This document shows, piece after piece, positions 1-64,000 of a stretch of 64,000 nucleotides of DNA (position 1 is its first letter; each line of letters begins with the position of its first letter). Under the pieces are notes generated by a model. It ran no database searches and was not told the origin of the DNA. It saw only the letters and a list, made by a program, of their open reading frames with translations. The stretch spans positions 32,001 through 96,000 of the forward strand of contig DASZWM010000003.1 in the NCBI GenBank assembly GCA_035546615.1, given 5' to 3'. The stretch is from Minisyncoccota bacterium (lineage in GTDB: Bacteria > Patescibacteriota > Minisyncoccia > Phycocordibacterales > SBAW01). Both the position numbers and the translations under genes were made by a program.

Positions 1-438
1 AGCACATAGCGCACCGCAAGCGGCGGGTAAAATACCTGCGGGTACGTATCGGGAGATACGTTCTCGTTTATAGAAACCACGTTTCCCGTCTCGGAAATAA
101 AAAGTATGTCTATGGGGAACCGCATGTCCTTCATCCATATTCCCCAATCGCCGTTGTGCTCGAATGCCAAAAGCATTCCCCTGCCCTCAGGTAAAGAAGT
201 GCGGCCCGACAGCCCCTGCTCCTCCTGAGCTTGGTCGCTGGCTACTTCCACGACAATTGTGGTCGTGCCGACGGATATTTCTTTCGTTGGGAGCATAGTC
301 GGAACGGCAGGCATAGGATTGAAAGAATAATACAGCAAGAAAACTGCTACAGCAGCTGCGCCTATGCCGATGGCAACAAATGCCGATTTCATATCGATAC
401 TATAACCCTTCAAGTGTTGAGTTTTGCGTTAAGAGCTT

Positions 439-866
439 TTACCGCCACGCGGCGATAATCGCTCCCATCGCCGCCATCGAAGCAGCCGAGCACGCGCATT
501 CAAACAGCCACAGCTTTGCCGACCGTCCCATCCAAATGACTTCTATGGAAGAAGAGGTCACTAGGAATCCGAGCCAGACCAAGAGAGCGCAAGCGACGCC
601 GCCCCATATTCCGGCAATGCCGAAGATCGGAGATGAAGACACAAGCAGGTAGACCACCGCAAGAACGTATGCGGTAGCCAAATTCGCCGCAAGATTCCAC
701 GACATCTGCGGAACCATGTCGGAAAGCTTTTCCTTTCCGGTCGGATGGATATTGGCCAATTTCATCCACACCTTGCCGAAGAGGGGGCCGTGGAATAAAA
801 AGCCCAGAACGAAAGAAGCGACTGCCGCCGCGAGCACTGCCAGATAATTTATCGGGAGGTCCATAT
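439..866 (-). CDS. DUF1761-like small integral membrane protein
   Basis: The track ORF 439..951 starts at a GTG that overlaps tRNA-Ser. I trimmed it to the internal ATG (MDLPINYLAVLAAAV...). The product is hydrophobic throughout. Confidence 0.5.
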
Positions 867-911
867 ATAAAAGCCTAGTGATTAAGACTATACACTTAAG
901 TATACACTCGG

Positions 912-996
912 CGGAGGGTAGGAGATTCGAACTCCTGGTGGGTTGCCCCACACACGCTTTCCAAGCGTGCGCACTAGACCGCTATGCGAACCCTCC
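912..996 (-). tRNA. tRNA-Ser (anticodon GGA), type II with long variable arm
   Basis: Hand-folded cloverleaf. Acceptor GGAGGGT/ACCCTCC, anticodon stem ACGCT/AGCGT, loop TTGGAAA, a long extra arm, and T-loop TTCGAAT. Confidence 0.8.
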
Positions 997-1028
997 TATG
1001 CGAAGAAAATATAGCACAAAAAACGGTT

Positions 1029-1919
1029 TTATTCCCTCCCCACCAAGGCCGCGATGCGCTCCTCAATTGGTGGATGCGTCAGGAATAGTTTTGATACCGC
1101 GCTTGCAGCGGCGCGCGGGCCGAACGGATTCGATATGTACAAATGCGCAATCGCATTATTGGCGCGCTTCATGGGCGCCTGGTAGCTCCCAATCTTGCGC
1201 AGCGCGGACGCCAAGCCTTCTGGATAGCGTGTCAGCAAAGCGCCGGATGCGTCAGCGAGGAACTCGCGCTTGCGCGAGATCGCAAGCTGCAAAAGCGTTG
1301 CCATAATGGGCGCCAGCACGATAAGAGCGATGGCGACAACGGCAAGCAGCGGATTCTTGTTATCACGGTCGCCTCCCCCGCCGAGGATGCTGGAGCGCAG
1401 GAAGAAATCGGAAATAAGCGTGATGAATCCGACAAGCACCACCGCAACGGTTGAGACGAGCATGTCGCGATTGCCTACATGGGAAAGCTCGTGCGCTATA
1501 ACGCCCTCAAGCTCGGTTCGGCTCATCATGCCGAGCAACCCGGTCGTAACGGCGATGACCGCGTGCTTGGCATCGCGGCCGGTCGCGAAGGCGTTTGGCG
1601 CCGGGTCGTTGATGATGAAAATCCGCGGCTTCGGAAGCCCCGCGGTGATGGCGAGGTTCTCCACGACATTGTGGAGGTCCGGAAACTCCGCCTCGGCCGC
1701 CTCGCGCGCTCCTGCCATCGATACCACTATCTTGTCGGAGAACCAGTAGCTCGTGATATTCATGGCTACGGCAAAAATGACCGCGAATATGAGCAGTCCG
1801 GGGTTATTGAAATACCATGACACCGCCCAGCCTATCGCGATAACGACGCCGAAGAACAAAGTCATAAGGACCCAGGTTTTCGCGATGTTCTCGTCCTTAT
1901 GGGTGTAGAGAGTGGCCAT
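1029..1919 (-). CDS. htpX: Zinc metalloprotease HtpX (M48 family)
   Basis: HELSHV HExxH motif, four TM segments, typical HtpX length. Confidence 0.9.
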   Translation of the reverse strand: MATLYTHKDENIAKTWVLMTLFFGVVIAIGWAVSWYFNNPGLLIFAVIFAVAMNITSYWFSDKIVVSMAGAREAAEAEFPDLHNVVENLAITAGLPKPRIFIINDPAPNAFATGRDAKHAVIAVTTGLLGMMSRTELEGVIAHELSHVGNRDMLVSTVAVVLVGFITLISDFFLRSSILGGGGDRDNKNPLLAVVAIALIVLAPIMATLLQLAISRKREFLADASGALLTRYPEGLASALRKIGSYQAPMKRANNAIAHLYISNPFGPRAAASAVSKLFLTHPPIEERIAALVGRE

Positions 1920-1974
1920 ATGGGTACACTATACCAAACCGGCGGCCATATAAAGAGAAAGGGCAGCCCGCGGG

Positions 1975-2472
1975 CTACCCAGTTGAAATAAGCAGTATTT
2001 TCTTTTCGAATCCGCCGACCCGTAAGCGCTTTTCTTGCCGGGCGCTTTCTATCTGCGCGAAGGAAAGTCCTTCCGCTCTCGCCAGGCTGATAAGCGCCCA
2101 GTAGAAGCCCGTGAGAAGCTCCGCGTAGCGGGCTCGCTCGCTGCCCGCAATGCCGGTAGCGCGGACGAAGATACGCCGCCTGAGATGCGAGCTATCGGCA
2201 TCGTACAGCTCCGGCGTGTGGACGCTCGCGTCGGGATATATGACGCATCGGCGCTCAAGCTCACGCCAGACCTCAAGGACGTCCGCGCACTCCGAAAGAA
2301 CATCCTTAGGCTCCTGGGCTTTTTCCAGCTCCTCGCTTTCTTCGGCAAGCTTCTCAACAAGCCGGGGCAGGAATTCGTCGGCGGAAAGGGGCCTCCAATC
2401 CGCCGTTTCGCCGCCACGAAGGATCTTGTCGATTATTCCGTCGCGCACGAGTTTATTGTGGTACGTCGTCAT
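1975..2472 (-). CDS. MazG-like nucleoside triphosphate pyrophosphohydrolase (YpjD-like)
   Basis: N-terminal MTTYHNKLVRDGIIDKI and an acidic EE..E motif resemble the MazG/HisE-like all-alpha NTP-PPase fold. Assigned from memory. Confidence 0.5.
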   Translation of the reverse strand: MTTYHNKLVRDGIIDKILRGGETADWRPLSADEFLPRLVEKLAEESEELEKAQEPKDVLSECADVLEVWRELERRCVIYPDASVHTPELYDADSSHLRRRIFVRATGIAGSERARYAELLTGFYWALISLARAEGLSFAQIESARQEKRLRVGGFEKKILLISTG

Positions 2473-2516
2473 GACGATCCCCTTTCCTTTTCCGAAGGCA
2501 CTCTACCAGAAACGGC

Positions 2517-3077
2517 TTAGAACTGCACCTTCACCGGCTCGCGGGCGGCGGCCTCGTCGGCGCTCAGCTCGAAATATTCTTTTTGCTCGAAATGGAAGAC
2601 GCCGGCTATCACGTTGCCGGGGAACGACTGAAGGCCGGTGTTGAGGTCGCGCACGTTGCCGTTGTAGAAGCGGCGGGCCGCCTGGATCTTGTTCTCGGTG
2701 TCGGAAAGCTCTGTCTGGAGGCCGAGGAAATTCTGGTTCGCCTTGAGGTCCGGATACGCTTCCGCGACCGCAAAGAGCGACTTCAAAGCGCCGGACAGCA
2801 TATTCTCCGCCTGGCCCTTTTCCTCGGGCCCTTGCGCGCCCATCGCGGCAGCGCGCGCCTTCGTTACGTTCTCGAACGCCTCGCGCTCGTGCGTCGCGTA
2901 TCCTTTGACGGTCTCGACAAGATTCGGGATAAGGTCGTAGCGGCGCTTGAGCTGCACATCGATATCCGCCCATGCTTCCTTAACGCGCTGCACGAGCGTG
3001 ACGAAATGGTTGTACGAGACGATAACCCAGAACACGAGCACCGCAGCAGCTGCCAGCACTATATAGAGAGGTGTCAT
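2517..3077 (-). CDS. lemA: LemA family protein
   Basis: N-terminal TM helix followed by SYNHFVTLVQRVKEAWADIDVQLKRRYDLIPNLVETVKGYATHE, which is LemA-typical. The track start at 3095 is TTG; an ATG lies at 3077. Confidence 0.85.
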   Translation of the reverse strand: MTPLYIVLAAAAVLVFWVIVSYNHFVTLVQRVKEAWADIDVQLKRRYDLIPNLVETVKGYATHEREAFENVTKARAAAMGAQGPEEKGQAENMLSGALKSLFAVAEAYPDLKANQNFLGLQTELSDTENKIQAARRFYNGNVRDLNTGLQSFPGNVIAGVFHFEQKEYFELSADEAAAREPVKVQF

Positions 3078-3146
3078 ATGTATATGGTATCTCAAAAAGT
3101 ATGGATGTAAAGCATCAAAAAACCCCGCTGATGCGGGGTTTTTTGA

Positions 3147-4850
3147 TTAGTAGTCCATGTCGTCTCCGCCCATTCCTCCCATGCCTCCCTGCATGCCGGG
3201 GCTTCCCTTTTCTTCCTTCGGCTCCTCCGCTATCACCGCTTCGGTCGTCAACAGCATTGCCGCCGCGGATGCCGCGCGCTCCAGGCCCGTGCGCGCCACC
3301 TTGACCGGGTCAATGATGCCGGCCGCTATCATATCGGGCACCACTTCGTTCTTGACCGCGTCGTAGCCGGCGTTCCCGCTTGCCTCGCGCACCTTCTCCA
3401 CGACCACGCCCGGGTCCACGCCCGCGTTCATGGCTATCTGGCGGAGCGGCTGCTCAAGCGCCTTGATGATTATTTCGTAGCCCACGCGCTCTTCGTGGCT
3501 CATACTCGTGAGCGAAGACTCCACGACCGGCGCGATGGAGCCGCGGCGCGGCTTTATCTTGGCGAACCCTTCCACTACCTTTTGTGCCGCCTTCACGAGC
3601 GACGTGCCGCCGCCCGGAACGATACCCTCCTCAATGGCTGCCTTGGTCGCATTGACCGCGTCCTCGATCTTCAGCTTCAAATACTTCATTTCGGTCTCGG
3701 TCGCCGCGCCCACGCGGATGACAGCAACGCCGCCGGACAACTTTGCCAGGCGCTCGTTGAACTTCTCCTTGTCGAACTTGGAGTCGGTCGATTCTACCTG
3801 CGCGCGTATTTGCGCAATGCGCGCATCGATGTCTTTCTTGGCGCCCTTGCCGCCGACTATCACCGTCGAGTCCTTTGTTGCAATAACCTTGCCGGCCTTG
3901 CCAAGCATGCCAAGCGTCGCATTCTCGAACTTGACGCCGGTCTTCTCTGAAATCAGCTCGCCGCCGGTCATGATGGCGATGTCTTCGAGCATTTCCTGCT
4001 TGCGGTCGCCGTAGCCCGGCGCCTTTATCGCCAGCACGTTGAACGAGCCGCGCAGCTTGTTGAGGATAAATGTGGAGAGCGCTTCGCCGTCCACGTCGTC
4101 GGCCACGATGACCAAGTCCTTCTTGCCGGACTCCGCTACCTTCTGGAGTATCGGGAGCACTTCCTGCACGCTCGATATCTTTTTGTCGGTAATCAGTATC
4201 GGCGCGTCCTTATATACGGCTTCCATGCGGCTGGCGTCGGTCACCATGTAGGCGGACACGTAGCCGCGGTCGAACTCGAGGCCCTCTACGACCTCCTTTT
4301 CGATGCCGAGGCTCTGCGACTCTTCCACCGTCACTACGCCGTCCTTCCCCACTTCTTTAATAGTGTCGGCAATTATTGCGCCGATTTCCGCGGACTCCGC
4401 GGAAATGGTCGCGACCTGGCGTATCTCGTCGTCGTTTTGGATCTTCTTGGCAAGGCCGCGCAACGCGGCAACGGCATCGGCGGCAGCCTTCTCGATGCCG
4501 GCGCGCACGCCCATGGCATTCAGGCCCGCTTCCGTGTGCTTCATGCCTTCCTCGACTATCGCCTGAAGGAGCACGACGGAGGTCGTAGTGCCGTCGCCCG
4601 CGATGTCGTTGGTGCGGCTTGCCACTTCCTTCACTATCTCGGCGCCCATATTCTCGAACTTGTTGCTGAAAGATATCTCCTTGGCGATGGAAACGCCGTC
4701 GTTGGTGATGGTGGGGCTTCCGTAGCCCTTGTCCAGGGCGACGTTGCGGCCGCGGGGGCCGAGCGTTATCTTCACCGCGTTCGCGGCCTTGTCGATGCCT
4801 GCCTTCAGCGTCCGGCGCGCGCGCTCGTTAAAAAGGATTTGCTTTGCCAT
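3147..4850 (-). CDS. groL: Chaperonin GroEL (60 kDa)
   Basis: Full-length match to GroEL ([12 protein letters not shown], ...), C-terminal GGM repeats, and groES immediately upstream. Confidence 0.98.
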
Positions 4851-4881
4851 AGGTAAGGTAAAGAATTACGGGATAATCTGG

Positions 4882-5265
4882 TTATTTAAGTATTGCGAGG
4901 ATCTCGGATTCGGACACGAAGTAATATTCCACGCCGTTTATCTTCTCCGGCTCGCTCCACGGCTTCGTGAAGTACACGCGGTCGCCGACTTTTACGTCGA
5001 ACTGTAGCCGTTCGCCGTTCTCCCCCCGCTTGCCGGTACCGACCGCCACCACAATGCCGCGGTTGGGCTTGGTCTTGTCGACGGTCTCGGGAATAATGAT
5101 GCCGAAGGAGGTCGTGGTGCCCATTTCCTCCTCGGAGAGCGGCCGCACGAGCACTTTGTCGCCCAGCGGCATGATGCCGCTCTTGTTGACGGGCTCTGAA
5201 GCGCGCGCGGGCTTGGCTCCGGTTTTCTTAGCAGTCTTAGCCGCCTTTTTTGCCTTCTTTTTCAT
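4882..5265 (-). CDS. groS: Co-chaperonin GroES with N-terminal Lys/Ala-rich extension
   Basis: The core IMPLGDKVLVRP...GIIIPE...VVAVG is GroES. The ATG at 5265 adds a 30-aa KKAKKAAK tail. An alternative start is the internal ATG at about 5172. Confidence 0.9.
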   Translation of the reverse strand: MKKKAKKAAKTAKKTGAKPARASEPVNKSGIMPLGDKVLVRPLSEEEMGTTTSFGIIIPETVDKTKPNRGIVVAVGTGKRGENGERLQFDVKVGDRVYFTKPWSEPEKINGVEYYFVSESEILAILK

Positions 5266-5303
5266 ATGAAATAAGGTGGTTAAAAACGTATAAAGTCGGC
5301 AGA

Positions 5304-5333
5304 AGTATAGATAAAATCCGCCCTATTTGTCAA
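5304..5333 (-). promoter_or_regulatory. Sigma70-like promoter upstream of groES (TTGACA-N18-TATACT); no CIRCE seen
   Basis: The minus-strand sequence reads TTGACAAATAGGGCGGATTTTATCTATACT about 40 nt upstream of the groES ATG. Confidence 0.4.
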
Positions 5334-5364
5334 ACAGAAAACGTGTTGCGCTCTAGGGGAGCCC

Positions 5365-5616
5365 GTGATAACCTTGTGGGCAATGGCAGCAATAAGCGGG
5401 ATACTCCCGTACATACAGGTAGTGGTTTCCGTGCTTCTTATCGCATGCATCCTCTTGCAGCAGACGGGGGCAAGCATGGGCGGCGCGTTCGGCGGCGACA
5501 ATTTCAGCGCCGGATACCACACGCGCCGCGGTTCCGAAAAGACGTTCTTCTACGCGACGATGGTCCTCGCCGCGGTTCTTGCGGCGTTGTCATTGGCAAC
5601 CCTCTTGCTACAATAG
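5365..5616 (+). CDS. secG: Preprotein translocase subunit SecG
   Basis: Two TM helices separated by QQTGASMGGAFGGDNFSAGYHTRRGSEKT, which is the SecG signature Gly-rich loop. Confidence 0.75.
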   Translation: MITLWAMAAISGILPYIQVVVSVLLIACILLQQTGASMGGAFGGDNFSAGYHTRRGSEKTFFYATMVLAAVLAALSLATLLLQ

Positions 5617-5774
5617 AGGTTCATCGGGGCAGGCCCCGAAACTGAGTAGGACGAGCTTCGCTCGCACTCCATAATATTGAACCCATATTCACGTCGCTCG
5701 CTCGGAAATAAAAATGAGGACATTCTTATTTCTCTCACTCGCTAGCGAATAGTCAGCAAATCTAATTTATATCT

Positions 5775-7547
5775 ATGCGTTCACTTTGGCGTACTCTCTC
5801 GAGACCCGTATATATCCCGCTTGCCGACAGGGCGGAGGACACCTATCGCGCCCTTTCCCGCACCGGGCGGGCCCTTTTCATACTCCTGGCCGGCGTCATG
5901 ATAGCCAGCTGCGCGGGGCTCCTGTATCTCCTTAACGACTCGCTCATTAGGCCCGTGCCGGCGTACGGCGGCAGCGTATCGGAAGGCATCGTCGGCAGCC
6001 CGCGCTTCGTAAACCCCGTGCTCGCCGTGTCCGACGCCGACCGCGACCTTTCCATACTCATCTATTCCGGCCTCCTGCGCGCAACGCCCGAAGGCCGGTA
6101 CGTGCCCGACCTTGCCGAAAGCTATACGCTGTCCGACGACGGCCTCACGTACACGTTCGCGCTGCGCGGCAATGCCACCTTCCACGACCGCACGCCGGTC
6201 ACCGCCGACGATGTCGTATTTACCGTCGGGAAGGCGCAGAACGCGGCGATAAAAAGCCCGCTTCGCGCCAATTGGAACGGCGTCACGGTGGAGGCCGTGG
6301 ACCCGCGCACCGTGCGCTTCACCCTGCGCCAGCGCTACGCGCCGTTCATCCACAACCTCACGCTCGGCATCCTCCCGAAGCACTTGTGGCAGAACGTGAG
6401 CGACGAGGAATTCCCCTTCAGCGACCTCAATACCAGCCCCGTAGGCTCGGGGCCTTTCATGGTCGGGAACATCTCGCGCACGCCTTCCGGCATTCCCTCA
6501 AGCTACGAGCTTGACTCGTTCAGGGGCTACGCGCTCGGCGCCCCGTTCCTTTCCTCCATCGTGCTCTCTTTCTATCAAAGCGAAAGCGCGCTCGCCGACG
6601 CGCTCAAGCAGGGCGACGTGGAGGCCGGCAGCGGCCTCTCCCCCGCCATGCTCTCCGACATCCCGGGAGCCAACATAGAGCGCTCCGCGCTTAACCGCGT
6701 GTTCGGCGTCTTCTTCAACCAGAACCAGTCGGAGGTGCTGCGCGATATCGACGTCCGCCGCGCGCTTGCCGACTCCGTCGACCAGGACCGCCTGGTGAAA
6801 GAGGTGCTGGACGGCTACGGCACACCGCTCAAGGGCCCCATACCGCCCGACATTCTCCCCGGCTCGGCCCCCGCAGCTACGGAAAGCCCGGCGACCACGA
6901 GCGCCGACGCGCCGGTTATTGCGGCGCAAGACAGGCTCACGGCCAAAGGCTGGGTCAAGAACGACGCCGGAATACTCCAGAAAACCGTCGGCAAGGGAAA
7001 GGACGCCAAGACGACCGCGCTCGCCTTCTCGCTTTCGACCGGCAACGTGCCGGAACTGCGCGCCGCCGCCGAGTACCTGCGCCGCCAGTGGGGGGCTCTC
7101 GGCGCGGACGTAGACGTGAAAGTGTTCGACCAGGGCGACCTGTCGCAGAACGTCATCCGCCCCCGCAAGTACGACGCGCTCCTCTTCGGCGAGGTCGTCG
7201 GCCGCGAGCTCGACCTGTTCGCGTTCTGGCACTCGAGCCAGCGCAACGACCCGGGCCTCAACGTGGCGGCGTACGCCAACTCGACCGCGGACAAGATACT
7301 TGAGGACCTGCGCCAGACGAGCAATGACCAGGAGCGCGAAAGCCTGTACGAAAAGTTCCTGGCCGAGCTCAACCGCGACGTTCCGGCGGTATTTCTCTAT
7401 GCGCCCGATTTCGTGTATAGTATCCCTAAAGACGTGCAAGGCCTTGATCTCGGCTTTATCGAGACTCCAAGCGACCGTTTCCTCTCCGCGCCCTACTGGC
7501 ACCGGGAAGTAGACTACGTGTGGCCGCTATTCAGCCGGGGCAAATAG
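5775..7547 (+). CDS. ABC transporter substrate-binding protein, family 5 (peptide/nickel type), membrane-anchored
   Basis: N-terminal TM anchor followed by a roughly 520-aa domain with SBP_bac_5-like motifs (YTFALRGNATFHD, LLFGEVVGRELDLFAFWHSSQ). Confidence 0.75.
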   Translation: MRSLWRTLSRPVYIPLADRAEDTYRALSRTGRALFILLAGVMIASCAGLLYLLNDSLIRPVPAYGGSVSEGIVGSPRFVNPVLAVSDADRDLSILIYSGLLRATPEGRYVPDLAESYTLSDDGLTYTFALRGNATFHDRTPVTADDVVFTVGKAQNAAIKSPLRANWNGVTVEAVDPRTVRFTLRQRYAPFIHNLTLGILPKHLWQNVSDEEFPFSDLNTSPVGSGPFMVGNISRTPSGIPSSYELDSFRGYALGAPFLSSIVLSFYQSESALADALKQGDVEAGSGLSPAMLSDIPGANIERSALNRVFGVFFNQNQSEVLRDIDVRRALADSVDQDRLVKEVLDGYGTPLKGPIPPDILPGSAPAATESPATTSADAPVIAAQDRLTAKGWVKNDAGILQKTVGKGKDAKTTALAFSLSTGNVPELRAAAEYLRRQWGALGADVDVKVFDQGDLSQNVIRPRKYDALLFGEVVGRELDLFAFWHSSQRNDPGLNVAAYANSTADKILEDLRQTSNDQERESLYEKFLAELNRDVPAVFLYAPDFVYSIPKDVQGLDLGFIETPSDRFLSAPYWHREVDYVWPLFSRGK

Positions 7548-7575
7548 TTTTAATAACAGAGTTAACAGACAGTAT

Positions 7576-9459
7576 ATGGAAGAAAGAAAGAAATCGTTTC
7601 CCCCGCGAAGCGGCGCGGGTGCAGCAGGCGGCGGCAGGCGCTCCGGCGGAGGCCGCCGCGGCTTCGGCGGCAAAGGCGGGCGTCCCCGCCAGGGCGGCCC
7701 CCGCCCGCACCAGGTGCATCCCCCGCGCGAGATAAAAGAAAGCTTCGCGTCCGGCAATCCGGCCGACCCGGTCATTCCGCCGCTTGAAGCCGGAAATATC
7801 CGCATCATTCCCCTGGGCGGCGTGGAGGAAATCGGCAAGAACATGACGGCGGTCGAATTCGGCGACGATATCCTTATCATCGACGCCGGCTTCCAGTTCC
7901 GCGAGGCCGACACCCCGGGCATCGACTATATCCTTCCCAACACCAAGTACCTGGAGGAGCGCAAGGACAAGATCCGCGGGCTTTTCATCACGCACGGCCA
8001 CCTCGACCACATCGGCGCCATCCCCTACATCATCGACCGCATCGGCTATCCGGAGATCTACACCCGCCGGCTCACCGCCATCATGATAAAGAAGCGCCAG
8101 GAGGAATTCCCCAACCTGAAGCCGGTCACCATACACGAGGTTGAAAAGGACGACACCGTAAAGGTCGGCGGCCTGCGCGTGCGCTTCTTCTCCGTCTATC
8201 ACACCATCCCCGACTCGATGGGCATCATCGTCGAGACGCCGTACGGCGACCTGGTCTTCACCGGCGACCTGCGCCTGGACCACGTCGACGGCGTGCCGAC
8301 CGAGACCGAAGAGAAGGAGTTCTCCTGGTTCGCCGACCGCAAGGTCCTCTTCCTCGCCGCAGACTCGACCAACTGCGAGCGCCCCGGCTTCTCGCTCCCC
8401 GAGCGCATCGTCAAGAAGAACCTCGACGAGATAATAGCCACCACCCCCGGCCGCCTCATCATCGGCACGTTCTCCAGCCAGCTCGAGCGCCTCATGCGCA
8501 TGATAGAGCAGGCCGAGAAGGTGGGCCGCAAGATACTGGTCGAGGGCCGCTCCATGAAGGTCAACATCGAGATTGTGAAGCACCTCGGCCTTCTTAAGGT
8601 GAACGAAAAGACGTTCATCGACGCCGCCCAGCTCGAAAGCCTCCCCGACAGCAAGGTGGCCATTCTCGCCACGGGCGCCCAGGGCGACGAGTTCGCCGCG
8701 CTCATGCGCATCGCTATGAAGACGCACAAGTACGTCAAGATAAAGAAGGGCGACACTGTCGTGCTCTCCTCCTCCATCGTGCCGGGCAACGAGCGAAGCG
8801 TGCAGAAGCTCAAGGACAATCTTTCCCGCCAGGGCGCGCGCATCATCCATCGCGACACCATGGACGTTCACGCCTCGGGCCACGCCAACCGCGACGAGAC
8901 CTTCTGGATACATCAGAAGATAAACCCGCGCTTCTTCATGCCCATGCACGGCTACCACTACATGCTGCGCGTCCATGCCGACATCGCCAAGGCCTGCGGC
9001 CGCAGCGAGGACGAGGTGGTCATCCCCGACAACGGCTCCGTCATCGAGATCCGCGATGAAGGCCAGAGGATAGTCCGCCTCAAGGAGAGCGCGCCCAATT
9101 CCCTGCGCCTCGTGGACGGCTTCGCGATCGGCGACATCCAGGAAGTCGTTATCCGCGACCGCAACGTCTTGGCGGCCGAAGGCATGTTCGTCATCATCGC
9201 CACGGTCAACCCCAAGAACGGCCGCCTGCGCAAATCGCCCGACATCATCTCCCGCGGCTTCGTGTACCTGCGCGAATCGCAGGAACTGCTCCAGCAGGCG
9301 CGCATCATCGTTAAAAAGACGATCGAGGACACGGCAGCCGGCCAGCAGCCCGTCAACTTCGACATGGTCAAGAACAACGTTACCGACGCGGTAGCGAAGT
9401 TCCTCTTCGAAAAAACAAACAAGCGCCCCATCGTCATCCCCGTAGTGCTGGGAGTATAA
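7576..9459 (+). CDS. rnj: Ribonuclease J (metallo-beta-lactamase/beta-CASP) with RG-rich N-terminal extension
   Basis: HGHLDHIGA motif and beta-CASP region. Full-length similarity to RNase J, plus a 60-aa Arg/Gly-rich N-terminal extension. Confidence 0.95.
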   Translation: MEERKKSFPPRSGAGAAGGGRRSGGGRRGFGGKGGRPRQGGPRPHQVHPPREIKESFASGNPADPVIPPLEAGNIRIIPLGGVEEIGKNMTAVEFGDDILIIDAGFQFREADTPGIDYILPNTKYLEERKDKIRGLFITHGHLDHIGAIPYIIDRIGYPEIYTRRLTAIMIKKRQEEFPNLKPVTIHEVEKDDTVKVGGLRVRFFSVYHTIPDSMGIIVETPYGDLVFTGDLRLDHVDGVPTETEEKEFSWFADRKVLFLAADSTNCERPGFSLPERIVKKNLDEIIATTPGRLIIGTFSSQLERLMRMIEQAEKVGRKILVEGRSMKVNIEIVKHLGLLKVNEKTFIDAAQLESLPDSKVAILATGAQGDEFAALMRIAMKTHKYVKIKKGDTVVLSSSIVPGNERSVQKLKDNLSRQGARIIHRDTMDVHASGHANRDETFWIHQKINPRFFMPMHGYHYMLRVHADIAKACGRSEDEVVIPDNGSVIEIRDEGQRIVRLKESAPNSLRLVDGFAIGDIQEVVIRDRNVLAAEGMFVIIATVNPKNGRLRKSPDIISRGFVYLRESQELLQQARIIVKKTIEDTAAGQQPVNFDMVKNNVTDAVAKFLFEKTNKRPIVIPVVLGV

Positions 9460-9467
9460 AATCCTAC

Positions 9468-9496
9468 TTGACTTTTTAGTCGAATAGGTATATAAT
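9468..9496 (+). promoter_or_regulatory. Near-consensus sigma70 promoter (TTGACT-N17-TATAAT)
   Basis: Seen directly in sequence. No downstream plus-strand CDS. A structured ~100-nt region and a terminator follow. Confidence 0.5.
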
Positions 9497-9502
9497 AGAT
9501 TA

Positions 9503-9605
9503 AGTACGTGCGGGTGCCTGACAGCCCTGCACGAGGACTGGGGCCTTCCAGTGGCTCCTCCAGTCCGAAAAGGCGTACGCGGGTAACTCTGCGTACGTCT
9601 TTTTC
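9503..9605 (+). ncRNA. Candidate small RNA (promoter-to-terminator unit, two internal hairpins)
   Basis: Hairpins GUGCGGG..CCUGCAC and GGACUGG..CCAGUCC precede terminator stem GCGUACGC/GCGUACG plus a U-run. No match to known families could be tested. Confidence 0.3.
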
Positions 9606-9610
9606 TTTTC
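9572..9610. terminator. Bidirectional intrinsic terminator (also serves the minus-strand glycosylase gene)
   Basis: The palindromic GC stem is flanked by T-runs on both strands. Confidence 0.5.
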
Positions 9611-10398
9611 TAATCCAAAATCCTGAAGCGGCGGTTTTTCGCGGCTATCAGCCCTTCCTTCGCCAAGACCGCGACTATCGGAGCCAGGTCCTTGGAGCTG
9701 CGGCCGGTTGCGTCTATCAGCTCGTCGAATGTTTTGGGCATTTTGAGTAGCTCGCGCAGTATCAGGCCGCGTACCTGGCGGTAGGAGCCCTCGAATTTGC
9801 TCTGCTTCGTATAGTGCTTGCTTCTGCTGTTGAGCTTAATTCCCTTCTGCTTCAGGTACGAGCCGTAGTCCATGAGCGCGGCGTAGAAGTCGCGGGGCTC
9901 CATGCCCGACTTCGTGAGCGCCTCTTTCACTTTCGGGAGTATTTCGATATCGGGAATAAGAGAGTCGCTTCGGCGCCTGAAAAGATAGTGGATGAACACG
10001 GTGCGGATGTTCGTCTCTATAAATACGCTTGGCTTGTTATGGGCGAACGCCTCCACCGCGGCGGCGGTGTACGAACCGACGCCCGGAAGCTTGCCGCCGG
10101 TCCAGCCTTCCCGGGCGATTATCTTCGCGGCCTCGTGGAGATACTTCGCGCGGCGGTTGTAGCCCAGCCCCTGCCAAAGCGCCAGCACTTCGGAGAGCTT
10201 TGCTTTTGCGAGCCTCTGCGCGGTCGGGAACTTCCGTATGAACGTCTCGTACTTCGGCACTACCCTATCCACCTGCGTCTGCTGGAGCATCACTTCCGAC
10301 ACCAGTACTCCATACGGGTCATGCGTGTGGCGCCACGGCAGGTGTCCCCTTCCTCGGGTTTTATAAAAGCTTTTGAGGTCGCGCAGCAGCTTCGGCAT
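9610..10398 (-). CDS. HhH-GPD DNA glycosylase, MutY-like (A/G-specific adenine glycosylase-like) lacking Fe-S cysteines, C-terminal winged-helix
   Basis: VMLQQTQV...KLPGVGSYTAAAV HhH-GPD motifs, no Cys cluster, and a C-terminal ...LILRELLK...ELIDATG wHTH-like segment. Confidence 0.75.
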   Translation of the reverse strand: MPKLLRDLKSFYKTRGRGHLPWRHTHDPYGVLVSEVMLQQTQVDRVVPKYETFIRKFPTAQRLAKAKLSEVLALWQGLGYNRRAKYLHEAAKIIAREGWTGGKLPGVGSYTAAAVEAFAHNKPSVFIETNIRTVFIHYLFRRRSDSLIPDIEILPKVKEALTKSGMEPRDFYAALMDYGSYLKQKGIKLNSRSKHYTKQSKFEGSYRQVRGLILRELLKMPKTFDELIDATGRSSKDLAPIVAVLAKEGLIAAKNRRFRILD

Positions 10399-10458
10399 GC
10401 CTGCTATGGTAACAAAAAATCCCCCGAAGGGGATCTTTTGAGTGAGCCGTCGGAAGGC

Positions 10459-10710
10459 TTAGGCCTTCGGGCGGGCATCGGAGACCGTGAGCGTGCGGCC
10501 GTCGAAGTCCTTGCCATTCCACATGGAAATGGCGGCATCGGCGCCTGCATCATCGGCCATCTCCACGAAGCCGAAGCCACGAGAGCGACCGGTCTCACGA
10601 TCGGTGACGATGGACGCGGTGGCTACCTCTCCCGCCTTGGCGAACGCGTCTTTCAACTCGTCGCCCGTAGTGCGGTACGGAAGGCCTCCCACGAACAGTT
10701 TGCGTACCAT
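10459..10710 (-). CDS. RNA-binding protein with RRM domain
   Basis: RNP-2 KLFVGGLPY and RNP-1 RGFGFVEM motifs. The track start at 10725 is TTG; an ATG lies at 10710. Confidence 0.85.
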   Translation of the reverse strand: MVRKLFVGGLPYRTTGDELKDAFAKAGEVATASIVTDRETGRSRGFGFVEMADDAGADAAISMWNGKDFDGRTLTVSDARPKA

Positions 10711-10851
10711 ATTCGCGAAATACAATGAAGTTTACTAAGTTCCTTGTAAGACGACCCTCCGATACCGCAAAACGGCACACTGGAGAACTTACTGTAGAAC
10801 GCCCTCAAAGTAGCATAGGGCGGAGAGCGGCGCAATGCCGCCTGAAAGCCG

Positions 10852-11571
10852 CTAGATAAGCCTTGCCACGACCACCAAACGCTTGTCAAAAGAGTGCGCC
10901 ACGGAGTCCCAATCGCCGTCGCAGGTGATAAGGATTATCTGGGACGGGCCTTCGGTCGAAAATACCGCATCCGCAGGCGCGGCCTCGGCCGGATATTCCT
11001 CGATGCTTGTTACCTCATATGACAGGCTCCGGCCGTCTTTATCGAGAACCTGAATAGTCGCCCCCTCTTTGATCTGCGACAGGTGCGAAAAGACCCCCGC
11101 AGTCGTGAGCGCGTTATTGACATGCCCCGCGAAGACCGCGTTGCCCGGGCCGCCGGGCTTGGAGCCGGGCGCGTACCACGCCACGCTGCCGAAGGTACTC
11201 GGCGTGCCCATGGCGCCGTCGGCCTTCTTCCCCACATTCTCAACGGGCGCGTCTACGCCGAGCGAAGCTATCTTGAGCCGCGCGGGAGAAATCGGCTGCG
11301 TCGTGGTTGCGGCAGGTGCAGCGGGCGTTGCAAGCCTGTTGGCAACAGCAGGGTCCCCAAGCGCCGCGGCGGGCGCGAATGCAAGGAACGATGCCTTGGA
11401 GTCGAGCCCCGGAAGCTGCAGGCGCCTGAGCACGTCGACGCCGCCCACCAGTATAGCAAAGGCGCCGAGCGCGAGCGCGAGCTTGCGCAGCCAATGCGAA
11501 GGATGTCGGCGCTCTGTTGTCACGAGTACTCCCGACCTAGCGGACGATAGCAGCAAGGGTCTTTCTGACAT
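10852..11571 (-). CDS. Sortase family transpeptidase (class E/F-like)
   Basis: N-terminal TM anchor, a catalytic-like region with VFAGH and LITC (TLxTC) Cys motif. It overlaps the upstream FPNTG-protein gene by 35 nt. Confidence 0.65.
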   Translation of the reverse strand: MSERPLLLSSARSGVLVTTERRHPSHWLRKLALALGAFAILVGGVDVLRRLQLPGLDSKASFLAFAPAAALGDPAVANRLATPAAPAATTTQPISPARLKIASLGVDAPVENVGKKADGAMGTPSTFGSVAWYAPGSKPGGPGNAVFAGHVNNALTTAGVFSHLSQIKEGATIQVLDKDGRSLSYEVTSIEEYPAEAAPADAVFSTEGPSQIILITCDGDWDSVAHSFDKRLVVVARLI

Positions 11572-12190
11572 ACGGGATGGTAAGCGAAGCCAGAATCGCG
11601 AGCGCCGCGAGGACGAGCGACAGCAGAGCGACGTTCATGGGCTCGAAGCCGGTGTTCGGGAATGCGGGAACGTACTTGGAGACGACGGCCGGCTGTACCT
11701 GGCAGCCGCAGTTTTGGGCGCTGTAGGCATACGTCACCGGCTGCGCGTATTGGGAGCATCCGCAAGGCGTCTGGTAGGTGTAATTCTGGTACGGGTAGTA
11801 ATCGTTGTAGCCGCCGTAATAATCGTCGGTCTCGCGCATGGTAATGCGGCACGTTTCGGTGTCATTGCGGTCAAGATCGCCCCGGCAGCCGCTTGAGTAT
11901 GAAGGCGTGTAGCCGCTCCGGTTGCGGACGGAAACCGAGTACCAGCCGTCGACATACACCGTCGTGCCGTTGTCCGAACCCTTAAAGGATTCTTTTGAAA
12001 CATCGTCGCCGTCCACGCGCACGGTAAAGTCGGACGGGTCGTCGTTGCTGTAGCGGTCGTCCACGTCGACATAGACCTTGAGGCGGCCGTCGCTGCTGCT
12101 GGCGGCTGAGGAAACGGCGGGCGCGAGGGCGCCGGCCAAGAGAGCGACCGAGACAAGGGACAGCACGAGGGAGCGTTTAAAGTGGGTCAT
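11537..12190 (-). CDS. Secreted protein with C-terminal FPNTG sorting signal (putative sortase substrate)
   Basis: Signal peptide, and a Cys/Tyr/Asn-rich middle region. The C-terminus reads FPNTG, then a hydrophobic helix, then an RK tail. Confidence 0.6.
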   Translation of the reverse strand: MTHFKRSLVLSLVSVALLAGALAPAVSSAASSSDGRLKVYVDVDDRYSNDDPSDFTVRVDGDDVSKESFKGSDNGTTVYVDGWYSVSVRNRSGYTPSYSSGCRGDLDRNDTETCRITMRETDDYYGGYNDYYPYQNYTYQTPCGCSQYAQPVTYAYSAQNCGCQVQPAVVSKYVPAFPNTGFEPMNVALLSLVLAALAILASLTIPYVRKTLAAIVR

Positions 12191-12279
12191 ACGTTAGGAA
12201 ATTTAGTAGTAAAGCCGAGCGGGACCAGACCTGCTCCCATACTACGACATCGGCAATACCGCGCAAGGCGACCTGTTTT

Positions 12280-12486
12280 CTAGAACCCGGCCGGAAGGGC
12301 GAGGCTGCTTAGGAACGCCGGGATGACCAAAGGGAGCAAGACAAGCGGAACGGCGATAGCGCCCACCGTTATCCAAAAGCCCCAGAGCATGTACTTGCGC
12401 TGCTTTTCCGAGGAGGCGTACAGGGCGTCCACCTTCCCCTCAAGCTCGCGCAGCTTCATCTCCATCCGGTCGAGCTGTTCGTTCAT
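12280..12486 (-). CDS. Small membrane protein with N-terminal coiled-coil
   Basis: 68 aa. ELEGKVDALY helix followed by one TM segment. No family assignment. Confidence 0.35.
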   Translation of the reverse strand: MNEQLDRMEMKLRELEGKVDALYASSEKQRKYMLWGFWITVGAIAVPLVLLPLVIPAFLSSLALPAGF

Positions 12487-12493
12487 CAGCCTA

Positions 12494-13219
12494 TTATACC
12501 CCCGCCAAGCGGATGGCGATAAAGAGCACCGCCGCGCCCAGAACGGTCATCCCTGTGGTCCATAAGGTCGGGTGCTTGTGGTGGCTCTCCGGCACGAGGT
12601 CGCTTGCCCCGATGTAGAGGAAGAACCCGGCGAAGAGCGCCAGCAGAAGGCCCAAATGCTCGTCTGACACGCCGAAAAGAAGCGTCGCCAGGATGCCGAC
12701 GACCGGCGCCAGCGCGTCCACGGCAAGCCACTTCAGCGCCCGGCCGCGCGCTCCCCCGTTCTTAATGATCATGTTGACGGTATTGATGCCGTCGGAGAAA
12801 TCGTGCGTCAGGACGGCCGCGGCAACGACGATGCCGACCGCGGGCGATACCTGGAACGCCAGCCCGATGCCGATGCCGTCCAGAAAGCTGTGGAAGGAAA
12901 GCGACGAGGCCCCCACGATGCCGCGCTGCGCGTGATGATGCTCTTCGTCATGGTCGCCGTGGCCGTGAAGGATTATCAGGCGGTCGAGCCCGAGGTAGAC
13001 CAGAAACCCGAGCGCCGTCACGGCAAGCAGCGTGGATGCCTCGTAGGACGCGCTTCCCAATTCAAGCGCCTCCGGAAGCAGGTCGAAGAACGCGACGCCG
13101 ATGATGGCTCCGGCGCTGAAGCCGAGTATCAGGTGCAGGCGGTCGCGCAAGCGGAGCGCGAACAGGCCTCCGAGCATGGTAGAGACAAATGCGGCTATTG
13201 CGATAAGTGCGAGCGTCAT
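12494..13219 (-). CDS. zupT: ZIP family zinc transporter
   Basis: HGHGDHDEEHHH loop plus HSFLDGIGIG and HDFSDGI ZIP signatures. Confidence 0.9.
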   Translation of the reverse strand: MTLALIAIAAFVSTMLGGLFALRLRDRLHLILGFSAGAIIGVAFFDLLPEALELGSASYEASTLLAVTALGFLVYLGLDRLIILHGHGDHDEEHHHAQRGIVGASSLSFHSFLDGIGIGLAFQVSPAVGIVVAAAVLTHDFSDGINTVNMIIKNGGARGRALKWLAVDALAPVVGILATLLFGVSDEHLGLLLALFAGFFLYIGASDLVPESHHKHPTLWTTGMTVLGAAVLFIAIRLAGV

Positions 13220-13230
13220 GGTATGCGAAA

Positions 13231-13647
13231 TTAGCTAGTACACGTCTTGCACGTCCCGAAGAACTCCAGGTCGTGGCTCATAATGCTTGCGAACGTGCGG
13301 GAGCCGCGCAGGGCGACCTTCTCCATGGGCTCCACCGCGCAGGCGGCGACATCCTCCACCGCGCCGCAATTGGTGCAGACAAGATGGTGATGATGCGTCT
13401 TCTGAAGCTCATAGTGCGCGTGGCTGTGATGCAAGTCCACCCGGCGGACAATGCCCGCCTGCGCGAACGCTTCAAGCGCCCGGTAGAGCGTTGTCTCGTT
13501 AAGTTTGCCTTTCGTACCCTTCGCCACTTCCCCAACGGTCATGGGCTTCTCGCGTGCCCCAAGCGCTTCAATTATCCTGATGCGCCCGGGCGTGGCCTTG
13601 AATCCCGCTTCCCGGAGGCGCCGGGCGATGTCTGCATTTTTCTCCAT
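13231..13647 (-). CDS. zur: Fur family transcriptional regulator (likely Zur)
   Basis: Fur-like fold (RIRIIEAL...HHHHLVCTNCG...C..C), located directly upstream of zupT in the same orientation. Confidence 0.8.
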   Translation of the reverse strand: MEKNADIARRLREAGFKATPGRIRIIEALGAREKPMTVGEVAKGTKGKLNETTLYRALEAFAQAGIVRRVDLHHSHAHYELQKTHHHHLVCTNCGAVEDVAACAVEPMEKVALRGSRTFASIMSHDLEFFGTCKTCTS

Positions 13648-13682
13648 TGCCCCACCATATCATAAATGCAAAAAACTTGCAA

Positions 13683-14828
13683 TTACTTATGCACATGCCC
13701 GTGCGGGCGCTCTGAGGGCGGCAGTTCCCTGCCATGGAGCATCCAGACCGCCACGGCGGTGGTTATCGGAACCGTAAGGATGATGCCGATGGAGCCCAGC
13801 ATCGTGCGCAGTATCTCGGTGGCGAACAGTTCCTGGTTGAGCGTCACCTCAAGGCTCTGCGTGTAGGAGGCCTGGAAGAGCAGGAGAAGCGGCAATGCGG
13901 CGCCGACGTACGCTATCGCGAGCATATTCACGAGCGCGCCGATATGCTCGCGGCCGATGCGCAGCGCGCGGCGGTATATCTCGCGCGCGCTCAGGTGCCC
14001 GCCGGCGCTGATGAGCTCCTCGACCGCGATAGACTGCCCTATCGCCGCGTCATAGAGCACGCCGAGGATGCCTATCAGTATGCTGCCCAGAAGCAGGCCC
14101 ACGAGGTCTATGGAGCCGCGCGTGTCGAAATTAAGGTACACCGCCTCCTCGTTCGTGAAGCCGGTCAGATGCGACAGGTGTATGGCGGCGTACGCCAGCG
14201 CGCCGGTTATGGCGATGGTCGCGAGCATCCCGAGCACCGCGGTCGTCGTCGTGCGGTTGAACCCGTGCGTGACATAGGAGCCCAGCACGATGATAAGCGC
14301 CGACACCCCGAGCGCCACCAGGACCGGCGGATAGCCCGCCAGTATCCCGGGCAAAAGCAGGTACCCGATGAAGAAAAAGCTCATACAGAGCGCAACGAGC
14401 CCCCGCACGCCCTGGATGCCGCCGAAGAAGAAGAGGCACGCGAGGAAGAGCCCCACGAAGAACGCGATGACCGGCAGGCGGTACGGGGCCGAGACGCTGT
14501 ATGCGTCCACGCCGTCCAGCCGGTTTACGCGGTGCATGAGATACAGCACGTCCCCCGGCTTGGCCAGGAGAAAATCATTGTCTATGGTCAGGACGCTCCC
14601 CTCGCTCGGGCCGTCGAGCATCTTGACTTTTATCGTCTGAAAATTCGATTTGGTATCGGTGCCCGGCACCAGCTTTTCCTCGGAGCTCACCACCTCCGCT
14701 ACCCGCCCCTTTTCATACGTTACCGTATCGGGCACCACTTCCTGCGCGCGCGCAGGCGCGGCCGGCGCGAACGCCGCCGCTATAAGGAGCGCCGGAAGAA
14801 AGAGCCGCGCAAAAGCCGTACGTTTCAT
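13683..14828 (-). CDS. YibE/F-like multi-pass membrane protein with periplasmic N-terminal domain
   Basis: Signal peptide, a ~110-aa soluble region, then 7-8 TM helices with Gly-rich segments. The family call is from memory. Confidence 0.55.
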   Translation of the reverse strand: MKRTAFARLFLPALLIAAAFAPAAPARAQEVVPDTVTYEKGRVAEVVSSEEKLVPGTDTKSNFQTIKVKMLDGPSEGSVLTIDNDFLLAKPGDVLYLMHRVNRLDGVDAYSVSAPYRLPVIAFFVGLFLACLFFFGGIQGVRGLVALCMSFFFIGYLLLPGILAGYPPVLVALGVSALIIVLGSYVTHGFNRTTTTAVLGMLATIAITGALAYAAIHLSHLTGFTNEEAVYLNFDTRGSIDLVGLLLGSILIGILGVLYDAAIGQSIAVEELISAGGHLSAREIYRRALRIGREHIGALVNMLAIAYVGAALPLLLLFQASYTQSLEVTLNQELFATEILRTMLGSIGIILTVPITTAVAVWMLHGRELPPSERPHGHVHK

Positions 14829-15241
14829 TACTCGCGGTCGTGCTCGAAGATGTGCGTCAGGCGCAGGCGGCCGGCGCCGATGAGCGCGAGCCCGAAGGAA
14901 GTGGCGGCGAGCAGTATCTCGAACTCCCCGCCCGAGAATCCGCGCTTGGGGAGCACCGCAAGCGCAAGCGCCACCAGCATGGCAATGCCGGTCGCCACGG
15001 CCGCGGCGCGCACGGCTATGCCGAGCGCGAGCATCGCTCCGCCGACTATCTCAACGAAGGTGATGGCATACGCCATGAATCCCGGAAGCCCGATGGCCAT
15101 CATGAATCCGGCGGTGCCGCCCAGGTTCTCGAACTTCATCAGTCCGTGGTGGATGAATATGGCGCCCAGCGTGACGCGGATAAGCAGAAGTCCGAGCGAG
15201 GGGCGGTACCAGAAGCGGCTGACGCGATTAAGCAGTTCCAT
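14828..15241 (-). CDS. DoxX family membrane protein
   Basis: Four TM helices, with LIRVTLGAIFIHHGLMKF as the typical DoxX N-terminus. Confidence 0.8.
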   Translation of the reverse strand: MELLNRVSRFWYRPSLGLLLIRVTLGAIFIHHGLMKFENLGGTAGFMMAIGLPGFMAYAITFVEIVGGAMLALGIAVRAAAVATGIAMLVALALAVLPKRGFSGGEFEILLAATSFGLALIGAGRLRLTHIFEHDRE

Positions 15242-15269
15242 GATCCTTGGATTGGTTTAAGAATTGATA

Positions 15270-16037
15270 TTATTGCGCCTGTCCCGACGCCGACGCGGCC
15301 GCCGCGGGAGCCAGCGCGTGCAGGCTCTTGAGTATCGTGTCCACCGACTTCCGAGCCGCTGCAAGATCGGCATGCGCCGCGCCGACTTCCTTGCGCGCGC
15401 TTACGAGCGCGTCGGTGTTCGCCTTCATCTTGTCCTTGTCTCCCCCGTCCGGCACCAGCACCGCCGAAGAAGCCACGGCAGCCTGCGCGTGGGCCTGCGC
15501 GCTCCCGAGCGACTCTCCCATCCGGGTCAGCTCCGCGGTAACGTCCGTGACATTGCCGCCCGCGGCGCCTGCCGCCTGCACGCGCGCCTGGAGCTTGGCC
15601 CCGATGCCCGCGAGCATGTTGATTATCGTCGCCTCGCGGTCGGCGGCCGCGGCAATGCGCGCCTGCGGCACCACGAGCGCGAATATGCGGTAGGCCTGCG
15701 TGATGGAAGATATATCCGCGCGCAAGGTCGGGCCGTCCTGGTCGGCGGCAATCTTGGTCTTCAGCGCGGCAAGGCCGCTTATCTGCGTCTGCACGTTGGT
15801 GTTGAGATTGGCCTTGAAGTCGGCGGTTACCTTGGTCATCGCTCCCACGCGCACCGCCAGGTCCTGCAATACCTTAACGCGGCGGTCTATTTCCGTATTC
15901 GCCTTTTCCTTGGCGCGGGTCATGACCGCGGCGGAAACGGTAGTGGAAGCGGTCTGCGCGAGCGCGAAGGCCGGCGCCACAAGCGCCAGTCCGAGCGCTG
16001 CGGTGATAACTGCCTGCTTATAGATGGAGTGTGTCAT
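15270..16037 (-). CDS. Secreted Ala-rich coiled-coil protein
   Basis: Signal peptide MTHSIYKQAVITAALGLALVAPAFA at the ATG at 16037 (the track has GTG at 16097). Low-complexity, Ala-rich. Confidence 0.5.
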   Translation of the reverse strand: MTHSIYKQAVITAALGLALVAPAFALAQTASTTVSAAVMTRAKEKANTEIDRRVKVLQDLAVRVGAMTKVTADFKANLNTNVQTQISGLAALKTKIAADQDGPTLRADISSITQAYRIFALVVPQARIAAAADREATIINMLAGIGAKLQARVQAAGAAGGNVTDVTAELTRMGESLGSAQAHAQAAVASSAVLVPDGGDKDKMKANTDALVSARKEVGAAHADLAAARKSVDTILKSLHALAPAAAASASGQAQ

Positions 16038-16038
16038 A

Positions 16039-16359
16039 TTAGAATTCCTGCGCGGTTGGCTTGTCATTAATGCCCTGGTCGGCGCTCGTTTCGTCACTGC
16101 CGAGCCCCTGCAGCTGCAGGTCTACCGCCGCGCTGTCCTGCGCTATCGCCGCGTCCGAAACGTCGTCGCTTGCGGTCGGCAAGTCGGTAACGGGCGGCTG
16201 CGCCGCCGGCTGCTGCGGAGTCTCCGGCGTCGTGGTCGCCTGCTGAGCGGCCGTACCGCCCATAGTCGGCGGCAGGTAATCCTTAAGGAGCCCGCTCCAC
16301 CAGAGGCCTCCGGCGGCGACGGCGAGCAGCACGATACCGATAAGCGCTTTCATTATCAT
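16039..16359 (-). CDS. Membrane-anchored protein (GG-WW anchor, Thr/Pro/Gln-rich linker, acidic C-terminus)
   Basis: MIMKALIGIVLLAVAAGGLWWSG... The ATG is at 16359 (the track has TTG at 16365). Confidence 0.45.
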   Translation of the reverse strand: MIMKALIGIVLLAVAAGGLWWSGLLKDYLPPTMGGTAAQQATTTPETPQQPAAQPPVTDLPTASDDVSDAAIAQDSAAVDLQLQGLGSDETSADQGINDKPTAQEF

Positions 16360-16465
16360 AAGCAAGGGAAATTAACGTATAGTAGGACCTCGGTCCAGTA
16401 TACTCTCCCCGGCTTGGGTGTACACGATTTTATTCACCGCCCGGGCCGTCGCGCGGCTTGGGATG

Positions 16466-16966
16466 CTAGCGCTGGTTCTCCTCCAGCAGGCGCTTGTCCT
16501 CTTCGGTCGGCTCCAAATCCAGGCATACCGAGTTCAGGCAATAGCGCTTGCCGGTCGCGGTAGGGCCGTCGTCAAACACGTGGCCCAGATGGCTGCCGCA
16601 GTTGGCGCACAATACCTCCGTGCGGTGCATGCCGTAGGCGTTATCGGCCTTAAACTCCACCGCGCCCGGAAGCGCCTGGTCGAACGACGGCCAGCCGGTG
16701 CCGGAGTCGAATTTCGCGCTGGAGGCGAAAAGCGGATTGTTGCACGCCGCGCAGCGGTACACGCCGTCGCGATCTTCGTGCAGGAGCTTGCCGGAGAACG
16801 GCGCCTCCGTCCCGCGCTCGCGCAATATCGCGTACTGCTCGGGCGTGAGCTTCTGCTTCCAGCCCTCCTCGTCGCGCGGCATGTCGTCGTGGTCGTGATG
16901 TGTATTGGAATTAGTCATAGGTTTTCTGTCGAATCGATAGGTATAAGTATACAAACTCCTACTCAT
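16466..16966 (-). CDS. msrB: Peptide-methionine (R)-S-oxide reductase MsrB
   Basis: SelR domain with CxxC...CxxC zinc site and catalytic RYCLNSVCL. An alternative ATG lies at 16918. Confidence 0.9.
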
Positions 16967-17657
16967 AGACTACTTCTGTTATCTCCGCGTGCGGGTTCGG
17001 TATGACGCACAGGACCTTTCCGGCTATCTTAAAGTCCTCGCGGAGCACTATCGGGCGGTACTTGGGGTTCTTGGATTCCGGATACAGTATCGTGACGCCG
17101 TTCTTCTTTTCGTAGCGCTTCACCGTCACCATATCGCCCACTATCGCCGCCACCCGGTCGCCGTTCTGCGCCTCGTCGGTAAAGCGGATAAGCACGTAGT
17201 CGCCCGGATTGATGCCCGCGTCCTGCATGGAGTCGCCTACCGCGCGCACCGCCACGATGCCGCCCTCTTCCCCCGCGCCGCGCGGAGCAACCTCCTCGCC
17301 GCGGTACGGCCCGTCGGCTATGGTCTTGTCCACTTCAAGGAATTCGTCGTACTGCTCCTGCGCAAAAAGGCTCAGGTCGTCGCAGCCGACGTTCGCCACC
17401 ACCGGCACGCTGACCGTCCGGTTGGGCATGCCGTCGGAATCGGCATTGCGCAGCTCTATGTTGCGGCGCGCGTGCTTGCGGCGGTAGATGTAGCCTTTTT
17501 CCTCCAGCGCCTCCAGATACTGCGTCACGGTGCGCAGCGACTTGAGTTTGAGGCTCGCCTTGAGCTCCTCCAGGGTCGGCGGCTCCTTGTGCTTGAGCAT
17601 GTAGGCCTCAAGCGTATCGAGCACGTGCTGCTGTTTAATTGTGAGTGCGTGCTGCAT
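16959..17657 (-). CDS. lexA: LexA repressor (S24 peptidase)
   Basis: N-terminal wHTH, Ala-Gly cleavage region VANVGCDD, and a GDSM...K catalytic dyad region. Confidence 0.95.
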
Positions 17658-17760
17658 ACCTACATACTAAACCAGGTCTTTTTTGTGTGCAATACACAAC
17701 ATACACAAGTTGGGGATAACCGGCGCGACAAGCGTGCACACAAGTCTTTAGGCTACAGAG

Positions 17761-18381
17761 ATGGCTATCGCCCGCACCGCAGACCAGGGGAAACTATTTG
17801 ACTTGCCGCTGTCGCTCCCCAACGGATTGGTCTACCGGCCGGATTTCCTGACGCCCGAGGAAGAAGAACTGTTGCTGGCGTACGTAGAGAATCTGCCGAT
17901 GGTGCACCCCACATTCGAAGAGCACGAGGCAAAACGGCGGCTTGCCGCGTTCGGCTGGAGCTACGACTTTGAGCGCGAAAAGCTTATCGAGGGCCCGCCG
18001 CTTCCGAAATTCCTGCATCCGGCGCAAAGGAAGATCGCCAAATGGCTCGGTATCTCCCCCGCCCGGGTGGTTGAGGCGCTGGTGCAGGAGTACACGCCGG
18101 GCTCGGCCATAGGCTGGCACCGCGACAACGAAAAGTTCGAATCTATCATCGGCATTTCGCTCGCGGGCTGGTGCAGGATGCGTTTCAGGCCCTTGGGCCT
18201 GAAACAATCAAGAAGTAGGCCGCTCGCAGCGAAAGATGTTGTGGCTCTGGAGCTCGAACCCCGCTCCTGCTACATCATGCAGAAGGACGTGCGGTGGAAG
18301 TGGCAGCATTCGGTGGCGCCCGTCAAAACCCTGCGCTATTCGATAACGTTCCGGACCCTGCCGGAGGGGTTTCGGCCCTAA
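17761..18381 (+). CDS. alkB: AlkB-like 2OG-Fe(II) oxygenase (alkylated DNA repair dioxygenase)
   Basis: IGWHRDNE (HxD) ... H ... RYSITFR motifs. It is divergent from lexA. Confidence 0.85.
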   Translation: MAIARTADQGKLFDLPLSLPNGLVYRPDFLTPEEEELLLAYVENLPMVHPTFEEHEAKRRLAAFGWSYDFEREKLIEGPPLPKFLHPAQRKIAKWLGISPARVVEALVQEYTPGSAIGWHRDNEKFESIIGISLAGWCRMRFRPLGLKQSRSRPLAAKDVVALELEPRSCYIMQKDVRWKWQHSVAPVKTLRYSITFRTLPEGFRP

Positions 18382-18482
18382 GCCCGGTTCATGCAGATAT
18401 CAGGCGGCTCTGTATATAGTTGCATGTGTGCCCAGGGTTCGGCGGCGTGCGGCGGCTATTACAAAAGTATTTACACTTTTAT

Positions 18483-18686
18483 ATGAAAGTCATACTTTCC
18501 TGCAGCGAGTGCGACTTCCAGGCGTGGGGTTCGGCCGAAGGGCGGCTCATGAACAAGATAGTCATGTGGAACCATGCCAAGCGCGCGCACGCCGACCAAG
18601 CCGACCTCGTGATGCAGACCTACGAAGAGCAGGCGCAGCCCAGCGACATCTACGAAACGCGCCGGATAATCCCTATTACCGCGTAA
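18483..18686 (+). CDS. DUF1059-like small metal-binding protein
   Basis: MKVILSCSECDFQAW...AHA pattern, recalled as DUF1059. The ATG lies inside the track ORF 18420..18686. Confidence 0.45.
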   Translation: MKVILSCSECDFQAWGSAEGRLMNKIVMWNHAKRAHADQADLVMQTYEEQAQPSDIYETRRIIPITA

Positions 18687-18695
18687 TTTTTCCTG

Positions 18696-19403
18696 CTACT
18701 CGAGCGTTATCGAGTTTATGACCATCGGCTCGACCGGACGGTCGCCCGGGCCCGTCGGCGCGCTTTCTATGGCCTTAACCACGTCCATGCCCGCGGTCAC
18801 CTTGCCGAAGGTGGTGTGCTTGTCGTCCAGGAAGTTGTTGGCCGCGGTATTGATGAAGAATTGCGAGCCGTTTGTATTAGGGCCGGCGTTGGCCATGGAG
18901 ATGGTGCCGATGTCGTTATGGTTGTTCGCGCGTATCTCATCGGCAAACTGGTAACCCGGGCCGCCGGTGCCCCAGCGCGCCGCCTGGCTGTCGTCCTTGG
19001 AAAGCGGGTCGCCGCCCTGGATCATAAAGCCCGGAATGACGCGGTGGAACTTGGTGCCGTTGTAAAAGCCCTCCCCCGCGAGCTTCGTGAAGTTGGCGAC
19101 GGTGTTGGGCGCGTCGGCGCTGAAGAACTCTATCGTAATGTCCCCCTTATTGGTGTGGAGTAGCGCGTGCATGACTGTGTGTGGATTAGCGCTGCTGGTA
19201 ACGTCTTGTGTCTGCTGTATCGCCTCGGGCGAGAGCTCCTGCGGCACTCCGCCCTGTCCGGTAGGCGGGGCGCTCGGGGCGCCTGTTGTCGAGTACGCGT
19301 CGGCCGCGGATGCGGGGGGCGCGGGCGGCCGGTTCATAAAGTACCAGCCCCCGAGGGCCATGACTAGCAGGAGCGGAAAAATGGTCAGTACCGTCTTATC
19401 CAT
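18696..19403 (-). CDS. ppiB: Peptidyl-prolyl cis-trans isomerase, cyclophilin type, membrane-anchored
   Basis: Cyclophilin motifs (FHRVIPGFMIQGGD, SMANAGPNTNGSQFFI) follow an N-terminal GGWYF anchor. Confidence 0.9.
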   Translation of the reverse strand: MDKTVLTIFPLLLVMALGGWYFMNRPPAPPASAADAYSTTGAPSAPPTGQGGVPQELSPEAIQQTQDVTSSANPHTVMHALLHTNKGDITIEFFSADAPNTVANFTKLAGEGFYNGTKFHRVIPGFMIQGGDPLSKDDSQAARWGTGGPGYQFADEIRANNHNDIGTISMANAGPNTNGSQFFINTAANNFLDDKHTTFGKVTAGMDVVKAIESAPTGPGDRPVEPMVINSITLE

Positions 19404-19656
19404 GCTTCTTCTTTCCCTTCTTTACTAACGCGAGCTTCTCCGTGCGGGAAAGCTGCTTGAGCCGGTACTCCTCGCGGGAGGCCACTGAGCGGTCGGCGAA
19501 CGGCTCGCTGTAGGACAGCCTGACCGGCCGGCGCGTGCGCGTGTATTTTGCGCCGAGGTCCGAGGAGTTGTGCTCGCTCATGCGGCGCTCAAGATCGGTC
19601 GCGATGCCGGTGTAGAGCGTGCCGTCAGCGCAGGTGACTATATACACGTGGTACAT
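19396..19656 (-). CDS. GIY-YIG nuclease superfamily protein (YhbQ/UPF0213-like)
   Basis: YHVYIVTCADGTLYTGIATDLERRMSEHN is a GIY-YIG signature. Confidence 0.85.
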   Translation of the reverse strand: MYHVYIVTCADGTLYTGIATDLERRMSEHNSSDLGAKYTRTRRPVRLSYSEPFADRSVASREEYRLKQLSRTEKLALVKKGKKKHG

Positions 19657-19661
19657 GGCGC

Positions 19662-19988
19662 CTAGGCGTGGTGGTGGTCGTGGCCGTGATTATGGTCATG
19701 CCCGTGCCCTCCGGAATTCTTGGAGAACAGGTCGCGCCAGTGGAGTTTCGCCACGAAGAAGAGGTAGATAAGCTCGAGGATGCCGAGCGTGTTGATGACG
19801 AGAAGGATGATAAACCACCAGTACTCGCCGCGCCGCGCCGAATGCCACAAGGCGAGCCCCTTGCCGATAATAGACCAGACGACGAACAAAAGCGCGAACG
19901 GCGCGAGCACCAGGAGCACGGCCGGAACCCAAAACGGCATATTGATAAACCAAGCGTTGTCCATACCCGCCCAATGATTCATATACAT
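19662..19988 (-). CDS. Membrane protein with C-terminal His-rich tail
   Basis: Two or three TM helices, ending GGHGHDHNHGHDHHHA. Confidence 0.5.
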   Translation of the reverse strand: MYMNHWAGMDNAWFINMPFWVPAVLLVLAPFALLFVVWSIIGKGLALWHSARRGEYWWFIILLVINTLGILELIYLFFVAKLHWRDLFSKNSGGHGHDHNHGHDHHHA

Positions 19989-20054
19989 GCCCTAAGTATA
20001 CTCCAAACGGCTGTATACTTAATAGTGGGCGATATATCAGTAACCTAAGGCAAT

Positions 20055-20213
20055 ATGAACAATTCAAGCAACGTAAATACGATCCTCATAGTGGTGGTGC
20101 TGGTGCTCTTGGTGGGCGGCGGCGTGTGGTGGTACAAGACCTACGGCCCGGGTGCCGCGCCCAAGGACGGCGGAGGCCTTAACATCCAGATAGGCGGCGA
20201 CAGCAGCCAGTAA
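20055..20213 (+). CDS. Small membrane-anchored protein (52 aa, GGGVWWY anchor)
   Basis: Not in the ORF track (below its size cutoff). An ATG with a TM helix plus the GG-WWY motif, followed by a terminator. Confidence 0.4.
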   Translation: MNNSSNVNTILIVVVLVLLVGGGVWWYKTYGPGAAPKDGGGLNIQIGGDSSQ

Positions 20214-20227
20214 TTTTTTGGTACAGC

Positions 20228-20262
20228 GCAAAACCGCGCGGCCTTTGAGGCCGCGCGGTTTT
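20228..20262. terminator. Bidirectional rho-independent terminator
   Basis: AAAACCGCGCGGCC-TTTGA-GGCCGCGCGGTTTTTGC, a perfect 12-bp stem with flanking A- and T-runs. Confidence 0.65.
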
Positions 20263-20288
20263 TGCTTTGCTTTCCTGTGCCGCTTGGA

Positions 20289-20828
20289 TTACGGCTTGAT
20301 GACGAACCACACGCCTCCGTTGCCCTGGCCCGAAGCCTTTCCGGCTACGGTGTCCTTGGAGTAGAAGTACAAGGGCTTGCCATTGTACGTCACCTGGAGC
20401 GAGTTATCCGCGCGGCGGATAGTGCCTACGGTGCCGCTTACGTTGTCCGGAGCCTTGATGCTCGCGGAAGAGGAAACGGTGAACGGCGGCCACGTGTCTG
20501 CGCACGAGCCGGTGCAGTTGGAGACGCCGGTCGCGTCGCCGTCGTAGGTGTAGACGGCCATGCCGTTGTTGGCGGTCAGGAACTGGCCGAGCGTCGCGTC
20601 CGCGGTAATGGCCAGGACGTTCGTCTGGGTCGGGTTAGTGTTGCCCGCCGGAACGGTGCCGCCGGTATTCGGCTGGCCCGCTACGCCCTGATCATTGGTG
20701 CCGTTGTCGCCGGCCGTATCGGCAGCCGGAGTGCCCGGAAGCGCCATTTGTCCTGACGACCAGTACCAGTACGCTCCGCCGACCACGAGAAGCGCGGCGA
20801 CGACTGCGATAACAGTAGATGTTTTCAT
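20289..20828 (-). CDS. Exported protein, COG4315-like (YxWxxD-type secreted repeat)
   Basis: GG-YWYW anchor, then YTYDGD...CTGSCADTWPPF...TYNGKPLYFYSKD..GQG.GGVW motifs. Confidence 0.55.
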   Translation of the reverse strand: MKTSTVIAVVAALLVVGGAYWYWSSGQMALPGTPAADTAGDNGTNDQGVAGQPNTGGTVPAGNTNPTQTNVLAITADATLGQFLTANNGMAVYTYDGDATGVSNCTGSCADTWPPFTVSSSASIKAPDNVSGTVGTIRRADNSLQVTYNGKPLYFYSKDTVAGKASGQGNGGVWFVIKP

Positions 20829-20902
20829 AGAGTTAGTTATGAGTATGAAGCATTAATATTAATACTTCATTAGTATAGCAAATTAAGGCCTTTTTAGGGC
20901 GC

Positions 20903-21193
20903 CTACATCAGCTTCTTCACCTGGGACGCTATCTCGGACTCGATGCGGCCCTCGAATATCCGCCACATGAGCGGGAGCTTGGCGTCGAGCACGTAATCGG
21001 CATCGGTCACTTCCAGCTTGCCTGATATAGGTTTTCCCTGGAGCTCGACCCCGAAATGGAGCGTGTTCCCCTCCCACCGTTCTTCGGTTATTTTTGCCTG
21101 GCCGGCGATCTTCGAGCGGCCCTGCTCGATTCCGTCCTTCACCTTTTCTACAGCTTTGGACTGCGTCGTCTTGTGCGGAATGACTATATGCAT
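20903..21193 (-). CDS. Polyhydroxyalkanoate-system-like small protein (TIGR02610-like)
   Basis: 96 aa. The pattern resembles the PHA granule region family from memory. Low certainty. Confidence 0.35.
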   Translation of the reverse strand: MHIVIPHKTTQSKAVEKVKDGIEQGRSKIAGQAKITEERWEGNTLHFGVELQGKPISGKLEVTDADYVLDAKLPLMWRIFEGRIESEIASQVKKLM

Positions 21194-21242
21194 AGGCTCC
21201 TATTATACATATCCGGTACTTTCGAAACTAGAAGCCTGGCTC

Positions 21243-21524
21243 TTATTTTAGCTTTTTGCAAAAAGCTAAAATACTTTCGGCGCGGGGCGTGAGGGTATGG
21301 CGTACGTTCATCCCGTCGCTGCGCTTGTAGAGGAGCCCGGCGATAGCCATCTTGCGCAGATGGTCGGAAGCGTTCATATATCCCATCCCCAGCTTTTCCG
21401 CTATCCCCTCGATCGAGAGGCCCGGGGTCTGCTTGAGCAGATCCAATACCTGAAGGCGCCTATAGCTGGCAAAGCCTTTCACTATCCGCTCAAGCCGGCG
21501 ATATTCGCCCTGGTCTTTCGGCAT
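21243..21524 (-). CDS. ArsR/SmtB family transcriptional regulator
   Basis: HTH RLQVLDLLKQTPGLSIEGIAEKLGMGYMNASDHLRKM. The track start at 21560 is TTG; an ATG lies at 21524. Confidence 0.8.
   Translation of the reverse strand: MPKDQGEYRRLERIVKGFASYRRLQVLDLLKQTPGLSIEGIAEKLGMGYMNASDHLRKMAIAGLLYKRSDGMNVRHTLTPRAESILAFCKKLK
21246..21271. repeat. 26-bp perfect palindrome TTTTAGCTTTTTGCAAAAAGCTAAAA (copy 1 of 3) overlapping arsR stop
   Basis: Seen directly. Related copies lie at about 21551-21565 and 21609-21634. Confidence 0.8.
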
Positions 21525-21550
21525 GGCGAAGACTATATACGGTGTTTTAC

Positions 21551-21565
21551 GTTTTTGCAAAAAGC
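21551..21565. promoter_or_regulatory. Palindrome copy 2 (GTTTTTGCAAAAAGC) about 30 nt upstream of arsR ATG; candidate operator
   Basis: Seen directly. Confidence 0.5.
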
Positions 21566-21608
21566 TTTGATAAAAGGGCGGGGCGGGCGGGAACGAAAGG
21601 CTTTATCA

Positions 21609-21634
21609 CGGCTTTTTGCAAAAAGCTAAAATAA
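21609..21634. repeat. Palindrome copy 3 (GGCTTTTTGCAAAAAGCTAAAATA)
   Basis: Seen directly. Confidence 0.7.
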
Positions 21635-21647
21635 AAGAAATACATAA

Positions 21648-21671
21648 GGGAGGGAGGGAGGGAGGGAGGGA
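21648..21671 (+). repeat. (GGGA)x6 microsatellite / G-quadruplex-forming motif
   Basis: Seen directly. G3-N1 repeated six times. Confidence 0.9.
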
Positions 21672-21694
21672 GCCTTTACCTTTTTGCTTTTATT

Positions 21695-22105
21695 TTATCT
21701 GATGCGGATCCGGCGGAGGGCTTTGCGGGCTTTTTTGTAGTCCGGAATGGTCTCTTCGACCAGGGCCCAGAAGGCGGGGCTGTGGTTCATTTCCTTCAGG
21801 TGGCACAGCTCGTGGGTTACGACATATTCGGCCAGGCGCGGCGGCAAGAAAAGGAGGCGGTAGTTGAAGTTGAGGTTGCCGTGCTCCGAGCAGCTCCCCC
21901 ACCGCGAACGGCTGTTCTTTATGAATACCCGGCGCACGGCGTAGTCGTAGTGCGCGTTGAGGCGCGCGATGAGCGCATGGACAAGCGCGCGAGCCTCTTC
22001 CTTATACAGCTGGAACTTCCGCGAACTAGCCGCCGAAGCCGGGCGTCGTCTCCGTACCCGCCGCCGATATACGATTTTGTATCCAAACACCGAGGTATTG
22101 TACAA
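21695..22105 (-). CDS. YgjP-like metal-dependent hydrolase (DUF45/M48-like, HExxH)
   Basis: WGSCSEHGNLNFNYRLLFLPPRLAEYVVTHELCHLKEMNHSPAFW. TTG start, Arg-rich N-terminus. This is the last GC-rich gene before the island. Confidence 0.6.
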   Translation of the reverse strand: MYNTSVFGYKIVYRRRVRRRRPASAASSRKFQLYKEEARALVHALIARLNAHYDYAVRRVFIKNSRSRWGSCSEHGNLNFNYRLLFLPPRLAEYVVTHELCHLKEMNHSPAFWALVEETIPDYKKARKALRRIRIR

Positions 22106-22141
22106 CCTTACTTAATGGCAGGCTCAGATATAGATTTATAA

Positions 22142-22540
22142 CTACAAAATTGAGATAACTTTCTTAACGACGGAGTCTGAAGCACTCTTGAGTCGATGTT
22201 CCCATATTCTTAATACCTTCCAATTCATACTTTTTAATTGTTTATTAACCAATCTATCTCTTTTCTTATTTCTTTCTATTTTGTTAGTCCAATATGCGCG
22301 ATTTGTCTTTGGAACTCTACAGTGAGTCTTACATCCGTGCCAAAAACAAGAGTCAATGAAAATTGCTGTCTTAGAAACAGAAAAAACAATATCAGGTCTG
22401 CCTGGCAATTTTGCCACATGAGTTGTAAACTTTAGTTTACTTTTTTTCAGTTGCTTCTGAAAAGATTTTTCTATACCTGAATTTCTACTCTTAATGAGAC
22501 GCATTATTTCGCTGCGTCTTCCAGAAGATACATTGTCCAT
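22142..22540 (-). CDS. vsr: Very short patch repair endonuclease Vsr
   Basis: FIDSCFWHGC...P.TN..YW..KI..N..RD motifs. Confidence 0.9.
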   Translation of the reverse strand: MDNVSSGRRSEIMRLIKSRNSGIEKSFQKQLKKSKLKFTTHVAKLPGRPDIVFSVSKTAIFIDSCFWHGCKTHCRVPKTNRAYWTNKIERNKKRDRLVNKQLKSMNWKVLRIWEHRLKSASDSVVKKVISIL

Positions 22541-22544
22541 GCCT

Positions 22545-23612
22545 TTATTCTTCTATATCCCAACCTGTTGGAAGTGTGATTTTGGTATAGGCTCTTTCTT
22601 TGATAAAAGGGACAATCTCTGCGCTCGAAGGAAACTCTGCGTCAAATTCTCTCGTTAAATCACTTAACAAAGTGCCAGCAAGTCGTTCTCTATATTCTTT
22701 ACTGAGGCAAAGAGTATACCAGTCATGCAAATCTTTAAGAGTAATTATTCCTTGCACACGCTCAATAATCCCGAGCTGTTGTAGCAGGGCCTCAATAGGT
22801 TTCTTTTCTGCGTCTCGACAAACAATTACAATCCTGTCCGCTTCGATTCCCTCGACAATTCCTTCGGTTACTTCAGGAGTAAGTGTAAGGTGTTTTACCT
22901 GGATAGCTGTTCCAAAATTTGCCCACATATCTAATCCCCTATCCGCCGCATTCGTTACGCCAACTCTAAAAAGGGCTGCGGGCATAGCTACTTGAGTCTT
23001 TCTGGCATCTATGCCTAAAACCATTTTTATAAAACCTTCAAAATCAGTAAGTATTTCTTTGTCTTCATTTTTAATCGAAAGGGTGATTTCCGCTTTTAAT
23101 GCTCGTACAATAGCGGAAAAAAGAGCATGCACTGCTATTTCATATATTTTATCTGTGCTTCGTCTCAAGCCAGGACTTGATGTAAAAAGTTCCACTAATT
23201 CCATTATGGAAAAAGTGTCCACTGTTGACTGTTCGATATAGTCTCTTACCCGATGAACAGATAGTAACTTATTTTGTAAAGCTTTATAAATATAAGCCTC
23301 TACTCCGCCCTTACTTGTTGTATTTATTTTTCCTAACACTGCCAATAGTTGGGGCGGCATAGCATTAGGCTCAAAGATATTATCTTGGTACTTTGCGCTA
23401 GAAGTACTGCTCCTCCCAACAAGTAAGGTGGAGACTTCATCTCTCCAACGTTTAGAGACAGAGCGATAACTTTCTAGATCAGTTAGTTCTAGCTTTTTCT
23501 TAGTTCTATGATAGAAAAGTATCTCCGCTATCTGTATAGGTTTATAGAAGTGCACTCTGGCCTTCTTTATAACTGAATCCAGAGCCGCTTTTGCTTCTTC
23601 AGCCATTGACAT
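22545..23612 (-). CDS. Putative type II restriction endonuclease (family unassigned)
   Basis: The 355-aa ORF lies between the C5-MTase and vsr and overlaps the MTase stop by 14 nt. No family was identified by eye. Confidence 0.5.
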   Translation of the reverse strand: MSMAEEAKAALDSVIKKARVHFYKPIQIAEILFYHRTKKKLELTDLESYRSVSKRWRDEVSTLLVGRSSTSSAKYQDNIFEPNAMPPQLLAVLGKINTTSKGGVEAYIYKALQNKLLSVHRVRDYIEQSTVDTFSIMELVELFTSSPGLRRSTDKIYEIAVHALFSAIVRALKAEITLSIKNEDKEILTDFEGFIKMVLGIDARKTQVAMPAALFRVGVTNAADRGLDMWANFGTAIQVKHLTLTPEVTEGIVEGIEADRIVIVCRDAEKKPIEALLQQLGIIERVQGIITLKDLHDWYTLCLSKEYRERLAGTLLSDLTREFDAEFPSSAEIVPFIKERAYTKITLPTGWDIEE

Positions 23613-24621
23613 ACGCCCGTTCTACCATATTTATGTCTTTTCCGCTAAACAATTCAGTTTGTTCAATAAAAGGAACCGGGTCTTTCGACATTGCTTCAAC
23701 CATTGCGTGGGCCACTGCTTCCATCTGAGGAACCACTACAGCATTACCAGCTTGCTTCCGGATTTGCTGGTCAGCAACAACAAATTTATATGAATCGGGA
23801 AAACCCTGTAATCTAAACATCTCTCTAGGAGTCAGTCTTCTTTCTCCATTTACAATAAGATAGTTATATGAACCATTAGCCCTAAGAGCGCATGAATAAG
23901 CATTCACGCCTAGGTTTCCAGACTTATTTTCGTGCAAGATTAACGGACGAGAATGAAGTTCTTTGTGTTGTTCTTTTAATTGTCTCTGGACTTTCTGCAA
24001 CATATAATCGCTAAGAAAGTGTTTTTTATCGACCTCATTATCAGGCTCAAGGATGTCTTCAAGAGTTTTCTTTTTTCCCCTCCCTTTGGTAGGAAATTCA
24101 AAAGGGTAGTTTTCTCTAAAACCTACAATCATTATTCGCTCTCTCTTTTGCGGAACGCCAAAATCTAGACCATTTAAAACTTTAAAGTGCACAAAATAAC
24201 CTAGTTTTCTTAAACTATTTAGAATTACTGAAAACGTCCTTCCTTGATCATGATTGGTAAGTTGTTTTACATTTTCCAAAAATAGAGCTTTTGGTTTCTT
24301 TGCCTTTAGAATTCTCTCAACATCAAAAAACAACGTGCCTCTTGTTTCAGAGAAACCTTTCATATTCCCCATGATGCTAAAAGCTTGGCATGGAAAACCG
24401 CCTGTCAAAATATCATGGTCAGGCACATCTTTTGCAACTATTTTCGTTATATCTCCATCTGGCTGGTCGCCGAAATGATTCTTATACATCTTCTGCGCAG
24501 CTTCATCCCATTCTGATGTAAAAACACATTTACCTCCTGCCGCTTCAAAACCAAGTCTAATGCCTCCAATTCCTGCAAAGAGATCGATAAAAGTAAATTT
24601 ATTCTTATTCGTTGGAGCCAT
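23599..24621 (-). CDS. dcm: DNA (cytosine-5)-methyltransferase
   Basis: Motif I FIDLFAGIGG, motif IV GGFPCQAFS, motif VI ENV, motif VIII QRRERI-like. Confidence 0.95.
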   Translation of the reverse strand: MAPTNKNKFTFIDLFAGIGGIRLGFEAAGGKCVFTSEWDEAAQKMYKNHFGDQPDGDITKIVAKDVPDHDILTGGFPCQAFSIMGNMKGFSETRGTLFFDVERILKAKKPKALFLENVKQLTNHDQGRTFSVILNSLRKLGYFVHFKVLNGLDFGVPQKRERIMIVGFRENYPFEFPTKGRGKKKTLEDILEPDNEVDKKHFLSDYMLQKVQRQLKEQHKELHSRPLILHENKSGNLGVNAYSCALRANGSYNYLIVNGERRLTPREMFRLQGFPDSYKFVVADQQIRKQAGNAVVVPQMEAVAHAMVEAMSKDPVPFIEQTELFSGKDINMVERAYVNG

Positions 24622-24851
24622 AGAGCAATATATTTTAACACCTATTTTAAGCTTGCTATATTTTTAATAATAGCACTGAAATCTATATTTATACACAATA
24701 TACACAAGTCTTGGGGATAACTTTAGTGAGGGCCGTTTTTGGTCCAGGATAGCCGTATCCGCCAGCCGATAAAAATAGAGTAAGGGGGTAAAGATCAGCA
24801 ATCGTGGGATGAGCGTGTCTAATAGTCACCTAAGGATTTATAGCCATAAGG

Positions 24852-25193
24852 CTATTGTGGCAAACCCTTAATTTTGTTTCTGAAGAAATTAAATCGCATC
24901 TTAGCATAGTCCCAAAGAAAAGAGCAGAACGACTTATTTGGATGTCTTTTTATTTCACGCAAGTTCTCGAAAGCATAATTAAGTATATCTATAAATAATA
25001 ACCCTGGTACAACACCCAATGCGAATATATACCAATCAGAAAAACGTGTTTTTAACAAACTGTAAGTCGCATTTACTGCAATTCCAAGAACTACCGCAAG
25101 CGTCGCACCGAGTATCACAAATGCCCACTGTATTTGTAGACTTCTTTCCTCTTGTAAATCACCCTTGTTCATGGCGAATATATCTAATAACAA
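24852..25193 (-). CDS. Small two-TM membrane protein (candidate effector of the Ubl/E1 module)
   Basis: Two hydrophobic helices (WAFVILGATLAVVLGIAV; WYIFALGVVPGLLFIDIL). TTG at 25193 or ATG at 25172. It lies 8 nt after the upstream stop. Confidence 0.5.
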   Translation of the reverse strand: MLLDIFAMNKGDLQEERSLQIQWAFVILGATLAVVLGIAVNATYSLLKTRFSDWYIFALGVVPGLLFIDILNYAFENLREIKRHPNKSFCSFLWDYAKMRFNFFRNKIKGLPQ

Positions 25194-25201
25194 GTAAAAA
25201 A

Positions 25202-25612
25202 TTATTCGAAGAAGCTACGCAATTGGACTAATATCCAGTTTCCAAATCGTCGCCACCATGACAGGGAGGAATGAATAAAGTATGCATCCTTGATGGTATC
25301 GTCATATTCTCGCCCGTGGCGTATCTGTTCTCGAGTCATCTTCGACGCCCAAATCACTTGATTTTCAATAATCCAATAATGTGACTGACAAGGATGATTC
25401 CAGTTTCCTATTGAAGGACGTAGCGAGACCACCCCCTGCCAATCAACTAGCGTATATTCGGTCTTACGGAGAGGGGTAACGATTTTAGTGCCACAACTGC
25501 AACAGCACAAATGGCTCGCGGTTCCGAAACGTCGTGAGATATATAGAACACCACTCTCAAGCTCTCTTGGTATGAACTCAACATATTCAGGACGCACCAA
25601 CTCTGTCTTCAT
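25202..25612 (-). CDS. Cys-rich Zn-ribbon-like protein (DUF6527-like, recalled)
   Basis: HLCCCSCGTK...NHPCQSH cluster. The ATG at 25612 overlaps the E1-like gene stop (ATGA-type coupling). Confidence 0.5.
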   Translation of the reverse strand: MKTELVRPEYVEFIPRELESGVLYISRRFGTASHLCCCSCGTKIVTPLRKTEYTLVDWQGVVSLRPSIGNWNHPCQSHYWIIENQVIWASKMTREQIRHGREYDDTIKDAYFIHSSLSWWRRFGNWILVQLRSFFE

Positions 25613-26808
25613 ATACAATCCTCTTTTGTAAGGGCGTGGGTCGCAATCGTGTACAGCGAATGACGTTCTCGCACATCATCAGCATAAAAACCACACAATT
25701 GCTTCCATTTTCCCACAGCCATGGCAGCATTTAGCATATTTAGGTCCGCAACCTGCATATTACGGTACACCGCCTCGGCCGGCACTTTTGCAAATGAAAC
25801 AACTTCCGCAATATGTCCATGATGGTCGGGTGTTCCAACTGTAAAGCGACACTGTCCGCGCAGAGACGCCTGATTATCGAGTGCCAAGTCTATTCCAACG
25901 TCTATGAACGGCACACCAAGAGCAATAAGGCCATTAAGTATGTTCTTCCGGCTCTCTCCGTCGTCGATAGCAACAAACACGAAGTCGAACCCGGACAGCT
26001 CGTGGAGATGCGCGTCCTGGACATAGTAGGGATGACGCTTCAAGCCCTTGTGTATACGTTCGTATATACCACTGAACCAATCCACTTTTAGTGGATTGTT
26101 AAGCTCCTGCTTCATCGGAGCACCCGGTGCTCTAAACGCGTTGTGGAGTTCGAACGTATCCCCATCGAAAATGTGGATTTCTTTCACCGGCGTCTTAGCA
26201 ACAAGGTCGAGAATATACGAACCAGTACCACCTAGTCCTATAATCGCCACCCGACTTGCAAGGAGTTTCGCCGTGGCCGCTCCAATACCAGCACGGGTTG
26301 TTGCCATATCAGGATAATGGAATGCGAGTTCCTGAGCTTCGACTACCGCCGGTACTGGTTTTTCACTTCGTGGATCGCAAGTCCGATCAATTGCTTGAGC
26401 TTCGTGCCAAATCAGACGAACATATGTCCAGATTTTTTCGTAGTAGTCGGCATACTTGCGCTTATCAGCGTGCACACGCGAGAAGGCGACAGTCGTCTTA
26501 ATCCCATCGCCCTTATCCTCCTCAGCGTTGTTCGAAATCATCTCCGTCATTAGTTGACCATCCGCGTTGTGCGGGGGTTCTCCAATCCACCAACACTGAT
26601 GGTTGGAACATGGATTCACTGTCTTTCCGGCCGCATCAATTTCAAGTGGGCAATAGAGAATTCCAGGCACTATTTTGCCTTCAGAGGTAACAGCAGGAAT
26701 TCCCTCAATTAAAAGATGAGAGGCAGTCCCTTGAATGACCCGGAGACGAAAACCTTCCGCCTCCAACTTTGCCAAATCGGCATTATGACTTATCCGTATT
26801 TCTGACAT
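25609..26808 (-). CDS. E1-like ThiF/MoeB-fold enzyme with ~165-aa N-terminal domain of unknown fold
   Basis: VAIIGLGGTGSYILDLVAKTPVKEIHIFDGDTFELHNAFR is a ThiF nucleotide-binding motif. The N-terminal domain has conserved-looking C/H residues (YCPLE, NPCSNHQCWW, PPHN). Confidence 0.8.
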   Translation of the reverse strand: MSEIRISHNADLAKLEAEGFRLRVIQGTASHLLIEGIPAVTSEGKIVPGILYCPLEIDAAGKTVNPCSNHQCWWIGEPPHNADGQLMTEMISNNAEEDKGDGIKTTVAFSRVHADKRKYADYYEKIWTYVRLIWHEAQAIDRTCDPRSEKPVPAVVEAQELAFHYPDMATTRAGIGAATAKLLASRVAIIGLGGTGSYILDLVAKTPVKEIHIFDGDTFELHNAFRAPGAPMKQELNNPLKVDWFSGIYERIHKGLKRHPYYVQDAHLHELSGFDFVFVAIDDGESRKNILNGLIALGVPFIDVGIDLALDNQASLRGQCRFTVGTPDHHGHIAEVVSFAKVPAEAVYRNMQVADLNMLNAAMAVGKWKQLCGFYADDVRERHSLYTIATHALTKEDCI

Positions 26809-27040
26809 CGAAGTTCATATGATCGACCACATCTACACTTTGGCCCCGGCGAAGCGATCCTTCGTGTCCACCTGGCTTAGTCCATGAAACGCTGTAGCGA
26901 ACATCGCCTCCGAACGGACCAGTTGGGAATGCGAGCTTGATGACTTGCTCGTAGCTAATATCGTGTTCACCCCACTTCTCTTGAATACCGTTCACAACAA
27001 TGCTTATGGTGTGTCCATGCCCTTTATTATCGTCTGCCAT
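26783..27040 (-). CDS. Multiubiquitin-like beta-grasp protein (85 aa, no C-terminal GG)
   Basis: ISIVVNG...ISYEQVIKLAFP...RYSVSW...GQSVDVVDHMNFDVR matches, from memory, the multiubiquitin domain pattern of prokaryotic E1/E2 operons. It overlaps the E1-like gene start by 26 nt. Confidence 0.5.
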   Translation of the reverse strand: MADDNKGHGHTISIVVNGIQEKWGEHDISYEQVIKLAFPTGPFGGDVRYSVSWTKPGGHEGSLRRGQSVDVVDHMNFDVRNTDKS

Positions 27041-27224
27041 ATAATTTTAATTGTCGGCTTTTTAATTTAAGTGCGGCACCGGTCGACCGCACTTGTATCG
27101 TACACCCATTTCTGATACCCTTGCAAGGTAACTAGATGTATCAAATGTTACCTAAAGTACCATATTTGTTATATCTGATACCTGTTGTTACAACCTATAA
27201 CAAGTTACGCACAGATTTCAAATC

Positions 27225-27584
27225 ATGAGAAAATCATCCGCTACAATAAACAATGAAAGCAGATCCACAGAGCTTGAAATCCGGAAAGAGATTGGCAGAC
27301 GTATCGCTGAAATGCGTAGCAAACTGGGGCTTACAGCTCGCCTTGTTGCCAAAGAACTTCATGTCTCACGCGAAGCCATTACTCACATTGAAACAGGGCG
27401 AAACAATATATCTGCCGTATCGCTGTGGGAATTGGCGACTCTCTTCCATTGTGATATTGCTGATTTTTTCCCTGATATTCCTAATGGATATTCTTTAACT
27501 AGGGTCGATATTAATAAAGTAGCACAAATGAGTGGAAAGACAGGGGCGGCATGGGCTGAAAAGATTTTTGGGAAAAAGAAATAA
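27225..27584 (+). CDS. XRE-family HTH transcriptional regulator (CapH/ImmR-like)
   Basis: HTH_3 signature IGRRIAEMRSKLGLTARLVAKELHVSREAITHIETGRNNIS. Confidence 0.85.
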   Translation: MRKSSATINNESRSTELEIRKEIGRRIAEMRSKLGLTARLVAKELHVSREAITHIETGRNNISAVSLWELATLFHCDIADFFPDIPNGYSLTRVDINKVAQMSGKTGAAWAEKIFGKKK

Positions 27585-27588
27585 ATAT

Positions 27589-28083
27589 ATGATGTCAGAA
27601 AGAATTGAGAAAAAAGCGGAGGAAGTCTTAAGCGCACTGAATGTTAAGTCAATACCTATCTCTGTTGAAGAAATCGCGAATCAATTAAAGATCAAGATAG
27701 GAAGAGCACCTAGTAGTGAATTTTCTGGAATGTTGATTCGAAAAGATGGTCGAGCACTTATGGGTATAAATAACAGTGAAGGCACTGCGAGACAACGATT
27801 CACTATTGCGCATGAACTTGGGCATTATTTCTTACATCCACAAAATGATACTTTTGTAGACTATAGGCAGAACGAAAAAGAACCAAGAAATCATAGAGAA
27901 CGAGAGGCTGATATGTTTGCAGCAGCACTCTTAATGCCTAGGAAAGAAGTAACAAAAGACTTTCAGAAAATTGTTAGGAAAGGATTTTCAGAAATTGAAC
28001 TTCACAAACTGGCAGGAAAATATGAAGTGAGCGACAAAGCAATGAGATTTAGGTTAGTAAACTTAAATATGCTATTAGGTTAA
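27589..28083 (+). CDS. ImmA/IrrE family Zn-metallopeptidase (CapP/ImmA-like)
   Basis: HELGHYFLH HExxH motif in the COG2856 fold context. It lies immediately downstream of the XRE gene. Confidence 0.85.
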   Translation: MMSERIEKKAEEVLSALNVKSIPISVEEIANQLKIKIGRAPSSEFSGMLIRKDGRALMGINNSEGTARQRFTIAHELGHYFLHPQNDTFVDYRQNEKEPRNHREREADMFAAALLMPRKEVTKDFQKIVRKGFSEIELHKLAGKYEVSDKAMRFRLVNLNMLLG

Positions 28084-28087
28084 GATT

Positions 28088-28348
28088 TTATTGTCTACTC
28101 CCTTGTGATCCTAATCTATCCGTAAAAGGTCCCTCACGATGGGCCGCCGGATCTACATCCTTTTTTGTAATAACCTGGGGAAAGCGGGTATTTTCTTCAA
28201 TCTGCTCTAGTAACGTGACTATTCTGTTCAATTTCCAGTACCAGGTAAGGATTTCCCTGATCAGGAGGAATATCAGAGCGCCCACGCATAGGACAAAAAC
28301 GATATTTGGTAGCTGGGACCAGTAATATTGAAATAAGGGTTGAAGCAT
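28088..28348 (-). CDS. Small membrane protein (one TM helix), downstream partner of AbrB-like gene
   Basis: IVFVLCVGALIFLLI helix. Coordinates are from the track. Confidence 0.4.
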   Translation of the reverse strand: MLQPLFQYYWSQLPNIVFVLCVGALIFLLIREILTWYWKLNRIVTLLEQIEENTRFPQVITKKDVDPAAHREGPFTDRLGSQGSRQ

Positions 28349-28351
28349 ATA

Positions 28352-28540
28352 TTACTTCTTCCAGTCGCGGATTATCAGCTTCTTTCTCTTCAGATCCACC
28401 TCTACGGTGAGCTTTTGGCGCTCTTTCCACTTGAACTTGCGGATAGCCTCCACCGGAAGCGCGACCGTATAGGTACTTCCCCGCCCCGTCTTGGTGAGCT
28501 TGCGGACCTGCTTTTTCTGCCCCGCCTTCGGCCGTGCCAT
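28352..28540 (-). CDS. AbrB/MazE/SpoVT-like small DNA-binding protein (candidate antitoxin)
   Basis: VRKLTKTGRGSTYTVALPVEAIRKFKWKERQKLTVEV resembles the looped-hinge helix fold. Confidence 0.45.
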   Translation of the reverse strand: MARPKAGQKKQVRKLTKTGRGSTYTVALPVEAIRKFKWKERQKLTVEVDLKRKKLIIRDWKK

Positions 28541-28600
28541 GCGGATATGATACCACCGAACTCCTGAGCTAACTCAAGAGTTAGCTCAGGAGTTAATTAA

Positions 28601-28627
28601 AAACCGGCGCCTGGGGCGCCGGTTTGG
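28601..28627. terminator. Bidirectional intrinsic terminator at the island's right edge
   Basis: AAAAACCGGCGCC-TGGG-GCGCCGGTTT. Confidence 0.6.
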
Positions 28628-28642
28628 CCAAGGTTGGCCGGA

Positions 28643-28918
28643 TTACTGAAGCGTGGGGCTGGAGCGGGTCTCGCTTATAGCCCAGTTGCCGTACAGGGTA
28701 TCGAGCTCGAGCTTGAGCTGCACGACCCGCTCGACCATCCCGACGTCTACGACGCGGAGATTAATCATAAAGGCCTCGGCATTGCGTATCGCCGCTTTGA
28801 TCTCCTTCTTCTTCGCGATGATCTCGGGCGGGAGCCGCCGCTTCCCGCTGTGGAAATCTCCGGCAAGCCGGATCATTGTCCGCGCCTCGTCGGGAGTAAG
28901 TACCCGATACTGATCCAA
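28643..28918 (-). CDS. Hypothetical protein
   Basis: A 91-aa ORF with protein-like composition in a GC-rich context. Confidence 0.4.
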   Translation of the reverse strand: MDQYRVLTPDEARTMIRLAGDFHSGKRRLPPEIIAKKKEIKAAIRNAEAFMINLRVVDVGMVERVVQLKLELDTLYGNWAISETRSSPTLQ

Positions 28919-28983
28919 AGCCTCTCTCCTGTCTTATAAGCGGCCACCCGCTTTCGGGTACGATACTAGCATCGAAAAAAGAA

Positions 28984-29016
28984 ATAAAACAGGCCCGCGG
29001 CTTGCGCCGCGGGCCT
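28984..29016 (-). terminator. Intrinsic terminator downstream of 29040..29465
   Basis: GGCCCGCGGC-GCAA-GCCGCGGGCC followed by TTTTATTTCTTTTTT on the minus strand. Confidence 0.6.
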
Positions 29017-29039
29017 CTTGTCTGCCTAACTCCGTGGAG

Positions 29040-29465
29040 TTAGGACCTCTTCCCTGCCGGCTCCATGTAGAAGATCCAGAACTCCAGCGACGAATTGCCG
29101 ACATCCACCATCCAGCCGTGGGCGTACTCGTCGCCGTTATTCACCACGCCGTAGTCGATGTTTACTTTCCCGACCTGGACCGGACCGACCTGGTTGAGGC
29201 CGCAGCGGGGATAGCCGCGAGCGTCGACCTCCTGGTGATACACGGTGTATAGCGCCGTGCTTTCGGCCGGATCCCGATAGCGGGCGTCCAGGAGGGTCTT
29301 CAGATCTTCCTGAGATTTGCACCACAGGACCGGCTGGCGGAACCAACCGTAAAATTCCTCGCCCGGCGGCTGCGCCGAGACGGGAGCTACGAGGCACGCC
29401 ATGCACGCGAGAGCAATCAAAGAACGGTTGAACATCTTGGACCTCGTTGGTTGGTCCTTGGACAT
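29040..29465 (-). CDS. Secreted hypothetical protein
   Basis: Signal peptide MFNRSLIALACMACLVAPVSA from the internal ATG at 29435. Confidence 0.5.
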   Translation of the reverse strand: MSKDQPTRSKMFNRSLIALACMACLVAPVSAQPPGEEFYGWFRQPVLWCKSQEDLKTLLDARYRDPAESTALYTVYHQEVDARGYPRCGLNQVGPVQVGKVNIDYGVVNNGDEYAHGWMVDVGNSSLEFWIFYMEPAGKRS

Positions 29466-29530
29466 CCTCTCTGCCTACACCTTTTTTCGTCCTTGGGAGG
29501 ACATACCGATTGTATGACGTCTTGTGCCGA

Positions 29531-29559
29531 TGGCAAATAGTCCGCGCTTTTGCTAGAGT
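29531..29559 (+). promoter_or_regulatory. Promoter copy 1: TGGCAA-N17-TAGAGT
   Basis: Seen directly. Shares GCGCTTTTGCTA with copy 2. An AGGAGA SD and an ATG at 29590 follow. Confidence 0.5.
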
Positions 29560-29589
29560 ACTGGCTGGCACGAACAACAGGAGACGCGG

Positions 29590-29961
29590 ATGATCAATTG
29601 CCTTATGGTCCGGGGCACCGGCATCACGAACAGCATGTCGAGCCTTCTCTACCGGACCGCCATGCAGATGGTGCAGGAAAAGAAAAGCTCGAAGAAGTTC
29701 AAGGGCGGCGACTGCCAGGGCGTCCTTTCGACAGAATGGAAGTACGCCGGCATGGGCACGATATCGGGCCTGCAGTTCAGCGCGAAGGTGGAGAGCGCGG
29801 CGGGTACGACCGAGGTTACGTTCATCATCCGCTCGCTGGACCTGGACGAACCGGATGACGACTCGTGGGAAGCGGTACCCGACCAGGAGACGTTCGACCG
29901 CTACGCGGTTGCGGACGCGCTCGAAGAGCGGGACGCGATTCCCAGATCCAGGCTCAACTGA
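29590..29961 (+). CDS. Hypothetical protein
   Basis: ATG with a good SD (AGGAGA). 123 aa. Confidence 0.45.
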   Translation: MINCLMVRGTGITNSMSSLLYRTAMQMVQEKKSSKKFKGGDCQGVLSTEWKYAGMGTISGLQFSAKVESAAGTTEVTFIIRSLDLDEPDDDSWEAVPDQETFDRYAVADALEERDAIPRSRLN

Positions 29962-30020
29962 TGCGGATTGCTCCCGCCGAAAAAGCCCCGCGCGCCCCAC
30001 GGCGCGCGGGGCTTTCTGCA

Positions 30021-30049
30021 TGGCAAACGGCCCGCGCTTTTGCTACAGT
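30021..30049 (+). promoter_or_regulatory. Promoter copy 2: TGGCAA-N17-TACAGT
   Basis: A near-identical 35-nt element (ATGGCAAA..CCGCGCTTTTGCTA.AGTAC.GG) to copy 1. Confidence 0.5.
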
Positions 30050-30081
30050 ACGGGCGGATAGAAACTTGAGGAGTGCAGCTG

Positions 30082-30666
30082 ATGACACTAAAGAAGATGC
30101 AGATACTGCTTCCCAGGGGCTTTGTCGATCCGACGGGCCCCGGGATGAAAGACGTGCCGCTCTTCTTTTTGGGCGGGCCGGTGCGCGGCGGCGGAGACTG
30201 GCAGTCGAGAATGGCAATCATGCTGGCCGAGATGGTAGATGGCGACTGCCTGATAGCTATCCCTGCGCGGTGGAACGGAGACCATTGCCTGGCGCATCGC
30301 GTTACACCGACGGACAGGAAGTCAGACTTTCCGCGCCAGCTCAACTGGGAGCGATACTACCTGAACCATGCGGGATTCCATCCGCGCCCGGGATGCGTCG
30401 TTTTCTGGCTCGCAGTCCAGCGGGAATCCCGGCCGGCCGAAGACGGGCCGTACGCCCAGGACACCTACGGGGAGGTTGGCGAGTGGCGAGGGCGCATGAT
30501 GTACAACCCGTCGATACGCTTCGTCGCGGGAGCGGAAGCGACGTTCCCCGGCCTGGATGTCATCCAGCGCAACTTCAATATGGCGCTTAACCGCGAGTTC
30601 CCGATCTATAAGACGATGGAGGAAACCGCGGCGGCGGCCGTGAAAGCGGCGCTGGCGCAAGCGTAA
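30082..30666 (+). CDS. Nucleoside 2-deoxyribosyltransferase-like protein (tentative)
   Basis: The N-terminal VPLFFLGGPVRGGGDWQ resembles the Nuc_deoxyri_tr2-like Rossmann start. An ATG with a GAGGAG SD (the track uses GTG at 30073). Confidence 0.4.
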   Translation: MTLKKMQILLPRGFVDPTGPGMKDVPLFFLGGPVRGGGDWQSRMAIMLAEMVDGDCLIAIPARWNGDHCLAHRVTPTDRKSDFPRQLNWERYYLNHAGFHPRPGCVVFWLAVQRESRPAEDGPYAQDTYGEVGEWRGRMMYNPSIRFVAGAEATFPGLDVIQRNFNMALNREFPIYKTMEETAAAAVKAALAQA

Positions 30667-30676
30667 GGAGGAAACG

Positions 30677-30865
30677 ATGGAACAATGGATGGCGTACCTG
30701 CAAGAGCAAGAGGCGCAGGCCAAAGCGATGGTCGAGAACGCCGTTCCTGCGAACTGGGAAGATTTCCTGCTCCAGAATAAGCTTCTTATCGCGGCGGCGA
30801 TGTTTGCCGTAGCCTGGTTCCTACTGATGCCTGACTGGCTGAAGGACTGGTTCCGCGGGAAATAG
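30677..30865 (+). CDS. Small membrane protein
   Basis: AGGAGG SD, 62 aa, one TM helix. Confidence 0.45.
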   Translation: MEQWMAYLQEQEAQAKAMVENAVPANWEDFLLQNKLLIAAAMFAVAWFLLMPDWLKDWFRGK

Positions 30866-30882
30866 CGCTGTAGAAAAGGAAA

Positions 30883-30925
30883 TCGCCGCGGGCTTCCCAG
30901 CCCGCGGCGTTCTTTGTTTATTTAG
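30883..30925 (+). terminator. Intrinsic terminator
   Basis: GCCGCGGGC-TTCCCA-GCCCGCGGC followed by TTCTTTGTTTATTT. Confidence 0.55.
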
Positions 30926-31222
30926 TGCACCGTGCCGACGAGCGACTGCGCGAAATGGAGCACGAGCTCAAGCATCGAAATGAGGAAATTTATGAACAGC
31001 GTGAGCAGGCTGAGCAGGAAGCCCAGGATGAGATCAAGGATATGCGTTATGAAATCCATGGAACCAGTATACACCGCTCTTTTCCCTATATCAGGAATGA
31101 GTTTTGCAAAAATCGATGAGATGCAAGGCGCGGGCGAGGCTCGGACCGAGCAATAGGCCGCCTATTGTGAGGGAGACCCGCAGCCCGCAACGCGGCAGGT
31201 CGCGATTTTTGCGAAACGCAAG

Positions 31223-31882
31223 CTACTCCCAGGTGGTGGTACCGGTCCCGCCTATCGGAAACTGCGGCCCCAGATACTTGGGTACGCGATAGAACATGAT
31301 GTCGAGCTGGGCTTTGATGGTTGCAGGGGCTTCGCGCGCGTAGTTGTACAGCGACACGCCGTCGGCTCCCGCCTCAACGCCTATGGCCTGAAGACCCAGG
31401 CGCCGCGCAATGTAGACCGCGCGCGGCAGATGGAACGCCTGCGTCACTACGGTTACCGACGTGATCCCGAACACGTCGCGGGCGCGGTACATGCTCGAGT
31501 AGGTATCGAAGCCCGCATGGTCGAGGAATATGTCCTCCCCCGGCACGCCCGCGGCCAGGAGGTAGCGGCGCACGGGCTCGACCTCGTTGTGACTGAGCGT
31601 GCTGTTGTCGCCGGTCATGAGGATCTTGGCAATCTTCCCCGCCTGATAGAGCTCCACCGCCTTGTCCACGCGCTCGCGCAGGACCGGCGACAGCGTGCCG
31701 TCCCGCATGACCGATGCGCCCAGCACGAGGGCAGCCTGCGTCTGCGGCGCAGAGGAGACGCTCTTGTATATGTACTCGCGCGCGCTCAGCTGAACCGGAA
31801 GGTACAGGGACAGCGCAACGCAAAGCCCGGCAAGGACCGCTCCGGCTATGTAGTGCCACCATCGCATATATCCAGTATACAA
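31223..31882 (-). CDS. SanA/YdcF (DUF218) family protein
   Basis: Membrane anchor plus DUF218 core (ALVLGASV...ILMTGDNS...DHAGFDTY...TQAFHLPRA). Confidence 0.75.
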   Translation of the reverse strand: MYTGYMRWWHYIAGAVLAGLCVALSLYLPVQLSAREYIYKSVSSAPQTQAALVLGASVMRDGTLSPVLRERVDKAVELYQAGKIAKILMTGDNSTLSHNEVEPVRRYLLAAGVPGEDIFLDHAGFDTYSSMYRARDVFGITSVTVVTQAFHLPRAVYIARRLGLQAIGVEAGADGVSLYNYAREAPATIKAQLDIMFYRVPKYLGPQFPIGGTGTTTWE

Positions 31883-31986
31883 GGTCGGGGTATTTTTACT
31901 TTAAAGCGCGCGCGTGGTATAGAAGAAAGAGACTTGCGTTCGCCCTATATACCCCTACTCACACCGAAAGACGAGGAGGACTTATA

Positions 31987-32520
31987 TTGTTCACCCAAGG
32001 CATATACGTACCGCACCGGGAGTCCGGACCGGACAGGATATGGGCCGGCAAGCCCGTGCTCCTGTGCGGAGCGCTGGAGCTCTCCCGCACCGTGGAGGAA
32101 AATCTGGCCCAGATCCGCACCCAGGCTATCGACATGGAAGCCGTTCGCCCGTTCGCGGGCGGGAAGAAGCGCTACGCCGTCGAGTTCCTGATGCTCGGGC
32201 AGAAGGCGGCCTTCTACGGCGAAGACAGCCTGCGCAGGCAGATACACAAGAGCCGGCTGGCCCAGTGCAAGGGCAAGACGATAGCGCTGTCCCTCGGCTC
32301 CCCGGGCCGCGTGCGGGTCATCGCGCGAGGCGTGCTTGAATCAGTGGAGGGCGAGTACGTTACCGTCTCGAGAGGCATCCTCTCGCGGGTGAACGGGCAT
32401 CGCATCAGCAGGACCCCGAAGCCGGAGGAGCCGAAGCGCGGCCGCGGCGACCTGTTCTTCAAGCTCCGCAAGGTCGTGGACATTTACCTGCCGGAACCCC
32501 CCGCCGAAGCGCCGGCTTAG
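31987..32520 (+). CDS. Hypothetical protein (TTG start)
   Basis: A GAGGAGGA SD lies 8 nt before the TTG at 31987. The track ORF is extended upstream into the SanA gene. Confidence 0.4.
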   Translation: MFTQGIYVPHRESGPDRIWAGKPVLLCGALELSRTVEENLAQIRTQAIDMEAVRPFAGGKKRYAVEFLMLGQKAAFYGEDSLRRQIHKSRLAQCKGKTIALSLGSPGRVRVIARGVLESVEGEYVTVSRGILSRVNGHRISRTPKPEEPKRGRGDLFFKLRKVVDIYLPEPPAEAPA

Positions 32521-32585
32521 GCGCAGCGAGCACGAACGAAAGGCCGCCCTCCAGGAGGGCGGCCTTTTCCTTTACCTTCTTTAAT

Positions 32586-33455
32586 TTACCTGCCGAGCAC
32601 GAGGCTGCGGCGGATGAAGTCGAACTCGGTGACGAGCTTCGCCTTGTCAAACGCGGTTACCGTGCCCTCCGGATAGTTCCCTAGTTGCGTTGAGTGTATG
32701 TAGTAGCGCACCGCGGTGCACGGATTGGTCCCGGGTATGGAGAACACCGCTTCGTCGTAGAGGTTGCCCGCGCCCGCGCCGCTTGAAGTAGCGGCCGAGT
32801 AATCGACGCCCGAATCGCTGAAGGTTATCGCCTTGCCGCCGTCCAGGAAGGACGTTGCGAGACACGCGCTATTTCCCGGAAGCCACTCAACGCTGATGTA
32901 GGAATCTTTAGACAGGTTGGTGCCTTGCGCGCTCGAGGCGGGAATGGTGAACTTCACGCCCGAAATATTCTTGCCCGGGCCGAGCGCCTGGTACGTATAG
33001 GGCGCGGCCGTGTAGCCCGCCGGGAAGCGGAGGCTGAAGCCCGCGGTCGAGGTCGCGTATACCTGGTTGAGAAGCCCTGTGGCGTCCGGAGCGACCATGA
33101 CGCAGCCGCTGTAGGTCTCCTGCTGGGAGGCGCCCTCCTCTACGAAGGCGGTATTGCCTTTGCCCCAGAAGACGAAGCTCTCGTCCTGATTGGCATAGCG
33201 GATGCCCGAACCCGAAACGGCCTGCGGGAGCGCCATGGTGCGGCCGTCGCTGAGGCTGAGCGCCACGCTCCCCTCAAAAAATGCCGCGCTGATGGAGCGG
33301 CCCGCGTCGCACGCGAATGCGGCGGTCGCGACCGGCTGGGGGCCCGCGGCCGTGTCGGCGGGCGCAGCGGACTTCGTGCCCGCGAAATACCACCACCCTG
33401 CGCCGAGGACGGCGATGAGCGCGACGACGACTATTACTGCTGTTGATGTTTTCAT
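32586..33455 (-). CDS. Exported hypothetical protein (GAGWWYF anchor)
   Basis: N-terminus MKTSTAVIVVVALIAVLGAGWWYF, paralogous to the 20289 gene. Probably beta-rich. Confidence 0.55.
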   Translation of the reverse strand: MKTSTAVIVVVALIAVLGAGWWYFAGTKSAAPADTAAGPQPVATAAFACDAGRSISAAFFEGSVALSLSDGRTMALPQAVSGSGIRYANQDESFVFWGKGNTAFVEEGASQQETYSGCVMVAPDATGLLNQVYATSTAGFSLRFPAGYTAAPYTYQALGPGKNISGVKFTIPASSAQGTNLSKDSYISVEWLPGNSACLATSFLDGGKAITFSDSGVDYSAATSSGAGAGNLYDEAVFSIPGTNPCTAVRYYIHSTQLGNYPEGTVTAFDKAKLVTEFDFIRRSLVLGR

Positions 33456-33493
33456 GATGAGAAAATGATAAGTAAATAACTGCCGCCGAGGCG

Positions 33494-33865
33494 CTACCCT
33501 TCAGCCTGCGCCCCTGCGCGTGAAGCGCGCGTGAGCATCAGGGCGAGAGCGATGCCTGCTATAGATACGTCGCGGAAGAGCGTGTCGAAGCCGTGCAGGT
33601 GCGTGCCGACGATAGCGAGCAAGGTCAGCAGGGCCAGCGCGCACGGCCAGATTATCTTCCAGCCTGAGAGTATCCAGAGCGCGATGACGGCCTCGAACAA
33701 CCCGAACCCGTGGAGCAGTACCGCGTCGGGCACGATGCCGTGCATGAAGCCGGGAAAATAGCCGAGCCAGGTGTCCGGATCCCGCAGGGCATCCAGCGGC
33801 GGATACAGGAACGCGAAGGCCAGCGATGCGCGCAAGACCAGATCGCTCAAGCGGCCGAGGTTCAT
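33494..33865 (-). CDS. Integral membrane protein
   Basis: Four predicted TM helices. Confidence 0.45.
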   Translation of the reverse strand: MNLGRLSDLVLRASLAFAFLYPPLDALRDPDTWLGYFPGFMHGIVPDAVLLHGFGLFEAVIALWILSGWKIIWPCALALLTLLAIVGTHLHGFDTLFRDVSIAGIALALMLTRASRAGAQAEG

Positions 33866-33866
33866 A

Positions 33867-34358
33867 TTATTCTACGACCCTGATAGTCCCGTAATTCTCC
33901 TCGTCGCGGTGGTTGTGATAGTTGAACGAGCCCACCTTGTCGAAGGTGAAGGAGAACGTGTCGCCGGTCGAACACTGATCAAACGGCTTGGAGCCCGCAT
34001 AGTCCGCCGCGCAGTGCTCGGAACGGGTCGTGCCGTCGTAGCCGTCGTGGTCGGGGTGCGGGGCGCTGCCGATCCACATATCGGTACCGCTCCGGTTGAC
34101 CCAGGTAACGGTGCCGCCTTTCTTGATAGTTACGGTCTGGGGCTGGAAAGCGGCAGCGGCGGTATACGTGACGGTTGCTTCCATAGGAGCCTGCGAGACA
34201 TCGCCCAAGCCCTGATCTTCATTCGCGGAACCCGCCGCCGCCTGGGTATCTTCTGCCCCCGGAGCCGGAGTGCCGGTTTGCGACGTGACGTACCAGTATC
34301 CCCCGCCCACGACGATAATGAGGATGGCAAGCATTCCTACAGCTGTTTTTATATCCAT
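33867..34358 (-). CDS. Exported cupredoxin-like protein
   Basis: GGGYWY anchor, and TVTIKKGGTVTWVNRSG...H.DHDG...C...H.H resembles a plastocyanin-like fold. Confidence 0.45.
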   Translation of the reverse strand: MDIKTAVGMLAILIIVVGGGYWYVTSQTGTPAPGAEDTQAAAGSANEDQGLGDVSQAPMEATVTYTAAAAFQPQTVTIKKGGTVTWVNRSGTDMWIGSAPHPDHDGYDGTTRSEHCAADYAGSKPFDQCSTGDTFSFTFDKVGSFNYHNHRDEENYGTIRVVE

Positions 34359-34424
34359 ATAGTCAAGAGATTACGGGAAGTAATGGACAATGAACGCTAC
34401 ATACTCAAGTATAACACGCGAGCC

Positions 34425-35573
34425 TTATTGGATGAGATTCCAGGTATTCTGGTCTTCCCCGCCGTCGAATTTGAAGAATGCGACGCCCCTGATGCCGAGC
34501 TTTTTGGCGAGCGCTATCTTTTGTGCGATGGCGGTCGAGTCGCTCCACGAAAGGATATTGATGGTCTGAGCGCCTGCGGCGGCGGGACCCGCCGCCGCCG
34601 AGGACGTGCGCACGCCGGCAACGGTCGGCGTAGACGTGGCGAGGTAGGTCAGCTGTAGCTCGCCGGCGCTGTTGCGGATGGGCTTGAGGCCGAGGCTCAT
34701 CGCGAGGTCGGTGCCGTACTTGGGATTGAACGCCCAGAGCCTGCTATAGCTGTAGCCGGAGGTCGGAAGCGGCGTCACGGTGTATTCGTAGCCGTAGGTC
34801 GGGATGCCGAGCACAAGCTTTTTCTTGGAAATGGTCTGCGCGGCCAGAGTCATCACCTTCTCCACCCACGCAACGTCGGCCACGGGAATGTACGGACCTG
34901 CGGCGGTACCATTGAGCTTAACGTCGATGGCGCCCTGGTCGTACGCCATTATCTGCACGCGGTCGCAGTACTTGTTTATCTGCACGAAATCGTTGGCGTA
35001 AACGCCGGCGTCCTTGGGCGGCGTGCCGTCGTAGCGCGAGTCCAGCGGGGTGCGCGACTCGATAGTGCAGTAGACCCACTTCTGCCCCATCCGCTGGTAG
35101 AGGCCCTTGAGGAAGAGCGAGAAATAATCGCGCGTCTCGGCGTATTTGCTTTCGAAATCGATATCGATGCCGTCGAAGCCCTCGCGCACTACGAGCGCCG
35201 CCACGTCGTCCTCGAGCTTCTGGCGCGTCGTTGCGTTTGAAAGGATGCGGTGCATTGAGGCGCCGTCGCTCCACATGATGGTCGGAATATAGCGCACGCC
35301 GTTCTTCTTCGCGGCGGCGCGGAGGCTCTTCCACGGTTCGTCGGCAAAGCCGGTCGGGTCGGACAGGACGCCGGTGTTGGTAACGATGTAGCCGAACGGA
35401 TGCACGGCCGTGAGGCTTGCGATGCGCGGCAATACGTCGGCGGTGCCGGTTGCGGCGCGCCAGTACGGGATCCAGCCGGACACCTCAAGCGCGGACTTGA
35501 GAGGCGCGGCGTGCGCCGCGCCGGGGAGTGCCATGAGAAGGCCGAGTATGGAGAATAGGAAAAAACGCTTCAT
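34425..35573 (-). CDS. Glycoside hydrolase family 18-like (chitinase-like) secreted protein
   Basis: Signal peptide. GFDGIDIDFE matches the GH18 DxxDxDxE catalytic motif. Confidence 0.7.
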   Translation of the reverse strand: MKRFFLFSILGLLMALPGAAHAAPLKSALEVSGWIPYWRAATGTADVLPRIASLTAVHPFGYIVTNTGVLSDPTGFADEPWKSLRAAAKKNGVRYIPTIMWSDGASMHRILSNATTRQKLEDDVAALVVREGFDGIDIDFESKYAETRDYFSLFLKGLYQRMGQKWVYCTIESRTPLDSRYDGTPPKDAGVYANDFVQINKYCDRVQIMAYDQGAIDVKLNGTAAGPYIPVADVAWVEKVMTLAAQTISKKKLVLGIPTYGYEYTVTPLPTSGYSYSRLWAFNPKYGTDLAMSLGLKPIRNSAGELQLTYLATSTPTVAGVRTSSAAAGPAAAGAQTINILSWSDSTAIAQKIALAKKLGIRGVAFFKFDGGEDQNTWNLIQ

Positions 35574-35640
35574 ATATCCAGTATACGATATGACGCAGGA
35601 ATAAGGGTTTTATTACCCCTCCGGACCAGGAAGCCCGAAA

Positions 35641-36861
35641 CTATCCGACACGGGGACGGCGCCTGCCCAAGAAAAGAACCGCCCACGAAGCGCCTATCAG
35701 GAGAGCGCCGAATATGAATGAGGAGTTGAGACCCACCAGCGCGATAACGCCGCCGCCGAAAACCGGTATGACGCCCTGCGACAGCGCCATGAGCGAGCCG
35801 TTGATGCCGAGCGCCGCGCCCTGCTTTTCGGGCGAGACGCTCTTGCTCACGAGCGCGCCCAGGTTGGCGAAAGAAAGCCCCTGCGGCACCGCCAGTATCG
35901 GCAGGAGCACGTAGAGCCAGAAGGCGCTCGGCATGAAGGGGTACAGCGCGATGGCGCCGCCCACGAGCAGGATGGTGTAGCGGAGTATTGCGCGCTCGCT
36001 GTACTTCCCCGCCACCAGGCGCAGGAGGAAGAGCTGGGTCACGACCATCCAGGCGCCCACGACGCCGAAGAACGTGCCGATGGAGGCTTCGCTGAAGTGG
36101 AACTTGGCCACGAGAAGCACGCCTATAAAGGATACGAAGAACGAAAAGCCCGACATATAGAGGAAGTTCGTGAGGTACACCGGCCGCGCGTCGCGGTCGC
36201 GGAAGGCGTCGCGGATGTTATGAATGCCCTTGAGCCAGTGGAAATGATGCGCGCCGCTCATGGTCTTGTGCGTCTCCGGCAGCATGAGGGAGATGAACAG
36301 GACGTTGATTATGCCGAGGATGCCGGCGAACCAGAACGGGGCCGCCGCGTTATGCGTCGTCTCGGCGATGAAGCCGCCGAGCAAGGGCCCGAGGATGAAG
36401 CCGATGCCGAACGCGGCGCCGATGAGGCCGAAGTTCTTGGCGCGCTCGTTCGGAGCGCTAACATCGGCGATGGCCGCCTGCGCAATGGAGAAGTTGGCGC
36501 CCGCAAGCCCCGCGACCATGCGCGAGACCAGGAGCAGCCAAAGCGACGCTATCTCGATGCCGAAGCCGAAGATGAGCTGGGAGACCGCAAGCACTGCGAC
36601 ACCCAAAGTGAGGAGCTTCTTGCGGCCGTACGCGTCGGATAGCTCGCCCAAAATGGGAGAAGCGATGAACTGCATAAGCCCGAAGAGCGCGGTCAGAAGG
36701 CCCGCCATGAAATACTGAGCCTCTACCGAATAGCCGTGGAGTATAAATGAGGGCGAGGTCGGGTCGGTGAAGAGCACGGGCAATATCGGCACGAGCATGC
36801 CGACGCCTATCATGTCCAGCAGCAGCGTGCTGAACAGCACTATGAGCACTTTTTTCTGCAT
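35641..36861 (-). CDS. MFS transporter (drug:H+ antiporter-like)
   Basis: 12 TM helices, G.LSD..GRK motif. Confidence 0.9.
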   Translation of the reverse strand: MQKKVLIVLFSTLLLDMIGVGMLVPILPVLFTDPTSPSFILHGYSVEAQYFMAGLLTALFGLMQFIASPILGELSDAYGRKKLLTLGVAVLAVSQLIFGFGIEIASLWLLLVSRMVAGLAGANFSIAQAAIADVSAPNERAKNFGLIGAAFGIGFILGPLLGGFIAETTHNAAAPFWFAGILGIINVLFISLMLPETHKTMSGAHHFHWLKGIHNIRDAFRDRDARPVYLTNFLYMSGFSFFVSFIGVLLVAKFHFSEASIGTFFGVVGAWMVVTQLFLLRLVAGKYSERAILRYTILLVGGAIALYPFMPSAFWLYVLLPILAVPQGLSFANLGALVSKSVSPEKQGAALGINGSLMALSQGVIPVFGGGVIALVGLNSSFIFGALLIGASWAVLFLGRRRPRVG

Positions 36862-36876
36862 GATTGGATAGCTACA

Positions 36877-37326
36877 CTATACCCCTTGTTTCGTGATGGC
36901 TGCGAAGTCCGCGCCGCGGCCATCCGCGGCGGTAATGGCTCCGCGCTTGAGCACGAGCTTGTCGCTGTCTTTGAAGACGCCTATTTCCGTTCCCGAAGCG
37001 CCGTTGCGGCAGATGACGCCGGAGAGCTCGCCGGGAAGATACGCGACCGATCTGCCGTTTATCTCGTCGCACTCCCCCGGGTACGCGCCCGCGGGAAGGT
37101 CGACGCCCGCGACATGGAGCACGACGACGGTGGTAGTCGCCTGCGCGCCTGCGGCGGGCACTATCTCAAAATTCCACACGAACTGGCCGCGCAGGGTTTC
37201 GTCGACGAGCGGCTGGGTATGAAAGCTGTAATACGCGAACCATCCGGCAAGTATGACGACCGCCGCCACGGCGGCGATGACGGGCCACTTATACTGCTGG
37301 CCCTGCTCGTTTTGTTCTTCAGACAT
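36877..37326 (-). CDS. Membrane-anchored hypothetical protein (AGWFAYYSF anchor)
   Basis: N-terminal TM helix plus a soluble domain. Confidence 0.45.
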   Translation of the reverse strand: MSEEQNEQGQQYKWPVIAAVAAVVILAGWFAYYSFHTQPLVDETLRGQFVWNFEIVPAAGAQATTTVVVLHVAGVDLPAGAYPGECDEINGRSVAYLPGELSGVICRNGASGTEIGVFKDSDKLVLKRGAITAADGRGADFAAITKQGV

Positions 37327-37377
37327 ATAGTGTGAAAGTGTACGTTACCTAGCCTGTACGATTAATGAACGGTTCAA

Positions 37378-39147
37378 TTACGCGCGGCGCTTTTCCTGCG
37401 GCTTCTTGCGCAGGCGGGTGCTGACCGGCGTTATTTCAAGATACTCGTCTTCGGCCATAACCTCAAGCCCGCGCTCGATGGTAAGGGTGTACGGCGGCAC
37501 CAGATTGATAGCCTCGTCGGAGCCGGAAGCGCGCATGTTGGTAAGCTGCTTGCCCTTGGTCGGGTTCACTTCCATCTCCTCGCCCTTGGAGGTATTGCCG
37601 ATGACCTGGCCCTCATACACTTCGGTCGCGGGGGAAATATAGAGCACGCCGCGGTCCTGGAGGTTCCAGAGGCTGAAGCCAAGCGCCTTGCCTGAGGCCA
37701 TGGACACCATGGAGCCCACGACGCGCTTTTGGATCTCGCCGGCGTACGGGCGGAATTCGATGAAGCGGCTCGAAAGGATGCCTTCGCCCTTGGTGTCGAG
37801 CACGAATTGCGAGCGGTAGCCCAGCAGGCCGCGGGTGGGGCCCTCAAATATCATGCGCACCGTCTCGCTGTGCTGGCGCATATCCTTGAGGATGCACTTG
37901 CGCTGGCCCAGGCGCTCGATGATGGGGCCCTGGAAGTCCACCGGCGTGTCGATGACGATTTCCTCAAACGGCTCGTAGCGGACGCCGTCGCGCTCTTCAA
38001 AAATAACGTGCGGCTGGGAGACCTGGATCTCGTAGCCCTCGCGGCGCATATTCTCCAGGAGAATCGCGATATGGAGCTCGCCGCGGCCGGAGACATGGAA
38101 GGTTTCGGAAGTGCCGAAGTCCACCTGGAGGCCGACGTTGACCTCAAGCTCGTGCTCGAGGCGCTCGCGGATCTGGCGCGAGGTAACGAACTTGCCTTCG
38201 CGGCCCGCGAACGGCGAATTGTTGACGAGGAAGTCCAGCGTAATGGTCGGCTCGTCGATGGCGATGGCCGGAAGCGGCGTGGCCCCGGCGTCGCTGGTAA
38301 CGGTCTCGCCGATGTAGATGTCCGGAAGGCCCGCTACAAGCACGATGTCGCCGGCCTCGGCGCTCGGTATCTCTATCTTCTGGAGGCCCTTGAACGAAAA
38401 GAGTTTCGTTACCTTGCCCTGGCGCATGGCGCCGTCGGGTTTCTTGATGAAAACGCTGTCGCCTACCGACACGGAGCCCTGGTAGATGCGGGCGAACGCG
38501 AGGCGGCCGAGGAAGTTGTCGTAGCCGAGGTTGAACGGCTGCATCATGAGCGCGCCGCCCTGCACCACATCGGCGTTGGCGGGCTTCACGTGCTCCAATA
38601 TTACGTCCAGAAGCGGCATGAGGTCCTTCGAGTCGTCGGCGAGCTTGCGCTTGGCGATACCCTGGCGGCCGATGGCGTACACTACGGGGAAATTGCTCTG
38701 GTCATCGTTTGCGCCGAGCTCGAGGAAGAGCTCCAATACCGCTTCCTCGCACTTGGCGGGATCGGCGGCCGGCTTGTCTATCTTGTTGATGACGACGATA
38801 GGCTTGAGGCCGAGCTCGAGCGACTTCTTGAGCACGAAGCGCGTCTGCGGCATCGGGCCCTCCTGGGCGTCCACGACAAGGAGCACCGAGTCGATGGAGC
38901 GCAGCACGCGCTCGACCTCGGAGCCGAAGTCGGCGTGGCCGGGGGTGTCCACGATGTTTATCTTGGTGCCCTTGTACGGCACCGAGGCGTTCTTTGCGTA
39001 AATAGTGATACCGCGCTCGCGCTCGAGGGTGTTGGAGTCCATAGACACGCCTTCCTCCCCCACGCCGGTCTGCTTAAGCAAAGCGTCGGTTAAGGTGGTC
39101 TTGCCGTGGTCCACGTGCGCGATGATAGCTATATTGCGGATTTCCAT
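37378..39147 (-). CDS. typA: Translational GTPase TypA/BipA
   Basis: AHVDHGKTT, DTPGHADF, NKIDK G-motifs. The track ORF is extended; the ATG is at 39147 (MEIRNIAIIAHVDHGKTT). Confidence 0.95.
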   Translation of the reverse strand: MEIRNIAIIAHVDHGKTTLTDALLKQTGVGEEGVSMDSNTLERERGITIYAKNASVPYKGTKINIVDTPGHADFGSEVERVLRSIDSVLLVVDAQEGPMPQTRFVLKKSLELGLKPIVVINKIDKPAADPAKCEEAVLELFLELGANDDQSNFPVVYAIGRQGIAKRKLADDSKDLMPLLDVILEHVKPANADVVQGGALMMQPFNLGYDNFLGRLAFARIYQGSVSVGDSVFIKKPDGAMRQGKVTKLFSFKGLQKIEIPSAEAGDIVLVAGLPDIYIGETVTSDAGATPLPAIAIDEPTITLDFLVNNSPFAGREGKFVTSRQIRERLEHELEVNVGLQVDFGTSETFHVSGRGELHIAILLENMRREGYEIQVSQPHVIFEERDGVRYEPFEEIVIDTPVDFQGPIIERLGQRKCILKDMRQHSETVRMIFEGPTRGLLGYRSQFVLDTKGEGILSSRFIEFRPYAGEIQKRVVGSMVSMASGKALGFSLWNLQDRGVLYISPATEVYEGQVIGNTSKGEEMEVNPTKGKQLTNMRASGSDEAINLVPPYTLTIERGLEVMAEDEYLEITPVSTRLRKKPQEKRRA

Positions 39148-39469
39148 AGGATTCAATAAAAATCGCCCGCGAGGGGCATATATATAGTATACATCACTTT
39201 CCGCATACAGCAAAGAGCGCCCGGGAGGGCGCTCTTTGCTGTGTTCCCCACGTATGTATCTTAGGAGTTGCGGGACGAGGACGTGTCCGAGCCCGAAGAG
39301 CCGTTGTCGCGGCTGTTATTGGTGCTGCCGGCAGAAGAGCCCTGATCGCTGCCCGTGTTGCGCTTGTCGTCGTTCATATTGTTTGCCATATGATTGTATT
39401 TATTATTGCTTGAATAATTAATACTGTTCGACCTGCACTCAGTCTACAGAACCGACCCTGAAGAGCACA

Positions 39470-39928
39470 TTAAGGCCTCCCGCCCTGCATCTGCGTGGCC
39501 CCTGCGGGCCGTATCTGCACCGACTGCGCGGTAATGCTGCCGTCGCTGTTGCCTGAGCCCGTAACGACGACGCTTGTTCCCGGCGCCAGGTCGTCGAGCG
39601 TACCCGCGGCGCTCTTGGTAACCGCTGTCGAGGCGCTGAGGAGCACTATTTTCGTGCTGCCGTCCGCCATTTTCAGCGTTATGCCAGACGCGTCCCTGGA
39701 AAGGACTTCGCCGGCGGTAAAGCCGCCCCCCACGCGCGCATTCATGCCGCCCTGGAAGCCCGCTCCCCCGCCCGTACCCATGCCGCGGGTGAATGCGGCG
39801 CCCGCGAACTGTCCGCGGCCCTGGCTGCCGCTCTTTGCATACAGCGTGCCGGCCCAGAACGAGGCGCCGACAAGCACGACCGCTATGACGCCCGCGATGA
39901 TCTTCGTATTGTTGCTTATGGTGTTCAT
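39470..39928 (-). CDS. Membrane-anchored Gly-rich hypothetical protein
   Basis: TM anchor plus a Gly-rich soluble part. Confidence 0.45.
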   Translation of the reverse strand: MNTISNNTKIIAGVIAVVLVGASFWAGTLYAKSGSQGRGQFAGAAFTRGMGTGGGAGFQGGMNARVGGGFTAGEVLSRDASGITLKMADGSTKIVLLSASTAVTKSAAGTLDDLAPGTSVVVTGSGNSDGSITAQSVQIRPAGATQMQGGRP

Positions 39929-39979
39929 ATTTTTTAATTAGTCCTATTAATTGTCGAATAACATTTCTCTGCGAAAACG

Positions 39980-41215
39980 TTATTCGTACCGCAGCGCCTC
40001 GATTGGGTTAAGCGCTGCCGCGCGGCGCGCCGGGTAGTACCCGAACACGATGCCGATCAAGGCAGATACGCCGAACGCAAGAATGATGGATGTCGGCGAT
40101 ACCGCGGTCTTCACGATGCCGGTCAGATTGACGGCGAAGGATATGCCCCACCCCAGGGCGATGCCGATGACGCCGCCGATAAGCGTCAGCGCGATGGCCT
40201 CGATGAGAAACTGCTTGGTGATGTCGCTCTTTCTCGCGCCTATCGCCTTGCGCAGGCCTATCTCGCGCGTGCGCTCGGTTACCGTCGTGAGCATCATGTT
40301 CATGATGCCGATGCCGCCGACCAGCAAACTGATGCCGCCTATCGCGGCAAGAAGGTACGTCAGGGTGGCCGTGACGCTCGACGCCGACGCGAGGATGTCC
40401 GCCTGGTTAAGCACGCTGAAATCCGCAGCGGTCGCGTCGGAGATATGGTGCCGGTCCAGAAGCAGCGCGGTAATGTCGGCCGAGGCCTGCGTCATGACAT
40501 CGGCGCTTGCGGCCTGCACGTCGATGGATGTCAGGTACTGGTCGCCGGAGAAGTAGCGCTGCGCGCTTTTGACCGGGATGTAGACGATATCGTCGGCGTT
40601 GGTGAATCCGCTGCCGCCCTTGGCCGCGGTAACGCCGATAACCTTGAACTCCATGCCCTTGATGCGGATTATCTTTCCTATCGCGTCCGCCGCCGCCGTG
40701 TCCTCCCCGAACAAGTCGCTTACTACCGTCGGCCCCAGCACCGCCACTTTGGCGGCGGAATCGTTTTGCGTGTCGCTGATGAACGAGCCTTCAGCCACGG
40801 CAATGTTGCGGATAGCCGGATAGCTCGCCGTGGTGCCGTTGACGGTCGTATTGGTATTGGTGCCCTTGGCGGTTATCTGATAGCGGCCGGTTACTTCCTG
40901 CGCGACCGCCTCCACGCCCGAGACCTGCGCGAGTATTGCGTCGGCGTCGGCCGCGGTCAGCGACTTTGCTCCCCCGCGGCCGGCGGAAGCGGTAAAGCCA
41001 CCGGCCATGCGCTGTACCCCCGGCGTTATCTGCAAAAGATTGGAACCCAAGGCGCTGATGCTTGAAGAAATAGACGCCGAAGCGCCGCTGCCTATCGAGA
41101 CCATCGCGATGACGGACGAAATGCCGATAACGATGCCGAGTATAGTGAGCCCGGAGCGGACCTTGTTGGCCGAAAGGGCCGTATAGGTTTCGTGTAAGGT
41201 ATCTTTTAAAGTCAT
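39980..41215 (-). CDS. ABC transporter permease, MacB/FtsX family
   Basis: MacB periplasmic core plus a C-terminal FtsX four-helix domain. The ATG is at 41215 (MTLKDTLHETYTAL). Confidence 0.85.
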   Translation of the reverse strand: MTLKDTLHETYTALSANKVRSGLTILGIVIGISSVIAMVSIGSGASASISSSISALGSNLLQITPGVQRMAGGFTASAGRGGAKSLTAADADAILAQVSGVEAVAQEVTGRYQITAKGTNTNTTVNGTTASYPAIRNIAVAEGSFISDTQNDSAAKVAVLGPTVVSDLFGEDTAAADAIGKIIRIKGMEFKVIGVTAAKGGSGFTNADDIVYIPVKSAQRYFSGDQYLTSIDVQAASADVMTQASADITALLLDRHHISDATAADFSVLNQADILASASSVTATLTYLLAAIGGISLLVGGIGIMNMMLTTVTERTREIGLRKAIGARKSDITKQFLIEAIALTLIGGVIGIALGWGISFAVNLTGIVKTAVSPTSIILAFGVSALIGIVFGYYPARRAAALNPIEALRYE

Positions 41216-41373
41216 GTGTGTATCACTGCGAAAGATGGAAGTGAAATAGGATAGTCGCACCTATACGGTCCCAAGCCCCCGTGGAGGAAGGTTTGGGAAA
41301 CCGAGAGGTTTCCCAGACGGGGGTCGGGGGCTTGGGCGGTATATGTTTCATGGAGGGTGTCTTTTAAAGTCAT
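41177..41373. repeat. 39-nt imperfect direct repeat of the permease gene start (41177-41215 and about 41335-41373) flanking a nested GC-rich hairpin (about 41270-41336)
   Basis: Seen directly. 33 of 39 nt identical. The hairpin has a 12-bp outer stem (CCCAAGCCCCCG/CGGGGGCTTGGG) and an 8-bp inner stem. Confidence 0.6.
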
Positions 41374-41385
41374 ACGAAGAAATTT

Positions 41386-42099
41386 TTAAGCGTCATGATG
41401 TTTGGCGCGGCGGCGCGCGTGGGCTTTGGAGTCGGACACAATAAGCCCGTCGCGCAGGACGATGATGCGCTGCGCATGCTCGGCAACGTCGGGCTCGTGG
41501 GTGATGAGGATTATCGTGCGCCCCTGCTCCTCGTTGAGCTTCTGGAACGTGCCGAGCACGACTTCGCCGGTCTTGGTGTCGAGGTTGCCGGTCGGCTCGT
41601 CGGCCAAAATGAGCGACGGCTCGTTGACAAGCGCGCGGGCGATGGCGACGCGCTGTATCTGCCCGCCGGACAATTCATTGGAGCGGTGAAGAAAATGCGT
41701 TTCGGAAAGCCCCGCGTCCACCAATGACTTCTTCGCGCGCTTTTCGCGCGCCTCCTCGTCTACGCCGGCGTACACGAGCGGCAGCATCACGTTGCGCAGC
41801 ATGGTCGTGCGCGGAAGCAGGTTGAACGACTGGAACACGAAGCCCACTTTGCCTTTGCGGATATCGGCCAATTGCTCGTCGTCGAGCTTGGATACGTCTT
41901 TTTTGTCCAGCCGGTACGAGCCCGAAGTCGGCGTGTCGAGGCAGCCGAGAATATGCATGAGCGTCGACTTGCCCGATCCGGAGGGGCCCATGATTGCGAC
42001 GAACTCGCCGTCCTCTATCGTGAAGGACACTCCCTTGAGCGCCTGGAATGCGGTATCGCCCGAGCCGTACGTCTTCGTTATGTCTTTTATTTCGATCAT
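41386..42099 (-). CDS. ABC transporter ATP-binding protein (MacB/LolD type)
   Basis: Walker A GPSGSGKST, signature LSGGQ, Walker [12 protein letters not shown]. Confidence 0.95.
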   Translation of the reverse strand: MIEIKDITKTYGSGDTAFQALKGVSFTIEDGEFVAIMGPSGSGKSTLMHILGCLDTPTSGSYRLDKKDVSKLDDEQLADIRKGKVGFVFQSFNLLPRTTMLRNVMLPLVYAGVDEEAREKRAKKSLVDAGLSETHFLHRSNELSGGQIQRVAIARALVNEPSLILADEPTGNLDTKTGEVVLGTFQKLNEEQGRTIILITHEPDVAEHAQRIIVLRDGLIVSDSKAHARRRAKHHDA

Positions 42100-42104
42100 G
42101 AGGG

Positions 42105-43736
42105 CTAGAAAGCTCTGAGCGTCGCGCCGCCGAAGCCGCCCCTGTTGGCGCCTGTGGCAGCCGTAGCGGCAGTTGCCGCGGTGGCCGAAATAGTGCGCGT
42201 TACCACCTGCTCCCCTTCCGACAGGCCGGACACTATCTCGACGTTCGTATCGTCGGAAAGGCCCGTCTCTACCGCTACCTGCCGCGGCGCCGTCTTTGAC
42301 GCGACGCCGGCAGCGCCTCCGGTCTCCGCAAGCGGCGGATCGAATACCTGCACGTAGGAGGCGCCGCCCACGGTCTTCACGGCGCTCGACGGCACGATGA
42401 GCACGTCGGATTTGACGCTTGTCTGGATACTGGCGTTCACCGTCATGCCGGCCTTGATGCGCGGATCCTGCGCGTCGAAAGCGATCTCAAGCGCGTAGCT
42501 GACAACGCCCTGGCTCACGGTGCCCGCCGCGTCTATCGACGCCACGGTGCCCGTGAGCGTGAGGCCGTCTATCGCGTCGAACGTAAGCGTCGCCTTGTTG
42601 CCCACTTGCACTTTCGCCGCGTCGACCTCGTTGAGGCTGAGCGTCGCGACCTGCGTCTTGCTGATGACGGTCGCGATGGCGGTGCCGCTGCCGACCGTGT
42701 CGCCGACGGAGACGTTCACTTTGGAGACGATGCCGTCAAACGGCGCGCGGACGTAGGTGTCCGCAAGGGCATCCTTTTTCTGCTGGAGCGACAGCATCTC
42801 CGAGCGCAGGTCGAGCGCGTCGGGGCCGCTCTCAAGGTCGGCGAGCGCCTGCCGGCTTTTTATCGCGGAGCTTCTGGAGGAAGACGTGTTGGAGACGGCA
42901 TTGTTGGCCGTGCTTGCCAGGGACGTGACCGACGAATACGCGGCGTCCGCGTCGGCCGCAGTCGCGATGCTGTTATGGGTGCGCAGATACACGACCGCAT
43001 CCTGGGCGGACTTGGCGCTCTGCGCCGCCGAAAGGGCCGCATCATACGCCTGCGACAGCGCGTTCTCTATATCGGACTGGCTCGACGCCGTCGAGACGGA
43101 GCGCAGCGTCGCATCGTACGCCTTGAGAAGGTCGTCCGACGCGTAATAGCTCTTTTCGGCGGTAGATACGTATCCGCGGCCGGTCGCGCTGACGCCCGAG
43201 TTATTGGAAAGGCTGAGATAGCCGCTGAAAAGATCGTGCAGCCCGTCGAGTACGGTGTGCATGTCGCTTGAAGCCTTGGAAAGGGATGCGCGGGCGTCCG
43301 CGTACGCGCTTACGACCGAATCTTTGGCGTCTTGCAGGTCTTCCGGGTCGACGGTAACGAGCCTGTCGTACGAAAGCTGCGCGGTCCCAAGGTCGTACAA
43401 GGCGTCGGTCGGATCGACCTGCGCCAAGAGCGCGCCCGCCTTAACTTCCTGCCCGGCTTTCACGTTGACCGCGATGAGCTTGCCGGAGGAGGCGCCGGAA
43501 ACATCGACTTCGCTTGATGCCGCGACCTGCCCGCTGCCGGAAACCGAGGCAACGATGGTGCCCATCTGCGCGCTACCCAGCACGTACCGCGTCTCGGCGC
43601 TCGCGGATGTGGCGCGGCTATACGCCCACCAGCCGCCGCCCACAAGAACGACGATGGCTGCGGCGCTTATAACCTTGTGCGCGAGCGCGTATTTGGAGGC
43701 GCGCGCGTAGAGATTCTTAAATGCGGCTGTATTCAT
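42105..43736 (-). CDS. Periplasmic adaptor / membrane fusion protein (HlyD/MacA-like)
   Basis: N-terminal TM anchor, a long coiled-coil, and beta-barrel and lipoyl-like segments. Confidence 0.75.
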   Translation of the reverse strand: MNTAAFKNLYARASKYALAHKVISAAAIVVLVGGGWWAYSRATSASAETRYVLGSAQMGTIVASVSGSGQVAASSEVDVSGASSGKLIAVNVKAGQEVKAGALLAQVDPTDALYDLGTAQLSYDRLVTVDPEDLQDAKDSVVSAYADARASLSKASSDMHTVLDGLHDLFSGYLSLSNNSGVSATGRGYVSTAEKSYYASDDLLKAYDATLRSVSTASSQSDIENALSQAYDAALSAAQSAKSAQDAVVYLRTHNSIATAADADAAYSSVTSLASTANNAVSNTSSSRSSAIKSRQALADLESGPDALDLRSEMLSLQQKKDALADTYVRAPFDGIVSKVNVSVGDTVGSGTAIATVISKTQVATLSLNEVDAAKVQVGNKATLTFDAIDGLTLTGTVASIDAAGTVSQGVVSYALEIAFDAQDPRIKAGMTVNASIQTSVKSDVLIVPSSAVKTVGGASYVQVFDPPLAETGGAAGVASKTAPRQVAVETGLSDDTNVEIVSGLSEGEQVVTRTISATAATAATAATGANRGGFGGATLRAF

Positions 43737-43795
43737 GCAAAGAAGTGAATGGGTAAAAATGCCTTATACCCATTAGTACAAGCGGACAGGCGGCT

Positions 43796-44527
43796 TTATT
43801 TCATCGCGCCCTGCGGCAGTTTCCGCACGCCGAAAGCCCGTATGACCCCGCCTTCATCCGCGTCGCCCGCGATAAATACCACATCGCCGACCGCAAGGCC
43901 GGTCGTCGTAGCGCGGGGGGAGCCCGCGGGAATAAGGATTGAAAGCTGCCTCGTGGTAGTGCCCCGCGCATCCTCTACCGTCAGCATGCTGCCCGCTATG
44001 GCGGTAATGGTGCATTTGCACACGCCGCTTCCCGGCATCGGCCGGCGCGCGCCCTCGAAGAAATCGCCGAAGAAATACAGCTCGTGCCGGTCCGCGCGGT
44101 GAAGCAGGCGGTCGTTGAAGTCGGTGCCGCGGTCTATGAGGACCGCGGCCGCGGCCGTTGCCGCCAGGATGCCCAGCAAAAGGTACAGCACGGGCGTCTT
44201 GTATCCGAAGCGGAACCACCGGAGCATCCATTGCAGAAGGAGGACAAGGCCGACGTCTATGAGGAGCAGGTTCCACGGGAAAAAATACAGGAAAGCGCCG
44301 ATGCCCCGCGGCCCGAAGCCAAGCAGCGAGTCATGGCTGTTGATGCGGATGCCGAACAGGATGAAATTGAAAATAAAGACGGAGATCAGGAGGGCGGCGA
44401 GCGCCACCAGCATGATGGCGGCCATCTTGAGCGCGAAGTAGGCGCGCGGGCGCATGGAAAGCTCGTCCGCGCGGATGCGGCGAAGAACGGCTTCCTGCAT
44501 AGTGTCGTGCTTTTCGTTATTCTCCAT
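43796..44527 (-). CDS. Putative anti-sigma factor (membrane protein)
   Basis: It overlaps the ECF sigma gene by 11 nt and has multiple TM helices. Confidence 0.45.
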   Translation of the reverse strand: MENNEKHDTMQEAVLRRIRADELSMRPRAYFALKMAAIMLVALAALLISVFIFNFILFGIRINSHDSLLGFGPRGIGAFLYFFPWNLLLIDVGLVLLLQWMLRWFRFGYKTPVLYLLLGILAATAAAAVLIDRGTDFNDRLLHRADRHELYFFGDFFEGARRPMPGSGVCKCTITAIAGSMLTVEDARGTTTRQLSILIPAGSPRATTTGLAVGDVVFIAGDADEGGVIRAFGVRKLPQGAMK

Positions 44528-45122
44528 AGCGCATGTTCATCTTCTCATAGGCGGCCCTGAGCGCCTCCTTCCCCCGCTTGATGCGGATGCCGACCGTTCC
44601 GGCCGGGATCTGGAGGATGTCGGCTATTTCCTTGTACTGCATGTCCTCAAGATAGTGGAGGATGAGCACTTCGCGGTATTTCGGCTGCAGTTCCCCGAGC
44701 CCGCGATCGATCATCCGCCGGAGCTCTTTTTGCTCGCGCTCCCCCGGCGCCGGGTCCTCGTACGCGGTGTGCGACACCAGGGTATCGAAATCGACCAGCG
44801 TGAGCGGATTGTACGAGTTGCGCTTGAGGGCGTTGACGAAGGCGTTGTGGGCGATGCGGTACACCCAGGGCGAGAACCGCTGCGATACGTCGAAGTCCCG
44901 AATGTTCTGGTACGCGCTTACGAATACGTCCTGTACGATATCCTCTATGTCCTCGCTTCGGGCGAGGAACTTCCTGCCGTAGCGCAGGAGCTTTTCCTCG
45001 TACCGTTCCATCAGCGCGCCGAACACCTCCTTGTCGCCTTTTTGCACGCGCGCGGCCAGCTCCTCGTCGGTGAGTTGTTCGCGCGCGGAATCCACCTGCC
45101 TATAGTACACCGCGGCACCCAT
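44517..45122 (-). CDS. RNA polymerase ECF sigma factor
   Basis: Region 2 (FGALMERYEEKLLRYGRKF...DIVQDVFVSAY) and region 4 (KYREVLILHYLEDMQYKEIADIL). ATG at 45122 (the track has TTG at 45143). Confidence 0.85.
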   Translation of the reverse strand: MGAAVYYRQVDSAREQLTDEELAARVQKGDKEVFGALMERYEEKLLRYGRKFLARSEDIEDIVQDVFVSAYQNIRDFDVSQRFSPWVYRIAHNAFVNALKRNSYNPLTLVDFDTLVSHTAYEDPAPGEREQKELRRMIDRGLGELQPKYREVLILHYLEDMQYKEIADILQIPAGTVGIRIKRGKEALRAAYEKMNMRYGE

Positions 45123-45235
45123 ATTTATTTCATAACTCAACAAGCCCCCAAAGGGGGCTTGGAGAAGCGGCCGTTTCCGGCCTCCGCGTAGTAGTACACC
45201 CGGGCCGTGGAGATTATTTCACCCGGAGGAAGGAC

Positions 45236-46687
45236 CTATTTCTCCAGGTCGAGCGTCTCGTCGATGCGTATCTGCAATACGAAATCCGGCACGTGGCTCA
45301 CGAGTATCATGGCGCCTTCAAACTGGCTCAATGCGTGGGCGATGACCGGCAAGTGGCGGAAGTTTATATGGTTGGTGGGCTCGTCGAGTATGAGGAGTCC
45401 GGGCTTAAGCAACGTGAGGCGCGCGAATGCCACGAGGCCTTTCTGGCCTTCGGACAGCGTGCCTATTTTGGCGTGCACGAGATCGCCGGTTATCAAGAAT
45501 GCGGCGGCGACCGAACGCAGCGTCTCCTCCACCTGCTTTTCCATCACCGCGGCGAGCTCCTGGTACACGGTCTTGTCGAAATCGAGGTTCGAGAAATCCT
45601 GGCGGTAGTAGCCCACGCGCACGCCGGGCGCAATAACCGAGCCTTCCGCGTTCCCCGACGCGATCGATTCCAAAAGCGTGCTCTTGCCGATGCCGTTAGG
45701 GCCCTTGAGGAGCAGGTGCTGGTTGCGGCGCAGCGTTATCTTTGCCGTGCGCTTCACGGCCTTGTGGTTCTTGATGGTCAGATACGACGTGATGTTGATG
45801 ATGTCGCCGACTATCCCCTGCTGCGCGGGTATCGTGAACGCGCGGATAGTCTTGTCTTCGCGGCGGACATCCACCTTCTCCTCCTCCAGTTCTTCGGCCT
45901 TTTCGCGCATGCGCTTTGCCACCATGCGCATCTGGCCGCCCTTGTTTGCGAAAAAGTTCGCCTTGTCCTTGTTCTCCTGTATTTCCTTCGCCAAAAGCGC
46001 GTTCTTCCGGTTCTCCTTCTCGATGCGCGCGGTTATCTGCTCGGTTACGTCGAAATAGTCGCCCACATACTGCTCGACATGCTTCGTATGCACGTCCAGG
46101 TACAAGACGCCGTCGGTGAACGAATTGAGGAACTCCGCATCGTGCGAAATGACGATGCAGGTCTTGTTGTAGGCGACGAGGAACTTCGTCAGATGCTCAA
46201 TGCCCGCCTTGTCGAGGTTGTTGGTCGGCTCGTCCAAAAGCAGCAGGTCCGGGTCCTGAATGAGCGCAGATGCAAGGAGGAGCCGCGCCTGCTGCCCGCC
46301 GGAGAACTTCTCTATTACTTTGTCGTGCGGGGCGGCGAGATTCACCACTTCAAGCACGGCGTCTATCTTGGGGTCGATATCGTAGACCTTCTCCGGGAAT
46401 ACTCTTTCAAAAAATTCGCGCACCGTGAGCTTCATCTGCTCGCGCGGAATGACCTGGCGCGCGATGGCGATAGTGAGCCCGTGCGCAATGGTGATGCGGC
46501 CCTTCTCCGGCTTGTGCGCGCCCGTGATGAGCCCGAATATGGTGCTTTTGCCCGCGCCGTTCTGCCCCATAATGGTCAGCTTGCCGCCGCGGCGCACCGA
46601 AAAATCCACTTCTTCCAAAATGGGCTTCTTGACGCCAAAATCAAATGACACCTTCTCGAATTTGAGAATAGCTTCGCCTCGGGACAT
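45236..46687 (-). CDS. ABC-F family ATPase (tandem ABC domains)
   Basis: Two Walker A motifs (GQNGAGKST, GPNGIGKST) and two LSGGQ/LSEGQ signatures. No TM domain. Confidence 0.9.
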   Translation of the reverse strand: MSRGEAILKFEKVSFDFGVKKPILEEVDFSVRRGGKLTIMGQNGAGKSTIFGLITGAHKPEKGRITIAHGLTIAIARQVIPREQMKLTVREFFERVFPEKVYDIDPKIDAVLEVVNLAAPHDKVIEKFSGGQQARLLLASALIQDPDLLLLDEPTNNLDKAGIEHLTKFLVAYNKTCIVISHDAEFLNSFTDGVLYLDVHTKHVEQYVGDYFDVTEQITARIEKENRKNALLAKEIQENKDKANFFANKGGQMRMVAKRMREKAEELEEEKVDVRREDKTIRAFTIPAQQGIVGDIINITSYLTIKNHKAVKRTAKITLRRNQHLLLKGPNGIGKSTLLESIASGNAEGSVIAPGVRVGYYRQDFSNLDFDKTVYQELAAVMEKQVEETLRSVAAAFLITGDLVHAKIGTLSEGQKGLVAFARLTLLKPGLLILDEPTNHINFRHLPVIAHALSQFEGAMILVSHVPDFVLQIRIDETLDLEK

Positions 46688-47443
46688 TTATTTCTGAGTT
46701 AGCGCTTGCGGGTGCTTGCGGCTCCAGGCGTATAAAGCGACGGCGCCCGAGGTTGCGACGTTGAGCGACTCCGCCCGCGGGCTTATCGGCACCGACAGCA
46801 TCTGGTCGCACAAGGCTTTGGCGGACGCGGGGATGCCTTCGGACTCGTTGCCGAGCACGAAGAGCGCGGGCTCGTTGAAGTCTTCGCTGTCAATGCCCTT
46901 CTTTGCGTCCCCGGCAAGGCCGTGCACGCGGACGCCCTTTTTCTTGAGCTGTGCTATCGCCTGCTGGATGTTCTCCACGGTGACGAGCGGAATGCGGAAC
47001 GCCATGCCGGCGGACGCCTTGATAACTGCCCCGGTTATAGGCGACTGATTGTGCGTGGGCATAAGCACGGCCGCAGCGCCGAATGCAGCGGCAGAGCGGA
47101 TAGCTGAGCCGACATTGTGCGGGTCCTGCACTTCATTCAGAAAGAGAAGTGCGGTGTCCGGAGTCGGGTTGAACGTATCCATGAACTTCTCGAACGGCAG
47201 CGCGAAACTGCCGAGCGAAATGAGCGCGATAATGCCCTGATGCGGAGCGCCGCCTTCGGCCTGCGAGGTCGCCTTGCGCTCATCGAGCGGCTCGACGGGA
47301 ATGCCGGAATGCCTGATAAGCTCCTGGAGCTTGCGGTCTTCCATCCGCGGCGAAAGGTGTATCTTGCGCAAAACCTGCGGCGCGTGCCGCAGGGCTTCCT
47401 CGACGGCATGCTTGCCGTATATGTAGATCTTGCTTTGCTTCAC
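46688..47443 (-). CDS. TrmH/SpoU family RNA 2'-O-methyltransferase
   Basis: SpoU_sub_bind N-terminus plus a SpoU methylase domain (LVLGNESEGI...). Confidence 0.85.
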   Translation of the reverse strand: MKQSKIYIYGKHAVEEALRHAPQVLRKIHLSPRMEDRKLQELIRHSGIPVEPLDERKATSQAEGGAPHQGIIALISLGSFALPFEKFMDTFNPTPDTALLFLNEVQDPHNVGSAIRSAAAFGAAAVLMPTHNQSPITGAVIKASAGMAFRIPLVTVENIQQAIAQLKKKGVRVHGLAGDAKKGIDSEDFNEPALFVLGNESEGIPASAKALCDQMLSVPISPRAESLNVATSGAVALYAWSRKHPQALTQK

Positions 47444-47532
47444 GTTCTTATAATTATACTCCTTTTGGAGCTTTTTGTCAATTAGCCCTTCGGAAAAGGC
47501 TTACATAGGGGCTTATTTGAAATTAGGGAACA

Positions 47533-47883
47533 CTATGCAAAGCCGAACAGCGTGTCTCGGAAATTCTTAATTCTATTCTTGCTATCCACTTCTATCCCCT
47601 CTTTTTTGTAGAGCTTCATGCGCTTCTGGTGATACTGGGGGCTGGTCCAGATGCGGCCATCGGAATAGACGATGCGATGAAACGGAATATTCTTCTCGCC
47701 CTGGTCGTACGCCTTGTCCAAAATGGCGGAGACGCTGCGCGCCGCCTGTCCGCCGCCTCCGGCCGCGCGAGCAAGCGCGCCGTACGTCGTAACCCGGCCC
47801 GGAGGGACCGAAAGCGCGAGCTTCACAACACGCTTGCTGAACTCGCCGGGAGCGTTAAAAGCATTTTGCTGTATGCGCTTCAT
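47533..47883 (-). CDS. MGMT-family alkyltransferase-like protein (Atl-like, catalytic Cys replaced: PFHRIV)
   Basis: A DNA_binding_1 domain with PFHRIV in place of PCHRVV. Confidence 0.6.
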   Translation of the reverse strand: MKRIQQNAFNAPGEFSKRVVKLALSVPPGRVTTYGALARAAGGGGQAARSVSAILDKAYDQGEKNIPFHRIVYSDGRIWTSPQYHQKRMKLYKKEGIEVDSKNRIKNFRDTLFGFA

Positions 47884-48422
47884 ACCTTTAAAAATTCAGA
47901 TACCTTTTCTAAGGCTATCTTGCGCATCGACGTCTGATGTTTTTCTTCGTCGCTCATTTCCGCCCAGGTTTTATCATACCCCTTCGGTATAAATATGGGG
48001 TCCCAGCCGAATCCCATCTCTCCTTTTGGCGATTCTGCAATAGTTCCCTCTATTGAGCCGCCGAATGTGTGAACGCCAGTTTCGTCGCAAATAGCGAATT
48101 CCACTTCAGCAAGAGCACTCCTGTCATTCAAGCTATCGGCCAACCGGCACAAGCCTTCATTCCCGAGGGTTTCCAGAAACCATTTGATGAGCGGACCGGG
48201 CAACTGTTTCAAGCCAGCAAACACGAGCGAAACGTCTTCCACCAAAACCGGCGCTTTCACTATGTCATATGCGCGCCTTGCCTTGTCTTCAACCACTTCT
48301 CTCAGGCTAAGCGATTGGATCTCTTTCAAGTCGAGCTTGATATGATCGACAGGCATATGAAAATGCTCGCTCAGATACTTTGCTTTTCCTGCGTTCCCGG
48401 TGATGAAAGTAAGTTTTTCCAT
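47880..48422 (-). CDS. rdgB: Non-canonical purine NTP pyrophosphatase RdgB/HAM1
   Basis: FITGNAGK and GFGWDPIF motifs. Confidence 0.9.
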   Translation of the reverse strand: MEKLTFITGNAGKAKYLSEHFHMPVDHIKLDLKEIQSLSLREVVEDKARRAYDIVKAPVLVEDVSLVFAGLKQLPGPLIKWFLETLGNEGLCRLADSLNDRSALAEVEFAICDETGVHTFGGSIEGTIAESPKGEMGFGWDPIFIPKGYDKTWAEMSDEEKHQTSMRKIALEKVSEFLKV

Positions 48423-48423
48423 A

Positions 48424-48897
48424 TTATTCTTTCATCCTCGCTTCGAACGCATCGATGATGCCTTGCTGGTATTCGCTCATTTTTATCCTCGCCTCCTTGA
48501 TAGTAAAGAAATCGCCGCGGTCTATTTCTGGTATCTCCATCTTTTTCCCCGAGCGCGGCGGCCAGTCTATGACGACCGTGTTGCTCTTTATTTTTGCGGG
48601 ATCGCAATCGCCCTCGAACATCCACGCCGTCAGGACCTTGCCGTCGCGAGCGCGCGTGACGGAGATAAGGTATTGAAACTCCCCTTCCGGCTTGAATCCG
48701 GTCTCTTCCTCGAACTCGCGCAGGGCGACAGAAAGGAGTTCATCGCCCTCCTCGCCATCGTCAGCCTGGCCCTTCGGGATGCCCCACGCACCTTCGTCTT
48801 TATTCTGCCAGAACGGCCCGCCCGGATGCACCAAAAGTATCTGAGGGATTCCTTCCTTCAGGCGATACATGAGGAGCCCAGCGGACACCTGCTTCAT
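48424..48897 (-). CDS. NUDIX hydrolase
   Basis: Nudix box GIPKGQADDGEEGDELLSVALREFEEETG. Confidence 0.85.
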   Translation of the reverse strand: MKQVSAGLLMYRLKEGIPQILLVHPGGPFWQNKDEGAWGIPKGQADDGEEGDELLSVALREFEEETGFKPEGEFQYLISVTRARDGKVLTAWMFEGDCDPAKIKSNTVVIDWPPRSGKKMEIPEIDRGDFFTIKEARIKMSEYQQGIIDAFEARMKE

Positions 48898-48909
48898 CTA
48901 TATATAGTA

Positions 48910-49230
48910 CTACAGCGGCTGCTGGGTGACGCTTGCGACAGCCTCGGGAATGGCATTGACGGTCTTGCGCAATGAGGCGACTTCGTCCTCAAGCGCTTTC
49001 TTCTCGCGCTTTATCTGGCCCAGGTACATCAGATCGCGCATGAGGCTCGGAACAAGAATGAGGAGCGCGGTGATAAGGCCGACAAGCAGCGTCGTAAGAA
49101 GCACGAGCGCCAGCGAAGCGGCGAACTGGAAGCCCAAGAAGGTGACGGTGACGACCGCAACGTTCTGCAGGATGAATATGACGGCTACGGCGCCGAGGAT
49201 GATGCCCGCCAAAAGAGAAATAATGGTCAT
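48910..49230 (-). CDS. LapA-like / DUF1049 membrane protein
   Basis: Two TM helices plus a C-terminal coiled-coil. Confidence 0.5.
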   Translation of the reverse strand: MTIISLLAGIILGAVAVIFILQNVAVVTVTFLGFQFAASLALVLLTTLLVGLITALLILVPSLMRDLMYLGQIKREKKALEDEVASLRKTVNAIPEAVASVTQQPL

Positions 49231-49315
49231 GGAATATAAAAAGTTATTGGTAAGCGCACGCTCAGACTATACGATTTCTCCCCTGCCGGGTCAATGAACA
49301 GCGCATAGGGCATTA

Positions 49316-49567
49316 ATGCGATTTTCAGATACTGCCGCGCACACTATATGCATGAAAAAATACGGCGCAGCAGCAGGACGAAAGGTAGAAAAAGTGATGC
49401 ATGAGTATAAAAAAGGCACGCTGAAGTCCGGGCGCGGCGGCAAAGGAGGCCGCGTGAAAAGCCGCAAGCAGGCCATCGCCATCGGGCTTTCGGAAGCGCG
49501 CAAGCGCGGCGCGAAGGTACCGAAAAAGCGTGCGGCAAAAAAGAGGCGCCCCTCGCGCAAAAGCTAG
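49316..49567 (+). CDS. Small basic protein, DUF6496-like (tentative)
   Basis: HEYKKGTLKSGRGGKGGRVKSRKQAIAIGLSEARKRG. Family recall is uncertain. Confidence 0.4.
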   Translation: MRFSDTAAHTICMKKYGAAAGRKVEKVMHEYKKGTLKSGRGGKGGRVKSRKQAIAIGLSEARKRGAKVPKKRAAKKRRPSRKS

Positions 49568-50076
49568 ATCTTCCTGCTGTCGTAGGCCCAGTGGAGCACC
49601 GCCTGCCGCTGCTTGGCATGGCAGGAAAAGTCTCCCTTTTTGCAATGCTTTTTTATTTGCGCTATGTGCCGGCGGATGGCGACCCAGCGCTGTATCTGCC
49701 TGTCATCATCCGGTCCCCGACGGCCCATATAATAGCGGCAGTACCATTGGAACCAGCCGCGCGGGTCATCCTTGTAGATCCATCCTTTCTTGCGCCACAC
49801 GGAGAGCGGCTGGCTTGCGTTAACGCCGAACAAGTTGATGCGCGGGTCATGCGCGTATAAGCCCTTCTTCTGAAACTTCGCTTTGGCAAACCAGTCTTTC
49901 GGGAATTCCTTTATGCAGTCGCGCATGTATACGCCGCCGAAGACCCCCAGCGCGAGCATCTGCTTGGGCGTCAGCTCGGGCTTGAAGCGCGGGTCGAAGC
50001 GTTTGCCCATGGGCTCCGCGAGTTCGTAGCGGTAGCCCTTTTGCATCTTGTCGCTCACCCGTATTGTTCGGCTCAT
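49564..50076 (-). CDS. Conserved hypothetical protein (Trp-rich)
   Basis: 170 aa, WFQWYCRYYMGRRGPDDDRQIQRW. No family was assigned. Confidence 0.45.
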   Translation of the reverse strand: MSRTIRVSDKMQKGYRYELAEPMGKRFDPRFKPELTPKQMLALGVFGGVYMRDCIKEFPKDWFAKAKFQKKGLYAHDPRINLFGVNASQPLSVWRKKGWIYKDDPRGWFQWYCRYYMGRRGPDDDRQIQRWVAIRRHIAQIKKHCKKGDFSCHAKQRQAVLHWAYDSRKI

Positions 50077-50555
50077 GAGTTAAGCGTCCAGAGCATGAAG
50101 TTGAGATACGAGGCGAAGCTGACCCATACAAGATAGGGCGCCAGAAGCAGTGCAGCCGTGCCCGAAACTTTCGAGAACGACCATACGGTTGCGGCTATAG
50201 AAACCCAGAGGAGCGCGATCTCAGCGAGCGCGGCCCCCGGATTGTGCAGGCCGAAGAACACGAGCGACCATCCGACGTTGAGAAGAAGCTGGACAAAGAA
50301 CAGCTTGAGCGCCAGCGTCCGGCCCCGGCTTGCCGGCCTCTTCCATACCAAATACGCGGCAATGCCCATGAGCAGAAACAACGCTGTCCACACCGGCGCG
50401 AATATCCAGTTGGGCGGAGCGAGGTCGGGCCTGGCGAGCGTGGCATACCACCCGCCTACTGCCGGAGCGGTAAAAAGCGATCCCAGGAGGCCGGCCCCCT
50501 CCGCCAGCAGTATCCATGCCGCGAGCGGCGCGAGGTTTTTTCTGAAAGAGATCAT
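50073..50555 (-). CDS. tspO: TspO/MBR family tryptophan-rich sensory protein
   Basis: Five TM helices with the conserved PP.W.F..VW and LYL.W..FA motifs. The ATG at 50555 overlaps the upstream stop; the track ORF is over-extended. Confidence 0.85.
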   Translation of the reverse strand: MISFRKNLAPLAAWILLAEGAGLLGSLFTAPAVGGWYATLARPDLAPPNWIFAPVWTALFLLMGIAAYLVWKRPASRGRTLALKLFFVQLLLNVGWSLVFFGLHNPGAALAEIALLWVSIAATVWSFSKVSGTAALLLAPYLVWVSFASYLNFMLWTLNS

Positions 50556-50974
50556 TTGAAGATGATAAGCAGCGTGCCCGCAATGGTAAGTACCAGCCCC
50601 AGACCGCTGCGCATAGTGAACGCCTCGCCGAGGAACGCGGCGGCAAGCAGAAGCACCAGCACGACGCTCAGCTTGTCGATGACCGCCACGGCGCCGGCCG
50701 GGCCCTGTTGCAGCGCGATGAAGTAGAGGAGCCATGATGCCGCGCCCGCGAGACCCGATAGCGCTATAAATATCCACGCCCTGCCGCCCAGCGACGCCAC
50801 GCTGAATCCGGCGAACTTGCCGAACGCGATTCCCCCCAGCGCGAGAATGGCGGCCATAATGATGCCGCGGATGACGGTCGCCTGCGTCGGATCAACCTGC
50901 TGCAGGCCTATCTTGCCGAATATGGAAACGAGCGCGGCCGCTGCCGCCGAACCAAGCGCGTATGCCACCCACAT
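50552..50974 (-). CDS. EamA-like small DMT transporter (4 TM)
   Basis: Four hydrophobic helices, a Gly-rich protein of SMR/EamA size. Confidence 0.65.
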   Translation of the reverse strand: MWVAYALGSAAAAALVSIFGKIGLQQVDPTQATVIRGIIMAAILALGGIAFGKFAGFSVASLGGRAWIFIALSGLAGAASWLLYFIALQQGPAGAVAVIDKLSVVLVLLLAAAFLGEAFTMRSGLGLVLTIAGTLLIIFK

Positions 50975-51244
50975 GCAAAAAGTATAGCACCGAGTTTTGC
51001 ATTCGGGTTCCCTGCGAATAGTCCGGCTTCGTCACCCTGTTCCTCAGCTGCCAGACTTGAGATAGAACCGGTCGCGGGTACGGTGTCCAGATTTGCTGCG
51101 GGTGTAGGAATGTCACTTGTGTATTTTTTGTGGCTTAAAATATAGGGCTCGGTTTCTATTTTAGTTCGAATCTCAGGGGGGTCAAAGAAAAAGCCGCCCG
51201 ACGAACTGAGCCGTCGGGGGCTTTGTTCGCGGGCGGTCGCTGCT

Positions 51245-51724
51245 TCAGGGAACGAAGTCGACCTTCGCTTCCCTGAGGTCGGTGAAATATCGCTTTGCCT
51301 CGGCCTGAATCGCCGCAGCGAGCCAGTACGAAAACATCTCGTCGTAGAAGCCCTCGACGCCGGAACAGGCCACGACGATGCCATCAATGACCGCACTCCC
51401 GGAATTGACGGTATCGTCGTCGAGCAGATATTGCGGGGCCACCTTGGTCGTCGGGAGGCCCGTGCGAACCGAGATCTCTGCTTTCGACAGCGCGATCTTC
51501 TTGTATGGCCATTCGTACTTGGCCGGATCGCCGAACTCGTGCACGAGGTAACAGTTGTCCTCGAAGGATTTGCCCTCGGTCATCGGATTGATGATTTCGA
51601 CGGCATTTGCAACGACGACGAGATCTCTCCGCCTGGTGACGCCAGACCTCAGAGTCAACTCGATGCACGGACGCACGAACTCGAACGCGCGGGCTACCGT
51701 GTTGGCAGTCAGGATGCCTTGCAT
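51245..51724 (-). CDS. DUF336 (GlcG/HbpS-like) protein (tentative)
   Basis: The C-terminal SAVIDGIVVACSGVEGFYDEMFSYWLAAA resembles the GxxGVSG...DE motif. The region has lower GC. Confidence 0.35.
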   Translation of the reverse strand: MQGILTANTVARAFEFVRPCIELTLRSGVTRRRDLVVVANAVEIINPMTEGKSFEDNCYLVHEFGDPAKYEWPYKKIALSKAEISVRTGLPTTKVAPQYLLDDDTVNSGSAVIDGIVVACSGVEGFYDEMFSYWLAAAIQAEAKRYFTDLREAKVDFVP

Positions 51725-51756
51725 GTCAGTTACTCCTTCTGTCTATATTGTTGAAC

Positions 51757-52149
51757 TCAGCGGCAGAAAGCTTTGACGATTTCACCCGTCAGCTTCTGCC
51801 GGCAACCCATGACAAAGAGACGGTCACCTCTTTGGAAATCAGACGCAACCAGAGTGCCGGCCTTCGCGCCGCCTCCCATGTACAGGAGGGGCCCGTCCTG
51901 GTGCCCGCCCGCATACTGCGCAAAGAGGCACTCGTGATACTCCAAGGCCGACTCAGGCCTGCGAGCGGGGCCGCGAAAGACAACGATGGGAACCTGTGGA
52001 GACTCCCGATCAACACCGAATGCATCCAGGCTGATTGCAGTGAAGACCAGCGAGCCTCCCTTGTCGATCTGCTCGAGCCATCTGAACTGCAGTCTTTTTC
52101 GATCTCTTTCGACGGTCAGTACTTCCACGTTCAGACCTGCTAAACGCAT
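51757..52149 (-). CDS. Hypothetical protein
   Basis: 130-aa ORF co-directional with 51245..51724. Strand choice over the overlapping plus-strand ORF is uncertain. Confidence 0.3.
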   Translation of the reverse strand: MRLAGLNVEVLTVERDRKRLQFRWLEQIDKGGSLVFTAISLDAFGVDRESPQVPIVVFRGPARRPESALEYHECLFAQYAGGHQDGPLLYMGGGAKAGTLVASDFQRGDRLFVMGCRQKLTGEIVKAFCR

Positions 52150-52357
52150 GGCGTATCCTTTCGTGCTTAATCCGTCGCGTACTATGCCACAAATATCTAA
52201 TAAAAGGAAGTCACGATGTTTCTAGGATTCGAACCAATTTTGTGGCTCAAAATATAGAAACTAGTTTTTGACCCGTCTAGGTCATTTTTGAAACTTTTGG
52301 AAACGAGCCTTATGACACAACGATGTGCCTAGGTCTTTCGATACCGCGTCCATGACT

Positions 52358-52410
52358 GCTGCCAGACTTGGAACTTCGATACCCAAGATAAACGGATCCA
52401 GAGTCCCCTA
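52358..52410 (-). pseudogene. Degenerate partial copy of the tRNA-Gln 3' half
   Basis: gctgccagacttgga-acttcgata-cccaagataaacggatccagagtcc aligns with the 3' ~50 nt of the adjacent tRNA-Gln, with several substitutions. Confidence 0.5.
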
Positions 52411-52429
52411 TTGTCGCTTTATGCGCAAA

Positions 52430-52502
52430 GCTGCCAGACTTGGATTCGAACCAAGATAAACGGATTCAGAGTCCGTTGTCCTACCATTAGACGATCTGGC
52501 AG
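52430..52502 (-). tRNA. tRNA-Gln (anticodon CTG)
   Basis: Hand-folded. Acceptor TGCCAGA/TCTGGCA, anticodon stem ACGGA/TCCGT, loop CTCTGAA, T-arm CTTGG-TTCGAAT-CCAAG. Confidence 0.75.
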
Positions 52503-52857
52503 CTTTACTCACAAAGAACGACAATTTCCTAAAGGAACCGGATGCAAAGGCAAAGCAGTCTGCCTTTCATTCCCGCCACTAGAGGATCTGGCAATAGGTA
52601 TATGCCTGAGGCAAATACACACAAAAGATACCTGAAAACGCGCCAAATCTCAACCTATCTTCCGCTTCATCCTATCCTAAGGATGCCTTCAGTAAGCTTT
52701 AGGCATGATAGCCATACTGCTTATATTAGGCTTCAGCATATTCCTGCTCTTTCTCACGGGCATCATCAACATCGCTACCGACCCGATGAGCATCGACCAG
52801 GAGGAAGAAAGGAAGGAAAGGCATAAAGCCCGCTATGCCGCCTCGACGTACCAGTAG

Positions 52858-54489
52858 CTAGCGGACGCGTTCCCCTGCCGCGCGCACGAATGCCGTAAAA
52901 AGCGGGTGCGGCGTGAGCGGCCGTGAAAGGAATTCCGGGTGGAACTGCGTGCCGAGCATGAACGGATGCGCTTCCTTCGGGAGTTCCGCTATTTCCATGA
53001 GCACGCCGTCGGGCGAGCGGCCGGAAAATACGAGCCCGGCTTTTTCTATCTGCTCTATATATTGCGGGTTCACCTCGTAGCGGTGGCGGTGCCTTTCGCG
53101 CACTTCAGGCGCGCCGTAAGCCGCCGCGGCAATGCTGCCGTCGCGAAGCAGGGCCGGATAGCCGCCCAAGCGCATGGTGCCGCCGAGCTTATTGGTGGCG
53201 ACATTCTCTTTCTGGCTTTCCATAACGGCAATGACCGGGAATTTCGTATTCGGGTCAACTTCGGTCGTATGTGCGCCGGCGAGGCCCGCGACATTGCGCG
53301 CGTATTCGATGACCATGAGCTGCATGCCGTAGCACAGGCCGAAGTACGGTATCTTGTGCGTGCGCACGTACTCGATGACCTTTATTTTTCCTTCGATGCC
53401 GGTGGCCCCGAAGCCGCCCGGAATGAGCACGCCGTCGTATGTATCAAGCACACTCAGAGGCGTCTCGCCAGTTTCGAATTTCTGCGAGCCAAGGTAGGAA
53501 AGCTTCAATTTGAAGCCCTGATGATAGGAAGCGGTCTTCAGCGCTTCGAGCACTGAAATATACACATCGGAGAGCACGAAGTCGCCGGAGTCGAAGTACT
53601 TTCCTACGACGGCAATGTTCACTTCCTTACTGCTGCTCTTTGCCTTTTCAACGAACGCTTTCCACTCGGCCATATTGGTAGGCCGCTTCGGGAGGCCGAG
53701 AACCTCGCACAAAATATCTCCCAGGCCGTCAGCCTCGTAATTGAGGGGCACGTCGTAAATGCTGTCGACATCGGGGGCCGAGATGACGCGCTCCGGCTTC
53801 ACGTTGCAGAAGGTCGCTATCTTTTCTTTACGCTTGGCATCGAGCGCCACTTCCGCGCGGGCGAGAATGACATCGGCCTGGAGGCCCGCGGAGTTAAGCT
53901 CGCGCGAGGCGTACTGGGTCGGCTTAGTCTTCATTTCGCCGATGTTGTGCGGTATCGGCAGGTACGAGAGCATCACGATGGCCACATCGCCGGGGTGCTC
54001 ATGCTTCATCATGCGCGCCGCCTCGAGGAATATGATGTTCTGATATTCGCCGATGGTTCCGCCCACCTCGATAAGCGTTACATCCGCCTGCGCGAGCTTC
54101 TGCGCCTCGGTGATGCGGCGGATAACCTCCATAGGCACGTGCGGCACTACCTCAACGTTCTTGCCTTTGTACTCGAGATTGCGCTCGCGGCGGATTATCT
54201 CCATGTATACGCGCCCCGTGGTCATGTAATTGACCTCGCTCAGGGTCTCGCCCAAAAAACGCTCGTAGTTGCCCATGTCCTGGTCGGTCTCATAGCCGTC
54301 GTCCAGCACGAACACCTCGCCGTGCTCGGTCGGGTTCATCGTGCCCGCGTCAACGTTGATGTACGGGTCTATCTTGAGGGCGGTCACCTTGAGGCCCTTG
54401 TCCTTGAGGATGCGCGCAATGGCGGAGGAGGCGATGCCCTTGCCTATTCCCGACATCACCCCGCCAACGACAAAGATATATTTCGGCAT
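52858..54489 (-). CDS. pyrG: CTP synthase
   Basis: Full-length. N-terminal synthetase domain (KYIFVVGGVMSGIGKG) plus a C-terminal GATase (GLCYGMQ). Confidence 0.97.
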   Translation of the reverse strand: MPKYIFVVGGVMSGIGKGIASSAIARILKDKGLKVTALKIDPYINVDAGTMNPTEHGEVFVLDDGYETDQDMGNYERFLGETLSEVNYMTTGRVYMEIIRRERNLEYKGKNVEVVPHVPMEVIRRITEAQKLAQADVTLIEVGGTIGEYQNIIFLEAARMMKHEHPGDVAIVMLSYLPIPHNIGEMKTKPTQYASRELNSAGLQADVILARAEVALDAKRKEKIATFCNVKPERVISAPDVDSIYDVPLNYEADGLGDILCEVLGLPKRPTNMAEWKAFVEKAKSSSKEVNIAVVGKYFDSGDFVLSDVYISVLEALKTASYHQGFKLKLSYLGSQKFETGETPLSVLDTYDGVLIPGGFGATGIEGKIKVIEYVRTHKIPYFGLCYGMQLMVIEYARNVAGLAGAHTTEVDPNTKFPVIAVMESQKENVATNKLGGTMRLGGYPALLRDGSIAAAAYGAPEVRERHRHRYEVNPQYIEQIEKAGLVFSGRSPDGVLMEIAELPKEAHPFMLGTQFHPEFLSRPLTPHPLFTAFVRAAGERVR

Positions 54490-54496
54490 GCGTTAG

Positions 54497-55429
54497 TTAT
54501 ATCTGGAGGTACCGGCGCACCGCAAGGAAGCTTGCCGCGGCGCCAAGCACGATGCCCGAACCCGCGATGACGCCGAAGAACAGCGGGAAATGCGTGATGA
54601 AGTAGTTGAAGACGTTCACGCCGCCGAAGAAATTAACGGTGGCGCTCCCGAGCCACCACGTGAGCGGATACATAAGGAGGAGCGTGATGACCGCGGCTAC
54701 CAGGCCGTACAGCACGCCTTCCACCATGAACGGCGCGCGGATGTAGCTCTTGGTGGCGCCAACGAGCCGCATCACCTGTATCTCATCGCGGCTGGAGTAG
54801 ATGGCGAGCCTGAGCGTGTTAAAGGAAATGGCGATGGTCATGAGTATGAATATGACTATAACGACGAGCCCTATCCATTTGGCGGAGTCGGTTATCTGCG
54901 CGAGCCGGTCCACCGCCGCGCGGTGCTCCGCGTCGTAGTAGTTTATCTTCTCGATAATCGGCGTGGCGCCGCTCCCCAGCGCGTCCTGGTCGTTGAGGAA
55001 GCTCGCAAGACCCTCGTACTGCGTTATCTCATGCGCCTTGATGTTGAGGACCGCTCCCAGCGGATTGTCGCCGAGCTCTTCGAGGGCCTGAAGGGTCAGC
55101 TGGTCGTTCTGATGGCGCTCGCGGAAGGCGGCAAGCGCCGCTTCGCGGGTCGTGTAGGTCACCGTTTCCACTTCGGGAAGCGCCTCAAGCGAGCTCTTTA
55201 TCTCGAGTATGCGGTCCTCCGGCGCGTCGGTCGTGAAGTACACGTTCATATCGGCCTTGTCGCGGAATTCCTCGAGCGTGGAGCTCAGTATCACGCCGGT
55301 GAACATGGCCAGCCCTATGACGCACAGCGTAAAGACCATCATAAGGACGGACGCGAAGGACACGAAGCCGTTCCTCCAGAAATCGAGGAACCCCGCCCTA
55401 AACACGCGTTTTATGCTGAGCCAATTCAT
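54497..55429 (-). CDS. ftsX: Cell division permease-like protein FtsX
   Basis: FtsX topology: one TM, a periplasmic domain, then three TM. Confidence 0.9.
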   Translation of the reverse strand: MNWLSIKRVFRAGFLDFWRNGFVSFASVLMMVFTLCVIGLAMFTGVILSSTLEEFRDKADMNVYFTTDAPEDRILEIKSSLEALPEVETVTYTTREAALAAFRERHQNDQLTLQALEELGDNPLGAVLNIKAHEITQYEGLASFLNDQDALGSGATPIIEKINYYDAEHRAAVDRLAQITDSAKWIGLVVIVIFILMTIAISFNTLRLAIYSSRDEIQVMRLVGATKSYIRAPFMVEGVLYGLVAAVITLLLMYPLTWWLGSATVNFFGGVNVFNYFITHFPLFFGVIAGSGIVLGAAASFLAVRRYLQI

Positions 55430-55431
55430 AG

Positions 55432-56112
55432 TTACAGTATGTACTTCCCTTCCCGGTCGTCGCGCACGACCTTCCCGCGGTCAAGCGTTACGACGCGCTT
55501 CTTGAGGCTGTCGATGACGCCCTTGTTGTGGGTCGTGAGGATGATGGTGGTGCCGAGGTCGTTTATCTTCTTGAGTATCTGAACGACCTCGAACGTGTTG
55601 ACCGGGTCGAGGTTGCCGGTCGGCTCGTCGGCGATGATGACATCGGGCTGGTTCACTATGGCCCGCGCGATAGCGACGCGCTGCTGCTCGCCGCCGGAAA
55701 GCTCGTCGGGGAAATTGTTCATCTTCTCGCCCAGGTCTACGAGCTCGAGCACGTGCGGCACGTCGGACTGTATCTCGTCCTCGCTGCGGCCGGCCGCCTC
55801 CATGGCGAAGGCCACGTTCTCGTACGCGGTTTTCTGCGGCAGGAGGCGGAAATCCTGGAATACCGTCCCTATCTTGCGGCGCAGGTCGTTCATCCTGCGG
55901 CTGTGCACCTCGTGGACGTTGACCGACTCGAAGAATACCGAGCCGGAGGAGGGGCGCTCTTCGGCCAAGAGCATTTTGACCAGCGTGGTCTTGCCGGCGC
56001 CCGAGTGTCCGACGAGGGAGATGAATTCTCCCGGTTCGACCGAGAAACTGACGTCGTTGAGAGCAACGGAGTTATCTGCGTAGATTTTTGATACGCGGTC
56101 GTAGTAGATCAT
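55432..56112 (-). CDS. ftsE: Cell division ATP-binding protein FtsE
   Basis: Walker [18 protein letters not shown], and Walker B. Adjacent to ftsX. Confidence 0.95.
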
Positions 56113-56157
56113 GACAACCTATGTATTTTACCCCTTTAGGGGCCGATGTGCAAAAAA

Positions 56158-57015
56158 CTAGGCCAGGAAGGGGTCAAGCGCCCCTTCAAGCACGCCTTCG
56201 GCATCGCGGACCTCCACATTGGTGCGGTGGTCCTTCACTAATTTGTACGGATGAAGCACGTAGGAGCGTATCTGATTGCCCCATTCGATCTTGCCGACTG
56301 CGGTTGAAAGTTCGTCTATGCGCTCTTTGCGCTCCTCTGCCATAAAATGGAGCAGTTTCGCCTCTACTATCGCAAGCGCCTTCTCCTTGTTCGCTCCCTG
56401 CGTGCGCTCGCCGTCAACGTGCGCGGAAATGCCGGTAGGCTTATGCACGATGCGCACCGCCGTTTCGCGCTTGTTGACGTTCTGGCCGCCCGGGCCGCCG
56501 GAGCGCGCCACCGTTATTTCAAGGTCGTCTTCGGGAATATCGATATCGGACACTTTTTCCAAGACCGGCAGGACCTCCACGAGCACGAAGGACGTGTGCC
56601 GTTTGGCGGAGGCATTGAACGGCGAGATGCGCACGAGCCGATGCACGCCGTACTCGTTTTTGAGCGTGCCGTACGCGCGCTTCCCCGCTATTTCTATCGA
56701 AAGGTTGCGGTAGCCGCCGCGGTCGTTCCGGTTCTCGTGCAGCAGCTTGTAGCCCCAGCCGCGGTTTTCTATGAACTTGCGGTACATCTCAAAGAGCATG
56801 TGCGCGAAATCCTCGGCATCGTCCCCGCCCGCGCCCGCGACGATGGTGAGTATGGCGTTGCCGTTCTCGTATTTGCTGCCCCCCTCAAGCTCTGCCTTGA
56901 GGTCCTGGAGCTCTTTTATGAGATTCCGGGCCTCGGCAGGGTTGCTCCAAAAGTCCGGAGCCTGCATCGCTCCTTCTATCTCCCTGATGCGCTTTTCTAC
57001 CTCTTCTTTGGTCAT
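56158..57015 (-). CDS. prfB: Peptide chain release factor 2 (short form, 285 aa, single ORF)
   Basis: SPF and GGQ motifs. It starts at a position equivalent to just after the usual RF2 frameshift site. The ATG directly abuts the tRNA-Thr CCA end. Confidence 0.9.
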
Positions 57016-57091
57016 TGGAGCCGGAGGCCAGGATTGAACTGGCGACCCCGTCTTTACGAAAGACGTGCTCTACCAACTGAGCTACTCCGGC
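57016..57091 (-). tRNA. tRNA-Thr (anticodon CGT), CCA encoded
   Basis: GCCGGAGTAGCTCAGTTGGTAGAGCACGTCTTTCGTAAAGACGGGGTCGCCAGTTCAATCCTGGCCTCCGGCTCCA. Confidence 0.85.
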
Positions 57092-57113
57092 AAAGGAAGT
57101 CAAAGAAAATCTA

Positions 57114-57554
57114 TCATATAAGCAAACGGGCGGCAATCGCTCTTTTACTTATTGCGCGCCCTTTTCTGCCGTTTCCTTTATTGAGATTAGCATAAGTAGG
57201 ACTTAATGCGTCACAGTTCGGACAAACTAGTCTAAGATTTTCTTCTGTATTATTCTGCCAATTACCATCGATATGGTCCGCAACTAACGGCACAAGTCCG
57301 GTAACCGGATTAACTTCCGACCAACCGCACATACAACACTTATCGCCAAACTTTTCTCGCAGATAACGCTTGACCGGCCTTGAGACTATCCCCGTTACCT
57401 TTAGTCCTGTTATCTTTCCCTCTTTCCACTTTTTGATATAAGATTCGTGCTGCAATTGTGCCTGGCACTTGTTACTGCAATAGGTGTATCCAGCGCGAGC
57501 AGTCTCTGTACCACACAGAACACACGCGCTACGTGGTTTTTTAGGCATCGACAT
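57114..57554 (-). CDS. HNH endonuclease
   Basis: N-terminal Zn-ribbon (CVLCG...C..C) and an HNH core DHIDGNWQNNTEENLRLVCPNCD. ATG at 57554 or 57548 (the track has TTG at 57575). Confidence 0.8.
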   Translation of the reverse strand: MSMPKKPRSACVLCGTETARAGYTYCSNKCQAQLQHESYIKKWKEGKITGLKVTGIVSRPVKRYLREKFGDKCCMCGWSEVNPVTGLVPLVADHIDGNWQNNTEENLRLVCPNCDALSPTYANLNKGNGRKGRAISKRAIAARLLI

Positions 57555-57627
57555 ACCTACAAGAAGTATATGCAAACTGCTTATCGGTGTAAATAATTAC
57601 ATCGGAAGCAATTTACAGCATATTTTG

Positions 57628-57880
57628 AGCCGAAGGCCGGAATCGAACCGGCGACCTACTCCTTCGCTTACACCTCTTTTTTCTTTATAAGAGGGCTAGA
57701 CTGTATCTTTCTCCTGCGAACAGGAGACCCTTGTCAGTCGTTCGAGCGTCTAGGACGCTACGGTCTGGACCAGTCATGTGGCCTTTAACCGTTATTCGGG
57801 ATTCATTCCGACGTTACCGTCGGGATGGGCGGGGTCTGCGACCCACCATGGAGTTGCTCTACCATCTGAGCTACTTCGGC
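57628..57880 (-). tRNA. tRNA-Thr (anticodon GGT) interrupted by a ~180-nt intervening sequence in the anticodon loop
   Basis: The 5' half GCCGAAGTAGCTCAGATGGTAGAGCAACTCCATGGT lies at 57880..57845. The 3' half AAGGAGTAGGTCGCCGGTTCGATTCCGGCCTTCGGCT lies at 57664..57628. The acceptor, anticodon and T stems all pair across the insertion. Confidence 0.55.
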
Positions 57881-58017
57881 TTATTGTACTGAGTCCCGAC
57901 GCTTTGGTCGGGAGGCCGACTGACACGTCGGCCCTACTTCGGCTTATACAAGAACATCTATCAACTTACAATAAAAACGGCAAAATTGCCAAAAAATATA
58001 GGCGGTATACTGGTGGC

Positions 58018-58380
58018 ATGAACGAATTTTTCAGGAAGGTGGCGCACGGGGCAAGCAGGACCATGGGCTCGCCGTGGGCGTTCCTTATCGCGCTCAGCAT
58101 CGTGGCGCTGTGGGCCGGCACCGGATGGCTGTTCGACTTTTCCAACACCTGGCAGCTGGTCATCAATACCGGCACGACCATCGTGACGTTCCTTATGGTA
58201 TTCCTTATCCAGAACACGCAGAACCGCGACGCGCACGCAACACACCTGAAGCTGGACGAGCTTATTAAGGCGCTCGGCCCCGCAGACAATGAGCTTATCG
58301 ATGTGGAGGACGAGACGGACGAGCGGATAAGCGCGCTGGAGGCGGAACTGAAAAAATTCAAGGACGAGCACAAGCACTAA
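58018..58380 (+). CDS. Low-affinity iron permease (Fet4-like) family protein
   Basis: [33 protein letters not shown]...IQNTQNRD pattern. The track ORF is extended upstream across the tRNA. Confidence 0.55.
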
Positions 58381-58424
58381 GGGCGGCCGAAGCCGCCCTT
58401 AAGCGCATACGCCTCTTTTCTAAA

Positions 58425-58520
58425 CTACATCTCGCCGCTCGGGCATGCCTTGCCGCACGCGGCGCACGTCGCATCCCCTACTTTGCACGTACTGGCCGCA
58501 CCGCAGTCACATTTGTCCAT
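58425..58520 (-). CDS. Candidate 31-aa Cys-rich peptide (metallothionein-like or RiPP-like)
   Basis: MDKCDCGAASTCKVGDATCAACGKACPSGEM has 9 Cys in 31 aa. It is below the ORF-track cutoff. Confidence 0.25.
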   Translation of the reverse strand: MDKCDCGAASTCKVGDATCAACGKACPSGEM

Positions 58521-58576
58521 ATAAACATGGTTATTGCTAATGGCGCCCTGTCTTATCAGTATAGACCCTCTTTTTG

Positions 58577-58651
58577 CGCGAGAGACGGGACTTGAACCCG
58601 CAACCTCTTCCGTGACAGGGAAGCGCTCTAACCAAATTGAGCTACTCCCGC
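58577..58651 (-). tRNA. tRNA-Asp (anticodon GTC)
   Basis: GCGGGAGTAGCTCAATTTGGTTAGAGCGCTTCCCTGTCACGGAAGAGGTTGCGGGTTCAAGTCCCGTCTCTCGCG. Confidence 0.85.
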
Positions 58652-58795
58652 ATATACTATGCGGACACAGGCTATTCTAGCCGAAAAATGCTGATTTTCC
58701 AAGATAGCGAGGAAATCGGCTTCTAGGCGTGAGGCTTGCAAGTTCTTACGGTCCATCCTCAAGGAGGGACCTCGGCCGCACATGCTGCGCATTTG

Positions 58796-58869
58796 TGTCG
58801 GCGGAAGGACTTGCACCTTCGACCTTGGGTTTATGAGTCCCATGCTCTAACTACCTGAGCTACGCCGAC
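58796..58869 (-). tRNA. tRNA-Met (anticodon CAT; elongator or Ile2-type, G1-C72)
   Basis: GTCGGCGTAGCTCAGGTAGTTAGAGCATGGGACTCATAAACCCAAGGTCGAAGGTGCAAGTCCTTCCGCCGACA. Confidence 0.8.
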
Positions 58870-58930
58870 ATGCCCTGCCCTATCGGACAAAGTAGGCTCA
58901 AAATAGCATTTTTACGGCCTTACTTCAACG

Positions 58931-59551
58931 CTACGCGTGCGCGTGATGATGCGCGTGGAGTTTCCGGTATACGTGGGCGTAGGCGATCGTGCTGACCGGA
59001 ACGGTTACGAGAAGCCCCACCATCAGAAGTATCGCGCCCAGCATATTGACCAGGCCGCACAAGAGAAGGAATCCCAGCAGCTTCCATTTTACTCCCCGCG
59101 TCATCGCGCCGCTTTTCTTGAGGCTCTCTTTGACGCCCGCGCCTTCAAGCACCGCGAAGCGCACCATCGAGAAGCGCAGCGACAGGTAGATACCCGGGAT
59201 GATAAGAAGGACAAACCCAAGGAGGATGAGCAGGCCCGCAGCCAGCGAGGCGAGCAGGTACGTCCACACCAGCCGCACGGGCGGAAGTATGTCGGCGTAC
59301 TGCGCGCGCTCCCCTTTTGCTATCTTGAGCATGATAAGGACGAAGCCGACGCCGGCCACGCATTCGGCCGCGAGCACGGCTACAAGGGCGAGCACGCCGA
59401 TAAGCTGGTCCATAAGCGTCGCGGTAACCAGGGCCTGGGCAACCTGGAGCGCGAAGATCGTAAGCATCGCCCCGAAGAGGAGGCCGCTATGCTCCCTGGT
59501 CTTCTGCCAGCCGAACGCGAAGGACTCTTTGATCGAAAAAGCGGATTCCAT
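58931..59551 (-). CDS. Integral membrane protein with His-rich C-terminus
   Basis: Four or five TM helices, ending KLHAHHHAHA. Confidence 0.5.
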   Translation of the reverse strand: MESAFSIKESFAFGWQKTREHSGLLFGAMLTIFALQVAQALVTATLMDQLIGVLALVAVLAAECVAGVGFVLIMLKIAKGERAQYADILPPVRLVWTYLLASLAAGLLILLGFVLLIIPGIYLSLRFSMVRFAVLEGAGVKESLKKSGAMTRGVKWKLLGFLLLCGLVNMLGAILLMVGLLVTVPVSTIAYAHVYRKLHAHHHAHA

Positions 59552-59615
59552 AATGCAAATTTACTTATTAAATTACTTGTACTATAGCACTAATCTTGAT
59601 ATAATTGCATTTCAT

Positions 59616-59687
59616 CGCGGGGTGGAGCAGTAGTAGCTCGCAAGGCTCATAACCTTGAGGTCGCAGGTGCAAGTCCTGCCCCCGCAA
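59616..59687 (+). tRNA. Initiator tRNA-fMet (anticodon CAT, C1-A72 mismatch)
   Basis: CGCGGGGTGGAGCAGTAGTAGCTCGCAAGGCTCATAACCTTGAGGTCGCAGGTGCAAGTCCTGCCCCCGCAA. The unpaired 1-72 position is the initiator hallmark. Confidence 0.75.
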
Positions 59688-59688
59688 C

Positions 59689-59731
59689 AAGCCAAAAGTA
59701 AGACACCCCTTCGGGGGTGTCTTACTTTTGC
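59689..59731. terminator. Bidirectional intrinsic terminator
   Basis: AAAAGTAAGACACCCC-TTCG-GGGGTGTCTTACTTTTG, a 14-bp stem with a UUCG loop. Confidence 0.7.
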
Positions 59732-59934
59732 TGCTTTTGCGAGGGAAAGAAGCGAACTGCTTCGCTTCTGGCAGGACTTGCAGGCCGGAGCGCGACCTCA
59801 TTTTCTTAGAGGTATTCCTCTTAGAAAATGGAAGTACTCCTGTGGTGTTGTTTTGCACTTGCAAAACCGCGAGGCCGGGCTGCAGCCGAGCCGAGTGACG
59901 ACGAGGCGAGAGCGAAGGCCAAGCCTATTCTCCC

Positions 59935-60564
59935 CTACACAAAATCGAATTCCTCAAAAACCCGCCGATACAAATCGATAGTCGCGTTCGCTTCGCGCTG
60001 CGACAAATGGTAAGTCTCTCCCTGATGCGCGATGTCGTTGCGCACCTTGTGCGCCTTCCATGCCAAGTCGAGTGTCGAGAACTGGAGGGGGTTCGCATCG
60101 CGCAGCTTCTCCCCTATATCCTTGCCCCGATAGCCCTGGGTATTGAGCAGGTCGCCAAGCATGATATCGGCTTCGAGTATGGCACGACGCCAATCGCTCT
60201 CGCTGCCCGAGCTTGACCACTCCCGGATCTTCTCCCAATGCGGGTTCTTGTGCGGATCTTCCGGATGCTCGACCTTGTGTTCGTGCGCTTCCTTCCCGTG
60301 GAACCCTTCGTGCTCGACCGTTACAAGCCGGATGCGGACCCACACCGCCAGCGCAAAGAGGAATACGGTCGCAACCATGCCGATGACGGCGATAAGCCCG
60401 AGGGAGAAAGAGAATCCTGACGCCACATGCGACGCAGTGGCGGCCTGGTCTGCCGGCGTCGCGGAGCCGTCCAAAGGAAAGCCGAAGAACGCAAAGACGG
60501 CATTTACGATATCGAACCCGCGCAAAAGGATGTACTCAATGTTAAGGAAATGGACGTTCTCCAT
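59935..60564 (-). CDS. Membrane protein, hypothetical
   Basis: Two TM helices plus a charged, His-rich soluble domain. ATG at 60564 (the track has TTG at 60585). Confidence 0.45.
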   Translation of the reverse strand: MENVHFLNIEYILLRGFDIVNAVFAFFGFPLDGSATPADQAATASHVASGFSFSLGLIAVIGMVATVFLFALAVWVRIRLVTVEHEGFHGKEAHEHKVEHPEDPHKNPHWEKIREWSSSGSESDWRRAILEADIMLGDLLNTQGYRGKDIGEKLRDANPLQFSTLDLAWKAHKVRNDIAHQGETYHLSQREANATIDLYRRVFEEFDFV

Positions 60565-60568
60565 CCGG

Positions 60569-61990
60569 TTATTGTACCTCGCCAAGCAGCAGCTTGCCGA
60601 CGGCGAACAGCCCGGCTTCGTCGCCGTGCGCGCCGGTGAACTGGATGCCTACCGGAAGCTCCTTTCCTTCACGTGCTACCGTCCCCATGGGCAGAGAGAT
60701 GGCGGGATTGCCTGTGAGGTTGGCGGTTACCGTAAAGATATCGAGCAGATACATGGTCAGAGGGTCGGCGGTGTTCTCGCCGAGTTTCGGCGCGGGGGAA
60801 GGAGCCGACGGCGTAACAATGAAGTCAACGCGCTCAAGCGCGGAAGCTACTTCCTTTGAAAGCTGCGCGCGGGCCGCAGTCGCCTTGCCGTAGTACGCAT
60901 CATAATAGCCGGAGGAGAGCACGTACGTGCCGAGCATGATGCGGCGGCGGGCTTCCGGACCGAACCCTTCGCCGCGGGTTTTCGCATAATCCTCCCACAG
61001 GCTGTCGCCCTTGAGCGACAGCCCGTAGCGCACGCCGTCGAAGCGCGCGAGGTTGGTCGATACCTCGGCCGGCATGATCACATAGTAGATCGCGAGCGCC
61101 AGTCCGGCTGAAGGCAGATCGATATCGACGATTTCGTAGCCTTGCGCCCTCAGCTTGTCGAGCGACTCTTCAAAATGCCCGAGCACATCGGCATCCACGC
61201 CTCTTGCCAGAAGCGCGCGGGGCACGCCGATTTTTTTCTTGGATGCGCGCTTTGGGTAGAAATTTTCATCAATTGACGTGCTATCAAGCGGGTCCTTGCC
61301 GCGCATAGCGTTAAAAATGAGCTCGGCGTCGGCCACGCTGCGCGCGAGCGGGCCGGCCTGGTCGAGGCTGCTGCCCATCGCGATGAGTCCCGATCGGGAC
61401 ACGGCTCCGTACGTCGGCTTAAACCCAACCAGGCCGCAGAAGCTCGCGGGCTCGCGAATAGAGCCGCCTGTGTCGGTACCCAATGCGCCCAGCGCCATGT
61501 TCGCGGCGACGGCCGCCGCGGAGCCGCCGGAGGAGCCGCCGGGGACGCGCGAGGTATCGTGGGGATTTTTGGTCGGGCCGTAGGCCGAGTTCTCGGTAGA
61601 GCTGCCGTGAGCGAATTCATCCATGTTGGTGCGGCCCAGGAATACCGCGCCGGCTTCCTTAAGCTTGCGTATGAGCGTCGCGTCGTAGCTTGCGACGTAG
61701 TTCTCGAGAATTTTGGAGGCCGCCGATACGCGCCGCCCTTCTATCAAAATATTGTCCTTTAGCGCGAGCGGTATGCCGAGCAGGGGACCGCTCTCCCCCG
61801 CCCTTCGCCGCTCATCGGCTTTTGCGGCCTGCGCTTCAACATCGTCGAACACTTCCAGGTAGGCGTTAAGCTCGCCGTTGCGCGCCTTGACGTTATCGAG
61901 GCAGGCGCGGGCGAGATCGACCGCCGTTATGTCCCCGGCCGCCAGCTTTTTGCCCGCCTCAAGTATGGAAAGCTCCGCTAGATTATTCAT
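60569..61990 (-). CDS. gatA: Glutamyl-tRNA(Gln)/Aspartyl-tRNA(Asn) amidotransferase subunit A
   Basis: Amidase signature GGSSGGSAAAVAA. Full-length GatA. Confidence 0.97.
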   Translation of the reverse strand: MNNLAELSILEAGKKLAAGDITAVDLARACLDNVKARNGELNAYLEVFDDVEAQAAKADERRRAGESGPLLGIPLALKDNILIEGRRVSAASKILENYVASYDATLIRKLKEAGAVFLGRTNMDEFAHGSSTENSAYGPTKNPHDTSRVPGGSSGGSAAAVAANMALGALGTDTGGSIREPASFCGLVGFKPTYGAVSRSGLIAMGSSLDQAGPLARSVADAELIFNAMRGKDPLDSTSIDENFYPKRASKKKIGVPRALLARGVDADVLGHFEESLDKLRAQGYEIVDIDLPSAGLALAIYYVIMPAEVSTNLARFDGVRYGLSLKGDSLWEDYAKTRGEGFGPEARRRIMLGTYVLSSGYYDAYYGKATAARAQLSKEVASALERVDFIVTPSAPSPAPKLGENTADPLTMYLLDIFTVTANLTGNPAISLPMGTVAREGKELPVGIQFTGAHGDEAGLFAVGKLLLGEVQ

Positions 61991-62282
61991 CTTTCTGTAT
62001 TATCTTGCGGACGACGTTGTACTCGCCTTCGCGCCTGGGAAGGGCCGTCAGGAGCGCCTCGCGCTTTTCCGCCATAGGGTCGCCCCCTTCGCGCGGCATA
62101 TCCGCGCGCATACTATTGCGGTTCTGCGTTGACGCCTCTGCACCCTCGGCCGACACGGAGGCCACTTGCCCCACATAATCGAGGATAGAAGAGATATCCT
62201 TCTGCAAAACGGCGGCTTCACCCTCGCTGAGGGTTAGGCGCGCCAGCTGGGCCAAATTTTGCACCTCGTCCCTCGAAATCAT
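61983..62282 (-). CDS. gatC: Glu/Asp-tRNA amidotransferase subunit C
   Basis: A 99-aa protein directly upstream of gatA with a GatC-like N-terminus (ISRDEVQNLAQLARLTLSEGEA). Confidence 0.9.
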   Translation of the reverse strand: MISRDEVQNLAQLARLTLSEGEAAVLQKDISSILDYVGQVASVSAEGAEASTQNRNSMRADMPREGGDPMAEKREALLTALPRREGEYNVVRKIIQKDE

Positions 62283-62368
62283 GAGCTTATTGTCTAGCGG
62301 AGCGAGTGAAAAGTAAAGCTTGCTTTCTTTTACGAGCGGAGCGACGACAATATCCGGGCCTTGCCCGG

Positions 62369-64000
<1,632 letters not shown>

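What the first reader, a model, noticed from the sequence alone, without database searches (positions are those of the whole stretch)
17688..17750. About 32-nt motif in the lexA/alkB divergent promoter region that recurs upstream of the island's dcm gene (site A)
Site A (17691-17720) reads AATACACAACATACACAAGTTGGGGATAAC. It is nearly identical to site B (24690-24721), TATACACAATATACACAAGTCTTGGGGATAAC, with 28 of 30 matching positions plus a 2-nt indel.

Both contain the tandem direct repeat ATACACAA-N1-ATACACAAG followed by TTGGGGATAAC. Site A also carries a third partial copy, CACACAAGTCTTT (17737-17749), and an upstream palindrome TGTGT-N5-ACACA.

Site A sits between divergent lexA (autoregulated in all known systems) and an AlkB-like repair gene. 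Site B sits in the promoter region of the RM cassette inside the foreign island.

A shared operator would tie island expression to the host SOS or DNA-damage circuit. Alternatively it is the binding site of another shared regulator.
Basis: seen in the sequence. Interest (0 to 1): 0.7.

Follow-up and report, generated by a model that had tools for sequence, protein, structure and literature searches.

The report
Shared lexA-type operator on restriction-modification operons
A 30-base control sequence in front of the DNA-damage repressor gene lexA also sits in front of restriction-modification (anti-phage) operons, here and in dozens of related uncultured Paceibacteria, which suggests that these CRISPR-poor bacteria tie their main immune system to the lexA circuit.

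Summary
The window comes from a Candidatus Paceibacterota (Patescibacteria/CPR) genome.

Read in the direction of the downstream gene, the motif is TTATCC(A/C)CA, then 2-5 nt, then TTGTGTAT-N-TTGTGTAT. It abuts the predicted core promoter.

The motif is conserved upstream of lexA in every relative examined (62-91% LexA identity). An unbiased pattern scan of public metagenomes found 85 copies:
- 57 upstream of lexA
- 25 upstream of restriction-modification (RM) operons from about 7 unrelated gene families
- 3 chance hits, and nothing else

Between the window's HaeII-like RM operon and a 71%-identical cassette elsewhere, the 30-nt module is the only conserved upstream block.

Sites A and B are not island-end repeats. 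Synteny places the island at about 22.06-30.04 kb, and the motif is not a dispersed repeat.

Best explanation: a portable operator that puts RM operons under the regulator that controls lexA. That regulator is most likely LexA itself (about 0.55). This is inferred from autoregulation logic, not shown.

The first element is also a consensus DnaA box, so DnaA or another factor remains a live rival.

I rate this a new variant of a known kind, of moderately high interest.

The parts
17711..17719 (-). Site A, box0: TTATCCCCA, a DnaA-box-like 9-mer one mismatch from TTATCCACA.
   Evidence: The same position reads TTATCCACA or TTATCCCCA in the lexA promoters of L082, L085, L086, L002 and L294-L296.
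17692..17708 (-). Site A, tandem boxes TTGTGTAT-G-TTGTGTAT (box1 is 17708->17701, box2 is 17699->17692).
   Evidence: Identical in the lexA promoters of relatives L004, L082, L085, L086, L294 and L295.
17664..17692 (-). Predicted lexA core promoter: -35 TTGCAC (17692->17687, sharing one base with box2), a 17-nt spacer, -10 TAGTAT (17669->17664). The ATG at 17657 is 6 nt after the -10, so the mRNA would be leaderless or nearly so.
   Evidence: Inference from the sequence and from the aligned promoters of relatives. The simple sigma-70 scanner did not call this promoter.
17737..17748 (+). Single box-like copy CACACAAGTCTT, 12 nt before the alkB-like ATG. Its status is uncertain.
   Evidence: 6 matches at up to 2 mismatches against 2.1 expected. 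A similar sequence occurs at the same place in L082, but that whole spacer is similar, so this is not diagnostic.
16959..17657 (-). lexA, 232 aa.
   Evidence: Pfam LexA_DNA_bind plus Peptidase_S24. Homologues are named LexA from Candidatus Paceibacterota.
24712..24720 (-). Site B, box0: TTATCCCCA.
24691..24707 (-). Site B, tandem boxes TTGTGTAT-A-TTGTGTAT.
   Evidence: This is the only block conserved with the orthologous HaeII-like cassette in L271.
24632..24675 (-). Two candidate promoters for the RM operon. The first is an extended -10, TGC-TATTAT (24675->24667), at the family's usual distance from the boxes. The second is GTGT-TAAAAT (-10 at 24637->24632), 10 nt before the dcm ATG.
   Evidence: Inference from the sequence and from the family consensus TRTG-n-TAnAAT at +32..+41 from box1. 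The scanner called neither on this strand.
22142..24621 (-). RM operon downstream of site B: C5 methyltransferase (23599-24621), HaeII-type endonuclease (22545-23612), Vsr (22142-22540).
   Evidence: Pfam. GC3 is about 0.30 against about 0.8 for host genes.
22060..30040 (.). Inserted variable region (defence island) that contains site B.
   Evidence: Synteny break against L082. Low GC. It also carries a CapH/CapP-like pair and a ubiquitin-like E1 operon.

Best explanation
The motif is the operator part of a compact promoter cassette. Read toward the gene, the cassette is: TTATCC(A/C)CA (box0), then 2-5 nt, then two TTGTGTAT boxes 9 bp apart, then the core promoter. The second box abuts or overlaps the -35 position, and an extended -10 (TRTG-n-TAnAAT) lies about 35 nt after box1.

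In Paceibacteria this cassette drives lexA. The same cassette has been placed in front of RM operons of many unrelated families, including the HaeII-like M-R-Vsr operon in this window's island.

The most likely mechanism is as follows. LexA binds the TTGTGTAT boxes and blocks RNA polymerase at the -35 region. In many lexA promoters there is a further box just after the -10. LexA would then repress its own gene and the RM operons together, and DNA damage (RecA-stimulated LexA self-cleavage) would de-repress both.

The LexA DNA-binding helix is nearly invariant across the clade. An RM cassette carrying this operator would therefore be regulated in any Paceibacteria host it enters.

Shown here:
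- the module's existence, its conservation, its promoter-proximal position and orientation, and its exclusive association with lexA and RM operons
- selective conservation of the module against diverged flanks

Inferred:
- that LexA is the binder, that binding represses, and that damage induces
- the role of box0, which could be a third, inverted LexA half-site or a separate DnaA site
For: Conservation upstream of lexA:
- The module is conserved upstream of lexA in loci found by protein similarity, independently of the motif: L002, L003, L004 (62-64% identity), L086 (74%), L085 (81%), L082 (90%) and L294/L295 (91%).
- In about 20 kb around lexA in each relative, the tandem boxes occur only at lexA.

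Unbiased scan:
- A metagenome scan with TATCCMCAN{1,7}TGTGTAWNTTGTGTA returned 85 modules: 57 before lexA, 25 before RM genes and 3 chance or coding hits.
- The RM genes fall in Pfam DNA_methylase, N6_N4_Mtase (four size classes), MethyltransfD12 and RE_NgoPII.

Selective constraint:
- The window's RM operon and L271 are 71% identical over 2 kb of coding DNA.
- Upstream of them only the module aligns, at 27 of 30 positions.

Repressor-like layout:
- The boxes abut the core promoter.
- An extra TGTGTA occurs at +40..+44 in 12 of 47 lexA promoters, against 0.7 expected.
- L294 carries a perfect palindrome of the half-site, GTGTATA-T-TATACAC.

LexA as the binder:
- No other conserved non-core element exists in these lexA promoters, yet lexA autoregulation is near-universal (established knowledge).
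- LexA motifs are known to vary widely between lineages and to include direct repeats (PMC8565304).
- The LexA recognition-helix region (S40-L48) is invariant or nearly so across 21 relatives.
- The S24 catalytic Ser and Lys are present.
Against: - No binding or expression data exist.
- None of the 85 modules precedes recA, uvrA, a translesion polymerase or any other canonical SOS gene. No such promoter from this lineage was available to inspect.
- The boxes sit mostly upstream of the -35, a position also typical of activators.
- Box0 is a perfect DnaA-box consensus in most copies, and the boxes share the core AT(A/C)CACA with DnaA boxes.
- The box0-box1 spacing varies from 2 to 5 nt, even within one contig, which argues against a rigid dimer spanning them.
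- The core promoters are weak by E. coli rules and were not called by the scanner.
- Many of the metagenomic copies come from related genomes at a few sites, so the counts are not independent events.
- The published Patescibacteria LexA motif (Sanchez-Osuna et al. 2017) could not be read here.
Confidence: 0.55

Rival explanations
1. The module is a cluster of DnaA boxes. DnaA binds box0 (TTATCCACA) as a monomer, and possibly the weaker ATACACA boxes too. Transcription of lexA and the RM operons would then be coupled to replication status rather than to LexA cleavage. A mixed form is possible: DnaA on box0 and LexA on the tandem boxes.
For: - Box0 equals the 9-mer DnaA consensus in 3 of 7 lexA promoters found independently of the motif, and differs by 1-2 bases in the rest.
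- The unforced base before TATCC is T in 35 of 48 lexA modules and 20 of 22 RM modules.
- Site B's boxes read TTATACACA and ATATACACA on the + strand.
- Monomeric binding would tolerate the variable spacing and mixed orientations seen.
- A position upstream of the -35 is usual for DnaA-controlled promoters (general knowledge).
Against: - Position 7 of box0 alternates freely between A and C, and it is C at both window sites, although CACA is the most constrained part of DnaA boxes (general knowledge).
- The bases that would be positions 1-2 of the tandem boxes are not TT and are not conserved toward it.
- A universal DnaA-based module should turn up in other phyla and at replication origins, but every genuine hit of the scan was at a Paceibacteria-type lexA or an RM operon.
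- It would leave lexA with no recognisable LexA operator.
- The window shows no enrichment of DnaA boxes: 10 against 6.8 expected.
Confidence: 0.2
2. A different, so far unidentified transcription factor binds the boxes and co-regulates lexA and the RM operons. It would be neither LexA nor DnaA. It could be a lineage-specific regulator, perhaps one encoded in the same variable region.
For: - The regulon seen (lexA plus RM only, with no classical SOS gene) is unlike any described LexA regulon.
- A conserved 62-aa small basic protein gene lies upstream of the RM module, in the same orientation, in 14 of 25 RM contigs and in the window.
- An ArsR-like regulator is also syntenic.
Against: - The small protein's own promoter carries quite different repeats (ACTCAGTAGTTA type).
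- That gene was not found in the roughly 20 kb around lexA in L082, L085 and L086, where the lexA module is intact.
- The ArsR-like gene is flanked by its own palindromes, GCTTTTTGCAAAAAGC.
- The only gene invariably linked to the module is lexA itself.
Confidence: 0.15
3. The similarity has no regulatory meaning for the RM operon. Either the lexA promoter was copied onto RM cassettes by local duplication or recombination in a hotspot near lexA, or the module acts as a recombination or insertion site, and it simply supplies a constitutive promoter.
For: - RM modules lie 2-8 kb upstream of lexA, in the same orientation, in several contigs (L213, L236, L256, L266 and the window). Local copying is therefore plausible.
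- In L213 the RM and lexA promoters are alike over about 58 nt, including the spacer.
- In related contigs a 27-nt repeat flanks many cassette-like genes and abuts RM modules.
Against: - Sites A and B are not island ends: the island spans about 22.06-30.04 kb by synteny.
- Only the boxes are conserved while the flanks, the -35, the spacer and the -10 have diverged, both between sites A and B and between orthologous cassettes. This indicates selection on the boxes themselves.
- Modules also precede RM operons in contigs with no lexA on the stretch held.
- No recombinase gene was seen next to the modules in the contexts examined.
Confidence: 0.1

Closest known systems
Autoregulated lexA promoters with multiple SOS boxes, and direct-repeat LexA motifs (Alphaproteobacteria GTTC-N7-GTTC)
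   Same: - Repeated short boxes in lexA's own promoter, close to the core promoter elements and conserved across a lineage.
- The direct-repeat geometry has precedent for LexA (PMC8565304).
   Different: - The box sequence (TTGTGTAT), the 9-bp period and the extra inverted DnaA-like element match none of the LexA motifs quoted in the one paper I could read.
- Binding by LexA is untested.
- No canonical SOS gene was found carrying the module.
Controller (C) protein operators (C-boxes) of type II RM systems, e.g. PvuII and Esp1396I
   Same: An operator immediately upstream of an RM operon that sets its expression (PMC2175313, PMC3488213).
   Different: - C-boxes are bound by a small HTH protein encoded inside the cassette, and they are specific to each system.
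- Here there is no C gene in the operon.
- The same operator serves about 7 unrelated RM families and the host's lexA.
DNA-damage-responsive regulators of defence operons: CapH/CapP, CapW and CapK/CapS
   Same: - They couple expression of anti-phage systems to DNA damage (bioRxiv 10.1101/2022.04.27.489752; PMC11662680).
- A CapH/CapP-like pair sits in the same island, next to a ubiquitin-like operon.
   Different: - Those systems bring their own sensor and repressor genes.
- The RM operons here carry only a cis element matching the host lexA promoter. They would borrow the host's master regulator.
Host LexA boxes embedded in mobile DNA, such as integron integrase promoters, colicin operons and some prophages (from general knowledge, not checked here)
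   Same: Horizontally mobile genes that carry an operator for the recipient's SOS repressor.
   Different: I found no report of this for RM operons in the library searches. Here it recurs across a whole lineage and many RM families.
DnaA boxes and DnaA-box clusters outside oriC
   Same: A consensus TTATCCACA 9-mer with neighbouring weaker, oppositely oriented AT(A/C)CACA boxes.
   Different: - A and C alternate freely at a critical position.
- The module occurs only at lexA and RM promoters.
- No link to an origin or to dnaA was seen.

Membership tests
LexA operator (SOS box) | Present in lexA's own promoter and conserved among orthologous promoters | tested here: met
   - Loci found independently of the motif carry the module: L002, L003 and L004, L082, L085 and L086, and L294/L295.
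- 57 metagenomic copies precede lexA.
LexA operator (SOS box) | Overlaps or abuts core promoter elements, so that binding would repress | tested here: inconclusive
   - Box2 abuts or overlaps the predicted -35, and an extra box lies at +40..44 in 12 of 47 lexA promoters.
- The promoters are predicted only, and the scanner did not call them.
LexA operator (SOS box) | Also found upstream of canonical SOS genes (recA, uvrA, dinB/umuDC) in the same lineage | tested here: inconclusive
   - None of the 85 composite modules precedes such a gene.
- However, the pattern required all three elements, and no recA or uvrA locus of this lineage was among about 700 kb of fetched DNA.
LexA operator (SOS box) | Bound by LexA, with de-repression after DNA damage | not testable with these tools
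   This needs EMSA or footprinting, plus expression data.
LexA operator (SOS box) | Agreement with the published LexA motif for Patescibacteria | not tested
   Sanchez-Osuna et al. 2017 (PMID 28618189) is not held in the library. Citing papers do not quote the motif.
DnaA box | 9-mer matching TTATNCACA | tested here: inconclusive
   - Box0 is TTATCCACA in many copies, but TTATCCCCA at both window sites and in about 20% of copies.
- The tandem boxes match only positions 3-9.
DnaA box | Association with oriC, dnaA or other DnaA-controlled loci | not tested
   No dnaA or oriC locus from this lineage was available.
RM controller (C-protein) operator | A C gene (small HTH protein) in the cassette, with a C-box upstream of it | tested here: not met
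   - The window operon is M-R-Vsr only.
- The upstream 113-aa ORF has no Pfam or PADLOC hit.
- The same operator serves unrelated RM families and lexA.
Island-flanking att repeats | Direct repeats located at the two ends of the inserted DNA | tested here: not met
   - The island spans about 22.06-30.04 kb by synteny with L082.
- Site A lies 4.3 kb outside the island, and site B lies 2.6 kb inside it.
Dispersed intergenic repeat (REP/MITE-like) or uptake sequence | Many copies per genome, with no fixed relation to promoters | tested here: not met
   - There are two copies in 64 kb.
- There is one copy per roughly 20 kb in each relative, always at lexA.
- All genuine metagenomic copies point at lexA or an RM gene.

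The most novel reading that the evidence does not exclude
In Paceibacteria, and perhaps more widely in CRISPR-poor CPR bacteria, RM operons are the main non-lexA members of the LexA regulon. A portable roughly 30-nt operator travels with RM cassettes between genomes. Each newly acquired restriction system is therefore wired at once into the host's DNA-damage switch. This could boost defence when foreign or damaged DNA appears, or raise methylase levels when self-restriction causes breaks.
Probability: 0.4. Interest if true: 0.8.

Novelty: new variant of a known kind. Interest (0 to 1): 0.66.

Why it matters
CPR/Patescibacteria are generally reported to lack CRISPR and to rely largely on RM systems (my own knowledge, not checked here), yet almost nothing is known about how they regulate anything.

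If the module is a LexA operator, three things follow.
- It gives a concrete LexA box for this class.
- It shows an SOS regulon of unusual content, with immunity genes rather than repair genes.
- It reveals a plug-and-play route by which horizontally acquired RM cassettes are regulated by the recipient. This differs from the self-contained C-protein, CapH/CapP and CapW solutions.

Even if the binder is another factor, the strict pairing of lexA with RM operons through one cis element is a directly testable regulatory link in organisms that cannot yet be grown alone.

Tried and rejected
- Island-end (att) repeats. Rejected, because synteny with L082 puts the insertion at about 22.06-30.04 kb.
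- Dispersed repeat. Rejected.
- Structured RNA near the sites or at the weak third site. There are no Rfam hits other than tRNAs.
- Scan of viral contigs with the bare tandem repeat.
- Scan of viral contigs with the composite pattern. It gave 4 hits. Three lie in AT-rich sequence with no promoter-like layout. One (L209) looks module-like, but its neighbouring ORFs resemble none of the Paceibacteria contexts.
- The genome-contig scan with a LexA alignment. It was swamped by a generic S24 peptide pattern and gave only three close relatives.
- Signature-peptide searches for RecA, UvrA, UvrB, RuvB, RNR and DnaA in about 700 kb of fetched Paceibacteria DNA. They found nothing usable.
- Relaxed motif search (up to 3 mismatches) in the same DNA. 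Extra hits were at about the chance level.
- The 62-aa small protein next to RM modules as the binder. Considered unlikely.
- Literature. The Patescibacteria SOS paper is not held. Searches found no report of LexA control of RM operons or of this motif.
- Co-variation of box0 variant or spacing between the lexA and RM modules of one contig. It is not consistent. The window shares the CCCC variant at both sites, but L213 and L236 do not, and spacing differs within the window and within L236.

Full report
**1. The observation**

- The core ATACACAA-N-ATACACAAG occurs exactly only at 17692-17709 and 24691-24708. Shuffles give 0.06 matches even at up to 3 mismatches.
- The 22-nt 3' part of site B has no chance expectation at all.
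- The two sites differ by two substitutions and a 2-nt insertion.
- The partial copy at 17737-17748 and the palindrome TGTGT-N5-ACACA are also present, but the partial copy is only weakly above chance.

**2. Genes and organism**

Pfam confirms the gene calls.
- lexA is at 16959-17657(-), with a LexA DNA-binding domain and an S24 peptidase domain.
- An AlkB-like 2OG-Fe(II) oxygenase is at 17761-18381(+).
- In the low-GC stretch lies a C5 methyltransferase / HaeII-type endonuclease / Vsr operon at 22142-24621(-).

LexA homologues carry source names of Candidatus Paceibacterota, Adlerbacteria and Patescibacteria, so the window is from a CPR bacterium.

Both sites have the same orientation relative to a downstream minus-strand gene. 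The motif is therefore best read on that strand: TTATCCCCA (box0), a short spacer, TTGTGTAT (box1), one base, TTGTGTAT (box2).

**3. Not island ends, not a dispersed repeat**

Alignment with L082, a contig from a relative at 90% LexA identity, shows collinear host genes on both sides of a break at about 22.06 kb and about 30.04 kb.
- Site A lies outside the inserted region.
- Site B lies 2.6 kb inside it.

Two relatives at 91% LexA identity have no RM island near lexA at all, yet keep the lexA module. Within 64 kb there are only these two full copies.

**4. Conservation at lexA**

I fetched lexA loci by protein similarity, independently of the motif.
- They cover 62-64% identity (L002-L004), 74-90% identity (L086, L085, L082) and 91% identity (L294, L295).
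- All carry the same arrangement immediately upstream of lexA.
- Box0 reads TTATCCACA or TTATCCCCA in most of them, and CTATCCCCA and CTGTCCACA in the two most distant.
- The tandem boxes are identical or differ by one to three bases.
- In about 20 kb around lexA in each relative, the tandem boxes occur nowhere else.

**5. Where else the module occurs**

A scan of public metagenome contigs with TATCCMCAN{1,7}TGTGTAWNTTGTGTA returned 82 stretches holding 85 modules. I classified the downstream genes with a LexA HMM and with Pfam.
- 57 modules precede lexA.
- 25 precede RM genes.
- 3 are chance hits in coding or AT-rich DNA.
- Nothing else was found.

The RM genes are C5 methyltransferases of several types, N6/N4 methyltransferases in four size classes (273-289, 530 and 801 aa), a D12-class adenine methyltransferase, and an NgoPII endonuclease followed by a C5 methylase. 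One contig (L271) carries the same HaeII-like M-R pair as the window.

The module always points at the first gene of the operon.

The same pattern in viral contigs gave only 4 hits. None lies in a context that resembles the Paceibacteria loci.

**6. Evidence for selection on the boxes**

- The window's RM operon and L271 align at 71% over 2 kb of coding DNA. Upstream of the methylase only the roughly 30-nt module aligns, at 27 of 30 positions, and the flanks are unrelated.
- Sites A and B in the window likewise share only the module. Their -35, spacer and -10 regions differ.

**7. Anatomy**

Consensus over 48 distinct lexA modules and 22 distinct RM modules:
- Box0 lies 2-5 nt before box1.
- Box1 and box2 are 9 bp apart.
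- A TTGCAN or TTTACA hexamer follows directly after box2.
- A TRTG-type extended -10 (TTGTGCTAnAAT or TGTGTTAAAT) lies about 32-41 nt after the start of box1.
- With that -10, the -35 position falls on the 3' end of box2.
- In lexA promoters the ATG follows the -10 by roughly 6-25 nt, which suggests very short leaders.
- An extra TGTGTA occurs at +40..+44 in 12 of 47 lexA promoters, against 0.7 expected from shuffles. Many of these promoters are related, so that count overstates independence.
- Inverted pairs of the half-site occur around the -10 or the start codon in several promoters, for example GTGTA-AAA-TACAC in the 530-aa methylase class and GTGTATA-T-TATACAC in L294.

In the window the inferred lexA promoter is TTGCAC, 17 nt, TAGTAT, with the ATG 6 nt further on. 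For dcm there is an extended -10, TGC-TATTAT, at the family's usual distance, plus a second candidate (GTGT-TAAAAT) 10 nt before the ATG. These promoters are inferences. The simple sigma-70 scanner called none of them.

**8. Who binds**

*The case for LexA.*
- lexA is the only gene invariably linked to the module.
- lexA autoregulation is near-universal (established knowledge).
- These promoters contain no other conserved non-core element.
- LexA motifs are known to change radically between lineages and to include direct repeats (PMC8565304).
- The LexA recognition-helix region is nearly invariant across the clade, matching the near-invariant boxes.
- The boxes flank the core promoter, as repressor sites do.

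*The case against LexA, or for another binder.*
- No classical SOS gene was found with the module. No recA or uvrA locus of this lineage could be obtained either.
- Box0 is the DnaA-box consensus in most copies. The tandem boxes share its AT(A/C)CACA core.
- The variable spacing and orientation would suit monomeric DnaA binding.

*Against DnaA.*
- Box0 alternates freely between A and C at a position within the conserved CACA. Both window copies have C.
- The tandem boxes do not conserve the leading TT.
- A universal DnaA-based module should have been found in other lineages and at replication origins. The scan found it only at Paceibacteria-type lexA and RM operons.

My ranking is LexA about 0.55, DnaA (alone, or on box0 together with LexA) about 0.2, another factor about 0.15, and no regulatory role about 0.1.

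The published Patescibacteria LexA motif (Sanchez-Osuna et al. 2017) could not be read here. Comparing with it is the cheapest decisive check.

**9. Context of the RM modules**

- In the window and in 14 of the 25 RM contigs, a conserved 62-aa small basic protein gene lies upstream of the RM module in the same orientation.
- In several contigs lexA lies further downstream in that same orientation.
- The order is small gene, variable defence genes, an ArsR-like regulator, cyclophilin, then lexA. This points to a variable-gene hotspot a few kb from lexA.
- This may explain how RM cassettes came to carry lexA-type promoters. It does not explain why only the boxes stay conserved.
- Modules also precede RM operons in other contexts.

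**10. Comparison with known systems**

- The logic resembles host LexA boxes embedded in mobile DNA.
- It also resembles the DNA-damage-responsive regulators of defence operons, such as CapH/CapP and CapW.
- It resembles RM C-protein operators in position.
- It differs from all of these in that the RM cassettes carry no regulator gene. They carry only a cis element identical to the host's lexA operator region, shared by about seven unrelated RM families.
- Library searches found no report of LexA-controlled RM operons or of this motif.
- The same island also holds a CapH/CapP-like pair next to a ubiquitin-like E1 operon. Two defence modules in one island therefore appear to be tied to damage-type signalling by different means.

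**11. Verdict**

The shared cis-regulatory module is well supported, and LexA as the binder is inferred.
- The finding generalises from one window to a lineage-wide pattern.
- I rate it a new variant of a known kind, with interest 0.66.

Noticed in passing
window 28352-28540 (-); also L213, L235, L236, L242, L249, L251, L254, L256, L267, L272 (two copies), L275, L287, L288, L212: A conserved 62-aa small basic protein gene (MARPKAGQKKQVRKLTKTGRGSTYTV...) has no Pfam or PADLOC hit and looks AbrB/MazE-like by eye. It lies upstream of RM modules in the same orientation, 44 bp to 3.6 kb away. It is present as a pseudogene or fragment in L244, L270 and L262, and was not found in L082, L085 or L086. 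It seems to mark one side of a variable-gene hotspot near lexA.
   Followed up: partly
window 28549-28585: A perfect palindrome with 17-bp arms, AACTCCTGAGCTAACTC-TT-GAGTTAGCTCAGGAGTT, sits just upstream of the small protein gene. Related ACTCAGTAGTTA-type repeats occupy the same place in the metagenomic copies. It is probably that gene's own operator.
   Followed up: partly
L212-L293, e.g. L242 (3 copies in 2.4 kb), L257 (3 copies), L288, L275; not in the window: A 27-nt element, GTAGCTAAATYCTTCATATTTGATAGG, recurs 35 times on the gene strand. It lies 8-14 nt before the ATG of many unrelated genes, and 2-12 nt before box0 of RM modules from six RM families. It could be a shared promoter or leader, or a cassette-array boundary.
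   Followed up: partly
window 25202-28083: This is a second defence module in the island. A CapH-like HTH (27225-27584) and a CapP-like M78 peptidase (27532-28083; PADLOC capP, E = 4.8e-38) are divergent from a Multi_ubiq gene (26783-27040), an E1/ThiF-DUF6791 gene (25609-26808) and a DUF6527 gene (25202-25618).
   Followed up: partly
window 51116-51133 (+): A weak third site, CTTGTGTATTTTTTGTGG followed by TTAAAATATAG, lies in an intergenic gap between two minus-strand ORFs. It has 3 mismatches to the tandem boxes and no box0. A minus-strand terminator-like hairpin follows at about 51190-51230. Its function is unclear.
   Followed up: partly
window 21240-21637: Three copies of the palindrome GCTTTTTGCAAAAAGC(TAAAATA) flank a small ArsR/MarR-like regulator gene (21243-21560, -). 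They are likely its operators. The gene is syntenic in relatives.
   Followed up: no
window 16959-17657 (LexA protein): The region that aligns with the LexA cleavage site reads VANVGCDD. This gives Val-Gly where Ala-Gly is usual, and it is invariant in 21 relatives. The window's LexA also has a roughly 12-aa Gly/Glu-rich insertion in the linker relative to most relatives.
   Followed up: no
window 29530-29583 and 30020-30073: A 54-nt direct repeat (76% identity, 490 bp apart) ends in GGAG just before two plus-strand ORFs, at the right edge of the inserted region. It may be a duplicated promoter or leader at the island boundary.
   Followed up: no
window 17658-17669 and many lexA loci (L216, L221, L262 and others): The lexA start codon lies only about 6-25 nt after the predicted -10 element in this clade. 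This suggests leaderless or near-leaderless lexA transcripts.
   Followed up: no
window 52615-52621 (-): A single ATACACA box lies in the gap between pyrG and tRNA-Gln, next to a low-GC 94-aa ORF (52542-52826). Six of the eleven ATACACA/TGTGTAT 7-mers in the window are intergenic, although only 14% of the window is intergenic.
   Followed up: no

What the first reader, a model, noticed from the sequence alone, without database searches (positions are those of the whole stretch)
21243..21675. Three copies of an 18-26-bp palindrome bracketing an arsR-family gene, plus a (GGGA)6 G-quadruplex motif
AGCTTTTTGCAAAAAGCT, a perfect palindrome extendable to 26 bp, occurs three times:
- Overlapping the arsR stop (21246-21271).
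- About 30 nt upstream of the arsR ATG (21551-21565, imperfect).
- Further upstream (21609-21634).

It is immediately followed by GGGAGGGAGGGAGGGAGGGAGGGA (21648-21671). ArsR/SmtB repressors bind 12-2-12 inverted repeats, so the upstream copies are plausible operators. The copy at the 3' end could form a terminator or insulate the gene.

The G3N1 x 6 tract is a textbook G-quadruplex former on the non-coding side and may add structural regulation.
Basis: seen in the sequence. Interest (0 to 1): 0.5.

Follow-up and report, generated by a model that had tools for sequence, protein, structure and literature searches.

The report
Regulator gene ending in its own operator
The three palindromes are real and belong to a pattern seen in the roughly 120 related genes examined from Parcubacteria: a small DNA-binding protein gene with the same ~34-bp palindrome at its promoter and written into its own last ten codons. 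I found no prior description of this.

Summary
Three copies of a TTTTTGCAAAAA-centred palindrome flank a 93-aa ArsR-like winged-helix gene (21243-21524, minus strand). No other copy occurs in the 64 kb window. (GGGA)6 and a second G4 motif (21576-21591) also lie here.

Comparison with 80 genome loci and 120 metagenome loci shows this is a family architecture:
- Homologues (58-77% identity; Kaiser-, Adler-, Nomura-, Moranbacteria and others) carry the palindrome TCTATTCTAGTnTTTTGCAAAAnACTAGAATAGA immediately upstream of a -10 box that sits 5-9 nt before the ATG (a leaderless layout).
- They carry it again over the last ten codons plus the stop.
- Synonymous sites in those codons are frozen (F=TTT 81/81, L=CTA 75/81), so selection acts on the DNA.
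- A sister clade ending in KFLRTLE has the same layout with a different core (AATTCTTAAGAATT), changed in concert in both copies.

Best reading: the palindromes are the protein's own operators, giving autorepression plus an auxiliary operator embedded in the gene.

In relatives, about two-thirds of the sampled palindromes lie away from the gene, mostly intergenic and often next to stop codons, and a few lie inside housekeeping genes. So the sites are not private to this gene, and their wider role is unresolved. The role of the G-tracts is untested.

The parts
21243..21524 (-). 93-aa ArsR-like winged-helix regulator gene (ATG 21522-21524, TAA 21243-21245). The C-terminal helix ..ESILAFCKKLK is encoded by palindrome copy 1.
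   Evidence: ORF. Pfam and NCBIfam matches. Profile hits to solved HlyU, CadC, CzrA and SmtB structures. 100% identical to a Candidatus Paceibacterota MAG protein. C-terminal ILxFCKxL is invariant.
21244..21273 (.). Palindrome copy 1: perfect 30-bp palindrome over the last codons and the stop. This is the best match to the family matrix (34.9 bits for frame 21242-21275).
   Evidence: (I5). The same position is occupied in 78 of 81 homologous genes of the genome set. Synonymous sites are frozen.
21541..21574 (.). Palindrome copy 2 (promoter-proximal). The core TTTTTGCAAAAA (21552-21563) is intact but the arms are degenerate (5.2 bits). Its centre provides the -35-like TTGCAA (21555-21560).
   Evidence: Relatives L007, L015 and L023 have the same half-degenerate proximal copy.
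21532..21537 (-). -10-like hexamer TATAGT, 17 nt after TTGCAA and 7 nt before the ATG. This implies a leaderless mRNA.
   Evidence: A -10-like hexamer lies 5-9 nt before the ATG in 96 of 116 homologous genes. The nearest relative L001 shares GTATATAGT.
21602..21635 (.). Palindrome copy 3 (distal upstream), 26.6 bits. Its distal arm (distal to the gene) matches copy 1.
   Evidence: (D1, I2).
21576..21591 (+). G4-type motif GGGCGGGGCGGGCGGG on the template strand (a C-run tract on the sense strand). It sits in the loop of the inverted repeat formed by copies 2 and 3 (arms 21545-21574 and 21602-21631).
   Evidence: I3. An equivalent C-run tract lies between two upstream palindromes in L001 and before the upstream palindrome in L201.
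21648..21671 (+). (GGGA)6 tetranucleotide repeat on the template strand; (UCCC)6 if transcribed from the upstream gene. It is enclosed by inverted repeat 21624-21640 / 21684-21700.
   Evidence: I6.
21675..21687 (.). Half-copy remnant TTTACCTTTTTGC (one arm plus half of the core).
   Evidence: D3, I9, I10.
21695..22105 (-). Upstream co-directional gene (YgjP-like metallopeptidase). Its stop lies 24 nt before (UCCC)6. It is context only, not part of the unit.
   Evidence: It is a neighbour in only 9 of 81 loci.
20903..21193 (-). Downstream gene (PHA_gran_rgn family) with its own TATAAT (21202-21207) 8 nt before the ATG. Copy 1 is centred 65 nt upstream of that ATG. It is context only.
   Evidence: It is not a conserved neighbour.

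Best explanation
The palindromes are most likely the binding sites (operators) of the small winged-helix protein encoded between them.

Shown:
- The gene family always carries one palindrome abutting or overlapping its promoter.
- In this clade a second copy is written into its own last ten codons and stop.
- The DNA of that second copy is under selection beyond what the protein requires.
- The two copies of a locus co-vary.
- A sister clade has the same layout with a different core, changed in both copies.

Inferred:
- Dimers of the protein (probably two per 30-34-bp site) bind the promoter copy and shut off their own leaderless transcription.
- The copy inside the coding end acts as an auxiliary operator about 300 bp away. 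It would either strengthen repression by looping the whole gene or block polymerases from reading through into the next gene.

In this window the distal upstream copy and the 3' copy are strong sites, and the promoter-proximal copy is weak. That arrangement would make cooperative or looped occupancy useful.

The same protein probably also binds the additional palindromes scattered at gene boundaries in related genomes. None exist in this 64 kb window.

The G-run tracts are a recurrent accessory of these sites. Their function is unknown.
For: Presence in relatives:
- All 80 genome loci fetched through the protein carry the exact core TTTTGCAAAA upstream of the gene.
- 78 of 81 genes also carry it over the C-terminal codons.

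Promoter geometry:
- -10-like hexamers peak at offset +18 from the palindrome centre on the gene side only (38% against about 4% elsewhere).
- A -10-like hexamer lies 5-9 nt before the ATG in 96 of 116 genes, and the modal centre-to-ATG distance is 30-31 nt.
- Window: TTGCAA-17 nt-TATAGT-7 nt-ATG.

Selection on the DNA of the 3' copy:
- F88 is TTT in 81/81, whereas F18 is TTT 38 and TTC 34.
- C89 is TGC in 80/81 and K90 is AAA in 80/81.
- L86 is CTA in 75/81, whereas CTA is used 0-7 times at other Leu columns.
- Third-position entropy falls from about 1-2 bits to 0-0.3 bits.

Co-variation:
- Arms of the upstream and 3' copies of one locus agree more than shuffled pairs: 9.42 against 7.85 (sd 0.13) of 12 positions.
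- Paralogues in one genome carry distinct arm classes at both of their copies (L017, L033, L040, L072; L045; L111).
- The sister clade (L203, L209-L211) has ATTCTnAAATTCTTAAGAATTTnAGAAT both upstream and over ..KFLRTLE-stop. It uses rare AT-rich codons even in a GC-rich gene.
- More distant relatives keep the upstream palindrome only (L205, L206, L208).

The protein and the site:
- The protein has an ArsR-type recognition helix (S-D-H-x-R-K-x-A-x-A-G-L) and matches solved ArsR/SmtB-family DNA binders (HlyU 2e-9, CadC, CzrA, SmtB).
- Sequence-specific conservation of 10 core bases plus spaced arm positions across species, with a free position 6, fits protein contacts.
- Arm mismatches show no G.U excess on the sense strand (80 against 82; 116 against 107).
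Against: - No binding experiment exists. The link between protein and site rests on association and co-variation.
- The spacer between TTGCAA and the -10 is 15 nt in the modal class and 10 or 28 nt in others. So the claim that the palindrome centre is the -35 holds strictly only for some loci, including this window.
- Most palindromes sampled independently of the gene are not at promoters: they show no -10 peak and no fixed distance to a start.
- Those sites are more often nearer the upstream stop (30 of 45) and over-represented between convergent genes (20 against 7 divergent; background 85 against 76).
- Some sites sit inside housekeeping genes. A simple repressor-regulon picture does not predict these.
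- The gene calls for those loci are my own heuristic.
- The AlphaFold model was mediocre (pLDDT 72), and the fold search gave only generic winged-helix hits, none at E<=0.001.
Confidence: 0.7

Rival explanations
1. The palindrome works as an RNA (or single-strand DNA) hairpin at the ends of transcripts. It would act as a terminator, a 3'-end stabiliser or an intercistronic processing signal, independently of the winged-helix protein.
For: - Perfect stems: the copy 1 RNA hairpin folds at -11.7 kcal/mol (z -2.4), and the region of copies 2 and 3 at -27.8 kcal/mol (z -4.9).
- In relatives the gene-independent palindromes hug stop codons: 15 of 45 start 0-15 nt after a stop, and 30 of 45 are nearer the upstream stop.
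- They are enriched between convergent genes.
Against: - The stem is AU-rich with no U-tract, and the terminator scan found none here.
- The flanks run T-rich 5' and A-rich 3', the reverse of a bidirectional terminator.
- The same 10-base core and spaced arm bases are invariant across species-level genomes. A hairpin does not need that.
- There is no excess of G.U-compatible mismatches on the sense strand, and half of the mismatches are transversions.
- The upstream copy lies upstream of the -10 and so is not in the regulator's own mRNA.
- The core swap in the KFLRTLE clade is concerted with the regulator family.
- There is no Rfam match.
Confidence: 0.12
2. The palindrome is a REP-like or MITE-like selfish repeat. 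The winged-helix gene, flanked by two copies as RAYT genes are flanked by REPs, is its associated element-encoded protein.
For: - The gene is bracketed by copies in every locus.
- No neighbour gene is conserved: the best is found in 10 of 81 loci.
- Copies are dispersed in intergenic DNA of relatives: 98 of 148 exact sites lie away from the gene, and about 80% are intergenic although only 14% of the DNA is intergenic.
- Clusters of identical copies delimit small genes (L025, L045, L111).
- Copies are read through in-frame inside PyrC and TruB.
Against: - Copy number is low: 3 in this 64 kb window, all at the gene, and very roughly one extra site per 20-30 kb in related loci.
- The protein has no transposase, nuclease or recombinase domain.
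- The copies in PurE and PurN replace colinear sequence without any indel, which insertion does not explain.
- The register relative to the promoter and to the reading frame is fixed in more than 100 genes. This points to ancient vertical co-evolution, not repeated insertion.
- There are no matches in 2.9 million viral contigs.
- The GTAG/CGTC end tags of REP superfamilies (PMC3733652, abstract seen) are absent.
Confidence: 0.1
3. The G-run tracts, (GGGA)6 and GGGCGGGGCGGGCGGG, form G-quadruplexes on the template strand that modulate the promoter or operator.
For: - Two of the three G4 motifs of the window, and both short-loop ones, are here, against 0.08 expected.
- Each sits in the loop of an inverted repeat built from palindrome copies.
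- The nearest relative L001 has a different but equally C-run-rich tract at the same place.
- L201 has such tracts next to two palindromes.
- Family-wide, outward-reading flanks have at least 3 G-runs in 36 of 475 cases, against 2 of 475 for C-runs (p = 3e-9).
Against: - Only about 8% of sites have at least 3 runs, so the tract is dispensable.
- The sequence itself is not conserved, and (GGGA)6 is absent in L001.
- A perfect tetranucleotide repeat can be mere slippage.
- On the transcribed strand the tract is C-rich. Alternative readings are a Rho-loading-type C-rich 3' UTR of the upstream gene, or purine-rich ribosome-binding regions of outward genes; these are my inferences and are untested.
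- No structure assay is possible with these tools.
Confidence: 0.25

Closest known systems
ArsR/SmtB-family autorepressors (SmtB, CzrA, CadC; non-metal members HlyU, BigR, NolR)
   Same: - A small dimeric winged-helix protein of about 90-120 aa with an S-x-H-L-x-x-L-x-x-A-G-L recognition helix.
- A profile of the family hits solved HlyU, CadC, CzrA and SmtB chains.
- An inverted-repeat operator lies over the protein's own promoter.
   Different: - No alpha3N (CxC) or alpha5 (DxHx10Hx2E) metal site; there is one invariant Cys, forced by the palindrome core.
- No metal or arsenic genes nearby.
- Below the NCBIfam family cut-off.
- The operator is 30-34 bp rather than 12-2-12.
- A second operator is embedded in the protein's own C-terminal codons.
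Auxiliary operators inside coding sequence with DNA looping (lac O2 in lacZ, gal OI in galE); from my own knowledge of these systems
   Same: One operator at the promoter and a second one some hundred base pairs downstream inside a coding region. The spacing here is about 290-300 bp.
   Different: - Here the intragenic operator lies in the regulator's own gene.
- It encodes the gene's terminal helix and stop.
- It is conserved with frozen synonymous sites in at least two clades.
- Looping and oligomerisation are not shown.
ParB-parS (a parS site lies inside spo0J/parB of Bacillus subtilis; from my own knowledge) and the archaeal AspA centromere-binding protein
   Same: - A highly conserved palindrome present in few copies per genome.
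- One copy lies inside the gene of its binding protein, and others are intragenic in housekeeping genes.
- AspA (about 93 aa, winged helix) is a weak profile hit (4e-4).
   Different: - The protein is not a ParB.
- No ParA or ParB partner is conserved next to it.
- Origin-proximal clustering cannot be tested here.
REP elements and their RAYT genes
   Same: A short palindrome in intergenic DNA, often after stop codons and between convergent genes. The associated gene is flanked by copies.
   Different: - Low copy number.
- The associated protein is a DNA binder without a catalytic domain.
- The sequence is conserved across a class-level clade rather than being genus-specific.
- The copies sit in a fixed register with a promoter and a reading frame.
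Bacillus subtilis RTP-Ter (from my own knowledge)
   Same: A small winged-helix dimer. Sites of about 30 bp take two dimers. There are few sites per genome. The gene is autoregulated through sites next to its promoter.
   Different: Ter sites are asymmetric and polar, whereas these are perfect palindromes. Nothing links them to the replication terminus.

Membership tests
ArsR/SmtB metalloregulators | Winged-helix HTH_5 domain scoring above curated cut-offs | tested here: inconclusive
   Pfam HTH_5 scores 25.0 bits against a cut-off of 22, and MarR scores 26.3 against 24.6. NCBIfam HTH_metalloreg scores 41.5 against a cut-off of 55. A profile against PDB hits HlyU, CadC, CzrA and SmtB at 2e-9 to 1e-4.
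ArsR/SmtB metalloregulators | Metal-binding residues (alpha3N CxC, or alpha5 D/H/H/E) | tested here: not met
   The 25-sequence alignment has no Cys in the alpha3 region. The C-terminal helix has a single invariant Cys89 and no D-x-H-x10-H-x2-E pattern. This is by inspection of the alignment.
ArsR/SmtB metalloregulators | Linked metal or metalloid resistance genes | tested here: not met
   There is no conserved neighbour in 81 loci. Neighbours include YgjP-like, PHA_gran_rgn, TspO, DUF1905 and sigma factors.
ArsR/SmtB metalloregulators | Inverted-repeat operator overlapping its own promoter | tested here: met
   The palindrome abuts or overlaps the promoter in the family. Binding itself was not tested.
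Intrinsic (Rho-independent) terminator | G+C-rich hairpin followed by a U-tract | tested here: not met
   The scan found no terminator at any copy. The stem is A/U-rich at -11.7 kcal/mol and is followed by AAGAGCC.
REP/RAYT | High-copy extragenic palindrome | tested here: not met
   There are three sites in 64 kb, all at one locus. Whole genomes were not available.
REP/RAYT | Associated gene encodes an HUH (IS200/IS605-like) transposase | tested here: not met
   Only winged-helix families match.
REP/RAYT | Associated gene flanked by copies of the repeat | tested here: met
   Upstream and 3' copies are both present in 79 of 81 loci.
ParB-parS type centromere | ParB-family protein (ParB_N plus HTH_ParB) and a ParA partner | tested here: not met
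   There is no such domain in the protein and no conserved ParA or ParB neighbour. One distant relative (L211) sits next to a parB gene.
G-quadruplex-forming sequence | Four or more runs of at least 3 G separated by loops of 1-7 nt | tested here: met
   21576-21591 and 21648-21670 both meet this, and both have 1-nt loops.
G-quadruplex-forming sequence | Folding into a quadruplex and an effect on expression | not testable with these tools
   This needs circular dichroism, thioflavin-T or DMS assays and reporters.
Looping repressor with an intragenic auxiliary operator | Two or more operators for one protein, one of them inside coding DNA | tested here: met
   Searches show this at the sequence level only.
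Looping repressor with an intragenic auxiliary operator | Higher-order oligomer bridging the operators | not testable with these tools
The monomer model has low confidence at the C-terminus.

The most novel reading that the evidence does not exclude
Parcubacteria carry a lineage-specific protein-and-site system in which the regulator gene is built around its own binding site. The palindrome supplies the promoter region and also encodes the protein's last helix and stop.

The same palindromes are placed at gene boundaries, preferentially right after stop codons and between convergent genes. They are even overprinted onto housekeeping genes (PurE, PurN, PyrC, TruB).

On this reading the protein is not just a local repressor. 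It would be a genome-wide boundary factor, acting as a protein roadblock or insulator that substitutes for missing intrinsic terminators, or as a chromosome-organising site system. The flanking C-run/G-run tracts would be part of the mechanism.
Probability: 0.25. Interest if true: 0.85.

Novelty: new variant of a known kind. Interest (0 to 1): 0.68.

Why it matters
Candidate Phyla Radiation (CPR) bacteria have tiny genomes, very few regulators and no genetics, so almost nothing is known about how they control transcription.

- **A ready-made test case.** This is a regulator conserved across a class-level group with a clearly defined 34-bp site, a predicted leaderless promoter and paralogue-specific site classes. 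The system can be tested directly in vitro or in a heterologous host.
- **Overlapping codes.** Ten codons are constrained at once by the protein's terminal helix and by the DNA site the protein presumably reads. Two clades show concerted changes of peptide (FCK against FLR), 3' site and promoter site.
- **Wider significance if the scattered sites matter.** If the copies at stop codons and inside housekeeping genes prove functional, this would reveal how these organisms mark gene boundaries.

Tried and rejected
- **Rfam:** nothing was found at the locus at E<=1, and only tRNAs in the whole window.
- **Literature:** searches for the core sequence and for Patescibacteria, Parcubacteria or CPR regulators and palindromes found nothing relevant.
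- **Structure:** the model had pLDDT 72, the wing was not modelled, and Foldseek against PDB gave only generic winged-helix hits at E>0.1, so it was not used.
- **Conserved partner gene or operon:** none was found. An early guess that the downstream PHA_gran_rgn gene or the upstream YgjP-like gene is the target was dropped.
- **Truncated YgjP-like gene:** the idea that the neighbouring low-GC island had truncated it was rejected, because short forms of about 128 aa are the norm in relatives (cluster 6).
- **Possible fourth site at 31101-31112:** it has the core with one mismatch but no arms, scores -18.6 bits, and is a chance match.
- **All dispersed palindromes as promoters of the same design:** there is no -10 peak and no preferred distance to starts. 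Only a few cases place the arm's TAGAAT 7 nt before an ATG.
- **RNA wobble test:** it showed no bias.
- **Phage origin:** there were no matches in viral contigs.
- **Gene calling:** my first crude long-ORF calling was replaced by a hexamer-trained caller, which recovered 79 of 81 regulator genes. Orientation statistics remain approximate.
- **Recognition-helix residues explaining the arm classes:** no clear determinant was seen.
Full report
**1. What is in the window**

AGCTTTTTGCAAAAAGCT occurs at:
- 21250-21267 (perfect);
- 21549-21566 (2 mismatches);
- 21610-21627 (1 mismatch).

It occurs nowhere else in 64 kb with up to 3 mismatches. Chance expectation is 0.04.

The 3' copy is a perfect 30-bp palindrome, 21244-21273 (I5). 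A matrix built from 286 family sites gives three positive hits in the window:
- 21242-21275 at 34.9 bits;
- 21602-21635 at 26.6 bits;
- 21541-21574 at 5.2 bits.

Everything else scores -16 bits or lower, which matches simulated sequence.

The gene between the copies (21243-21524, minus strand, 93 aa) is a winged-helix protein. It has weak ArsR and MarR matches and falls below NCBIfam's ArsR/SmtB cut-off. A profile of the family hits solved HlyU, CadC, CzrA and SmtB chains. The protein is 100% identical to one from a Candidatus Paceibacterota MAG. All neighbouring genes are on the minus strand: a YgjP-like peptidase upstream and a PHA_gran_rgn protein downstream.

(GGGA)6 is at 21648-21671. A second G4 motif, GGGCGGGGCGGGCGGG, is at 21576-21591. 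These are two of only three G4 motifs in the window, and they are the only short-loop ones, against 0.08 expected.

Copies 2 and 3, with a TGATAAA extension, form a larger inverted repeat around the first G-tract. A half-copy remnant (21675-21687) and the flank of copy 3 form another inverted repeat around (GGGA)6.

**2. The promoter**

In the window, the centre of copy 2 reads TTGCAA. It is followed after 17 nt by TATAGT and after 7 more nt by the ATG. This is the layout of a leaderless mRNA with the palindrome on the -35.

**3. Relatives: the architecture is a family trait**

The protein has close homologues (58-77% identity) across Kaiser-, Adler-, Nomura-, Taylor-, Vogel-, Niyogi-, Lipton-, Moran- and Magasanikbacteria. 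Their C-terminus I-L-x-F-C-K-x-L is invariant.

In 80 genome loci fetched through the protein, every locus has the exact core TTTTGCAAAA upstream of the gene. In 78 of 81 genes it also lies over the last codons and the stop. The family consensus is the 34-bp palindrome TCTATTCTAGTnTTTTGCAAAAnACTAGAATAGA.

On the gene side of the upstream copy:
- -10-like hexamers pile up at offset +18 from the centre (38% against about 4% on the far side, at 3' copies or at other sites);
- 96 of 116 genes have a -10-like hexamer 5-9 nt before the ATG;
- the modal centre-to-ATG distance is 30-31 nt.

So the palindrome abuts or overlaps the promoter of a typically leaderless gene. The spacer between TTGCAA and the -10 is 15 nt in the modal class and 17 nt in this window.

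The nearest relative (L001, 77% identity) has the same order as the window: distal palindrome, C-run tract, proximal palindrome, GTATATAGT, ATG.

**4. The 3' copy is selected as DNA**

In a codon alignment of 81 genes the last ten codons have almost no synonymous variation:

| Codon | Usage at this position | Comparison elsewhere in the gene |
|---|---|---|
| F88 | TTT 81/81 | F18: TTT 38, TTC 34 |
| C89 | TGC 80/81 | - |
| K90 | AAA 80/81 | K67: AAA 32, AAG 49 |
| L86 | CTA 75/81 | CTA used 0-7 times at other Leu columns |
| S84 | TCT 51/54 | - |

The stop codon is supplied by the outer arm. The same DNA therefore carries two messages: the terminal helix of the protein and a palindrome.

**5. 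The two copies evolve together, and with the protein family**

Arms of the upstream and 3' copies of one locus agree far more than shuffled pairs: 9.42 against 7.85 (sd 0.13) of 12 positions.

Genomes with several paralogues give each paralogue its own arm class at both copies (CTAGTR, CTAACR, CCAGTR), for example L017, L033, L040 and L072 of one MAG.

An exhaustive profile search shows more distant relatives of about 90 aa ending in F-L-R-x-L-E. In that clade (L203, L209, L210, L211):
- the upstream site is ATTCTnAAATTCTTAAGAATTTnAGAAT, a perfect 28-bp palindrome in three of the four loci;
- a matching copy lies over ..KFLRTLE-stop;
- that copy uses AT-rich rare codons even in a GC-rich gene.

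The arms (ATTCTA / TAGAAT) are shared with the window's clade. The core has changed, and it has changed in both copies. Three further relatives keep only the upstream palindrome (L205, L206, L208), and in one (L204) I saw none.

I conclude that the promoter palindrome is ancestral and that the embedding in the C-terminal codons occurs in at least two clades.

**6. Is it a dispersed repeat?**

In this window it is not. In relatives it partly is.

Of 148 exact sites, 98 are not next to a regulator gene, and 80 of the 120 loci hold no such gene. The pattern has no match in 2.9 million viral contigs, so these are not chance hits.

The gene-independent sites have these properties:
- About 80% are intergenic, although only 14% of the DNA is intergenic.
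- They show no -10 peak and no preferred distance to a start.
- In co-directional gaps, 30 of 45 are nearer the upstream stop (p = 0.036), and 15 begin 0-15 nt after it.
- They are relatively frequent between convergent genes: 20, against 7 between divergent genes; background gaps are 85 and 76; three-class chi-square p = 0.014.

Their neighbours are heterogeneous. They include ECF-like sigma factors flanked on both sides (L045, L067), TspO, an HD-domain protein, a DsbA-like protein, a GDSL lipase, DUF1653, DUF1905 and NifU.

A locus with curated gene calls (L201) confirms a site starting 4 nt after a DUF1905 stop.

Caveat: apart from L201, gene calls in these loci come from my own hexamer-trained caller.

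**7. Copies inside housekeeping genes**

Some palindromes are read through in the one frame that is open in both directions (..SS[VI]LQNTRI..):
- In PyrC the segment is 8 residues longer than in E. coli PyrC.
- In PurE and PurN it replaces colinear sequence with no indel.
- TruB carries it at a similar position in four contigs.

I cannot explain this with either a plain operator model or a plain insertion model.

**8. Hairpin or protein site?**

The hairpins are real on paper: -11.7 kcal/mol for copy 1. Several points argue for recognition of double-stranded DNA by a protein rather than selection for RNA pairing:
- The stem is AU-rich with no U-tract.
- The sequence, not just the pairing, is invariant across species.
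- Mismatches cluster at position 6 and at the outer two positions.
- G.U-compatible mismatches are not favoured on the sense strand (80 against 82; 116 against 107; 13 against 19).
- The upstream copy is not part of the regulator's own transcript.

**9. The G-tracts**

Across all classes of sites, the flank read outward from the palindrome is rich in G-runs and poor in C-runs. At least 3 runs occur in 36 of 475 flanks for G and in 2 of 475 for C (p = 3e-9).

L001 and L201 show C-run tracts on the sense strand just before the upstream palindrome, as in the window. So the window's two G4 motifs are a strong instance of a recurrent accessory feature. But most sites lack it, and (GGGA)6 itself is not conserved.

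The tracts lie on the template strand. RNA read from the upstream gene would be (UCCC)6. Whether they act as quadruplexes, as a C-rich loading region for termination, or not at all cannot be decided here.

**10. Comparison with known systems**

The protein is a divergent, non-metal member of the ArsR/SmtB fold group. Membership in the metal-sensor family fails on metal ligands, gene context and NCBIfam score.

The promoter operator is ordinary for that group. The auxiliary operator inside coding DNA recalls lac O2 and gal OI. A site inside the binding protein's own gene, together with a few scattered and partly intragenic copies, recalls parS in spo0J. A gene bracketed by copies recalls RAYT and REP. 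Those comparisons are from my own knowledge. None of them fits in its defining features.

I found no description of this arrangement in the searchable literature.

**11. Verdict**

- The operator reading is supported for the gene's own copies, at about 0.7 confidence and without a binding test.
- The reading of a private ArsR metal operator is not supported.
- The wider set of sites and the G-tracts remain open.

The notable result is the dual-coding design, conserved in all ~120 close homologues examined and repeated with a different core in a sister clade.

Noticed in passing
window 22100-28500: A low-GC island (36-50% GC against about 60%) starts about 400 bp upstream of the locus. It carries a HaeII-type restriction enzyme (22545-23612), an adjacent ORF that looks like a cytosine-5 methyltransferase by its motifs (23599-24621; I did not run Pfam on it) and a Vsr mismatch endonuclease (22142-22540). 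It is probably a horizontally acquired restriction-modification cassette.
   Followed up: partly
window 20845-20870: A different near-perfect palindrome, ATGAAGCATTAATATTAATACTTCAT, lies in the gap between the PHA_gran_rgn gene and the start of a Lipoprotein_15 (SCO0930-like) lipoprotein gene at 20289-20828. It may be the operator of another regulator (I7).
   Followed up: no
window 21202-21207: The PHA_gran_rgn gene (20903-21193) has TATAAT 8 nt before its ATG, with AGGAGCC in between. This second leaderless-looking layout suggests leaderless transcripts are common in this organism.
   Followed up: no
L152 centre 2601; L183 centre 8483; L175 centre 701; L081, L108, L184, L168: Family palindromes are translated in-frame inside PyrC (+8 aa), PurE and PurN (colinear, no indel) and TruB of related metagenome contigs.
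   Followed up: partly
L045 1053-1864; L067 6854-7571; L111 5251-5859 and 8274-8909: ECF-like sigma-70 family genes sit next to the palindromes, and in L045 and L067 they are flanked by them on both sides. L045 and L111 share the order ComM-like gene, regulator, sigma factor, and a gene that looks TrmB-like by its N-terminal sequence (I did not run Pfam on it). This may be a small regulatory module.
   Followed up: partly
L115, L124, L183; L209 upstream region: In some tight gene pairs the palindrome fills the whole gap: stop, 34 bp, 3-8 nt, ATG. The arm's TAGAAT then lies 6-7 nt before the ATG, so the arm itself could serve as a -10 box for a leaderless downstream gene.
   Followed up: partly
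L025 631, 1802, 2165, 2501; L111 494-7525: Clusters of identical 34-bp palindromes are spaced 0.3-1.2 kb apart, each pair enclosing one or two small genes. The arrangement looks cassette-like, and no recombinase was seen.
   Followed up: no
window 19662-19988 and 19396-19656: A DUF5652 membrane protein with a His-rich tail (HGHDHNHGHDHHH) and a GIY-YIG nuclease gene lie downstream. DUF5652, GIY-YIG and a cyclophilin-like ORF recur near the regulator in 6-7 of 81 loci. This is residual synteny only.
   Followed up: no
L211 1-847: One distant relative of the regulator (KFLRTLE clade) is transcribed divergently from a parB gene. This is a single case, so it may be coincidence.
   Followed up: no

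Follow-up and report, generated by a model that had tools for sequence, protein, structure and literature searches.

[quoted passage not shown]

Type II Bub operons encode BubA, BubBD, and BubE but no JAB peptidase, and CapH and CapP were present in 31% of 544 Bub operons (PMC11601596). Phage protection in Escherichia coli was not obtained with any Bub operon (PMC11601596), and "defense" therefore applies to Bub by association only. Pairs of an HTH repressor and an HExxH M78 peptidase, encoded upstream of and divergently from the operon that they regulate, are known as CapH/CapP of CBASS (E. coli MS115-1 and Thauera sp. K11) and as ImmR/ImmA of ICEBs1. HaeII- and NgoAI-type restriction-modification (R-M) systems with Vsr combine a full-length RE_HaeII endonuclease, an adjacent C5 methyltransferase, and vsr in one operon. 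Classical tRNA-targeted genomic and defense islands are marked by atypical composition and defense cargo.

An AT-rich foreign block of 6.2 kb was found at positions 22106 to 28351 of the window, as the whole 64,000-nt stretch analyzed is called here. [quoted passage not shown] All of the islet systems are of known kinds, and together they represent a clear but fairly ordinary set of horizontally acquired defense genes.

Table 1. Features of the islet and its native flanks, in window coordinates
Feature	Coordinates	Strand	Evidence
Short-form YgjP-like metallopeptidase, 136 aa, native left flank	21695..22105	-	Pfam YgjP-like E 6.7e-39; GC3 0.766
Left junction, spacer from YgjP start codon to Vsr stop codon	22106..22141		36 bp; composition switch in GC profile
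Vsr very-short-patch repair endonuclease	22142..22540	-	Pfam Vsr E 6.6e-18; PADLOC Vsr E 1.5e-22; GC3 0.301
HaeII-family type II restriction endonuclease	22545..23612	-	Pfam RE_HaeII E 3.7e-127, full length; GC3 0.312
C5 cytosine DNA methyltransferase	23599..24621	-	Pfam DNA_methylase E 8.3e-98; PADLOC MTase_II E 2.1e-120; GC3 0.308
AT-rich spacer upstream of methyltransferase gene	24622..24851		230 bp
Orphan two-helix membrane ORF, 8 nt downstream of bubE	24852..25193	-	GC3 0.342
BubE (DUF6527) Ser-His peptidase with zinc-binding Cys cluster and hydrophobic C-terminal tail	25202..25618	-	Pfam DUF6527 E 1.8e-18
BubBD, E2-like (DUF6791) and E1 (ThiF) fusion	25609..26808	-	Pfam DUF6791 E 1.1e-30, ThiF E 7.8e-14
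BubA, single beta-grasp ubiquitin-like protein, 85 aa, ends -NTDKS	26783..27040	-	Pfam Multi_ubiq E 4.1e-12
Divergent control region, bubA/capH-like	27041..27224		184 bp; conserved blocks, repeated TCTGATACC and GTAAC/GTTAC motifs
CapH-like XRE-family HTH repressor, 119 aa	27225..27584	+	Pfam HTH_3 E 4.2e-10; PADLOC capH E 3.5e-5
Short CapP-like (ImmA-sized) M78 metallopeptidase, 164 aa	27589..28083	+	Pfam Peptidase_M78 E 4.3e-23; also called by NCBI
Orphan 86-aa ORF, one predicted membrane helix, gene status uncertain	28088..28348	-	Foreign composition; GC3 0.448
Right junction, foreign ORF start to native gene stop	28349..28351		3-nt gap; GC3 switch
62-aa basic protein, native right flank	28352..28540	-	GC 0.561, GC3 0.778; NCBI hypothetical protein VHD55_01425
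Perfect palindrome, 17-nt arms (28559-28575 and 28578-28594), 2-nt spacer	28559..28594		RNA fold z -6.8, no U-tract
Intrinsic terminator hairpin	28603..28627	-	11-bp stem, 3-nt loop, then UUUUU on minus strand

The sharp drop in base composition that the initial annotation had placed after the YgjP-like gene was borne out by GC, GC3, and tetranucleotide deviation. The GC content of the interval from 22106 to 28630 was 0.417, versus 0.593 in the remainder of the window, and at position 22105/22106 it changed at once from ~0.52 to 0.64 to between 0.36 and 0.43. GC3 values were 0.29 to 0.48 for island genes, compared with 0.65 to 0.83 for native neighbors and ~0.78 for the host. Nor was k-mer composition uniform; when 3-kb segments were compared with the window remainder, the tetranucleotide z-profile correlation was 0.15 to 0.25 in the island and 0.68 ± 0.10 outside it, and the tetranucleotide frequency distance was 0.046 to 0.060 in the island and 0.016 ± 0.003 elsewhere (>10 SD apart). 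The recovery of native composition, previously placed after a hairpin at ~28601 to 28627, was in fact located at ~28349 to 28351, where GC3 rose from 0.448 to 0.778; because the gene at 28352 to 28540 has native GC3, the foreign block stops at 28351. The islet occupies precisely the intergenic space between two native genes of the same orientation, those for the 62-aa basic protein and the YgjP-like peptidase, and both junctions lie tight against these undamaged genes. Equally short forms of the peptidase were found in other CPR genomes (L028 and L071), which means that the insertion did not shorten its gene.

Pfam confirmed the Vsr, endonuclease, C5 methyltransferase, ubiquitin-like/E1, and HTH-peptidase domains that had been read from the DNA at the outset. 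In the R-M operon (order M-R-Vsr), the methyltransferase gene overlaps the endonuclease gene by 14 nt, and the spacer upstream, which contained no ORF and had no match to other loci, presumably holds the promoter. The operon resembles HaeII- and NgoAI-type systems in its full-length RE_HaeII endonuclease, adjacent methyltransferase, and vsr but differs from them in lacking a controller protein and in having an endonuclease that shares only 45 to 47% identity with the HaeII-family enzymes encoded on Acinetobacter plasmids and in Neisseria gonorrhoeae, a level at which HaeII-like specificity (RGCGCY) is assumed. From family knowledge, the methyltransferase would mark host DNA, probably at RGCGCY, the endonuclease would cut incoming unmethylated DNA, and Vsr would mend T:G mismatches arising from 5-methylcytosine deamination. 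RGCGCY sites were not avoided in the host (196 observed versus 188 expected).

The ubiquitin-like/E1 module and the HTH-peptidase pair, initially listed as separate entities, together form a single unit of known kind, a Type II Bub operon with regulators of the CapH/CapP type. Its three bub genes are in an order identical to that of bubA-bubBD-bubE in E. coli ZDHYS365 (PMC11601596). Shared with the E. coli Type II system are the E2-E1 fusion, the absence of a JAB peptidase, the Ser of the E2 domain, the Arg of the adenylation domain, the Tyr of the crossover loop, and, in BubE, the Cys cluster, Ser-His dyad, and hydrophobic tail. Residues S110, K125, H70, R226, and Y348 of BubBD were invariant in 23 homologues, near in position to E. 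coli S106, R219, and Y342, and the best PDB matches to its AF2 model (pLDDT, 79.7) were Citrobacter BubCD structures 9ea4 and 9ea5 (E 1e-9). In BubE, which likely starts at ATG 25612 and whose function is taken from previous work (PMC11601596), C38, C40, C42, C77, S69, and H80 were invariant in six homologues. In contrast to the E. coli system, the host here is a CPR bacterium, the regulator peptidase is short and has no GAF domain, and an orphan membrane ORF follows bubE. BubA also differs, having one beta-grasp domain where E. coli BubA has three; its C-terminal -TDKS was invariant in seven homologues, whereas a C-terminal glycine has been shown for Type I BubA. BubE, the E2-like DUF6791 domain fused to E1, and the membrane ORF at 24852 to 25193 had not been singled out in the initial annotation.

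The membrane ORF would encode 113 aa from a TTG codon or 106 aa from ATG 25172 (the NCBI and Logan call). It had no Pfam, PADLOC, PHROG, or NCBIfam match and matched only itself among 5.8 billion clusters, and it was missing beside Bub in five related loci (L083, L084, L085, L090, and L093). The 86-aa orphan had no family match except a marginal one to PADLOC Csx27 (E 0.008).

The divergent HTH and M78 pair attached to the operon is arranged as in the CapH/CapP and ImmR/ImmA systems, upstream of the genes presumably regulated, and corresponds to the pair found in the 31% of Bub operons noted above. The CapH-like repressor was 63 to 65% identical to Bub-adjacent HTH genes in L090, L093, and L094. 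The peptidase carries HELGH at residues 75 to 79; it matched the PADLOC capP profile (E 4.8e-38) at positions 3 to 153 of 242, and its best PDB sequence match, CapP 7t5t (E 3.1e-7), covered the peptidase part only. Compared with ~290 aa for CapP, the islet protein has neither the central HTH-like domain nor the C-terminal GAF domain (ssDNA groove) and, having no cysteine, lacks the cysteine switch; its size is instead like that of ImmA (~169 aa). Because both the GAF domain and the cysteine switch are missing, the canonical ssDNA-sensing mechanism may not apply. The control region between bubA and the capH-like gene, a candidate CapH operator with promoters, was kept in L090 and in L093/L094, the Bub genes of the latter being just ~40% identical; DNA homology with L093/L094 started at 27084.

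For the activity, targets, and trigger of the Bub unit, a scheme can be proposed on the model of the biochemistry published for Bub and CapH/CapP. The HTH repressor would keep the operon off until the M78 peptidase, activated by a stress signal, cleaves it. BubBD would then adenylate the BubA C terminus, and BubA would form an oxyester first on Tyr348 of the E1 crossover loop and then on Ser110 of the E2 domain. BubA might finally be joined to target proteins, from which BubE (Ser69/His80) could take it off again.

Joint travel of the five Bub and regulator genes was evident on another metagenomic contig, L090, where all five proteins were 62 to 75% identical to those of the islet and DNA homology was continuous with window positions 25356 to 27939. 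A Bradyrhizobium plasmid carried the unit in an identical arrangement, and in L093/L094 another Bub subtype was combined with this regulator cassette and control region. BubBD relatives 69 to 81% identical occurred in unrelated hosts (e.g., Bradyrhizobium and the source of a metagenomic contig with 61% GC) and, with the base composition and tetranucleotide signature, support the original reading of a horizontally acquired defense locus. Neighbors of the unit differed in each genome examined, and the R-M genes and orphan ORFs were not found beside it in any related locus examined. The modules are mobile and mosaic in origin. Within the co-inherited unit, GC3 was 0.45 to 0.48 for Bub genes and 0.29 to 0.35 for the regulators, which makes composition classes unfit for counting insertion events. 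The best match to the host YgjP-like gene among 185,579 species-representative genomes was 55% identical, and host flank proteins were singletons at 90% clustering. No close relative of the host was found in public data, and the empty site was therefore not seen; hence, we infer acquisition rather than observe it.

Two other explanations of the block were weighed. The source is a metagenome-assembled genome, and Logan contigs break close to the island, at 21761 and 28628, as might be expected of an assembly or binning chimera in which the block is foreign to the genome. However, an independent Logan contig (L001) was 100% identical to the window from 21761 to 28628 and crossed both composition junctions, its ends extending 345 bp and 278 bp into DNA of host composition. 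Short Logan contigs were general in the sample (e.g., L002, 3.1 kb, and L096, 3.0 kb), and the break at 28624 to 28628 falls within a GC-rich hairpin, away from the junction. The junctions are not an assembly artifact, and a chimera has next to no chance of accounting for the block. A degraded prophage or ICE remnant, with the HTH and M78 genes as an ImmR/ImmA-type immunity switch of the element and not a Bub regulator, would fit the ImmA-like size of the peptidase, its missing GAF domain, PHROG matches to phage repressors and metalloproteases, and the control of mobile elements by ImmR/ImmA. Phage and conjugation genes were absent from the block, however, a search of 50,697 phage records gave no BubBD match, and in L090, L093, and L094 the nearest homologues of the pair (63 to 66% identity) stand divergently beside Bub and share a conserved control region with it, making such a remnant highly improbable.

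Given a horizontally acquired islet, the manner of its arrival is addressed by the junctions. As initially noted, neither integrases, transposases, nor tRNAs mark the boundaries; no integrase or transposase domain was detected in the island genes or ten flanking ORFs scanned, no tRNA lies within 20 kb of the islet (nearest, 910 to 996 and 52430 to 52501), and no direct repeat of at least 8 nt is common to both junction regions. The islet thereby differs from classical islands, as it does in being only 6.2 kb and tight between two intact genes. The crossover left by a serine recombinase is only 2 bp long, so the absence of repeats and a tRNA target is compatible with one integrative element (e.g., of a large serine recombinase) that brought the whole 6.2 kb once and later lost its recombinase, in line with the initial idea of lost mobility genes. 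In two of the closest Bub relatives, a large serine recombinase is encoded nearby, at 1.7 kb in L084 and 3.4 kb in L090, and a Bub operon was present on one IMG/VR contig. Against this, the spacers of 36, 230, 184, and 3 bp cannot fit a recombinase remnant, the native genes abutting the junctions are intact, neither the R-M genes nor the orphans were seen beside Bub in the related loci examined, and unameliorated GC3 speaks against time enough for clean gene loss; a single element is accordingly somewhat unlikely, though little less probable than the alternative. Integrase-free entry, in which taken-up DNA was placed by illegitimate or homology-facilitated recombination, possibly stepwise, with defense genes stacking at a permissive intergenic spot, is a plausible if tentative account. 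It is consistent with the absence of recombinase, tRNA, and repeats, the exactly intergenic insertion that left both flank genes unharmed, the independent movement of modules among differing neighbors, and heterogeneous GC3, although such heterogeneity is likewise seen within the co-inherited unit and is no proof of several events, and no relatives exist to display intermediate states. The earlier suggestion of an old island was a poor fit to island GC3 far below that of the host, intact genes throughout, and unavoided RGCGCY sites. Arrival was probably recent, as far as these weak clocks (GC3, intact genes, and RGCGCY counts) can tell.

Sequences right of 28351 had been assigned to the island but belong to the host flank. 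The 62-aa protein, labeled AbrB-like, had no match in profile or PDB sequence searches; its gene has native composition, and a homologue in MAG locus L021 was 43.5% identical. An inverted repeat reported as 10-bp arms with an AAG spacer at ~28556 to 28578 proved to be the longer, shifted palindrome of Table 1, which occurs once in the window, 19 bp before the ATG of the 62-aa gene and within DNA of native composition. A perfect 10-bp palindrome also lies 11 bp upstream of the ATG of the L021 homologue, and the islet-adjacent palindrome most likely serves the native 62-aa gene as its operator. The hairpin terminator itself was upheld (MFE, -28.7 kcal/mol; z, -5.0, for a 52-nt segment comprising the stem and a short upstream hairpin) but not as the island edge; it is the terminator of a native 91-aa gene (28643 to 28918).

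Base composition separated a foreign block of 6.2 kb from the host DNA of the window. GC content was 57.5% across the whole window; in 500-nt windows, it dropped from 0.52-0.64 to 0.36-0.43 directly to the right of the YgjP-like gene and stayed below 0.50 to approximately position 28250. The interval from 22106 to 28630, the extent initially proposed for the island, had a GC fraction of 0.417, versus 0.593 in the remaining window. GC3 cleanly separated native from foreign genes, with values of 0.73 to 0.83 in 11 native neighbors (and a lower value, 0.65, in the MarR/ArsR-like gene). In 3-kb windows, the correlation of tetranucleotide z-profiles with the rest of the window was 0.15 to 0.25 inside the block versus 0.68 ± 0.10 outside, and the tetranucleotide frequency distance was 0.046 to 0.060 inside versus 0.016 ± 0.003 outside. 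The drop immediately after the YgjP-like gene that had been noted in the initial annotation was confirmed by windowed GC, GC3, and tetranucleotide deviation. The recovery, previously placed after a hairpin at approximately 28630, was located instead at approximately 28349 to 28351, because the adjoining 62-aa gene had a native GC3 of 0.778. The Vsr, restriction endonuclease (REase), methyltransferase, Ubl/E1, and HTH-peptidase genes therefore stood as island content, and the putative AbrB-like gene was moved to the host flank; searches of the 62-aa protein against Pfam, NCBIfam, PHROGs, and PDB sequences gave the AbrB label no support.

An independent Logan contig (L001; run SRR12170516, 6,868 bp) was 100% identical to window positions 21761 to 28628 and covered both composition switches; the junctions are therefore not an assembly artifact. 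Logan contigs were short throughout this sample, and the break at 28624 to 28628 fell inside a GC-rich terminator hairpin, away from the junctions. Minisyncoccota, previously called Parcubacteria, belong to the candidate phyla radiation (CPR). The window derives from a 156,901-bp contig (locus-tag prefix VHD55) of a metagenome-assembled genome listed by NCBI under "Candidatus Paceibacterota," a phylum whose current name is Minisyncoccota.

Features of the islet and its immediate flanks (positions in the window; GC3 ranges are those of the gene group to which each ORF belongs)
Feature	Position	Strand	Evidence	GC3
YgjP-like gene (left flank)	21695-22105			
Vsr	22142-22540	-	Same tight operon as REase and C5 methyltransferase	0.30-0.34
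HaeII-family REase	22545-23612	-	RE_HaeII, E 3.7e-127	0.30-0.34
C5 methyltransferase (M.C5)	23599-24621	-	DNA_methylase, E 8.3e-98	0.30-0.34
Orphan ORF after bubE	24852-25193			0.30-0.34
bubE	25202-25618	-	DUF6527, E 1.8e-18	0.45-0.48
bubBD	25609-26808	-	DUF6791 (residues 10-167, E 1.1e-30) and ThiF (178-315, E 7.8e-14)	0.45-0.48
bubA	26783-27040	-	Multi_ubiq, E 4.1e-12, residues 13-82 of 85	0.45-0.48
Control region	27041-27224			
XRE-type HTH (CapH-like)	27225-27584	+	HTH_3, E 4.2e-10; PADLOC capH, E 3.5e-5	0.29-0.35
M78 peptidase (CapP-like)	27589-28083	+	Peptidase_M78, E 4.3e-23; PADLOC capP, E 4.8e-38; HELGH at residues 75-79	0.29-0.35
86-aa ORF	28088-28348			0.45
62-aa gene (right flank)	28352-28540			0.778
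Inverted repeat	28559-28575 / 28578-28594		Perfect 17-nt arms	
Terminator hairpin	28603-28627	-	Followed by U5	

Each functional part of the islet was assignable by sequence to a described family, namely, HaeII-type restriction-modification (R-M) with Vsr, Type II Bub, and a CapH/CapP-type regulator. The islet thus carries known kinds of system in an unusual host phylum. In the R-M operon, the REase gene lay next to the C5 methyltransferase gene, as in HaeII-family R-M systems, and overlapped it. Acinetobacter plasmids and Neisseria gonorrhoeae encode HaeII-family enzymes with which the REase shared 45 to 47% identity. A viral contig search found no viral contig carrying this REase. Going by published knowledge of these families, the methyltransferase would protect host DNA, the HaeII-type nuclease would cut unmodified DNA, and Vsr would offset the mutagenic cost of 5-methylcytosine. 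Host DNA showed no avoidance of RGCGCY, the presumed recognition site (196 observed versus 188 expected). In the host part of the window (island excluded), the palindromes ACATGT (0 observed versus 3.7 expected) and ACCGGT (4 versus 11) were scarce, which could reflect other R-M pressures, although these counts are small.

The genes bubA, bubBD, and bubE overlapped one another and formed a second operon. Type II Bub operons are defined by the combination of BubA (the Ubl), BubBD (an E2 fused to an E1), and BubE (a serine protease of the DUF6527 family) and by the lack of a JAB peptidase (PMC11601596). The predicted domains of the window operon match this definition, and no JAB domain was detected in any island ORF with Pfam or PADLOC. 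In BubBD, residues S110, K125, and H70 (E2 domain), R226 (adenylation), and Y348 (crossover loop) were invariant in 23 homologues at 60 to 81% identity; by position number, S110, R226, and Y348 are near S106, R219, and Y342 of Escherichia coli BubBD, which were mutated in the Bub paper. No DNA-level match to the window Bub genes was found in E. coli genomes. An AlphaFold2 model of BubBD (mean pLDDT, 79.7) had Citrobacter BubCD as its top PDB matches (E ~1e-9; for the E1 part, 9ea4, E 1.1e-9), and the modeled N-terminal domain, with a helix, four strands, and further helices, would fit an E2-like layout. In BubE, which carries a hydrophobic C-terminal tail, C38/C40/C42/C77, S69, and H80 were invariant, including in a homologue that was 42% identical, with only approximate mapping to Citrobacter numbering. 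By analogy with characterized systems, BubA, once adenylated by BubBD, would be attached to Tyr348 and Ser110 as oxyesters before its conjugation to targets, and BubE would reverse this conjugation. The authors of the Bub study were unable to demonstrate protection against phage in E. coli.

The BubA terminus was one of two departures from the characterized examples, the other being the short regulator peptidase. An exposed C-terminal glycine has been demonstrated for the Ubl of Type I systems, whereas the window BubA ended in -NTDKS, with no terminal glycine. The -TDKS end was present in all seven BubA proteins compared (the window and Bub loci L083, L084, L085, L090, L093, and L095), one of which was only 39% identical overall. 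The end without glycine implies either that the E1 acts on the terminal serine or that the tail is processed; in the improbable reading of a distinct sensor class considered below, the terminal serine, and not a glycine, would be adenylated. The deposited NCBI BubBD protein (P0001) has 388 aa, 11 residues fewer than the 399-aa ORF, and its start is probably annotated too far downstream, because homologues conserve the N terminus from residue 1 (MSxxxIS). The window Bub system is minimal (Ubl, 85 aa; peptidase, 164 aa) and, coming from a reduced genome, could suit biochemistry.

The HTH and M78 peptidase ORFs were upstream of and divergent from bubA across a 184-bp spacer, which is the CapH/CapP layout; a CapH and CapP pair adjoins 31% of 544 catalogued Bub operons (PMC11601596). 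Canonical CapP has three domains (peptidase, HTH-like linker, and C-terminal GAF), and in CapP and IrrE, the linker and GAF domain form a groove that binds single-stranded DNA (ssDNA). The window peptidase, in contrast, was 164 aa long, covered positions 3 to 153 of the 242-position capP profile, and aligned to the CapP structure 7t5t (291 aa) over the peptidase domain only (residues 57 to 155); it is therefore predicted to be without both the linker and the GAF domain. The cysteine-switch loop, found in 33% of CBASS CapPs, is impossible in this protein, which contains no cysteine. The regulator is accordingly classified by its predicted domains as CapH/CapP type in a short ImmA-like form. The control region contained repeated TCTGATACC and GTAAC/GTTAC motifs and was well conserved with loci L090, L093, and L094, which fits a candidate operator-promoter. 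As in related systems, the HTH repressor would hold bubA-bubBD-bubE off until cleaved by the M78 peptidase. It appears unlikely, though conceivable, that the short, GAF-less, cysteine-free M78 peptidases paired with Bub in the window, L090, L093, and L094 constitute a distinct sensor class, in which the signal that switches on Ubl conjugation would not be ssDNA bound in a groove between peptidase and GAF domains. The host has its own LexA-like (LexA_DNA_bind and Peptidase_S24), AlkB-like (2OG-Fe(II) oxygenase), and GIY-YIG genes approximately 3 to 5 kb left of the island (16679 to 19778; Logan contig L002 of the left flank), and therefore its own DNA damage regulon beside the HTH/M78 switch of the island.

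Relatives of BubBD were numerous at 60 to 81% identity and included Bradyrhizobium proteins (70 to 72%), a copy on a 620-kb Bradyrhizobium plasmid (69%), and one IMG/VR contig (69%); none were found in phage records. By comparison, the closest relative of the host's own YgjP-like protein in 185,579 species-representative genomes was 55% identical. Locus L090 contained all five genes in the same layout (BubE, 62.5%; BubBD, 75%; BubA, 66%; HTH, 63%; and M78, 64% identity), with continuous DNA homology across window positions 25356 to 27939, and the five genes are therefore regarded as one inherited unit. At L093 and L094, the HTH and M78 cassette with its control region (window positions 27084 to 27941) was approximately 65% identical in protein and 68% in DNA, but it was joined to a Bub operon only approximately 40% identical to that of the window. 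Regulator and effector parts have therefore been exchanged, with recombination at the intergenic region. The neighbors of the Bub unit were different at every locus and included Abi_C (L083), a large serine recombinase 1.7 kb away (L084), a 1,356-aa protein and IS66 (L085), a ParB-N6 methyltransferase and a serine recombinase 3.4 kb away (L090), and GmrSD with an EcoRI-type methyltransferase (L093 and L094). The HaeII-type R-M system and the two orphan ORFs were found in none of the related Bub loci examined. The recombinases (Resolvase, Recombinase, and Zn_ribbon_recom domains; L084, 5749 to 7464; L090, 2966 to 4282) lay near the two Bub units that, among those with long contexts, resembled the window unit most closely, which hints that they are a vehicle moving Bub units in other hosts.

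The proposal of a horizontally acquired defense locus without a visible integrase held. Pfam detected no integrase, recombinase, or transposase in the island or in ten flanking ORFs (approximately 1.8 kb to the left and 3.5 kb to the right), and Logan gene calls further left gave GIY-YIG, PPIase, 2OG-Fe(II) oxygenase, and LexA-like genes. In a search for tRNA or tmRNA targets, the nearest tRNA was more than 20 kb from the island, and comparison of the two junctions, which had been suggested as a source of direct repeats, gave none of at least 8 nt in common. Positions 22184 and 28572 share a palindromic match of 10 nt, which was rejected because it is at chance level. The locus thus has the atypical composition of a classical integrative genomic island but not its recombinase, tRNA target, or repeats, and it is a small defense islet outside that definition. 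It had also been suggested to be an old island whose mobility genes were lost; however, its genes are intact and have a GC3 far below the high GC3 of the host, and RGCGCY is not avoided in host DNA, which suggests recent arrival rather than an old island in decay.

How the 6.2 kb arrived admits more than one route. It may have entered through a serine recombinase that has since been lost, as the large serine recombinases beside the related Bub units at L084 and L090 would favor, but a decayed recombinase gene would not fit into the spacers of the islet (36, 230, 184, and 3 bp). It may instead have entered by integrase-free recombination of DNA taken up by the cell, consistent with the absence of an integrase, transposase, tRNA, or direct repeat at the island. 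Arrival in one event and arrival in steps are both possible. The GC3 classes were rejected as proof of three separate insertions and cannot decide the number or route of entries, because the coinherited Bub and regulator unit is itself heterogeneous in GC3. Searches for an empty site with the YgjP-like protein in 185,579 species-representative genomes returned 80 loci (best identity, 55%), none of them syntenic, and the 197-aa right-flank protein matched metagenome contigs at no more than 45% identity, without synteny. Exact-protein look-ups of the flank genes returned the same sample only, and every flank protein whose record was retrievable was a singleton at 90% clustering among approximately 15 billion proteins.

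The islet indicates cross-phylum flow of a Bub operon and its stress-responsive regulator cassette into a CPR bacterium, where they lie beside a classical R-M system. Scar-free insertion between two intact genes makes it a tidy case of defense gene gain without a visible recombinase, and together with the GAF-less regulator peptidase and the -TDKS terminus of BubA, this is its notable aspect; current concepts are unchanged. If the improbable distinct sensor class were real, its occurrence in an episymbiotic CPR host with a small genome, entered without an integrase, would make Bub a broadly portable stress or defense module.

On the right flank, the feature first described as a perfect 10-bp inverted repeat at the island edge had perfect arms of 17 nt and lay in host DNA, 19 bp upstream of the start codon of the native 62-aa gene. 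In another metagenome-assembled genome (L021), the gene for a homologue of the 62-aa protein (43.5% identical) had its own palindrome, a perfect one of 10 bp, located 11 bp before the ATG. Because of this counterpart at the same position, the window palindrome is best read as the gene's own candidate operator rather than an island border. A role as a border or att site was rejected, as a gene of native composition separates the palindrome from the junction, the palindrome occurs once in the window, and L021 has a counterpart. The adjacent hairpin is the terminator of a native 91-aa gene ending at 28643.

Both genes flanking the island were intact. Truncation of the YgjP-like gene by the insertion was rejected, because equally short forms occur in other CPR genomes. 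Short YgjP-like metallopeptidases (116 to 172 aa) were seen repeatedly in CPR genomes (the window and L003, L004, L013, L028, and L071), without the N-terminal beta-rich region (approximately 50 to 70 aa) of the usual 175- to 240-aa proteins. Between the MarR/ArsR-like and YgjP-like genes, within 21545 to 21675, a 30-nt imperfect inverted repeat (87%) with a duplicated TTTTTGCAAAAAGCT motif likely serves the MarR/ArsR-like regulator as its operator. A (GGGA)6 run comes next, at approximately 21650 to 21675.

Both small orphan ORFs, on the minus strand, had predicted membrane helices and no convincing family match. The sole match of the 86-aa ORF was a marginal PADLOC hit to Csx27 (E 0.008), and a search of 5.8 billion protein clusters with the ORF after bubE recovered only itself. 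The latter was rejected as a conserved Bub component, as it had no homologue and five other Bub loci lacked it.

Elsewhere in the window, partial copies of tRNA-Gln surrounded the intact gene (52430 to 52501) at 52358 to 52406 (two pieces, 100% and 96% identical), 52571 to 52593 (83%), and 52222 to 52237 (94%), in a 700-bp noncoding stretch of lower GC content. The 3-kb windows at 50001 to 54000 had low tetranucleotide correlations (0.28 to 0.33). These pieces may be scars of past integrations at this tRNA or a decayed tRNA array.
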